From the NCBI GenBank assembly GCA_009602725.1, contig WELB01000025.1, positions 911,853 through 959,871 of the forward strand: a stretch of 48,019 nt of DNA. The letters run 5' to 3'. Both the position numbers and the translations under genes were made by a program. The notes under the pieces are model-generated. The model saw nothing but the letters and a program-made list of their open reading frames with translations. It was not told the DNA's origin and made no database searches. The stretch is from Spirogloea muscicola (lineage: Eukaryota). Shown here piece by piece: positions 1 through 48,019 of the stretch (positions are counted from its first letter, which is position 1; every line of letters begins with the position of its first letter).

Positions 1-92
1 GCGGCGCCGAGGAGCGACCCAGCTGCCGCCGCCTGGCCCAGCCGCGTCAGCCGAGTAGCGCGGCGAGCTCTCAGGAGCTGCCATCGGCCGTC

Positions 93-3000
93 ATGGCGGC
101 GGCGGCGGCGGCGGCATCCCCGGAGTCGGCTGCGGCGGCGCCCTGGGCGCTGCGCGAGGAGGTCGTGCGCGAGCTCTGCGGCCTGCTGGCGTCGTACCTG
201 CAGCCGGGCGTGGACCAGGGCGCCATCGTGGCGCAGCTCCAGCGCGCCGCCGCGCTGCCCGACTTCCCCTCCTACCTCGCCTTCGTCCTCACCCGCGCCG
301 AGGTCCGCCGCCATTTATTGCCATTGCCGCCGCCGCCGGCAGCGCCGCTTCAGGGGTGCCGCCTTGCTGCCATGGAGCTAAGACTCGGCGGCCCCAATCG
401 AGCGGCGCAGGGCCAGGCGGTGGAGGTGCGGCAGGCCGCGGGGCTGCTGCTCAAGAACCACCTCAAGTCCGCGGCCGGCCTCGAGCCGGCGGCGCTGGCG
501 CACGTCAAGGCGGAGCTGCTGCCGGCCATCGGCGTGCCCGACCGCCGGCTGCGCGCCACCGTTGGCACCGTCGTGTCCACGCTCCTGGAGCAGGGCGGCG
601 GCGGCGCCGCCTGGCCCCAGGCGCTCGAGGCCTTCGCCGCCTGCCTGGACTCGGGCGACTACAATCACATGGAGGGCGCGCTGGACGCCCTCTCCAAGGT
701 GCCGCTCGCGCCGCTGCCGGCTCAGCGGCAGCCCGGCAGACGTCCTCACGGACCGGCGCTGAGTGGGGGGACGCTCGCACGGCTGCCGCAGGTCTGCGAG
801 GATATGCCCACTCAGCTTGACGCGGACGTCGAGGGCCTACCCGACCGCCCCGTCAACGCCTTCTTCCCGCGCTTCCTCCAGGTCCGGCTCCTGGCGCCGG
901 CCGAGCGCCATGCTCCTGCCATGGCGGGTTTCAAGTGCCAGTTATATGCTGCGAGCCCTCCAACTGTGACATCAAACTAAGTGCTGCTCGAGGATCCTCA
1001 CGGCGAGATTCAAGCTGAGAGAGGGCTGAGCGCTCCACATATCCGCATGGCCATGGCAGATTTTTGGGTCGCCACATGCGACACTGCGGCGGCTTGCCGT
1101 CAAGTGCACCAAGGAGTTCATACCGAGCATGCCCCAGGTCGGTGGCTGCAACCTTCGCGGCACTGAGTCCGTCATGGCAGAAGCCTCTTGTTGTCGTGCC
1201 CATCAAGGGAGTCACATCAATCCATGCTTGACTCCCACGTACAATGCAAGCTGGCAGCATCGTCTGACTGCTGTGGGCGATGCACGTGGTCCTGCACAGG
1301 CGCTCACCGCAAACAAGGACGCCTTCCTCCAGGGCCTCTTCGCACTCGCCAACGATCCCTCTGCAGATGTTCGCAAGCTGGTGAGAGAGACACCCACCTC
1401 TGCTCAGCGACTCTGCCGTTGCTGCAAGTGCATCAGAAGTCTGCTCTTGTGCTGGCTCGTGGATGGAAGTGGTCGGCTGAAGCGCATCAGAGCACGGGGC
1501 TCGCTCGCATTGACTTTGGGAGGTGCCGAGCGCCGCCTGCAGGTGTGCGCGTCGTTGGTGCAGCTGCTTGAGATCCAGGCTAGCCTCCTCGAGGTATGTC
1601 ATGCCAGTTCTTGGCTGTTGCTCCCGAAGGCGAGCAGGTCATACTGCTCTGCCGCCTTAACGGTCCACAAAGGCTTTGCCGGACTGGACTGGAGCGCCAG
1701 TCGTCATTGCGCTGAGCTGCTGACTGACCGGGCCCAGTGCAAAGCCTTTTGCCAGCGGAAACAGTCACTTTCAATCATTGAGGACGGAAATTAGAAGGAG
1801 CTACTGCTGTACATGTGTTGCTGACAATCTTGGTTTGCTGGTCGCAGCCGCACATGAAGAACGTGGCGGAGTACATGCTGCGGGCCTCGCAGGACCCCTC
1901 TTCGGAAGTTGCTCTGGAGGCGAGCGAGTTCTGGTGCGCTTGGGAACTCTGAAGCTTGTCATTAGCACCTGCCACTGCCATCCTCTTGAGACGGAGATCC
2001 TACTCGGCAGTAAAACCCGTCATTGTGAGCCTCGCGGGACATGGTCGACCAAAGTGGTAGGCCGCCAGTAATGTGTAGCCTGCCGCCGAGGCTAAGTGTC
2101 ATGCGGTGGGCAAGCTGCGGCGGGTCTCCAGGGCAGCATACTGCAAGAGCGATCAGCCGCAGGAGCTGCTGCGTGACTTTCTCCCGCGTCTCATTGCGGT
2201 ACGCACGTACGACTCACCAATGCTTTCTCTGTTAACCTCAGGTCCACAGTGGGAGTGCCATACTCTGATGCAGGCTTGCAATATCTCACCTAGTCAGGTT
2301 GTTGTGGTATGCTATCTTGTGTGAGCTTTCAGCAGCTGTTCTGAGATACCCGGTTCATGATAGCCATAACTCACTGGCTGCATGATTTACTGGCTGCCTT
2401 GTCCTCACACTTACATTGATGTGCAGGTGCTGCTGACTAACATGGTCTATGATGAAGATGACGAGGCTGTCCTTGAAGCAGAGGTAAGGCCCATGAGGAT
2501 GATACGTCTCCCCCTGTTGTTGAGGAGGTCTTGCTCTTGCAGGAGTTCTTGCTATCTTGTATGCAGTACACATTCACGCTGTGCTCAAGCAGGCTGAGAG
2601 TTTCTGGGTTAGGGACTACATGTGTTATAGGGGTCTACAGGTCAGGCTTTGCTGGGCCAAGTATGGGGATGTCAACATGTCATCACCGTTGGCTTAGTGT
2701 CCGCGTGCAATTGTTGAGCTCCTTAGCAACTGAGGCGGCCCTTCCTTGATGTTCTGCAGGAGGATGAATCTGCACCTGATCGAGATCAGGTATGCTGCAG
2801 CTTGCAGCGTGTCGCTGATTCGCCGATACAGCTTGCTTTAATTTTTCAGGCCCATTTGCATGGAGGCCTTTACTGCCCAGTCTACTTGCTCCATAAATTG
2901 AATTCCACTTGTATTCTGAAAGGAGCAGTTTGCTACGTTGCTTGGTGCAGGACCTGAAGCCTCGCTTTTACACGCCAAAAGTGCATGGCGCAGATGCAGC

Positions 3001-6000
3001 AGAGGAAGATGAGGTCAGCTATCAACCAGCTCGCAAGCATTTCGAGTTAGAGCCGGCTATAGCCAAAAATCTGCTGAAATGAAGCAGAGTCCCAGACAAA
3101 TGCGTTTTAGCTCGTTGTGCATAGCTGATGCAATGCTCAAAAGCATGGGGTGATTTCGTTAATTTGACTTTGACTGATCAAAGTGGTGTGGTTAGAAGCT
3201 CAGCCATACTTTGTCATTATCCTCCTCGATGCAGGATGATGGCGAGATTATTAGTGCCTGGAACCTGCGCAAGTGCAGTGCCGCGGGTCTGGACATCCTC
3301 TCCCTCGTGCTCAATGATGAGCTCCTACCGCACGTCATGCCCCTTGTGCAGGCATGCCCGCCTGTGCTTGCTCATGCCTTCATCATAGCTGCTGGCTAGC
3401 TTGTTGTGGGACTTGCGTGTTGATGCATGTAGTTTCGAAACCAGAGGATGATCAGCACGATAGGCAGTAAGGTCGCACTTTTCCTACTGGCCTTGGCGAT
3501 CTGGACAAATGAAGGAGAGTGTCTGCTGACAAATAGAGGAGCTGTGGCTCTCGCAGACTCGGTTGACGATCGCAGGCGACAGTGCGTGGAAAGAAAGGGA
3601 AGCGGCGGTCCTGGCACTGGGCGCCATTGCCGAGGGGTGCATCAATGGCCTCCTGCCGGTCTTACCACAGGTCTGGCAGTCTGTCTGAGGAGGCACAAAC
3701 ATAATGTGTTCGCTATTTTTCCACTTTGGCTTGTTGGGTATAATCGACAAGTTTGTCGCCAATTATACTGCACCAATCGCTCCTCTGCTGTCCCTTCTTG
3801 CGGCTTATTGCTCTATTTATCTGTGCTGGAGATTAGTGGCCTGCGTCAGGAGCTTATCTGTATGTTGGTACTGAGCTCATGCAGCTTGTGACATTTCTGC
3901 TGCCATTGTTGGAGGACAAGCACCCTCTCGTGCGGAGTATCACGTGCTGGACATTATCACGATACGCCAAGTTTATCATCCAGGTCGACCCGAGGCCCCG
4001 CCCATATACGTGTATTAACGAAATTGACGTGCCTCCGTTGGTGGTTGAGGACGAGTTAGCACTGTATATAATATGTCCTGACTACAGACCCTATATCTGA
4101 CCCATGAAATTATGATGTGGGTCCAATGGTTTTATTCTCAGCCCCCAGAGCCGTGATAGATTCACTTCCTAAACCCCTACGCATGACTAAGTCTCTCAAG
4201 CCCTGCCCCCTACTGTAGTTGGACCAACTGCAGCCTTCTGATGTGCAGGGAGAGCAGCAAGTTGGCAGTCAGGGACAGTTTGACAGCCTCCTCAGTGGCA
4301 TCCTGAAGCGCATCTTGGATTCCAATAAGTGCGTCCAGGAGGCCGCCTGCTCCGCGTTTGCCACCTTGGAGGAGGTATCTGACACGTTTATCTCAACACC
4401 CTCCTCAAGTTGGACTGTGTGCTTCCACCACGACAAATAGTCAGGATCTGAAAGTGAACAACTACATGAGTGATTGTGAATTCTGACAGTCCAAGTCGGC
4501 TAACTCATGCTCGCTTCCTGAGCATCTTCGCGAGCAGGAGGCAGGAGAGCAGTTGATACCAAGGTTGCAGTTGATCCTGCAGCACCTCATGTACGCGTTT
4601 GGCAAGTATCAGGTACGTGGCCAAGGCTTAGGTGATCGCATGCCTTCACATCTTGCAGGAGCGTGCATGCTGAGCGACCTTGTCAACCCTGATTTGCTGC
4701 AGAGGCGGAACCTTCGAGGTCTGTACGACGCACTTGGCGCACTGGCCGAGTCAGTGGGTGGAGAGCTTGCTGAGGTAGGCATCGGCCGAAATAAAACACT
4801 GTATGTTGCTGTACTAAAAATTTGCTGTCTTTATATCGTATTGCATGAAATCATCGTGATTGGTTACATATGATTGTATGATTGTTCACATCATGTTTCA
4901 ATGTCACTTGTTTATGCTCTGCAGCCCCAGTACATGGAGATTTTGATGCCGCCACTAATTGCCAAGTGGCAGCAGCTGTCAGACACTGACAAGGACCTCC
5001 TCCCGCTCCTTGAGTGCTTCGCCTCCTTGGCCCAGGTGACCTTGGGCTGCGGACGGTGTCAGCTGATCAAATGCACAGTCCCACACTTCTGAATAGTACC
5101 TCTCTTTAAATCCTTATAAAAGCTTCTTCCAAGCTTGAAACCGAGCTGTGTATGCTTCCATCTCTTTTTGTCATTGCATCTGGTACAACGGCAGGTTCTG
5201 ATTGTGAGGGTAGACAACTTTATGTACTGGGTTGATGCAGGCTCTGGGGATGGGTTTCGCACAGTATGCAGAGCCTGTCTTTGTGCGCTGCACTAACATC
5301 ATCCGAACCCAGTCTCTTGCCAAGGTGAGCTGCGGACATACTGCCGCTGCTCCGGTTGGATTGTAAATCCAGCTGTCAGCGCTTGCATGAGCGCAGAACA
5401 AGCACCTACATGGGCACCCCAACTGTTCCATCTTGTCATGTGCTGCTAAGTGGTCCGTAGCTTGACTTACGTCATGCCACTTGCTTGTCAGGTGGACAAC
5501 ACTCGGAGTGGAGTTGTATATGACAAGGACTTTGTGATCTGCTCGCTGGACCTGCTCTCAGGCCTGGCCGAAGGCCTTGGCCCCAGCATAGAAAGCCTGG
5601 TCTGTACCAGGCCCCACATCAGGCACAAGTAGCTGTTTGAGTTATACCTTTCTTTCATCAGCTCCAAGAGCTGAGACTGTCGAACTGACAGCTTACCTCA
5701 TATATACATGCAGGTGGGAAGGAGCGACCTGCGTGACCTGCTCCTGCAATGCTGCTCAGACAAGGACGCTGACATTCGACAATCTTCGCTTGCCCTGCTC
5801 GGCGATCTCGCCAAGGTGGGTTGCTTCAGCGTCACAGAGCTCCCTTTGAAGAGAATTTGGTATCTACTTTTGAGTACAGAGTCTACACTTGGGGTTAGAT
5901 AAAGCTTGGGATTGTCACGTGCAAGGGCACAGCAGCACAGCAGCAATTGACAGCATAATGGAGTTGTGCGTAGGCCTGCATGGTGCACTTGGAGCCGCGC

Positions 6001-7624
6001 TTGGATGACTTCCTGGTCGTGGCTCTTGCACAGCTGGTGTGCAGCGCAACCCTCTCTCTGTCAGCTCTTGTTTCTTGGCTGTCATAGAAGCAATGAGGGC
6101 TTGCCCTCTCTATTCAATTGGGCACAGCACCAGCTACTCTTGGGCTGGTCAACCCCATCTTACGGCTTCTGCCTGTCCACAACTATGTTGACATGAATAA
6201 GAGACCCAAGATTGGCTTTCTTGTCTTGTGTATAGTCAGCCCTTGCTTGTGAGTGACTGTGCAGCAACTTACAGATCCGTCAGCGACCAACACCTCTGTG
6301 ACGAATAATGCTTGCTGGGCCATTGGGGAGATGGCTGTCAAGGTCAGCATATAAGAATTATGGACTCTAAGTGCAAGTCTGGCAGAAGTGTTGTGCATGA
6401 GGCAGTAGCTGAGGCACAGGGTGTGGGGCATGGTGGCAGGTGAAGGAGGCTGTGGCGCCTATAGTCCTGTCCACAATCAGCTTCATTGTGACAATCCTCT
6501 CTCAAACACAGGTGTTGCTGCTACTCAGATAGTCAGGGCTGCATGCATCGCTTGAGGTGCATCTGCCGTTTCTCTGATGTACCAAGTCTGTCCTTGGTCA
6601 CATTTGTTAAGTGGAATGTTGCCATTGCCACTTGGTGCAGGGGATGAACAAGTCGCTCATTGAGAACTGTGCTATCACACTTGGGCGCCTGGGTTGGGTC
6701 TGCTCCCAGCTCGTGGCTCCTCACCTGGAGCACTTTGCGCAGCCTTGGTGCCATGCGCTGAGGACGTATGCTTACCATGACCTCAGTGGACCTCGTTTGT
6801 GTGAATATTGGCCACAAGCCTCATCTGGATGTCATACACGAGCTCTGTCAGACTTCTTACTCGGCCTTACTGCATGATGCAGGATACGGGACGACATCGA
6901 GAAGGAAGATGCTTTCCGAGGTCTTTGTGCAGTGGTGAGCCATGCGCTACCTTGCCTGGCTTTGTCATTCCCAGTTCTTGATGGTGAATCTGAAGAGAGG
7001 TTCTGGAGAATGTGAGTTTACTTGTGGAGTATCCTCACAATGAAAATTTGAGTGACACGTGCTAGGGATCCTCAATGCAGGTGCGGTTGAACCCGAGCGG
7101 AGCAGTGCCATCACTTAAGTCCATATGTGAGGCAATAGGCAGTTGGCATGTAAGAACTCTTTCCTCAGGCATCATATTAAGCAGCAGTGTTCTTTCGAGT
7201 GGCTTTGTCCAAGATGGGGACTCTGGCTTGACATTGATCTATGTCATGCCATATGCTGGTTGCAGGAGATACACAGCGAAGAGCTACGAGCCGAGCTGGC
7301 GCAGGTCTTGCAAGGCTTCAAACAGGTTGGCTTCTTTGGACTTCGACATACTCGTTGGTATCTTGCGCTGCTTGTTGTGTAGTTGATTGCTTTCCAGGAT
7401 AGAGACCACGGCCCAATAGACATACTTGTCGATGTTTTCTGCTGCTTTTTACTTTAATGGAAGCTTTTGGCGGTAAGAGGCATGGCCCTACAACTCTGAG
7501 CCTCAATTGAGTATGGCTTGCTGGGATGCCATTGCAGGCACTGCAGGGTCCTTCATGGGACCAGTGCATGGCCAGCCTGGAGCCAGCTCTGCAGAGCAAG
7601 CTATCTCGCAAGTATGGCATCTGA
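93..7624 (+). CDS. TRN1: Transportin-1 (importin beta-2 family, HEAT-repeat nuclear import receptor), 29 coding exons
   Basis: Manually spliced exons: 93-302, 411-698, 792-881, 1060-1137, 1300-1380, 1543-1593, 1848-1933, 2132-2198, 2427-2483, 2760-2789, 2951-3013, 3235-3351, 3557-3670, 3885-3983, 4249-4374, 4538-4612, 4703-4774, 4925-5035, 5241-5324, 5492-5599, 5714-5815, 5974-6036, 6265-6342, 6440-6511, 6641-6765, 6883-6934, 7081-7149, 7266-7325, 7538-7624. They join in frame and give transportin hallmarks: [10 protein letters not shown], acidic loop [101 protein letters not shown]. Stop TGA is at 7622-7624. Confidence 0.96.
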
Positions 7625-8705
7625 CTAATCGGAGCCTCTGCTTTGGAATCCAAAAGTCAGTGGAGGCAACTTGTGGTGATTTCTTCAAGTGATGACTGCG
7701 TCCTCCTCCTCCTCCCTCCTCAATGCCTGGGGGCGGAGCCTGCACCGCTGTGGCACGTTGGTTCACAAGAGGCATTGTGCCTGCCGGTGCCACTTGCTGA
7801 CTCTGCTGCCTTCAGAGCCAATCGGTTCTGCTCATGTTGCCACACTACCATTGCCCTCTTGGACCCAACAAGCCTTTTTGAAGCAGCTTAGCGCACCATC
7901 CTCAGCCATTTGATCACGTGCCTTAGCTTTCTGTGGGTAATCATGGCGAGTGCACGGTCGAGGTCCTCACTCCCGCCGGCTCTTAGTTGCCACCGGGCAG
8001 ACGAGCATCTGGCTGCCCCTGCAGCCTCTCCAGGATAGCCTGCCCCCTCCCTACCCCAATTATTGCTGGCCCCAGCTGACTCCCCGTCAACAACTTGGGC
8101 CCCACAGCTCGCACACGCATTCGTGTCACTGTGGCATAGTCTTTAGCAAACCCATTGTAAACCCATTGTTAGCAAGCACTCTGCTAGCATGTTATTCAGC
8201 GCATCTGCAAACTCACGGCGGGCCCATTAAGGTGACTTGACCATGTCGGCCATCTTTCATCACAGATCAAAGGGCTTTCATGCTCAGAGTTTGGCTCATT
8301 GCCAATCAGGTTCATGCTCGTGCCTTGGATAGAAAAATTTCTGTTAGAAGCTCTGGCTGGGCGGCAGCAGGGAAGCTATTTGATTAGCCAGTACTACATG
8401 CATTTTTTCAGGAGATTCCTTGACCTGCACCAGCTTGCAGAAAGACTATCAGATATGTTAAAGACTGGTGAAACTGTGTCACTGCATTCGGCACCCAAGA
8501 TGACATACTAAGTTACGTAACATTGCTGTGCTCAGAGAGTAAGGTGGTGTCAGAGGGGAACACAGGCCATGACAAGGGCAAGCGACTGCGGCCTGAAATG
8601 AATGCTATACCAAGAGCTGCGCTGGCAGAGGTCTGACGCCGTTACGGGGCTGCGCTTGCCACCATAATGGATAACCCAGGCGGGCATGGCTCCGTCATGA
8701 TCACG

Positions 8706-11700
8706 CTAAGCTAGGAGGAAGTTGAAGATGTCTGTCAAGGAGACAATACCCTCCACGCGCCGGCTGCCAGCTTCCACACATATTAATCGTCGAACACCTG
8801 CGCATCATTGATAAAATATTATGGCTTAGGGTGTGTTCAATATACTGTTATAATTCGAAGCCTTGGGCCAGCCTGCAGTAGCCAGGGATAATGGCTGCGC
8901 CTTGCACCAGGGGTCGCTAGATGATCGATGATGGACCGCAGCGTGTCTGATCGCAGGCACATGTGGCAGCGCGTGCCCAGCTGGCCGGTTGCCCCGCCAA
9001 TCGCATCCTGCCTTATGTGCAGTGCCTGCGTGACGGCCATTGCGGCACCAATCAGTCAACGTGCCTGGGCCCTACTTGCCTAGGCACAGTGGCAGCCACT
9101 ATCCACCAGAGATGACCTCCCAAGGCAACAACTCGTAAAGCACGCATTGAGCACTTTACAACCTGAGCGACGGTGATGTCTTCTAGTTGTAGGCGAGCAT
9201 AGGTCCTATCTCTGGCTAATGCTGTGATGTCACTGGAAATACAACCAAAGCACAATGTTAGTCATTGCCGCAGACTCTTGGTGAAAGAGAGCATGGGAAA
9301 TCCAAAAATGACAGAGACAGCTCTGATGTGCATCTGTCAGTGCACAAGTACCGATGGAGCATGCAAGGACTTGAGCATAAACCATAGAGAGGAGACAGCT
9401 GGTCACCTGCGAGCATAAACATCAGTCAAGGCTCCATTTTCGTCCACCACCGGCAAGGAGCTCACACCAACTGCACCAAGGCCAACACTCCACATTTGAC
9501 TTTGTCGACCAGACAAAGGAGACATCGTCCTGAAGGTACAAGGCAAGTTCGCATCTCTAACCGAGGCACTATCCAGGGCTAAGCTATCCCGCTTGCTGTC
9601 CCAAGAAGGGCATACAGTTGCATGCTAGTCGTTGGTGCCAGTAACTATGTGGGTCCTGCAGGAGGGAGTACTTGCCCTGCAGAAGGAGGGTCAGGGCAGT
9701 GGAGAGAGGGGCGGAGGCTCGCAGAGTGGTGAGCGGCCGCCGGCCCGGCCGGCCCGTGTCGGTGGCCCAGGAGCCGACCGGCAGGGCGCCGAGCGGCTGC
9801 GCCAGCAGGGGCAGAGATCCTGCCACGTGCCGAAAGTGTCTCGCTACGCCTGCAGATGGCGCATGTCCATGACCAAATGAGCAACCGCAGATCCCAGCAG
9901 AAGCTGCATAGCCGAGTCCTGCCAAGGGTCTACAAATGGGCAGTGTCGCTGGTGGTGGTCATTGCATCACATTTTAGAATCCCTGATAGGGAGGCCAGAT
10001 GTAGCAGCTGCGGAGCTCCGCCGTCTGCCGAAGAACGGTGCAGCACGGGCACGGTCGCTACAGCTGCTTGCAGCAGGGCCATGGCCACGTGCCGGAGCGA
10101 GTCGTCTGGCGTCACCTGACAGTCACATAGTCACACACAACATGAAGGCCTCAGCAGTGCAGAAGCAGCATCTACAGGAGCATGCAGATGAATAAGCACA
10201 ATCTGGAGTGATGGCTGTCATCTTACAGAGACGAGCGGCCGGCGGCTTGGCGTGTGGGGTGCATCGTCCTGCCTTGATATGGCAAGCTTCTCCTCTTTCC
10301 ACGCCGCAATAGTGTGTGTCTCCAGCTCCTCCTCGCTCAATGATTGCCCGTTGCTTCTCAGCTGCGAGCATGAAGCCAGGCAGCTCACAACAGATGAACA
10401 GCTGTTACATCCAACAAAGTATACAGTATCAAACGCCGCTTCAGGCCTCCATCCTTTGCATGCTGCATCGTCTGGACAGGGCAACTATTGGTACTGCAGA
10501 CCTGCCGTAGGATGGCAATGAAGTCCGAGGCGCTGAGCATGCCCACAAAGTCCTGCTGTTGCGAGTCCCACAATGGAGCCGCCGGCACTCCCTGCCATGT
10601 CACAGAAAGATAGCCGTCGAAGAGGCGTCGAGGTTGGAGTGCAATTGTGGCCTGCTGTTGGCCTACCTTACTTCAACTGCATCTCCTGCCTTCTTGCATT
10701 TTGCAGCCGGCCTGGTCGGCTTACCTGCTCGTACAATGCGTGGAAGGCCTGCTTCACTGGGAGGTTGACGTCCAGAGCCACAACCTGCGTGAGACATGCG
10801 TTTCCCACCATGAAAGCTAGTTCACGAAAGCCAGCAAATAGAACGATATGTGCTCGTTCAAGCTGGGAAAGTGCACAGGAGCACCTCAAAGGAAATCAAT
10901 GCTGTGAGCTGCACGTTGTTGGCTGCTTGTCACGCAGTACCTTCCCAGACTCCGGAAGCAGCTCGTACGCCGTGTGGCGGTTGAGGTAGTCTGCAATGCG
11001 CTGCTTCGATGCCTCCGCGTCCGCCGCGGAGATCACCTCCGGCATGAGCTGCTGCTGGCCCTGCTGGTGGCCCTGCTGATGTCGAGCAAATGCAGGTCAG
11101 CAGACCTGACAAGCTGTCAGCCCTGATTATGAAATGTGACCAAGCTTGAGTACAGCATGAGTAATGACTACTCAGCGGCTGTACATTGCCACACGGGCAT
11201 GGATGCATGTGAATTTATGAGCGGATTGGAAGAAAGGAAGGGGGCTCGGTCAAGCGTGCCTGGTAGTCCTCATGGCCCGGTGGGCCTGTGGGGTGCGGCT
11301 GGCTGTGGAGCGAGACGTCCATGGGGTCCAGGTCCATGCTGCCGCCGTGCGCGTCGTGCGGGCCACCGCCTGGCGGCCGCCAGGCAAAGCAAATGCGCCG
11401 CCAAGTTCGTCAGCGCAGGTGTAATGGGCTTCTGACTAACCAAAATGGACACTGTGAGCAGCTCATATGGGTCTATCTAATCATGACTTTTGCGGGTCAC
11501 TTAGCAGTGGGTAAAGTACATCATTACATGTGTTTGCAAGGTGGGAAGCTGCATTTAGAGGCCACGGACCATGGGAATGACCGGCCGACGCGACGTCCGG
11601 CGGCGGCGGCGGCAGCAGCAGCGCGGGCTCGGGCTCCTTGACGAGGAGCCAGTTGTTGACGTTGCTCAGCGGGTCGGGCATGAACGACTGGCTCTCGTCG

Positions 11701-11952
11701 TGCCGCCACTCCTGGTCCACGATGAACTTGAACTGCAGGCAGATGATGGCGGTTATGAGCTGCAGTATGGAGCTAATGGGCCGCCAGCAACTCAATGGCA
11801 GCTCAACAATGGCGGCAGAAGTGAAGCCTCTTTCAAGATAGTTATCCTAATTGAGACCTGTTACCTGGTGGTAGCCCGGGGCGAGGTTGCAGACGACGGA
11901 GAAGACGCCCGGGGAGCCCTCCACCTGCGCCATGGGGATGGGCTCCTGCCAC
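8706..11952 (-). CDS. SNF4: SnRK1/AMPK beta-gamma subunit (SNF4/KINbeta-gamma: CBM48 + CBS domains); 5'-partial, first coding exon not visible
   Basis: Minus-strand exons: 11952-11865, 11732-11582, 11369-11260, ~11073-10941, 10784-10725, 10591-10502, 10361-10227, 10115-9971, 9849-9676, 9470-9407, 9232-9163, 9025-8908, 8797-8706. Peptides include [27 protein letters not shown] (CBM48), [78 protein letters not shown] and [30 protein letters not shown]. Confidence 0.95.
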
Positions 11953-12027
11953 CTGGCCATGGCCGTGCCGGCGGGGAGTCAGCGCCGGCCGAGAGCCAAG
12001 GCAGAGCTGGCCGCCGCCAGCATTTGC

Positions 12028-12067
<40 letters not shown>
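12028..12067. repeat. (GCC)n trinucleotide tract
   Basis: About 13 GCC units directly before the N gap. A (GGC)n-rich tract lies on the other side at ~12390-12440. Confidence 0.9.
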
Positions 12068-12068
<1 letters not shown>

Positions 12069-12073
12069 AGCCG

Positions 12074-12368
<295 letters not shown>

Positions 12369-15300
12369 GCCGCTCGCCGCGGCGATGGCAGCGGCGGCGG
12401 CGGCGGCGGCAACCGCGGCTGCGGCGGCGGCGGCGGCGGCGGGCGTTTGGAGATTAGGGTTCTGGGGGATGGCGCCCCAGACCTAATCCTGGACGCCCTA
12501 ACTGCAGAATATTTGTGGTGAAGCTCACCCCCTGCTGCTTGCAAGGCCTCACCGCTATCTTCTGGTTAACAATATGGAACAGCCCTTCCAATGTAAGGCA
12601 GTGGCTAAGCAAGCACACCGGCACACTTTCATTGCACAGTTACAATCGTTGTAAATTAGCAGTGGGCAGTCACGGCCACCTAGAGACTCTGCAAAGCCCT
12701 GCGTGAATCCTGGCACAGCAGCAGCACAGGCAGCCGTGCGGAAGCTAACTTGTACCTCATCGAAAGCAAATGCTTGTTAGTGCATGCTGCCATGAACGGC
12801 TACTGCGAGCTGTGTCCCAGTGTAAGCTGACAATGTCAGAGGTGCCGAGTAATACATGCACAGGGCAGGTAGGACTACATGGTGCCTGCTTCTGCAGGTG
12901 CACTGCTACCATCTGTCACGTCATAGACCATGGCGTAATGTTGTCCACTCCTCTTGACCAAAGTTGACCAGACATGGGAGCTCACCATGGGACGATGGTG
13001 TCATAGTTCACCTTCACATGTATCCACACTTACAACAAGGACGAGGCAGGCTGCTGAAAGGAGCACTGGTTGCGGTGGTTGCAAGGGGCTGTATGGGTGG
13101 ACACGAGATGATACAAAGAATCCTTGCCCAGCCTTTGAGATTGTACTGTGATTGTGAAACTTGGCTATGTATGACCACCTTCAAGAGTGTGACCACTGTC
13201 ACCTACAAGGGCACTGCGCTCCTTTTGACTCATGTCACCTCCCCATGTATAAGCACCCTGCCTCTCATTGGCTCCTTCATGTGCTGTCAAACACCTGCAT
13301 CAATATGAGTGGTGCGGTGGGAACAACGCCATGCGACACTGCAACCTTGCACTCTCAGATATCGGCAGGGCCCTCGGCTGGCAGCTCGACGTTCTGATAG
13401 TATTTCCGAAAGGGGGCCATGGCTGTGCAAGGGCCACCCAAGCGTATCATAAAATAAAGTTTAAGATAGTAATATATGCAGACAATATCGATCAATTGAA
13501 TCAATTCCATCACTAGTCAACAAAATTATATGAGAAAATCACTAGACCAGTGTAGAATGTCATGATGCACAATATTATGCACGCAGAAGATCATGCACGC
13601 AATGCAACTGGGATGTAGTGATGCTACTTATCGGCATCGAAAGTCATACTTTTGCAATGCTGACATTGATGTACTTTTCACACTCAATCTAAGTGGTTTT
13701 CTATCACACAGCTTTCAGGGCTTGGCCAATCATAGTACCAATCATACTACCATCCAAGAAGGGTGTGTATTTACAAAGTTACAATTCAGCACATATACAA
13801 TAAATACAATATAGTACGTCTCAGATCTGGTCACAGTGATCTGGAATTGTGTAGGGAAGGTAAGGTGATAGCGGCGCCTTTCCACATCTACTTAACATCA
13901 AAGAGCACATGTCCATAACCAAGACAAATTTATATGTGGCTGATTGTTCCACCCGGTTGCTAGCTAAGGCAGAAGAAGACGGCCTCAAGCCGCAGGTACA
14001 ACGGCACGCAATAAATAATCAGAGGGCAGCTAAATGCATAAATCCAATTCTGTGAGGAGTTTCTCGCCAGCAGAAAGCATAACGCTCCATGGTGCTATGT
14101 GCACAAGGAGGTCCGTAAGTCGCCTCTCATTTGCATGTGGTAAAGGTTGTCAAGATAAGGAGCTCAATGTAAGGTAAGCCCTTCAATGTCGGCTGGTAAC
14201 TCAAACCTGGTCGCAAGTTACAAATACAAGAAGCGCTGAGAAAGCCATGTTAATGGAGGGTTGGGCGATCCAATCAGCGTCCATCTGCACACCAGCACAA
14301 ACTGTCCGTTCTCTGTCAGTCGAGTAACTTTTTTGGCACTATGTATACGAACATGAGAATGTTTGCAAGAAGCAGCAGCTCTTTGTAGGATGCACTACTA
14401 TTGTGACATGCTACCCCAAGATGACGCCATGATGTCTTGCTAATGTAACTCTTGATCATTATCTACTAGTACACTGATGACAGACTGCAAAATCCAAATA
14501 CCTCTGCCCATGGCAGGAGTGCAATAAGCTAGAGGAAACGTACATAGCCTCTATGTATGGGCTGCAAGTGAAACAAAACTATCCTCCGTATACACAATCC
14601 TCAAAAGGGTGTCGAAGAAACCAGGCAGAGTCCTGCACATTCATGCCCGTTGAGTAGCCAATGAAAACAAAATGTCACCAGGCAAATAAATGTATTGCTC
14701 GAGGACACACAGCTGACCGTCGTGATACTGCATGTAAAGCTCAGCTGCAGCAATGCACTGATGCTTTGTGGGTGCTTGGAGGTGCTACATGATGAAGAGC
14801 CGATTGCAGAGGAGATACATGCTGACCTCCTGTTGTGTAAGACCAGTCGCCAAACTGTACGTGTCCGCGAGATCCTCATCTTGACTGCAGTCAATCTCGG
14901 CTATTCCGCCTGGTTGATCTGTCCAGTGTGGTGACGCAACATGCTGGTCCTGTATACAAATAGGATATTCAGTGATGGGTGCATATACAGCAGAATGTAA
15001 GTACGACTTGCATGTGTTGGGTCCTAGTACAAATGTTGGGCCAGCATGAATTCGACATGGTAAGATACTAAGCACCTGAATAACTCCACGACAGAATACC
15101 AACATCACATGCAAGTTGCTGTGGCACGCTGAGTAACCTACGCGGAGGGAGTGTACCCTTCTTTCATTTGTCCCATGCATGAAGACGTCAGATGGACTGC
15201 TGCCAGCAGGTCGTGATGCAGACTCGCCTCCAGTAATTTGGCCTGATGTTTGTCCTGCATCGATATTTGTCCAAAGTAGAGCTCCACTTGCCTGAAGAAC

Positions 15301-15633
15301 AAGATTTCTGCTGGCGTCAGTCATCCTAAACCTCATTGACTGCAAGGGTGCTAATAGCTACATATGGCTGTTGGCATGCCTTGCAATGACAACACGTCGC
15401 AGCGTACGATGGCCATGTGCCAGAGAAGGCTGTTTGTGAAGGCAGTGATGTATGATAGCAGCAATTACGGACAGCTGAGCATGGAACTGGAAGGGCACGT
15501 GCTGTTGTCGTTGAAGACAATCATCTTTGGTGCTTACAGAGCACTCAGCTCCTTCCAGAACACATGTATGCTTCACGCTGGCTACACTACTGTCATGTGC
15601 CTTCACTTTCAGAGAGATGCAGAAGTTGCTCAC

Positions 15634-17497
15634 ACATATGCCGGTGCTGGAGAAGTCTTCCGAAAATTGGACATCATCGATGATTGCCAAGCGAGCATTG
15701 GACACCAGTGCTGCAATGGCATTGTTCATGTCGTGTAGATTGCAGATTTTGCAAGTTTCTGAGCCTGACAATGATGCCCCCCCTTGTCTATTTTCTACAA
15801 ATGGTGGAAAGGTGTCAGGTGATACAAGCTCCGCGTCTGCATCTGTGGCTGAATGTGGAGACGTGCTGCACATTTGGTCCTCAACCTTTAAGACTTTGTA
15901 CAACAGTATCCTGTCCTGCAAGCCAAGAAAAAAAGATTGACGGAGCATGCAGCTAGTCCGTACTTGGCCAAAGGCAGACTTCTAATGCTTGTCTTCCATT
16001 GTAGTGTTTGTTTGTTGGTCGCCATCTCGTAGATATAGACACAGTAGAGGGTTGGTGGTAGTAAGATAAAGGGTGAATGAAGCAGCATAAGACATCTCGA
16101 CAGCCTGTTCCGATTGAAACAAACAAAATTTGCAATGAGGTGTCCAAGAATGTACTGCTGCAACTTCAAAAGTTTGAGGAACTTGTTATTGACTGCTAGC
16201 ATCACATTCAGCTCACCTGCTTTAGGTGGTCCTTCCCGTCAACCGTCAGAATCTCGTATTCGTACATCTTCGGTTGAAGTTGTCGTGAACTCCCCTGCGT
16301 TTCTTGATACTTACACAATCTCTTCCGACCTTCTACCTTACAACCCTCATATTCACATACAATCTTGGTCGCTGGATCTGCCTTCCAACTGCCTGTATAA
16401 CCCTGAACTTTCCGGCAGATGTCTCTTCCTCGACATGTATCAGTTCTATAAGCTTGTCCCAGCCCAGACGCGTGAAAGTAGAACGAGTCATGCCATCCTC
16501 TGCAGGATCTCGCTGCCAGCAGTACAGGTTGTCAAAGAACTTCGTGAGCAGCAAAAACAACTGGAAGGGGCGATTCTTGCATATTAGTCTTTTCAGCACT
16601 ACATCCTCGGATAATGGTTCCATACAAAATCAGTTCGAAGGAGCAACAGGCTGCAAAGAGGCTCTTGCATGCTGTGGACCTTTGCAACACACTTATTGAG
16701 CTTCAACCATAGTAGTTGCCTTCACAAGCCATTGCAACGGCCATACACGCGATAGGCTTGGGCAACTTCGTGTACCTTGTAGCTCATAAGGGTTGCTTTT
16801 GTATATGTTCAGGTCTGAAATGAGGGCCTTCTCCTGGGGAGTAAGAGTGCCTGCATGCTTCTTCAGCAGATAGTAGCCCACAAGCTCTTTATCACTGGGA
16901 TCGAAGTACCGAATCCCTACAATGCCCTCGCTGCCACGACCCTTCCTTGATACTTGCGCAAAAGTCCTGCAGCTGCTGGCAGTAGCTTCAGTATGGGTCG
17001 GTGCTGGCTCGTGGATCTGCACATGCTCAAGCCCATAATAGGATGACTATGCTGGGGCCCACAAAATCTCTTACTACACTGAGTACGAATGGATGCCAGG
17101 CTTAGGCCTCAATCAAGCAACGTGGGTAAGTCTGATGCTGCCACTGAGCTACGATGTTAAGCATGAGGTGCAGGACATGAGCAAAGCAGGAGAAGCTGTG
17201 CCAATGCACTGCCAAGATGCTTGCTAGCAGCAGGGGGCCACAGCACGCAACGAGGCTGGCGAGGTCACTCACTGTCAATTGCGTCGGCGTAGAGCTTGTG
17301 TATGAGGCTCCAAGGGGCAGCATCCTTGGCTCGTACATGGGCTGCTTCTGTTGGGGCTGCTTCTCGTTGGGCTCTGACTGCCAAGTCATCGGTGCCACCT
17401 GACTGGCACGGCAGCGAGGGCTTCTGCGGCTGGCGGTGACCATCCAGTGTTCTCCCGCCTGGGCCCTCTCCTTTGGGCTGCTGGAGACATCTTCCAT
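15634..17497 (-). CDS. Divergent NAC-domain transcription factor; 3' end unresolved, probably further exons toward ~14-15 kb
   Basis: Exons: 17497-17273 (putative ATG MEDVSS, donor GTGAGT); 17016-16776 (GIRYFDPSDKELVGYYLLKK..ISDLNIYKSNPYELQ, NAC subdomains A/B); 16512-16217 (SFYFH..AY..R..ICRKV..GSWKA..GRKRLCKY..KMYEYEI, subdomains C/D); 15915-~15634 (DRILLYKVLK, subdomain E, then a Ser/Asp-rich region). Splice phases are consistent. Confidence 0.8.
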
Positions 17498-17929
17498 ATT
17501 GCTGGACTCGCTCTTGTGGGCGTGGCGCTGTGCACGCGGCTGTGCTCCTGCGGGTCTGCAGCCGCACAAGTTGGAAGCACGCCCAATTGGGCTATCAGGA
17601 TGTCCGCGATTCGTCTCAAGGGCGGCAGTAAAGCGAGCAGAGGCGCCCGAAGCAGCACGGGAAGCGCCATGCTCGACGGGGCGCAACTGGGTGGCGGCGG
17701 CTCACGGTAGGTGGGAGGGAGAGCCACCTGAGGACCCCGGTGGCGAAGGATCGCTGTGGCGCCGCGCCGGAGCGATCACTCTGTCACCGCCCGCGGGTGC
17801 CGCGCCGCTGCAACAAGGTGATGACGGCGGCGGCGCTGGCTGGCGGCCGAGCTCCGGTGTTGCAGCTTGTGACTAGTAGTAGCCTCCCGCCAGCCCAAGT
17901 ACCTCACTTGGCGCCTCGCTCGCTTCCCC

Positions 17930-18027
<98 letters not shown>

Positions 18028-18038
18028 CTCTCTCTCTC
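17930..18038. repeat. Compound (CT)n(CA)~40(CT)n microsatellite
   Basis: Directly visible; it sits at the boundary between the gene-rich and TE-rich parts. Confidence 0.97.
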
Positions 18039-18334
18039 ACTTCCCCGCTCTCCCTCCCCCTCTCTCCTCCCCCCCACCCCCCAAACCGGGGCGAACTGCC
18101 CGGCGGAGGCATCCCGCAGGAGGCATCTGGGGTGTGGCGGGGTGCTCCTGCCCCGCCACCTCGGCCGGGCGGCAACTGGGGCGCGTGTATGAGAGCCCCG
18201 GGCTCCCGCCGGGGATTCGGGGGGGGTAGCCGAGCCGTCGGGCCGGCCAGGGGAATGAGTGTCTATCACGTGATGGAGGACCTCTGTGGCCAAGTACACA
18301 GGCATGCACGTTGCGGCCAGGGGGGCGCGCAGAA

Positions 18335-19660
18335 AGAGAAGTGGCTCTCGTAATGGGGGCAAGGCCTGTGAAAAGCCAGCCCGGACAGAATGGACAAGGT
18401 GCGGAGTGCAAAAGAGGCTCTGTCGGTGGGGGCAAGGGCTGCGAAGTGCCAGCCCGAAAAGAAGTGACAGGGTCGAAGGTGGCCAAACGGCGGAGGAACC
18501 TAAACGATAGAAGAGAAGTGAGTTTCCCAATGGGGGCAAGGGCTGTGAGAAGCCAGCCCAAAAAGAATTGACAAAGCTTCGAAGGGGCCAAATGGCGGAG
18601 GCGCCTAAAAGCGCTGTCAGAACGGGTGTAGGATGTGCGAAGGGGCCAAGCTACGAATTGGCCAGAGGCGCAGAAAGAGAGGGGGGCCATTGCCCAACAC
18701 GCATCCGCACGGGCAGGCGGCCTCGGCCTCCGTGGCAGCGACACCCCCTTGACCTGGCGGTCAAAACGATTCTGGCCGATCGACCCAATGTGACCCGGCC
18801 CAGAGAAGCTGGGCTCTGAGCTGGCCGGCCCCGCGCCCTAAACGCTACAAACACTACACGACGCTCCAACGCCCGCGCCCCTTGGTTCCCGCCCCTCCCT
18901 ACTAATAAGAGGGGAAGTTAGTTCCAGTAGAGGGCGGTCGCTGTGAGCGGCCAGCCCAGATGAAGATGATGAACAAAAGACTCCGCCTCTTTCCAGGAAT
19001 TCAATTCCTTTCGGCCTGGCTTCTCAGAGCCCTTGCCCCATTAGGAGAGCCACTTCTTTCCAGGGATGCTTCTAACCTCCACTGCCCTCATCCGGCTTTC
19101 GTCAAGGGGACCGCTTTCCGGCGGCTAGTCTTCATGACTTGCGGCTGCTAACTACAGGTGACTAAGTGATAGTTCTACATGGTCCTTGCTTGATTGTCTT
19201 TCAGCGCTTGTCGACCCATTCGGACCCCGTCAATTCTCTTCGGGCTGGCTTCTTACAGCCCTCGCTCCCTTCTGAAGAGCCACTTTTTCATCTCCACGCC
19301 CTGCGGTCTAAATACTCCTTCGTATCCGGACGTCCCGTGGGCTTATGTTGGGGTGACTCTTCTTTCCCAGCTGCACCTTACTGCAACTTGCAGCTACTGA
19401 CCTGGGACTGATAAGCTCCTACTTGCTGTAGCCAAATTGCACAGCTGCGTGACTCAAGCGCCTTTCGGCCCTCCAAGCAAGTCGTGCAAGTCGTGGGCTT
19501 CAAGACCCACTTCTTCCAGCTGAAGCTGAAAAATGTAACCGAATATGCATGTTGTCATGCCCGGGCGCAGAGCGGCGTTGTAGCGTCGGCCGGAAATCAA
19601 TCCCCTTGGCGACAGCCAGAAGAAGTGGCACTCCCAATGGGGGCAAGAGGGTGGTTGGGC
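18335..19660. repeat. Cluster of short non-LTR retrotransposon 3'-end remnants (hairpin module gggctggct..cagcccttgccccc.ttggg..gccac), both orientations
   Basis: Minus copies at ~18340-18395, ~18410-18465, ~18515-18575 and ~19620-19650; plus copies at ~19000-19060 and ~19225-19290. The same module terminates the CRE-like fragment at 40738-41150. Confidence 0.7.
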
Positions 19661-20248
19661 GGAACCGACCATGGCTAACCCTGGTTAAGATATCTCAGGT
19701 AGGAAGGTAGTATGGGGAACCTCAGCAGGGGTAACCCATGGGGTGACTCGCTGAGTAGGGCGCAACCCGTATGGGCGGGCTGGAGAGCCCCGGGGCGCCG
19801 AGTACCAAGTCCCTGTACCTACTGCCTTTCTCCGTATTATGTAGCATTATTTAGTCTGCACTCGACTCTGCCTGAACAATGTATTGGCTTGAATTGGCCT
19901 CCCTTTCAATTCATGCGCCCCGCGCGCCTTCTCTCTTGACCCAAACTCGCGGGGTGGGCTCTCAAGAGATCGGAGGGCGGAGAGGTGTTCTTTTTCCGCG
20001 GAAAAATAATTTCAGTGGAGAAGTCCCTCAGTGGAGAAAGAACCTAGCGCGCCGCCGCAGCCCGGCAAGGGTTGGCAGGGTTTGGCGCAGCGCAGGTTGA
20101 AGCTCCGGGCCAGGTTGGTCGGGGGGCCGAAGCGGCGAGTGATCCCCCGGCGGGGGTGACGACGCAAGCGAGAGGGAGGCAAGGTGTGAATATTTACTTG
20201 CGGAGAGATGGCCTCACCGGAGATCCAGATTTAGATCCAGATCTAGAT

Positions 20249-21315
20249 ATGCGGAGGGCGGGCGACGCGGCGGCAGCGGGAGCGGCGCATTGGGCTACCG
20301 GGGTTGGGATCTGGGTGCCCACCAGGAGCGGCGCGCACTACTCGCTACCGCCCGCGGATCGGCAGTGGGACGAGGCAGATCTGCCGCCGGAGTCGTCGGA
20401 CGACGGTGCTGCGGCCAGCGACAACGAGGGCAGCGCACCGTCCGACGACAGCATGGAGGAGACGGCCGTGAGACCGGGGAGGAAGAACACCGGAATGGCG
20501 GATGGGATCTCGCTCTTGGAACTGGAGATGAAGGTCGAAGCGTCTATGGCATGGATGGAACTCAACCACCGCTTCATGCGGTGGGTGGGTTTCAAGACTC
20601 TGCCGAAATTCTTGGACGGGCCGGCGCTATGGTACTACTGTTCAATCATGAAGGAGATTCTGGCCACCAAGGAGGAGGTGCCGGCTGGCGGGAGGCCAGC
20701 CAGCGGTGAGGATCATGGTGCTGCGGCAGAGGAGCTCATTGCGGGTCCGTCAGCGGCGGCGGAGGGGGCCCTGGGGGCGGGGACGCCGGCCCAGCGGGAG
20801 CATTTGCTGGCAGACCCTATCCAGCACTTCCTGCATCTGCTCAGCCTTCAATTCAAGACAGGCTCCGCGGGCAAGGTGGCGGAGCTGGTTAACTTTATCA
20901 CCTGCCAGGCGAGGACGTCATGGTCATGGCACAGCGCCTCAAGCAGCTGCGCCGTGACACGGGCAGGTTGACAGAGGTCGATGCGGCTCACAAGTTCCTA
21001 GAGGCCCTTGGAGGAGGCAAACAGGGGGCTTGGCTTGAGCAACAGGTCTTCGTAGCCTACCACCATACCTTCACCATTGACCAGGTGGCGGATCTCGCCG
21101 ATGACGTCGAGCGTCACTTCGCAGGGAAAGCGGTGGAGGTAGCGGCTTCAGTCAAGAGCAAAGGGAGGCCGGCTGCTCAGCCGCGGCCGTGGTCAGGGAC
21201 TTAGCCGAGACAGTGGCGGGTGCCCAGCAAGCAGGGCATGGCGGCGGCGTCGTTAGTACTAGCCGGGCCGGCTGGGGCCGGTCTCTGCTACACGTGCAAC
21301 CAGCCTGATCACATG
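20249..21315 (+). pseudogene. gag-like region of the Gypsy element (frameshift ~20905, in-frame TAG 21202-21204, truncated CCHC knuckle)
   Basis: ORFs 20072-20971, 20920-21204 and 21220 onward; [27 protein letters not shown]. Confidence 0.7.
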
Positions 21316-21450
21316 CTGTTCCGATTATTACAACCTCTAGCAGATGGTTTTAAATTAAGGATAAAAGAACCTATTTGGCCTAGTAGTGCAAACCTCTTGA
21401 TCTTTGTAATGGCTCCTGTTCTTACTTTTATGTTAAGTTTGGTAGCACGG
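21316..21450 (+). pseudogene. nad1: Mitochondrial nad1 fragment (NUMT) inserted in gag
   Basis: Abrupt AT-rich island translating [44 protein letters not shown]. This matches the conserved plant Nad1 segment [42 protein letters not shown] (recalled, not searched). Confidence 0.9.
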
Positions 21451-22139
21451 CCGCCTGGAGGAGCAGGGCGCGCGGTACCCCTTGTCGTTTGCGCGCTTTA
21501 CGGAGGTGGCTGCAGACGGGCCAGCGGCGTCTGGAGAGGGCGCGGGCAAGTCTCCGTGCGGCAGCTAGCGGCCGCACTCATGAGCACGCCCTTGCTGTGG
21601 TTGGCAAGCACGGGCTGCTCTGAGTTGGCGCTGAGGGAGGCGCTGCAGCAGCACCTGCCGGGCCCGCTGGAGGGCAACGTGGCGGGGTCGAGCGAATCAC
21701 CCAAGGCCGCCCAGGGGGGGGACGCCCCGACCGCCTGCAGTGACAACTCAGGGGCTTCCGAAAGGGGCCCCTGCAGGTCGATTCTACCCCTTTTGCCTGC
21801 TTCTGCAGCCGTGGGCGAGGAATCGGTGGCATTGGAGCGGCCACCAAGCACTTGTGCCGTTGGGGGGCTGCCCATGCAGAAGGGAGCCAGGCGCTCAAGG
21901 TCGCGCGGGGGGCGGACACCCCGACCGCCTGCAGCGAGCGTTCAGGGGCTTCTGGAAGGGGCCCCTGCAGGTCGATTCAACTCCTTCTGCCTGCGCCGGC
22001 AGCGGGCGAGGAATTGGTGACCTTGGAGCGGCCACCAAGCACTCGTGCCGTTGGGGCCCATGCAGGGGAGAGCCGGTCGCTTCCTAAGCGGCGGGTGGCG
22101 GAACGAGTGGGGATCACCCCCAACGTGGCGCTGGTAGTA

Positions 22140-22480
22140 CAACAAGACGGCTTTGTAAAAGTCAACGGCAAAGCTCCTGCCCGTGTCATGCTGGACACGG
22201 GTGCGCAGCCGGTGCTGCTTGGCCGCAGCATGGTGCCGCTGCTGAGGCTGCGCCCACAGGATCTGCAGCCGTCACCAGTGGCCATCAAGACGGCGACGGG
22301 CGGCGTCACGACGGGGCTGCGGCAGACACGCGAGCCTATTTGCATCACCCTCAACCAGGGCGGCGCAGACGAGGTCAGCCGGCGCCTCCACTGCTTAGTA
22401 ACGGAGGCCACAACATTAGATGTGCTGTTAGGCACGGAGTTCTTGTATCCATGTGGGGTGAGTGAAGACCTGTGGGAGGA
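22140..22480 (+). pseudogene. Retropepsin-type aspartic protease domain
   Basis: VKVNGKAPARVMLDTGAQPVLLG ... DVLLGTEFL in ORF 21852-22934. Confidence 0.85.
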
Positions 22481-22854
22481 GGTGGGGAGTTACCAGCCCG
22501 GGTACGCATGTGAAAAGGGACGCAAGGTAGAGTTCCCACTGCAGCTGGTTGCCGCAGTGGAGGAAAGGGCTGCATTCGCGTGCCACAGGGAGGCTGCGTG
22601 GGTGGGCAGCGACCTGCTGTCCATGCTGCCGGAGGAAGCGGCCTCCACGACATTGGCGGCAGTGCGCTCAGGAGTGGCTTTTGCAGGCCACGGGGCTGCT
22701 GCGCATGCGGTGCAGGTGGAAGAGCTGGTGGATCGCGTGTGGAAGCAGCTGTTACTGGTGGCGCAGGAGCTGCCAGCGTGTCCGCCGGCAGTTGTGCAGC
22801 TGCATGGAGAGCCGTTGGTGGACAGCACAACTATTGAGTGGACGATCCTGCACG

Positions 22855-23800
22855 GCGGGGTTGTCCTTTTGGAGCTCTTTGGCGGCATCGCCACCGGGCT
22901 GGCGGCGGTGTCGGCCAACGGTGTGCGGGTCTGACGGTACGTGTACGTCGACCCGGATCCGGTGGCGCAGGCCGCAGCAGCGCATCACATTCGGCGGCTG
23001 ATGGACGAGTACCCGGAGCTGCTGACCACGGAGGCCATCAAGGGGTACCTCACCACCCTGCCGGCTGACGTCCAGCTGGTGGGCCCACATCACCTCAGGG
23101 GGTTGGGACAGGTGGTTCTGGTGATTGCAGGTTGGGAGTGCCAAGGCCATTCCAGCGCTGGTGCAGGTCGAGGGTTAGCTGACGCCCGCTCACGGCTCTT
23201 TTGGGAGGTGGAGCGTGTTTTGGCACTGCTGCAGGGGGGGCAGGAGGCCCCCATAGCATACGTGTTGGAGAACGTGCCGGCAGGCAACGATCACTGCGAG
23301 AATGTGCAGCGTGACTTCCAGGTGGTGGAGAGCCGCATTGGGCGCGGCGTGCCTCTGGACGCAGCTGCTCTGGGCAGCCGCGCGCATCGGTTGCGAACGA
23401 AGTGGACCAACCTGGCTCAGCCAGAGTTGGTGGCAGCTGCGGTCGCATTAGTCAAGCGCCCAGCCGGGCTATGAGTGGCAGACAGATTGGACCCGGGGAG
23501 GGTGCCTCAGCCAGTGAAGCGGGACGACATGCCTCCGTACGCGCTGTGCAACAAGGTGGGGCAGCCACGGGCGGCGTTGCCCACGCTGGTTAGCTACCGG
23601 GCGTCTTACGCGTTCAGGAATGGAGGCCAGGGTATGGTGTGGGACAATACCAGCGCCTGGAGGAGCCCCGTGCCGACGAGCGGGAGCGGGCGTTGGGCTT
23701 CCAGACCGGCACAACAGCGGCTCCTGGGCTCACCGAGCGGCAGCCTCGGAAGCTGTTGGGGCAGGCTATGGATCTGAGGGCTCTCACGTGGGTGCTGTCG
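22855..23800 (+). pseudogene. C5 cytosine DNA methyltransferase domain within the retrotransposon polyprotein (two in-frame TGA stops, one frameshift)
   Basis: Ordered motifs: I VLLELFGGIATG (~22870), II YVDPD, III ADV, IV LVIAGWECQGHSSAG (catalytic Cys 23139-23141), V GLADARSRLF, VI YVLENV (23268), VIII HRLRTKWTN, IX ERERALGF, X LLGQAM. The frame is the same as the protease across TGA 22932 and TGA 23472. Confidence 0.9.
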
Positions 23801-24277
23801 GTAGGCTTTGCCGCGCAGTGGAGCCAGCAGGCAGCGTGGCAGCTGGCGCAGGGGCTCTCCATACAGTGAGCGGCGCGCGCAGGCGCTGGCGGCTTTCCAC
23901 TGGGGGGGGGGAGTAGAGCCGCAGCTTGAAGAGGTGGCACCCAAGGCCGCGCAGGGGGCGGACACCCCGACCGCCTGCAGTGAGAATTCAGGGGTCCCGA
24001 AAGGGGCCCCTGCAGGTCGATTCAACTCTTTCTGCCTGTGCCGGTATCCTTGGGCGAGGGATCGGAATTTGTGGAGCAGCTACCAAGCACTCGTACCATT
24101 GTGGCGGTCCCTGCAGGGAGGAACCCATCGCTATACGTGGCCCAGCAGCAGGAGGCTGGGGGGGGGCCCGCATAGCAACCACAGCAGGAGAAATTGGGAT
24201 CAGGGAAGGAGAAGCTGCCCCACGAGTGGGATGTGGGCGAGGAGTTGTCCAACCAGGAGTAGACGTTTGCCTTCTCC

Positions 24278-25600
24278 ATGGCGGAAGTTGGCACCTGCCA
24301 GTTAGGGGAAATGACGATTGTGCTGACCACAGCAGAGCCGGTACACCAGCGGAGGCATCGGCTCAGCCCGGTGGAGTGGGCGCTGGTGCAGGTGCGCTGT
24401 GAGGAGCTAATGCAGGTGGGGCTCATCGAGGAGTCGGAGTCGCAATACGCGGCGCCGACGGTGATGCCAGCGAAGAAGGACCTTTTTGGCCAAAGGACGG
24501 AGAAGAGGATGTGCGGGGAACACCGCGCCCTGAATGAGGTGACTCAGCCTGATCACTATCCCATGCCCACCCGAGAGGAGATATTTGATGAGCTGGGTGC
24601 AGCGTGCGTCTTCAGCATCTTGGACCTGCGCCAGGATTTCGATCAGATTGGAATCGAGATGGAGGACAGGCCAAAGACAGCCTTCTGGGGAGCGGAGCGG
24701 CTCTACCGGTGGACGCGCATGCCATTTGGGTTGCGCAACGCCCCGGCCAGATTTCAACGCGTGATGGATCAGGTCTTGGCGGGGTTGCGCTTTGCCAGAT
24801 GCTACATTGACGGCGTGTTGGTGTTTAGCACAACGGTGGCAGAGCACGTGGCGCACGTGGAGGCGGTGCTGGGGAGGATTGGGACATCCGGAATGAAGTG
24901 TCACCCAGGCAAGTGCTGGTTTGGGGTGGGCACGGTATCGTATATGGGACATGAGGTAACACCAGGAGGGTTGGGCATGCAATGGGCGAAGGTGGACGCG
25001 TTGATGTGCGTGCCAGTGCCTACAAACATCAGCAGGCTGCGAGCCTTCCTGGGCCTGGCAAGCTTTTATCGGCAATTTGTGAAGGGCTTCCCCGCTGTCG
25101 TGAAGCCGCTGAATGAGCTGCCGAAGAAGGGGGAGCCGTGGGTGTGGACAGCGCCGCGGCAGCAGGCGTTCGAGGAGGTGAAGGAGCGCCTGTCTTCTGC
25201 GCCGGTGCTGAGGCGGCCGGACTACTCCAAGCCTTTCCACTTGCATACAGATTGGAGCCAACTGGAGCTGGGAGCAGTTTTGGTGCAGGAGGAGAAGGAG
25301 GGACAGGAGTATGTAGTAGCGTATGCGAGCCGTTCCAACAACGCCGCGGAGGCCAACTACAGCTCTTATGAGGGCGAGTGCCTTCGCGTCTTGTGGGCGG
25401 TGGTGCACTTCCGTCCATACTTGTATTGCAGAACATTTGTGCTGGTCACCGATCATCAGCCGTTGAAATGGCTTATGACGAACCAGAAGCTTACCGGCAA
25501 ACACGCAAGATGGGCGCTTACCCTGCAGGAGTACAACTTCGAGATCCGCCATTTGCGGGGGAGACACACTTGGACGCTGACGGCCTCAGCCGCAACCCCA
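24278..25600 (+). pseudogene. Reverse transcriptase and RNase H of the Gypsy element (catalytic YIDD mutated to YIDG)
   Basis: ORF 24278-26209, with YIDG at 24803-24814. The RH C-terminal HLDADGLSR lies in a shifted frame after ~25555. Confidence 0.93.
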
Positions 25601-26319
25601 AACCGAGCACTCAAGACAGGATTGAGGCACGGGCGGACCACAACAGTGCGGAGGTGGAGCTGCCCGCGTGGTCGGCTTCGGCGATGCTGCTGCAGCTGCT
25701 TGACACGACCGAAGGCCGCGCGGAAAGCGGACACCCTGACCACCTGCAGCGAGAATTCATGGGCTTCCGAAAGGGGCCCCTCCAGGTCGATCTACTCCTT
25801 CTGCCGGCCTGTTGGATTGGCGCAATGCGGTTTGAAGTCATCTCCGGCGTGGCGGCACAGTCCGACCACCGTGGCGTCTCAAATGAGCGGCGGCGCGGCG
25901 GGAGCAAGAGCGTTGGGAGGGTCGGGAGTGTGGAGCGGGAGCAGGCGATTGAAATACGCGGGGGTAACGAATAGCCTGGCCGCCGTTATGGAAGAGACCT
26001 CCAGGTGGTACTGTCGCCGTGGAGCCATGCCGCAGCTGCTAGGCTTTGCCACTAGCGATGTTGTATGTGAGGACAGGGGCGTGGCAGGAGGCAGATTGAC
26101 CACATATACTGCTCCGAGGCTCGTGCCAGGGGAGACCTCCCAGCAGGCGGCTGGGGGTGCTCCGGACGTGTGGAGCGACCTGGAGGCTGGAGTACCTCCA
26201 ATGGCCTGAACATCCGTCGGGGAGGAGCAAGGCGAGCAAGGACCGTGAGCAGCAGCGGGCGCAACGGTACCGGTGGCGCAAGGGCCACCTGCTGCTGTTG
26301 AAGAAGGATGGTGGGGAGA

Positions 26320-27400
26320 GAGTGGTGCCCAGGCCAGCAGAGCGGACGCCGTTGGTGCTGCAGCAGCATGAGCTGCTTGGGCACTTCGGGGTGAAGAGGA
26401 CCCACAGCCTGGTTGCGTGTGGTCACTGGTGGAAGGGGATGGCCAGGGATGTGGCTGCGGTGGTGGCGCGGTGCGAGGCCTGCGACCGCGTCCGAGCCAA
26501 CCTCATGGTGCGCAGCGTACAGCTGCATCCACTCCCATCAACGGACTCTTCTACAGGTGGAGTCTTGATTTGCAGGCGAGCTGCCACTGTCGAAGCGTGG
26601 GCTGTGCTAAATCTTGATTATGGTGGAGCACGCAAGCAAGTGGGTAGAAGTGGTTGCCATCACGGACAAGTCCAGCTCGCTGATCGCAGCTTGCTTCCTG
26701 CATCGGGTGTTGTGCCGCTTTGGGGCCTGCGCTGAGGTGCTCACCGATGGCGGTACCGAGTACCGCGGCGCGTACGACAAGTTGTTGGAGGACGCCTTGA
26801 TCGACCACAGGACGACCTCGCGCAACAACTTGCAGGCAGACGGGCTGGCGGAGCGGATGGTTCAGACAGTGAAGAGGGGACTGCAAAAGTTCTGCCTGGA
26901 GAGGGACACCAGGGATTGGGATCTATTCCTCCCCTGGTTGCTGCTGGGGTACCGCATGAGTAAGCAGGCGGCGCTGGCGAGCTACTCGCCGTACTTCTTG
27001 CTCTTTGGCAGGCATCCTCTGCTGCCAGCTGCCATCCGACCGCGGGTGGAGCCAGTGGTGCACATGAACAGCCCAGGGCGCTGGGTGGCGATCTGCGAGG
27101 AGTGCGGGAGGCTCTTCTGCAGGGTCATGCCGATGGCGATGGGCAACTTGGCAGTGGCGCAGCATCGCGACAAGCTGCGCTACTCGCAGGTGCGGTCAGG
27201 CAAGTACCAGCCACGGGTGATGAAGTTTGAGAGGGGTGACTACGTGTATGTGCAGCGCCAGCAGCGCAGCACCTTGGACGCGGGTGTCCGGCGGGTCGTC
27301 CTGCAAGTGAAGGAGGTGAGGCCCAGCGGCGTGCTGCTGCTGCAGGGCCGGTGCGGATGCACTGTTGCAGAGCACCAGCGCAACTGTGAGCCGTGCCATC
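26320..27400 (+). pseudogene. Gypsy integrase (HHCC zinc-binding + DDE core), frameshifted
   Basis: QQHELLGHFGVKRT..WWKGMARDV..CEACDR; WSLD; VEHASKWVE; LTDGGTEY; QADGLAERMVQTVKRGL; SPYFLLFGRHP. Confidence 0.9.
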
Positions 27401-27458
27401 TTCCCGACCTGGACTGCACTGTCGACTACACCTTGGTGTGGACGAGGAGGGGATGAGG

Positions 27459-27599
27459 TGTGAAGTGTGTGGCGGCTTGAACACTGAGCCGCCCATGCTG
27501 CTATGCGACCGCTGTAACGAAGGGTGGCACACTGGCTGCTTGCAGCCACCTCTTGCTGAGGTGCCGGCCGGGCAGTGGTTCTGTCCGCGCTGCGCATAG
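27459..27599 (+). pseudogene. PHD finger (C4HC3) at the polyprotein C-terminus
   Basis: CEVC-GGLNTEPPMLL-CDRC-NEGW-H-TG-C-LQPPLAEVPAGQWF-CPRC-A-stop; canonical PHD spacing. Confidence 0.92.
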
Positions 27600-27779
27600 T
27601 GCTGTCATAGTTAGGGTGCTTAGCCGTCAGAGGATGCAGCTGCCTCTCGGGTCCAGGCAGCTGGGAAGGGGGTGTGGCGACTCTTCTGCCACATTCTTTG
27701 CAGGTCTGCTCATCTGGTAGTGAGGCTATGCAGGGCACGCTGCTGCCAGCCAAGCAGAGTTCCTGGCCTGTAGGCGGGG

Positions 27780-29440
27780 CTTCAGGTGTGGCAATTTGAC
27801 GTATTGTGAGCGCTGAACGGGCAGGCACGACAATGTAAATGTCACGCTTCAAGAGGTCAACAGTGCAGGCAGGTCATGTGACCTGTCCTCACCAATCTGT
27901 ACACTATCTACACAGGGAGCTGGTGGAGTCTCTCCCAAGTAGAATGCTAGTGAACCGAAAAGTAAATGTGCAGGTAGATATATACATAAGAGCTGCTGGG
28001 GGGATGATACATGACACCCTCATGGAGGTATTTGGGGGGTGTCGTGCATCATCCATCAATGTACATGGTATAATGTACATGTATCTACATCCTTAGCAGC
28101 GGTGGTCCTCGCTTTCACCTAGCGATCCGGTCCCAGAGCTCTATCCTCGCTTTCACCTAGCGATCCGGTCCCAGAGCTCTATCAATCTGTGAAGGCCCAA
28201 GTGTTCGACCAACAGTTGGTCTGCTTCAGATAGTACCACTGTTGGCGCCTGCACAAGGCACTGGGCCCACTTTTGGAGGTCAAAAGACCCGACTTGTCTC
28301 AGAGAGTCAGGATGATGAATTACAGCTGGAGTGTGGAAATTGGATTCTTTCAGAGCATCGTGTCTGCCAAGCACTCATTGATGGCTAGGAGCACTCTCGG
28401 AGCAATACTTGATGTGAAGCACATCTTCCGGCCTTCAAGAGCTTGTAGCATTCCTACGAACACAAAGTCGCACCTCAACAACATCAGAAAAACACTGGGT
28501 GGTGTCCAATGAGGATTCGCAGCACCAAATGGCAACAGGACAACCAGAGCAGACAAGTGCATCAGCGGCATTGTATATGAAGGCATGAAGGCTTGAGCTC
28601 ATTCTCTGCACCAGCAGCCACGGGAAGGACCTCCGTAACACAGAGTTGCACCTCAAGGACACCAGGTGAAAGCTGGTTGGTCCCCACCAGGGGTGCCAGA
28701 TGCTTGACTACCTACAGGAGAAAGGGAGCAGACGAATGCATCAGCCGCACTGGTATGCAGGCATCACGGCTTGAGCATGGCCTCTGCACCCTCAATCACT
28801 CCCGGTGGCACCAGTGTGGCCCACTCTTTGGGGGCCGCACTGCCGCACCTCAACGACACCAGGAATGGTGTGGATGGTCTCCATCGACGCTCGTGCAAAA
28901 CTGTTGAGACAGACAGACAGAGAGAGCAAACAACTAGATTAGCAGCTGTTGATACGCAGGCAGTAAGGCTTGAGCACAGACTCTGCACCTGCCAAGTGGT
29001 GGCAGTGTGGCGCTACTTCAGTGCACAGAGTCGTACCTCAACGGCAGCAGGAGACTTCAGATGTGCAGCACAGCACCACCTCTGTGCAGAATCCTCTCGT
29101 CTGAGTACTTTGCTGGGACCAACAAGGTCGAACCGATCTGCGCAGACAGCTGCGCGTGTCACCGCCAGGTGGGGTGACAGAGCCCGCAAGGAGTCAGCGG
29201 AGGCCCATGGACGGCCGCGGCGAGTGGCCGCGGCTCCTCTGCTGGTGACTGCACGCGTGCTAGCGCGGCGCCGGGGCCGGCGATCGACCGGCCGCAGATG
29301 TCTGCGGATGGCGGCGAGGCAGGCCTCGGGCCCCGGCGGGCGTCAGGGCGACTGCTGGCGGGGCCTCCCGGAGGAGCGGCGGGAGGCGGGCGGCGGCTCG
29401 GCGGCGGCGGCGGCGCGGGCGTGGGCGGGGCGGACATGGT
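27780..29440 (-). pseudogene. Unknown intron-containing gene family, copy 1 (decayed)
   Basis: Nucleotide homology to 34880-36650 and 46150-48019. Possible ATG at 29437 (MSAPPTPAP). 60-nt exon 28711-28652 reads VVKHLAPLVGTNQLSPGVLE; a larger exon reads HPDSLRQVGSFDLQKWAQCLVQAPTVVLSEADQLLVEHLGLHRLIELWDRIAR. Confidence 0.6.
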
Positions 29441-30139
29441 GCGAGTATGGGGCTATATTAGCGCGGGAGGGAGGGAGGAGGGAGGGACTCGGCGCGGCCC
29501 CGGGCCGACCGAGCGGCAGCGGGCCCGCCGTGCCGGTGGGTATGGGCGTCACACCAGCGCGCGTGACACTTGTGCGGCGCGGTTGTCCGCCGCATGGCAG
29601 TGGGGATCGCAGGGCGCGCCACCGGCCCGGGCGGGGGGGAGGGCGGCGGCCGAGGGACCATCTTCCCGACGCGGCGGCGGCGACGGGGGCGGCGGAAGCG
29701 GAAGAGCCAGACCCCCCGGAGGAAGGTGCTGTGAGCAAGGAGTGGCACAGTTTCGATGCGGCCATGAAGGCGCCTGAGTGGCTGAGGGGCAGAACCTCGC
29801 GAATCTCCTGCGGGATCTCCCGCAGAACCTCCACACCCTCCACAGTGCGGCGGGCCGCGCACAGGGTGGCGGGAGACCCCCGTGGCTGGTGGCGGTACAC
29901 CACCGCCACCCTGCCCCTTCTCGCTCAGCATCTTGTGGTTCCACATCTGAATTTGGGTCCAATTCAGAGCTTTCTTCTCTAAGTGCCGCCATCTTCTTTC
30001 GCAGCCCTCGTCGCCATTTCGTATGCACTTCTATACAGGCATGTCCATCTATTTCTTCCTTCCGCTCAAAGGGGGCGAGAGGCAGCCCCTGAGCTCCGCA
30101 GCCCCGTCCACTTGCAAGAAAGAGCGCGCCCATAGAAGA

Positions 30140-30510
30140 TGAGCTCGCCCATAGAAGAGAGGAGCTGGCAGAAGCCAGCCAAAAAAGAATGGACAAAATC
30201 CAAAAGAAGGGAAACACACTAGCTAGGCATCGAGACAACTAGACATGACGGAACCACACGAAGTTCAAAACCCGCGGGTGAGCAACATCAGGTCAGAGTA
30301 GCTCGAAGCTGGAAAAGATGCAGCCGGACGAGACCCGGAAGCAGCAACAAGAGCACGGCCCGCGCGCGAGCTATCGTTCTGGCATAGAGGATAGTAACCT
30401 GCAAAAGCCAGCCCAAAATAGAATCACAAAGGACGAGAAGGGGGCCAGGGGAAGTGCTCGCCCATTGAGAATAGGGGCTGGAACAACCAGCCCGAAAAAG
30501 AATGAACAGA
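30140..30510 (-). mobile_element. Two stacked 5'-truncated non-LTR retrotransposon 3' ends
   Basis: 30140-30300 reads (minus) DLMLLTRGF*, then a 3'UTR and the hairpin ggctggcttctgccagc..ctatgggcgagctc. It is near-identical to 40290-40470 and 42277-42415. 30450-30510 is a second tail type. Confidence 0.75.
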
Positions 30511-30539
30511 GTAGGGGAAGCGCTGACAAGCACACCTTC

Positions 30540-31025
30540 GGCCCCGGAGACGCCACGCGCCGACCACATCTATCCGACCTATTATGTACCTGCTACAACA
30601 GCGCTCACGTCGAGTTTCGGTTGGTTGTTGCCGTACCATTCATCTCCGACGATTGCTTTTGTCGGGGCCCGTCAAGGATGCGGAGGTGGCTGCACACGTG
30701 GAGTCTTTGGCACGTCATTTATCTAGCACGGTGTGAAAGGGTCTCCAGCTCTGCTGCGGTCAGCAACCGTACGTAATGTCTGCCTGTGCCACGATTGGCA
30801 GCAGTGCATCACTCCTTTTGCTGATTTCTTTCCAGCAGGTCATGTCTACTTCTTTGTTAGTTGTTCCTATGATTTGGTCTATTCCACATCTGTCTATGTG
30901 CTTCTTGCCTTTTACGACATCTTTTCGCCGGCTAGCTATTCAGAGCTGCATCTCTTGACGAGAGGTTACTGATCCTTTTTTGGGCTGGCCTCTCCCAGCC
31001 ACCAGTCAATCTGGCCGCGCTTGCT
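30540..31025 (+). mobile_element. 3' fragment of CRE-like non-LTR retrotransposon
   Basis: FSPASYSELHLLTRGY* (stop ends 30972), followed by gggctggcctctcccagccaccagtcaatctggccgcgc and a T-rich tail. Confidence 0.7.
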
Positions 31026-31029
31026 TTTT

Positions 31030-34000
31030 ACTTGGCCACTCAACCCTTCCATCATTCAATGCGCACTCCTTTTCCCCCCGCCGATCCTACCGCGCCACCC
31101 GCAGCAGAATGCGTGTGTATTAAGACATCGGGAGGCCATGTGATCACCCGCAGCGTGATCGCCTCCACTTTTGCAGCAGCTACTCCGTCCTCTCATCAGC
31201 AGCCGCGTTTCTCTCCGTCTCCACACTCCACTCTCTCGTCTCTCCGCCACCGCCGCCACCGCCGCTGGCCTTTACTCCGCCGTGGCCGCCGCATCCTCCA
31301 TTGCCGCCCTCGCCAGCACCATCACCGCCGCCATCGCCAACCCCTTTGACGTCGCCCTCTTTCACACCGCCGCCATTCCGTCCGCTGTCACGCCCACCAC
31401 CGCCGCCACCGCCACGGCCACCGGCACCGCCACCGGCACCGCCACCACCATCACCGCCGCTTTCCCAGCCTACTCCACTACCTACCCACAGCCGCCATAG
31501 CCTCCGCCACCTTTTTAATCACCGGGTCCCTCTGCCACCATCGTCATGCCTCTGTCTCGACTGCCTCCGCTAACGACTTCAACATACCCACCTTCACTGA
31601 AAGCCCCGCCATCACCGCCGCCCTCCCCCCCTGTCATCCCCACTGTTCACTTCAACTTATGACTGCCTCCGCTATGCCCCCATCATTGCTCTTTTCCACC
31701 ATTATTATTGCCGCTGTACCAACTGCCTTTGCCACCGCCCTTGTCTCCACCTCCACGGTCTGAGCCTCTGCCGTGAAAGCACTGCCAGCGGCCCTGCAAA
31801 GGCGGGCGCGGTCTGATCCAGCACGAGCGCACCTGCACACGGCGTGGACTGTGCTGAGCACACACCGATTGCAGCTGCAGCGGGTGGCAGCTGAGGTTGC
31901 CCAGGATGGCAGGTCTCTAGCAGGGCCTGCGCCACCCAGTCCTCACTGCTGGCAGTGGGCTGCAGACCTTGACCTTGCTGTGGTCCACGGTTGGAAGGCC
32001 CTCCTTCTCCTCCGACATGTTCCCCGCTGGGCATGCCGGCACTACAGTCAAGCCCTCCATCCTGTGATGCAGCGTACTGTGGTTGACCACCGTGCCGAGG
32101 CAGCATAGACATCGTCGTCCTTTTTCTTTGGGTTGCTGCTCGGGAGTGCACCTCACGAGGGCCACAGTCAGGTTCTCCAGCCCCTCTTGAAACGCATCTT
32201 CCTGTCTGACAGTGGGAAGTGAGAGGAGCTTCTGGCGCATCATGATGCCTCGGTGGCTGCAGCGGCAGCCCAATGCCGTGCCTCGCAGGTGGCGCCACTG
32301 CCAGACAGGGCAGCAGGCGTCTGCCGCGCTCCCCGCTTTGGCCACGCAGGCAAACTGTAGTGGGCTGTGCAGGTGCTGGACACTTTGGTGCTGGCGCCCG
32401 TGAATGTGTTCATATGCATGCCCTCAGGACCCTCCACACCCCCAACGAGCCTTCCCCTGCCCTCGTGGCTGGCCTCCTGTGCACTGCAGGAGAACGTGGT
32501 CTTGGATGCTGCCCTCCGCAAGGCCCTGCAGAGCAGCCAGCGTGCAGCTGCGGGGAGCACCTCGCACTAGCTCACGGAGAACCTGCAGGAGCTCTTTCTG
32601 AAGGAGGACAAGGTAGACTTCTGGGTGTTGCAGCAGGTGTGACAGCACCTCACACTGGACAATGTCCCCGCCAGCATCTGTGACGCGCTCTGCTCTAGCA
32701 CCTTGCTTGCACTCAGCAAGGCAAATAGGAGGGTCCGGCCAAGTCCTGTGGCAACAGCACACAGAGCAGGCCCAAACCAATCTGGCGCCTTACTAGTACG
32801 GCGGCCGCCTGTGAAGCGGCAACGAAGCCGTGTTCACGGAGTGCAGGCAACTCTGGATATTCACTCCGAGTGGAATTTCTTATGGTGGCTGTCCGCAGTG
32901 CTTTCTACTACGTGGAGAGTTGTACCGCCGAGGAGCTGCCGGAGGTCGTCCCATCCCTCCTGCCCTTCTTCAAGCTTGGCTGTGGCCAGCCTAGCGACTT
33001 CCTCTGGAGGACAGCAAGCGACAAGGTGGAGACCCTTGATTCCACCTTGGGCTATCCTGGGCTGCTGCACCACGTTGCTTCCCTGCTTTCAATCCTTTTT
33101 TGGCTTCACTGGCCCCATAGCTGACGTGGAGGAAGGCTTCCAATGTCATCGCAACTGAGGAGCATTTGCAACTCGGCAGGCTGCTCCTTTCCCTCCCTAC
33201 AACTCCTGCTCACCCCCGTCTCCTCCCTTGCCCAAGCACCAGAGAAAGGCACTCAGGCTAGACTCACGACGCAGTTAAAGATGAGCGTTGCAGGATGTTG
33301 AGGACGATGCCGGAACTTGAGAACACTCACAGATGCTTAGCAAGACTCACCTCCCTTTGCCACACCTTATACTACTGACTGGGTCAGCACGCACGCCATA
33401 TCCAATGCCGTTATGTCAGCCCTGGAGCCTCTCAGACGCTCCGGCTCTTCCTTGGCTTCACCCCCACGTCTTTGATAGGAGTTCGCCAGTGTGAGTGCAG
33501 CTTCGTGCGGAGGGGATGATTTCCGTGCACATGTTGTGATGCCCTGATTGCCCTGAGATAGTGGACATTCAGAACTTCCTTTGGGATGCCTTGGCGGGCT
33601 TGGTGGACGACGCCGGCTACCACGCAGTCATGGAGGTGAACAGAATCTCGCAATCACCACAGACAACCAGGGACGTCATCACCGTTGTACCCTAGACATT
33701 GTGGGTGTACGACCTGGAGGAGAGGACCACAAGCCTTGGTCAATGTTGTTGTCAGATGGATGCATATGAAGGTTGGGCGTCGAACTACAGTGCTGGCCAC
33801 GCAGTAGATAGTGCAGAGCAGACGAAGATGCAGCCCTACTCCGACTACCCCCGCTGCGATCACCTTGTACTAGCCGCCGTCGATATCTTTGGCTGCATAG
33901 GCCTCGCTTCCACACTCTATTCGACAATGATGCTAGTCTAGGATATGCATGACTTGAGGATGTGCGTCCGGCTGAGATGGGCTTGCCGGCAGCATATCTG

Positions 34001-34175
34001 TTGGTTTTGCATTGTCGTGTATCAGCCTGTTTGCTCATGCTCTGCACCTGAAAGCTGGGCAGGCTTTTGTTGGTAGCAGAAAGGGCTTTTGTTGGTCGCA
34101 GAAGAGCTTCAGAAGGGCCGTCTGTTATTTGGACATTTATCAGTATGCTTATATGCTGACCCGTGGTTACCGAGC
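31030..34175 (+). mobile_element. Heavily decayed, internally deleted CRE-like non-LTR retrotransposon
   Basis: Segments are homologous to 43300-45900: caggagaacgtggtcttggatgct vs caagaggaagtggtccttgatgct, and EELPEVVPSLLPFFKLG vs KELQNTFPSLLPLFRLG. It also has a YSDYP..DHLVLAAVDIFG endonuclease remnant and ends YMLTRGY. The 5' part is a (GCC/ACC)-rich low-complexity region. Confidence 0.75.
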
Positions 34176-34879
34176 GGGTCAGCTGAGCAGCACATGATGC
34201 ACATCTGTAGATTTGCCTGATCTTTGTACTTGGCCACTCAAGCGCTCCAACAATCATACCTAATTTCCACCTCTCAACCTGTACTAAAAAGCAGGAGCAG
34301 CTCTGTATGGCCTCGTTCAGATTGTCTTCATACTCTGAGCATACGAAGGCAAGGCCAGCACACATATGGCAGCCGCGTCATGTTTGCAGGCACTGTGGCA
34401 CTGTCTTAGCCACAGGTAGTTGGCAAGGTGATGACCTGCTTTTGTGCACTGTCACGTAGGCAAGGACTCTCAGCCTGCCGCCGCTGTTTCTGTAGCTAGT
34501 TGTGATGACATGACAAAGTACATACTCTGCTATGTTGTCCGCTTTGTCTTGCCTTCGTGATGAAGTGGTATGCTCAGAGAGAGGTATGCTCCTCAGTGGT
34601 ATGCTCCTTTTTGAAGACACGAACCACCTTGGCAGAGAACCGGGTGACAGGACCAGTCCTTTGTTCTAATTTTAGGACATGCACTGCAACCATCGTCGAC
34701 TATTGAAACTGCAAAAAACTCCAGCACAATAGGAGCAGTGACAGTCCATGATTGAGACATTGCACGTCTGGTGCTGGTTTTCGAAGCAACAGTTGTTAAC
34801 CGTTGAAAGTGCAAGAAGATCCAGCACTTCAGGAGCAATGACAATTTATAAGTGAAACACTGCACGTCTGGTGGTCTGT

Positions 34880-36650
34880 TTTGATAAATAAAGTCGAAGC
34901 CACCTACGTGCTTCTCTGTGGCGATTTGTAGAGGAGTACTTTGTGACGTCGCAATGACACTCGTGATGTGTCAGTATGCCTATTTCTGTCTGCAAGAGAC
35001 TGAGATAATTGACCTGTCTTTTTGGGAGAAAAATGAACAGCCATGCAAGTCATGGGGTTGCAAACCCACATCTTGCAGCTGCAGCTGAAAATTGTAGCTG
35101 AAAATGCAGCTCACTGTGTCGCAGTTCAAATCATCATCACGCAGGCAGGTAAATAGTCTGCCCTGACTACTCTGTACAAGTTTGTGTACGCAGGCGGCTG
35201 GTAGAAGTCCCAACCATAAAGTGAAGTTAGCACAGCACAAGGTACAGAAGCTAGCGTCCAGACAGGAATATATAAGAAGAGCTGCTGGAGGGATGATGCA
35301 GAATACCCTCATAGAGGTGTTGTGAATGTGTTCTGCATCATCCAGGATTGTACACGTATTCACGTACTTAGCAGCGGTAGATCATTGCTAACTTTTGATG
35401 GTGGGCCCGTGTATACTATACACCCTTGCTTCACCTGGGAAACTGGTCCCAGAGCTCTACCAAATGGTCAGGGCCTAAGTCGTTGACCAACCGCTGGTCT
35501 GCCTCGGTCAGTACCGCTGTTGGTGGCTGCACAAGGGACCGAGCTCACATGAGAAGTTCAGCAGACCCATATTGTCTCAGATGGTCAGGATGACGACGTC
35601 TAACTGTATTGAGCGCTGTAGATAGTTTCGGTGCACGTTATGTCTACCAGCACTGATTGATGGCTAGGATGACCTTGAGAGCACTATGAGATATGTTGAC
35701 CTTGAGAGCATTATGAGATATGTTGGGCCTTCAATAGCTTTTAGCACTTCTATGAAGACATAGAGCTGCACCTCAAAGAAACCAGGAGATGTCTGGGCGG
35801 TGTGCAATGACGGCTTTGTGGAATTGGTTGCCTTCAGAACAACCACAACAGATGAGTGCATTAGCGGCACTATATTTTCAGGCATGAGGGCTTGAACTCA
35901 TCCTCTGCAACTGCCAAGTAATACCGGCGGCCACGGTAAGGGCCTTCTCCGTGACAAACGACGCACCTCACCAACACCAGCAAGACTCTGGTTCTGCGCC
36001 ACCAAAGGTATCTTGACGTTCTTCTCTGTCTTAAATTCGACACTAAGTACCTACAGAACGAAGAGAAAGCAGAGAAATACATCAGCCGCATCGTTATGCA
36101 GGCAATACGGCTTGAGCGTATTATCTGCACCAGTCAAGTAATTCCAGTGGCAGCAATGTTGCCCTTCTGCGTGAGACAGTGCCACACCTCGATGATACCA
36201 GGAAGTCTTTCTCCGCCCATCAAAGAAGCTCCAGGACTGAGTGCCTACAGGAAAAGTAGAGCATACGACTGCATTAGTCAGTTGCAGCAGTACAGCTTGA
36301 GCACAGACTCTGCACCTGCCAAGTGGGTGGCCTTCCTTTGGGACGCAGGGTCGTACCTTGACAACACCCACACGCAGTCTGGCCGGACTCCAACAAGAGA
36401 TTCGCTGGAGTGACTGCCTGCGGGACAGAGAGAAGGCGAAAAGCATATCAGCGGCACATGATGTGAAGTACTACACGGCCTCTCTGCCAATACTTCGACT
36501 TTGCGGACTTCTTGTGCCGGCTAGACTGCGCAGAGACCCGCGCGCGTCATAGCGAGGTCAGGGGTTCGAGCCCGCCAGAGATCAGCGACGCCATGGACGG
36601 CCTCGGCGAGCTCCCACCCCGCCTGCAATCCCGCTCGTGCCATGAGTTCG
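34880..36650 (-). pseudogene. Unknown intron-containing gene family, copy 2 (decayed)
   Basis: Four tandem AG|exon|GT units: 36417-36357, 36244-36188, 36050-35967 and 35831-35772. Then HPDHLRQYGSAELLM*ARSLVQPPTAVLTEADQRLVNDLGPDHLVELWDQFP, with TGA where copy 1 has TGG. Confidence 0.65.
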
Positions 36651-37559
36651 CCCGAAGCGCATCCGCGCGGGAGGAAAGCCTCACGGGATTTGCGAATGCG
36701 GGGCCGCCGAAGGGGACGCGCAACAAGGGGCCTCGGGCGCCTTTCGGCCGTCGCCTGTCAGTACGCGATCGGGCGGTCCGCATTGGCTGGCGAAGTCGTC
36801 ACCTTCTGGCGGGCGCCCCTGGCTTTTTGGCGGATGCTGCTTAGGTGGCGTTACCACGTGACGCCAAAAGGTGGCCACCGCACGAGCAGCGCCCACAGGT
36901 GACATTCTGCAGCTGCTCCTCTGCTTCTACAGGCTGCCAGGCGCCGGCTCAGGCCCGCTCCGCTTAACAGAGAGATGGGTCGCCAACAGAAATCACCGCA
37001 AAAGCTGCAGCCAGGTAACACATGCCAACCTTCTGTGGTCTTGTCAGGCTGGGCTGCTTCGGCGTGCCATACAATGAAAGCCGTGGCCGACAAAGCACGT
37101 CATAATGCGCGCTTGATCCAAGCCGTGGCCGTCGATAGGACGTCATCCGCCTCTTCGGCAGCTGCCTCCTTGTTTTGGCCCGTCCAGCCGCCACGGCATT
37201 GGCCCGGGGCGCCACGTGATGGTTGTCTCGGCCAGTGCTGGTGGCAGCTGTGCCACGTGTTTTTCACACTAGGTGCACCTGCCGCGGACGGCTGTTTCCT
37301 TGTGCTCACAGCCGTTGCTGTCAATTTGGAAGAAGTTGTTTTTCTTTTCGTGCCCTGGCCCTTTTCTCCAGCCCCTTTTCTTTAGGCTGGTGCCCACTAC
37401 TACTGGAGACGCCATTCTCATGCTCATGATGCCTCGCCCCCTTAGCTTCTCTAGTTCTTCATGCGTTTATATGTGACAGGTTATCGACGGCTCACTTGGC
37501 AAGCCCCCTTGCTGTGTTGTTGGATGCTTTGCCCCAGCCCCAGCGGCATCCTCCCTACA

Positions 37560-37705
37560 GAAGAAAGTGCTCGCCCATTGAGAATAGGGGCTGGAAAAGC
37601 CAGCCCAAAAAAGAATGAACAGAGTACGAGAAGGGGGCCAGGGGAAGCGCTAAGAAAAACAAGCACACAGAGAAACAAAGCAGCTACGAATCACTCAGTA
37701 ACCTC
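37560..37705 (-). mobile_element. 5'-truncated non-LTR retrotransposon 3' end
   Basis: Minus strand: ggttactgagtgattcgtagctgc...ttcattcttttttgggctggcttttccagcccctattctcaatgggcgagcactttcttct. Related sequence occurs at 38990-39055, 39770-39885 and 42675-42825. Confidence 0.75.
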
Positions 37706-38029
37706 CATACAGGACGCACAAAGTCTCTGCAAACCCTCATGAAGCCCATTATTACATACCGCATTCTCGGCTGAGCCTGGTGCTTACGCCCACTTTTGCT
37801 TCTTGCAGTCTATCCACCCTAGTTAGCACTCAATTTTTGGGGCTAAATAAGACATATGTCAAGCTCAACCAAAGTGGGGCGATGGTAATCACACAGACGG
37901 TCAGAACAGAAAGAAATAGACAAGTCAAGTCCTCATATCGAACCCAGCGAATAGAGCATTTTCCAAAAGCAGGGCGATGGCTGTGAATGGCCTGCCCGAA
38001 GAAGAATGGAAAATGTTCGCCGGGGCGGA

Positions 38030-38520
38030 AAGAAAGCGCGGCCAGATTGACTGGTGGCTGGGAAAGGCCAGCCCAAAGGAATGGACAATGTCTGACGAAA
38101 CCGGAGTGCGAAGGACTAGGAAAGAGACATCAGCCAGGGGACACTCATTAACCTCTAGTCAGGAGATGCAAGTCTGAGTAGCTAGCCGGCGGAAAGACGT
38201 CGCCCTGATGGAAGCCGAAGGCCGCCGCCAAAGCTCGGCCTGCGCGCAAGTGAACCACGAAGGCAAGGGACCGCTGCATCGAGACGGCCAAACGCATGCG
38301 GAAAACTTGAGCGAGGGACCCGGCGACGTTGAAGCCGGGCTGCTCGCCCCGCTGCCCGAGGCGGCGGGCCGCTGCACGCCGTGCGAGGCGGTGGAGCAAG
38401 TCAAGCCATTTCGAGCCAAATGCTCCGTGCACGTCGACTGCCAGTGGAACGAATTCGTCCCCCGCCGGGTGATCCGAGCCCAAAGCAGAGGACAAGGTCA
38501 GAAGGGCCGGATGACGCAAG
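38030..38520 (-). mobile_element. 3' fragment of CRE-like element (restriction-like endonuclease C-terminus + 3'UTR)
   Basis: DHPAGDEFVPLAVDVHGAFG..LAQVFRMRLAVSMQR..SYSDLHLLTRG*, followed by a 3'UTR hairpin at 38035-38090. Confidence 0.85.
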
Positions 38521-38984
38521 GAGCAAGATACTAATAGCTAAGACGTCAGCAAGTAGAAATACAGGAACGAAGAAGTGAAACAGAGAACCAAAGTCCCACA
38601 GGCGGGGAAGCAATGGAATCACACATTCACGGAAAGGTGATGAACAAGCTCGTCCAAGGGGCGAGGGCTGGGAAAATTGTCGAAACACTTTGCCTTCCCG
38701 AAGAGAAAGCGCGGCCAAAAGGGGGTGAATGGCCAGCCCGATGACTAAAGCGCCCATGCATGCGCTGACGATGTGTCTCCTCCCTAACCGTAATAACCTA
38801 TACCTGTAACAAATGCTGTGGATCGCCAAGCCCGGGCTGCCGGCAGCGCAAGGAAGAGCGGGGAGGCATTGGGATGGGGCTGCAACGGTAAAAGTGAGCA
38901 ACGGTTACTGCAGGGGCAAGAAGAATTCCGTCCAGGGGTTCGAGGTTTGGTGAAGAACACACCACCCCGTCTCCCATCTCGGGT

Positions 38985-39240
38985 GCCGCTGATGTGGCTG
39001 CTTAGCAGGGGTTACTGAGTGATTCGTAGCTGCTTTGTTTCTGTGTGTGCTTGTTATTCACAACCTCCTTCGCGATGCCCTGGCGGGCTTGATGCGCGAC
39101 GCCGGCTACCGTGCGGTCGTGGAAGTCAACAAAGTCATGCCTATTCATATAGCCCGGCGGACTGCAAGCCCGGCGCCCGTGGAAAATTTTGGCACCCAGT
39201 CTTTCGTTGACGTCTACGACCTGTCGACGGCTATCAACGG
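38985..39240 (+). mobile_element. Mosaic of CRE-like fragments
   Basis: LMWLLSRGY* plus the start of a 3'UTR, fused to HNLLRDALAGLMRDAGYRAVVE (region following the zinc knuckle, before the endonuclease core). Confidence 0.65.
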
Positions 39241-40289
39241 GCTACCAGCGACAATCTACCCCATCCATCGGCCACTACCGCCATACTTACGGTCCCCCGT
39301 CACTAGCAGCTGACGGTCACTACCCCCAGGCTGTCGTGAGCCCGTCTGACGTTCCCGTCAACACTAATGGCTAACAACGCCGTCAAGGCAGTCTACAGCG
39401 CTGCCGCCTCCCGTCGTCATTCCAGCGCCAGCCAGCACCGTGCTGTCTCGCGCGTCACGACTCCGGGTTGCGCCGCTCTCAGTTCTAGGTTGAACTGACG
39501 CTGCCCAGCTTGGTGAAACTGTCCGTCTCCAGGCATCTGTCAAGCCTTTCCTGCGGCACTGACAGTCAAATTATCCATCAGCCGGATGAGGTGTCTGGTC
39601 AGGCATCTGTCAATACCATACTGCCGTATTGACATTCCAACCATGTTAAATTTGTTACAATACCCGTAAAACTTTTGGTAGGCGCGGCGCTTTGGATTGG
39701 CGGGGTTTTGGCCACGTGCCGGATTTCAATGACCCCACGTTCCCCCTTCGCCCCTGCCGACGGAGCCCTCTTTCTGTGCTTATATATCTTAGCGCTTCCC
39801 CTGGCCCCTTCTCGTACTTTGTTTTCATTCATTTTTGGGCTGGCTTTTCCAGCCCCTATCCTCAACGGGCGAGCCCTTCTTCTTTCTGAGCTGGCTTTGC
39901 CAGCCCAGAGTGGTTTTGCGATAGCGCTTCTGGCCCCTTCGTAGATTTGGCCCCTTTGAACCTTGTCAATTCGTTTGGGGCTGCCTTTTCACCAGCCCTT
40001 GCCCTTATTGGGAGAGCCACTTCGTCTGCTCACTAGCGCAGGTATACCGCATGCGGCTGGCGGTCTCGTTTTAGCGCTCCTTGGCTCACGCAGTCCACAC
40101 GCAAGCAGGCCGCGCTATGGCTTGCTGCATCTATGTCTCGGCGGAGTGCCTCTTTCCCAGCTGCGAGTTACTCAGACTTGCTGTTGCTCACTCGTGGGCA
40201 CTGAGCTTCAACATGCATCATCTCGTGTCTGCTTGTGTAGTTACTCTTTTTGGCACCTTCTTGGGCCTTTGAATATTGTCCAAAAGAAA

Positions 40290-42865
40290 GAATGAGCTCG
40301 CCCATAGAAGAGAGGGGCTGGCAGAGGCCAGCCAAAAAAGAATGGACAATATCCAAAGAGCTCCAACAGGTGCCGGAAAGAAGGGAAACACACTAGCTAG
40401 GCATCTAGACAACTAGACATGACGGAACCACACGAAGTTCAATACCCGCGGGTGAACAACATCAGGTCAGCCAAAAGGGGCTTTGCCAGCCCCTCTTCTC
40501 TCTGAGCGAGCACTTTAGACGAGGATTACCTCGTCTAAAGGGGACGGCCGGTCACGGCCGTTGCCTTACACTTTTTCGTGCACGTTACATCATGTGCACC
40601 CGACGCCATTTGTGGCACGGCTGTCAGGTGTGATCCCCTAACCACAGGGTGACTGCAGATTGCGTAGACTCCGCTAAGCCCGTCAAGTCGACGACGCTCG
40701 CCGGGCACGCGGTCGCGTTGGCGGCTCGGTGTAAGAAGAAGTGGCACTCCCAATGGGGGCAAGGGCTGCGAAAAGCCAGCCCATTAAATATTGACAAAGG
40801 TTCGGAGGGGCCTACATGCGTGCAGCGGCTACGAAGAAAAAATTCCGTGTCTTAGAAAGAAATGTAGGCCAAATGGCCAAGTACGAAGGCAAGCACATCT
40901 GAAGATCTACATAACCTTCAGCAGCTTGACCCGCTCAGTAAACACGGGTCAAAACATAAAGGTCACTAATCGATGCATGAATACTAGATGCCAGAAACGG
41001 AGCCCTTCTGCCACCAACTAGAGCTCGCCCAGCTTTCTGGTGCAAGGCATTAGCCTGAGCACGCTGCAAACAGGCCGAAACTCGTCGTCGCAAGAGCGAC
41101 AGATATGCAGCTGGTGAGCCCATCTCAGCCACAAACACATCTGCACAAGGGGCCTGAAGTAAGTAGCGCAAGTACTGTGACCACCCTCCAGGCGACGACT
41201 TCGCGGCCCTGGCCATTGACGTTCACGGGGCGTTCAGCAGCGGCTGGTTGGATCTCCTCCACCGGCTTGCCCGGCAGGGCCATCGAGCGGCGGCCGGGTT
41301 CACCAGGCTTCAATGCTGCCGGCTCCCTCGCTCAGGTATTTCGAATGATACTGGCGGTCTCGGTCCAGCGTTCCTTGGCTCATGCGGTCCACACGTGCGC
41401 TGGCCGCGTCATGGCGGATGAGCTCGCCCATAGAAGAGAGGGGCTGGCAGAAGCCAGCCAAAAAAAGAATGGACAAAAGCCAAAGAGCTACAGGAGAATT
41501 ACTCAGTAACCCCTGCTAAGCAGCCACAGGTCGGAGATGCTAGGCTCGTGGAAGTGGGTCCCCTGGCCAGAGCCAGAGGCAGCAGCGAGGGCTCTGCCGG
41601 CACGACGGTGCAACGCCCGGGCCATAGACCGCTGCAGCGAGACGGCCAGGCGCATTCGATACACTTGCGCCAGCGACCCGACCGCAAGAAAGTCGACCCG
41701 CTCCCCATGGAAGCGACGGGCGATGGTGTGGCGGGCGAGCTGGGTGAGCAGCTCGAGCCACCGAGCGCCCAGCGCCCCATGGGTATCAATGGCCAACGGG
41801 AAGAACTCGTCTTCCCGCGGGTGGTCAGCGTACTTCAGCTCTTTGGCCCGAGCAGCGCAGGCGACCGCATACCCAGCCTTGGTGGCACATTGAGCTGGGT
41901 GTGAGCGGTCGTAGCGGCTATGGCCGCTGCCTCAGGGTCTCTGCAGAGTGCTGCTTTTCCTGCTTCGAGTTATTCGAAGAGAAGCGCGGCCAGATTGACT
42001 GGTGGCTGGGAAAGGCCAGCCCAAAGGAATGGACAAGGTCTGAGGGAGCCTGAGTGCGAACGACTATTCTGATTGGCTGTTGCTTACAGTGGATGCTGAG
42101 CATCCATCTGCATCATTTTGTGTCTTGGTGTGTAGTCTTGTCTTACCGGGCATTGTTTTGTGGCTTTCGAGGCCTGTGGTCATTGTCCATTCTTTTCTGG
42201 GCTGGCTTTGCGCGAGGGCTGTGAAAACAAAGCGCGGCCACATGAACTAGTGGCTGGGAGGGGCCAGCTCAAAGGGATGAGCTCGCCCATAGAAGAGAGG
42301 GGCTGGCAGAAGCCAGCCAAAAAAGAATGGACAAAATCCAAAAGAAGGGAAACACACTAGCTAGGCATCGAGACAACTAGACATGATGGAACCACACGAA
42401 GTTCAAAACCCGCGCGCGAGCTCATTCTTTGCTGGCCCCTCTTTTTCTATGGGCGAGCCATCTTTGCCCCCGTTGAGAGATCCACTTCTTCTTTCCGACC
42501 TGCGGCTGCTTAGCAGGGGTTTCTGGGTGATTCTCCTGAAGCTCTTTGGATTTTGTCCATTCTTTTTTGGCTGGCTTCTGCCAGCCCCTCTCTTCTATGG
42601 GCGAGCTCATTCTCCTTTTCGATTCAGTCTCTTGCTTTTGCGCCATCTGGCCCCTCCAGACCTTGTCCATTTTTTACTGAGTGATTTGTAGCTGCTTTCT
42701 TTCTTTGTCTGCTTTGGTTTCTTAGCGCTTCCTCTGGCTTCCTCTGGCCCCCTTCTCGTTCTTTGTTCATTCTTTTTTGGGCTGGCTTGTCCAGCCCCTA
42801 TCCTCAATAGGCGAGCCCTTTCTTCTCTTTTGGGCTGGCCTCTCACAGCCACCAGTCAATCTGGA
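40290..42865. mobile_element. Pile-up of nested, 5'-truncated CRE-like fragments in both orientations
   Basis: 40290-40470 (-); 40738-41150 (-, RVSACLQRAQA..SDLYVLTRVY*); 41160-41418 (+, KYCDHPPGDDF.LAIDVHGA); 41418-41915 (-, KELKYADHPREDEFFPLAIDTHGALG..SDLWLLSRGY*). Tails at 41985-42045, 42277-42415, 42497-42610 and 42655-42865. Confidence 0.85.
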
Positions 42866-42869
42866 AACG

Positions 42870-45800
42870 CTGTTGTTTTCAAAGAGCTCACTCCTTCCAC
42901 TTTGTTTCCACTGCTCCATTTAAGTATCAGCAGCCGTATTCTCCCAGCGAATACCCCGCCAAAACCGCGGGCCGCCGCCAGGCCTCTGGGCGCGCGCCTG
43001 GCGGCCAGGGCGGCCGCCGCGGCTGCGTCCTCGCCTCTGCTCCTCTCTCCCCTCCACAACCTCTCTCTCCTCTCCGGCTTCTCACAGCCGCTCTTGTAGC
43101 ACCAGCAGCCGCCTCCTTCTCGGCACCGCCGCCTCCGCTGCCGCCCTTCCGTCCACCGGCCCTCGCCTCCGTTGTCGCGGCCCACCAAGGTCGCCGTGGC
43201 CTGGCCCAGAACGAGAACATAAACCCCTGCGTTGGCTCCATGACGGAGCGGAGCCGGCACGGCATGCAGCTTCAGCGGATATTATCCGCGGCGGCCATGG
43301 GAGGACTGTCCCGCCGAGGCCAGCGTAGACCGGCCGCCATCATTGGCAGTGGGCTGCGGCCTCGAACCGGCCGCGGTCCGCAGGCAGGTGGCGCATCTCC
43401 TCCTGCGCCATGTTCGCCATTGGACGCGCCCTCGCCCGGGGATGATGGAGCTCCTGGCGCACCGTGACGCCGCAGTGGCAGCGGCTGCACCCAGTCGTCA
43501 TGCCTCGCGCATGACGCCGACGCCTTACAGGGCAGCAGCAGCTTTGCCTGCTCTTCGCTTCGGGCACGCCGGCGAGCTCTCACGGGCTGTGCAAGCACTG
43601 GGCGACTCCTCGCTGCTGCCTGCGGTATCTGCAAGAAGACGAGCCCTGGAAGCCCTCCATCGCCATGCACCCCCCTGGCTGCCCTCCTTTGAGATGCAAG
43701 AGGAAGTGGTCCTTGATGCTCCTGCCCTCTGCACGGCACTCCAGAACCACTGGCGCGCAGCCGTAGGCGGCCCCTCCCACATGCCTACGGAGCAATAGCG
43801 TTGCTTAGACGGAGAGGACTCGAACATCCAAGCACTGCTCAATGTGTGTCAAGCTCGTCGCGAACGACAAGGTGCTATCAGCCACGCGCAAGGTGCTCTG
43901 CCCTAACAAAATGCTCGCCATTGACAAGACCAACGGCGGAGTCCATCCTATTGCCGTATGCTGACTGTTGTGCCGCCTGGTGGCGTGCACGCCGTGGCAG
44001 CAACATCTGGGGCAGGCGCAGGCCCACCTTGCACCCCACAAGTATGGCGCCGGGCTGAGAAGCGGCTGTGAAGCTGTGGTCCACGGAGTTCGAGCGAGCT
44101 TGGACCTGCACCCAATCTGGATGGTCTTGGCGGTTGACGTGCGAGACGCTCTTAACAGTGTAGAATGCAGCGCCCCAATCAAGGAGCTGCAGAACACCTT
44201 CCCTTCCCTCCTGCCCCTTTTTCGCCTCGGCTTTGACCAGGCCAGAGCCTCCTTTGGCGGACAGGGAGCAGCAAGGTGGAGATACTGCAGTTTCAGACGG
44301 GCACTCGCAGGGGGATCCTATGGCGGGGTGTTTCTCGCGCTGGCTCACACCCGCGCTTTAAAGGCCACTGCCGCGGGGCACTTGGCCGTCCTTATTTCAG
44401 TGTATGCAGACAATACCACAATGCTGGCAGCCTGGAGAACGTGTTGGCGGCCACCGCCACCCTCCAGCAGCAGCTGGCCGCCCTCAGCTTGTCCTTCCAG
44501 ACTCCTCCGGCTGGCCTCACCGTCTTGGCCCCCCCCCCCCCCCCCCCCCCCCCCCCACGGAACACCATCTTTTGTCGAGGAGCAGCTGCGAGCCCGGCTA
44601 CAGGAGCACCTCCGGCCGGCTCTCCCCATCGCCGAGCTGCAGGACATGCAGCTGGCACTGGCCATGCTCACCAAGGGCATACTGCAGTGTCCCCTCTACC
44701 TCGCGCGGGCTACCCTCTCCCAAGAGGTGATGGCGCCTATGCGACGTTCGACACGCACGTTCTGGAGAGCGTGGCGACCTTTATCCGCCACAAGGGCTTC
44801 CTTACCTCTCCAGCTGCCCCTCGGTCATGGTGGCCTCGACTGCCATTCGCTTGCCCGCGCCTGCAGGCCGGCGTACCTGGGAAGCTGGGCGCAGGTTGCT
44901 GGGTCAGAGTCACAGTGCTTCCTTCTCAATGGGCGGCGTGGGTCGGAGCTGGCGCAGCGGAAGTGGAGACCGGCTCGCTGGCGTTGCAAGTGGCGTTATG
45001 CGCGGCCCACCAAGTGCTGCTTGAAGAGCACCCGACCCTGGCAGGGAGCGCGGTTCTCTCTGCGCATGTTGCGCACGCTGCCGACTTGCGGGCACAAGTG
45101 CGCTGTGTGGCCGATCTTGACAAGGCGGCCTTCGCGACCTCGTTGCCTCTACTCCCAAAGATGGACATTCGCGGGCATGCCCGGCTGCAATCGGCATCCT
45201 CACCTGGCGGGGCAACCTCGCTCGCGGCTCTTTCACTGTACAATGCTCTGCGGATGCCAGACGAGATCTTTAGCACGGCCGTCCAACACCTCCTGGGCCT
45301 TCCTCTGGAATGTCTTTTCATAGTGCTGCAGTGGGAATATGGTTAACAGGCGGTAGATCCATCAGAACTGGGGGCTCACGTCCTCTGTTGCTCACGACCT
45401 CCTCAGGAATGCATTGTCTGGCATTTATATTGGATGCGGGGTACACATTGGCCATTGAAAACACGTCCATCATGTCCATCCTGCAGAGGGCTGACGGACT
45501 TCATGCGCGGAGGGTCGACCTGATGGCCACCATGCGGGGGCGGGGGCCCGCGCATCATTGCTGACGTGGTCACCGCAGATGTGGTTGACCGCTCCAATCT
45601 GGGGCTCTCTGCTTCGAGGCTGGGCATGCAGCAGCAAACGCCGCTCATGGCAAAGCGGCCACGTACACGGACTATCCAGACGGGGACAACTTCGATGTAT
45701 GCATATTGATGTGCACAGGGCTTGTGGGTGTCAGTGGCTAGACCTTGCGCCATGTCGTCCTCTTCTTCCGAGCGATGTAAGGCAAGGCTAGTGCATTTCA

Positions 45801-45900
45801 CTTGTAGCAGCATAGGGCATGCGTTGCGTCGCCGTTGGACACGGTTAAGCGCATGCTATTGTCAACCTGCTTTGGCGCACACAGTTTGCAAGCGAAGCGT
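42870..45900 (+). mobile_element. Near full-length decayed CRE/NeSL-type non-LTR retrotransposon (RT + restriction-like endonuclease)
   Basis: GELSRAVQAL..ALEALH..AAVGGPS; GGVHPIAVC; LAPHKYGAGLRSGCEAVVHGVR..VLAVDVRDALNSV (RT, cf. D..NAFNS); FQTGTRRG; VYADNT; GTPSFVEEQL; LQLPLGHGGL; LRMPDEIFSTAVQHLLGLP; RRVDL..IADV..IDVHRA. Many frameshifts are present. Confidence 0.85.
44529..44556. repeat. Poly-C run (28 nt) inside the CRE-like RT
   Basis: Directly visible; it interrupts the GLTVL-..-GTPSFV motif. Confidence 0.9.
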
Positions 45901-46149
45901 TTTAGTCCTGCCGCCGCTGATCAACGTGGCGAGACAAACTGGCATACATTGTACATGCCCTTCGTACAAGGCTTCCTTGGTTGCCATGGTATTTTATGAG
46001 GGAGGCTCAAAAGGGACAATGTAAGGTGGCATCCTGAAGAGAATTTTCCACTCTATTCAAGAGGTGGGTGATTGGACCATTGCCTTGTTCCATTGTGAAG
46101 AAATGGGATGGCATCAACCTTCGAGTTCTGCAGATTTAGAAGGGATAGA

Positions 46150-48019
46150 AGACAAAATTGAAGCCACATTTCAGCCTCTCTGTGGCAGCTCGGCACATGT
46201 ACATCGTGACACCGTTATGACGCTCTGTACTGCGCAAGCATGACTCCCCTGCAAGTTTCTCAGGGTCAAAGACCCGTTTATTAGAGGGAGGTGGAGCTGG
46301 GAAAAATGCTGCAAGTCGTGGGGGTCAAAATGCACGGCTTGCAGCTGAAAATTGTTGCACAGCAGGGCGCAACCACTCCAGGCAGATGTCTTTGTCTGTC
46401 CTGGCTAATACGTACAGTAAATTCTACAGATGTGGCTGGTCTGTGAGCACAAGGTCCTCAGTGCTCATTTAAAATAAAATACAAGCGAGCTGCAAGGATG
46501 AAAGGAACAGCACCCTCATAGAGGTGGTGTTGGGGTGTTGTATCTCAGCCGCATTGCTCAGCCACATTGTATCTCAGCCACATTGCTCAGCCACATGACC
46601 TTCTTTGTTGCATCTTACCATTATTGTACACAGCATGCTACATCCTAGACAGCAGTTGGCCGCTACTTTGAGGTCGGTATGTACACTGTGTACCCTTCTA
46701 AGCCTGTATGTACATCACAGGCTCAGAAGTACCTGGTAGGCCGTCCCAAGCCTGTAACAGACTGGTGAGGCTTAAGCTGTCAAGCAACTGCTTTGTCTCC
46801 GGCAGGACTGCAATTGGCACCTGTTCAAGGCACTGAGCACCTTGTTTGAGAATCAGTAACTCCAATTTGGCTCATGAAGACTAGGAAGACACAGGGCAGC
46901 AGCGGGAGCTGACTAGTGGTTGTGGATGTGATGTGGAGCACAAGATGTCTACCAAACAATCATGGATGGCAAGGATAACCTTAGAGCACTACTTGGTGTG
47001 TAACACAATCCAGCCTTTGAGAGTTTGTAGAATCTCCATGCAGACGAGGACCACACCTTAACGAGACCAGAAGACTCGTGGGCAGTCTCCACCAAGGATT
47101 CAGCATGCCCGACTGCCTGAGAGAAAGAGAGTAGACGAATGCGTCAGCTGCACCTACCTTTTTACGAAGAGCATGTACTCTGCACCTGACAAATGATCCC
47201 AGTGAAAGGAATGTGGCCGTTTTCTGTAAGACCGAGTCGCACCTCGACTACTGGAGAAGAAGTCTGGCCGGTGTCTACCAAGAAGCTTGCAGGATTGACC
47301 GCCTACAGGAGGAAGAGAGCAGACGCACACATCAGCGGCACTAGAAAACGGCAGGCATGAGGGCTTGACCATGCATTTCGCACCTGCCATGTAATCTCAG
47401 CAAAAGCACTGTGGCCCTTCTTTGTGTTCTCGGGTGGCCATCGCTCTATAGAGGTCACACTCACAAACTGAACATCATACTCTCCACATTGCCAGCTGGG
47501 TAGATGCAAGGTGATAACTGCAAAGACGTGCTCAGTGAGCCAACCGCTGGCTCTGACCTCTGGGCTTGCAACCAAGGACAGGAGCCAACCTCGGCCATGC
47601 GCAGCAGTGTCGCCATGAGCTGATCCAGCAGTTCTCCCAGCAGATCTCTGCGAGTTTCTCTACCCTGTGGAATCGTGCTTGCCCTGACCAGACGGATCGA
47701 GCGAGGCTGCGCAGAAGCCTGTGCGTCACCGGCAGGCAACGGACGAGAATTCAGCAGACGCCAGATTGCACGGCCACGGCGGGGTGCGCAGCTCAAGCAT
47801 ACGGTGCATGTGCGTGTGCTGGCGCAATTGAAGGCAGCCGCAGAAGAATATGCGGCTGGATTGACTCGTCCAAGGCAGAATGCTTCACCAGCCTGGGCCG
47901 GCACTCGGAACGCACCGCGTCTGCGGCGAGCAAACCGGCCTCGGGCCCGGCGGGCGTGCCGGGACCGCGGTCCCCGGCGGGCCGCGGCGCGGCCGAGAGC
48001 CGGCGCAGGTTGCGGCCGG
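46150..48019 (-). pseudogene. Unknown intron-containing gene family, copy 3 (5' end runs off the window)
   Basis: 60-nt exons 47302-47243 (AVNPASFLVDTGQTSSPVVE) and 47116-47057 (AVGHAESLVETAHESSGLVK). Downstream homology: cacctctatgagggt, ttttcagctgcaag..ccccacgacttgc. The 5' GC-rich gcctcgggcccggcgggcgt matches ~29322. Confidence 0.6.

Follow-up and report, generated by a model that had tools for sequence, protein, structure and literature searches.

We analysed a window of 48,019 nucleotides of contig WELB01000025.1 from Spirogloea muscicola, and all coordinates below are positions in this window. We are highly confident that its + strand carries, from about 20,200 to 27,600, the decayed remains of a Ty3/Gypsy element in whose Pol a DNMT3-like C5 methyltransferase (DNMT) lies between the protease (PR) and the reverse transcriptase (RT). 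Three-frame translation of 20,000-27,700 and comparison to Pfam gave the domain order Gag-PR-DNMT-RT-RH-IN-PHD, where RH is RNase H and IN is the integrase. This includes the PR-RT-RH-IN order of Ty3/Gypsy, and the top matches of the element's RT-RH are Gypsy-order polyproteins. A preliminary description, made from the sequence alone, had proposed a Gypsy element with a DNMT between protease and RT, and the domain order bears this out. Outside the element, none of 30 other frames in the window has a Pfam match above the cut-off, and no tRNA gene was found in the window. The features are:

20,210-21,312, + strand: Gag-like region with broken frames (weak zf-CCHC match, E = 0.054; otherwise Gag by position)
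21,286-21,312, + strand: interrupted CCHC knuckle CYTCNQPDH at the end of Gag (by position)
21,318-21,446, + strand: fragment of mitochondrial nad1, 129 nt, within the Gag knuckle (PF00146, E = 8.4e-8)
21,690-22,081, + strand: linker repeat of about 190 nt in two tandem copies (about 80-85% identity between copies)
22,158-22,448, + strand: aspartic protease, with DTG at 22,188-22,205 (PF13650, E = 1.3e-8; PF13975, E = 1.6e-8)
22,860-23,810, + strand: DNMT3-like C5 cytosine methyltransferase, motifs I-X (PF00145, match to DNMT3A, tblastn of intact relatives)
22,869-22,886, + strand: methyltransferase motif I, LELFGG
22,938-22,952, + strand: motif II, YVYVD
23,130-23,144, + strand: motif IV, GWECQ
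23,265-23,276, + strand: motif VI, LENV
23,358-23,396, + strand: motif VIII, DAA..RAHRLR
23,678-23,698, + strand: motif IX, ERERALG
23,753-23,773, + strand: motif X, LLGQAMD
24,359-24,955, + strand: reverse transcriptase, catalytic motif decayed to YIDG at 24,803-24,814 (PF00078, E = 2.8e-23)
25,145-25,540, + strand: RNase H (PF17917, E = 5.3e-36)
26,319-27,045, + strand: integrase zinc finger and core, frameshifted, with a stop at 26,608 (PF17921, E = 7.5e-14; PF00665, E = 1.6e-6, under the cut-off)
27,459-27,593, + strand: PHD finger at the end of the integrase (PF00628, E = 5.3e-13)
27,663-27,978, + strand: polypurine run, then TG (27,663-27,675), then a segment of higher copy number; probably the 3' terminal repeat, of approximate extent (by sequence)

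State and class of the methyltransferase domain

Motifs I-VIII lie in the frame of the protease, read through TGA stops at 22,932 and 23,472, while motifs IX-X lie in the frame of the RT, downstream of a frameshift near 23,650. The preliminary description had the motifs in order and in frame with the protease. They do occur in order and where it had placed them, but because motifs IX-X are past the frameshift, the shared frame is true for motifs I-VIII only. The catalytic cysteine, the ENV, and the RxR that it had pointed out are all present in this copy. It was also correct that this copy is dead: the catalytic motif of the RT has become YIDG, two stops and one frameshift break the DNMT, frameshifts also split the integrase, and the nad1 fragment sits in the Gag knuckle.

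A match to PF00145 and a structural match had been proposed as checks of the domain, and both were obtained. The domain matches PF00145 with E = 8e-8 (32.5 bits, compared to a cut-off of 22). When the read-through protein is compared to the sequences in the PDB, DNMT3A comes first (E = 1.4e-7), followed by DNMT3B and DNMT3C, and bacterial enzymes have E of 0.03 or more. A profile built from 55 domains of the family finds DNMT3A with E = 1.5e-25, DRM-type enzymes with E = 5e-13 to 6e-10, HhaI with E = 7e-8, and DNMT2 with E of about 1e-3; DNMT1 is absent from the 56 matches of this profile. The profile aligns motifs IX-X to the C-terminus of DNMT3A, and the motif order is unpermuted. For the fold, we modelled not the window copy but the intact domain of P0190, which is its nearest relative by RT (69%). 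The AlphaFold model has a pLDDT of 95.7 and a pTM of 0.93, and all 36 matches listed by Foldseek are DNMT3A, DNMT3B or DNMT3C (best E = 4.8e-19, TM = 0.69). By this ranking of scores (as opposed to a rooted tree with host genes), the domain appears to be closer to DNMT3 than to DNMT1, DNMT2, DRM or the bacterial enzymes.

The catalytic domains of mammalian DNMT3A and DNMT3B share the fold and the unpermuted order of motifs I-X with the element's domain, but they are only 21-22% identical to it and have GSPCN where it has GWECQ. Also, the element's domain has an extra helix after motif II, lacks PWWP and ADD domains, and is embedded in Pol.

Other copies in the host were read from the contigs of four coded runs, representing at most two samples. 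These contigs span the whole element and include many diverged copies, with up to 15 distinct contigs at one site in the DNMT. The frameshift near 23,650 is absent from the other copy contig that covers that site. At both edges of the nad1 fragment (21,317 and 21,446), one contig from run X1 continues into other sequence. Among the best 40 of 86 differences in the DNMT (chosen by support), 24 are synonymous, against an expectation of 11.4 for substitutions of these types (P = 2.5e-5; this is a rough test and not a Ka/Ks estimate). This excess suggests that the DNMT was under purifying selection during the family's active period. Neither of the two TGA stops is among these 40 differences. Finally, one host contig jumps from 22,494 to 24,140, or from the end of the protease to just before the RT. 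Its short side is 27 nt. It is weak evidence for a host copy without the DNMT.

Relatives, layouts and the catalytic loop

A query spanning motifs II-VIII matched 804 clusters (at 50% identity) with E of at most 1e-3, and 360 with E of at most 1e-10. From 150 listed clusters of the 804, three further searches, and cluster look-ups, we collected 343 proteins and assigned their layouts by local profile domain mapping. (Near-duplicates are included, and the counts reflect the limits of the searches, not abundance.) Layout A, which is PR-DNMT-RT, accounts for 62 of the 343, including the window copy. Layout B, which is RT-RH-DNMT-IN and mostly has a PHD finger, accounts for 163; here the DNMT adjoins the integrase. 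Another 82 proteins could not be typed, for shortness or other reasons, and 36 have no DNMT. Seventeen type-A proteins (PR-DNMT-RT-RH-IN) and 13 type-B proteins (PR-RT-RH-DNMT-IN) run from protease to integrase in a single ORF. Most of the collected proteins are unnamed. All 15 of the named type-A proteins are from streptophytes (13 from Closterium, GAQ93235.1 from Klebsormidium nitens, and MARPO_0091s0058 from Marchantia), and all 11 of the named type-B proteins are from chlorophytes (Scenedesmus, 2; Monoraphidium, 1; Haematococcus, 7; Tetrabaena, 1). The top two matches (80% and 86% identity over the matched stretches) are gene models from Spirogloea muscicola itself.

Could the DNMT be a one-off nested insertion, or a gene fragment, between protease and RT? 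This copy does contain one true insertion, the nad1 piece, and five stops separate its DNMT from its RT (the end of the DNMT and the RT are in one frame). But 61 other proteins share layout A, many diverged host contigs span the domain, and tblastn shows that intact relatives are collinear with the element through protease, DNMT and RT; in P0190, the DNMT is continuous with the RT. Together with the 804 matching clusters, this refutes a one-off nested insertion, whose chances we consider negligible. Nor did the preliminary description's worry that related elements might lack the domain materialize.

A few proteins have other arrangements. Nine type-A proteins (P0182-P0185, P0187, P0188, P0016, P0155 and P0210) end soon after the DNMT, at about 1,330 amino acids in six clusters. 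These consistent lengths suggest a sub-layout of type A with Gag-PR-DNMT as ORF1 and the RT in a second ORF; the enzyme would then be made at the stoichiometry of Gag. P0292 and P0302 (RT-RH-IN-PHD) fall inside the type-B clade and have no DNMT beside the RT-RH or the integrase. They are candidate losses of the DNMT and would be useful natural controls. Given these two proteins and the host contig that skips the DNMT region, the module may be dispensable. P0296, P0322 and P0336, which are PHD-bearing Gypsy neighbours outside the DNMT clade, have a Dam-type domain (PF05869) instead. In a pattern scan of metagenome contigs, no relative was found among 160 candidate stretches.

The preliminary description considered GWECQ to be an unusual form of motif IV, but within this family it is the norm. 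In 297 related domains, the residue before the catalytic cysteine is glutamate in 178, proline in 70, and another residue in 16 (33 have no readable motif). Both glutamate and proline occur in both layouts, so GWECQ is a family trait, and we reject the idea that it reflects the decay of this copy. On a tree with 186 rows, there are at least 12 changes between proline and glutamate at this position. To our knowledge, a proline before the catalytic cysteine is nearly fixed in other C5 enzymes. Of 255 near-complete domains, 213 retain the complete catalytic set of cysteine, EN and RxR.

DNMT-bearing retrotransposons were already known, as the preliminary description had said. KnitGypsy-Dnmt3 from K. 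nitens was described by de Mendoza et al. 2018 (PMC5890265; we cite the part of this paper that was available to us) as a Gypsy element whose Pol includes a Dnmt3-like domain that lacks introns and has kept its catalytic residues. We assume that GAQ93235.1 (P0155) is a copy of this family. P0155 is collinear with the window copy (29% identity over 526 columns, E = 1e-53) and sits, on a long branch, with it in the type-A half of the DNMT tree. Its order, knuckle-PR-DNMT, is the same as here (this is read from P0155 and not from the paper's figures), but its motif IV is GFPCQ instead of GWECQ, and the element studied here likely has a zygnematophyte as its host. Because of this collinear layout, the element's family is not separate from the published Gypsy-Dnmt3, and the suggestion in the preliminary description that it might be a new family does not hold. 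The 17 intact single-ORF relatives of layout A also have the Gypsy-Dnmt3 trait, an intronless Dnmt3-like domain in the Pol ORF.

Two other systems are similar. SymbioDIRS-Dnmt3 elements from Symbiodinium, as described in the same part of PMC5890265, have a Dnmt3-like domain in Pol, two domain orders, and purifying selection, as here. But they are DIRS elements with a tyrosine recombinase, they arose by separate captures, and their hosts are dinoflagellates, whereas the elements studied here have a DDE integrase and a PHD finger. DAM-LTRs and EpiLTRs are algal Ty3/Gypsy elements that carry a methyltransferase module, which in one clade sits between the RT and the integrase (accessible part of bioRxiv 10.64898/2026.05.21.726589). 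The enzyme of DAM-LTRs is an adenine methyltransferase, like the Dam-type domains of P0296, P0322 and P0336, and the cytosine enzyme of EpiLTRs is sister to DNMT4.

The accessible text of that preprint lists Gypsy-DNMT3 as streptophyte only. Similarly, the available part of PMC12344493 places TE-borne DNMT3 "in streptophytes and dinoflagellates", and that of PMC9998398 reports no DNMT3 in any green alga among the MMETSP transcriptomes. The available parts of PMC6453930 and PMC9940879 have nothing on these Gypsy-Dnmt3 elements. In the literature that our search could reach, in part as excerpts (most subscription journals and supplements were outside it), we found no paper on Gypsy-Dnmt3 from chlorophytes, zygnematophytes or liverworts beyond the 2018 paper and its citers. 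That Gypsy-Dnmt3 extends to zygnematophytes is no surprise; less known are the chlorophyte layout, with the DNMT between RH and IN, and the proline/glutamate variation of the catalytic loop. Dnmt3-like annotations in chlorophytes, zygnematophytes and liverworts can be transposon domains. Many type-B proteins lack a precomputed PF00145 label, so domain-based surveys would undercount them.

Origin and role of the domain

In the DNMT tree, a single branch separates type A from type B, with an SH-aLRT support of 100 in a tree of 147 of 165 rows and a support of 89 in a tree of 186 of 212 rows. (Because DNMT3 from the host plants was not among the rows, host genes do not serve as a root.) The RT-RH tree has 94 of 184 rows, after dropping near-duplicates, 47 random unnamed type-B rows, and 2 others; its outgroups are all Gypsy-order and do not form one side of a branch. 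In this tree, a single clade (SH-aLRT 99) unites types A and B with eight rows whose protein has no DNMT; PHD-bearing Gypsy elements of another layout, as well as animal and angiosperm elements, fall outside it. Type B is a clade (support 100), and type A is unresolved at the base; the monophyly of type A is not rejected (AU test with 60 rows, p = 0.39). Distances for the DNMT and the RT are correlated (Mantel rho = 0.61, 109 of 138 two-domain proteins), both within type A (0.77, 15 rows) and within type B (0.40, 94 rows), and the two trees have 47 of 106 splits in common. Such a correlation is what long joint inheritance of the DNMT and the RT would produce.

The simplest reading, and in our view the probable one, is that the domain was captured once and then relocated within Pol, which would account for both layouts. 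Alternatively, sister Gypsy lineages might have captured related Dnmt3 genes separately, or one of the layouts might have reached chlorophytes by horizontal transfer. Sister lineages are compatible with the clean split of A and B in the DNMT tree and with the AU test, and the dinoflagellate DIRS elements took up Dnmt3 twice, at two positions (available part of PMC5890265). Against two captures, types A and B share GW[E/P]CQ and an insert, L..YP.LL, which are absent from DNMT3A; they are about 35-47% identical to each other, which is far above the 21-22% identity to DNMT3A and DNMT3B; and their RTs form one clade apart from the PHD-bearing Gypsy elements without a DNMT. We consider separate captures or transfer less likely. 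On the basis of a single capture and relocation, we tentatively propose a broader history, which might well fail in some part. Gypsy-Dnmt3 would be one ancient PHD-bearing Gypsy clade across green plants. An active Dnmt3 would have been captured once, before or across the split of chlorophytes and streptophytes, and the whole module would later have left the PR-RT junction for the one between RH and IN. In chlorophytes, for which the transcriptome survey reports no cellular DNMT3, these would be the sole de novo enzymes of the Dnmt3 type, with a GWECQ loop that lacks the canonical proline.

What does the domain do? The DNMT is in Pol, it adjoins RT-RH in both layouts (on the N-terminal side in streptophytes and on the C-terminal side in chlorophytes), and its catalytic residues are kept. 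These features argue that the DNMT acts on cDNA. We think it fairly likely that the DNMT is a normal, conserved module of Pol and that in live relatives it methylates the element's new cDNA as reverse transcription proceeds or immediately afterwards. That it does so in cis is favoured by a little. The DNMT would be packaged with Pol and either cut free by the protease or left fused to RT-RH. The double-stranded cDNA would then be methylated in cis, giving the new copy its mark before it arrives, and the PHD finger of the integrase would read the H3 tail and guide insertion. The solved PHD fingers nearest to that of the element are from ATXR5, CHD4 and KDM5B. PHD fingers of ATXR5, CHD4 and KDM5 are mostly readers of H3 tails that are unmethylated at K4. 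By analogy, the integrase's PHD finger would fit insertion into silent chromatin.

Alternatively, the enzyme could act at or after integration, in a complex with the integrase and its PHD finger, and methylate the new insertion and the flanking chromatin instead of free cDNA. In the 163 type-B proteins, the domain does adjoin the integrase, and the PHD finger is nearest to H3-tail readers. DNMT3 enzymes, too, have a PHD-like reader and work on DNA in nucleosomes. However, in layout A about 900 residues separate the DNMT from the integrase (P0189 and P0192), several Closterium-like type-A proteins have no PHD finger, and what the two layouts have in common is adjacency to RT-RH. We consider action at integration to be improbable.

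Methylation of cDNA in cis was also proposed by the authors of the 2018 paper. In the available part of that paper (PMC5890265), Dnmt3 domains from dinoflagellate transposable elements gave de novo CG methylation in yeast, but the domain from K. nitens did not methylate yeast DNA, an outcome that the authors call inconclusive. This raises the possibility of a non-catalytic or RNA-directed role: the domain might bind and shield the cDNA or the genomic RNA, or its substrate might be RNA, with any methylation of DNA incidental. The toggling between proline and glutamate beside the catalytic cysteine would fit such a role. So would the absence of CpG loss: we saw no CpG depletion as a sign of self-methylation, with an observed/expected ratio of 0.79 in the element and 0.71 in the flanks, although this test is weak because the flanks are probably methylated repeats. 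On the other hand, most of the near-complete domains have kept the catalytic residues, the predicted fold is that of a complete DNMT3, including the target-recognition region, and human DNMT3B likewise failed in the same yeast test (same part of PMC5890265). A non-catalytic or RNA-directed role seems even less probable than action at integration, and methylation of cDNA remains our preferred explanation. Since there are intact single-ORF relatives, with both layouts and both types of motif IV, the activity and substrate of Gypsy-borne Dnmt3 can be tested on many more candidates.

Termini and repeats

At the likely 3' terminal repeat (27,663-27,978), the summed contig depth rises, and contigs have joints at 27,669/27,670. 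No LTR pair links the 5' and 3' flanks within the window, and the 3' segment has no upstream match there. The available part of PMC5890265 reports a DIRS-like repeat structure for KnitGypsy-Dnmt3. We found no DIRS-like split repeats: there are no repeated termini in the window and no such junction among the 15 contig joints that were listed out of 115.

The linker repeat that lies in two copies between Gag and PR has more copies at 23,936-24,132 and 25,708-25,808 (lengths range from about 100 to 190 nt). It thus sits in three inter-domain linkers: Gag-PR (twice), DNMT-RT, and RH-IN. As a family-wide recombination site that moved the DNMT module, it is unsupported, since a protein-level search with the repeat's peptide gave no match among the collected relatives. 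Possible readings are a small nested element and a trait of the subfamily.

On its 5' side, the element adjoins a different, very high-copy repeat that ends near 19,937. This repeat (about 19,620-19,937) is short, and its summed contig depth exceeds that of the element's interior by a factor of several hundred. Its 3' end is constant and lies in a CT-rich tail; its copies have many different neighbouring sequences and are also joined in tandem. Another repeat, about 1 kb long and diverged (about 66% identity), contains internal sub-repeats; it starts directly after the element's 3' segment and is found at 27,978-29,003, 35,268-36,331 and 46,946-47,373. Lastly, a family of repeats of 55-150 nt, in both orientations and up to 97-100% alike, is spread over the window at 18,337-19,303, 30,131-31,027 and 37,557-42,871; these are possibly the termini of non-autonomous DNA elements.
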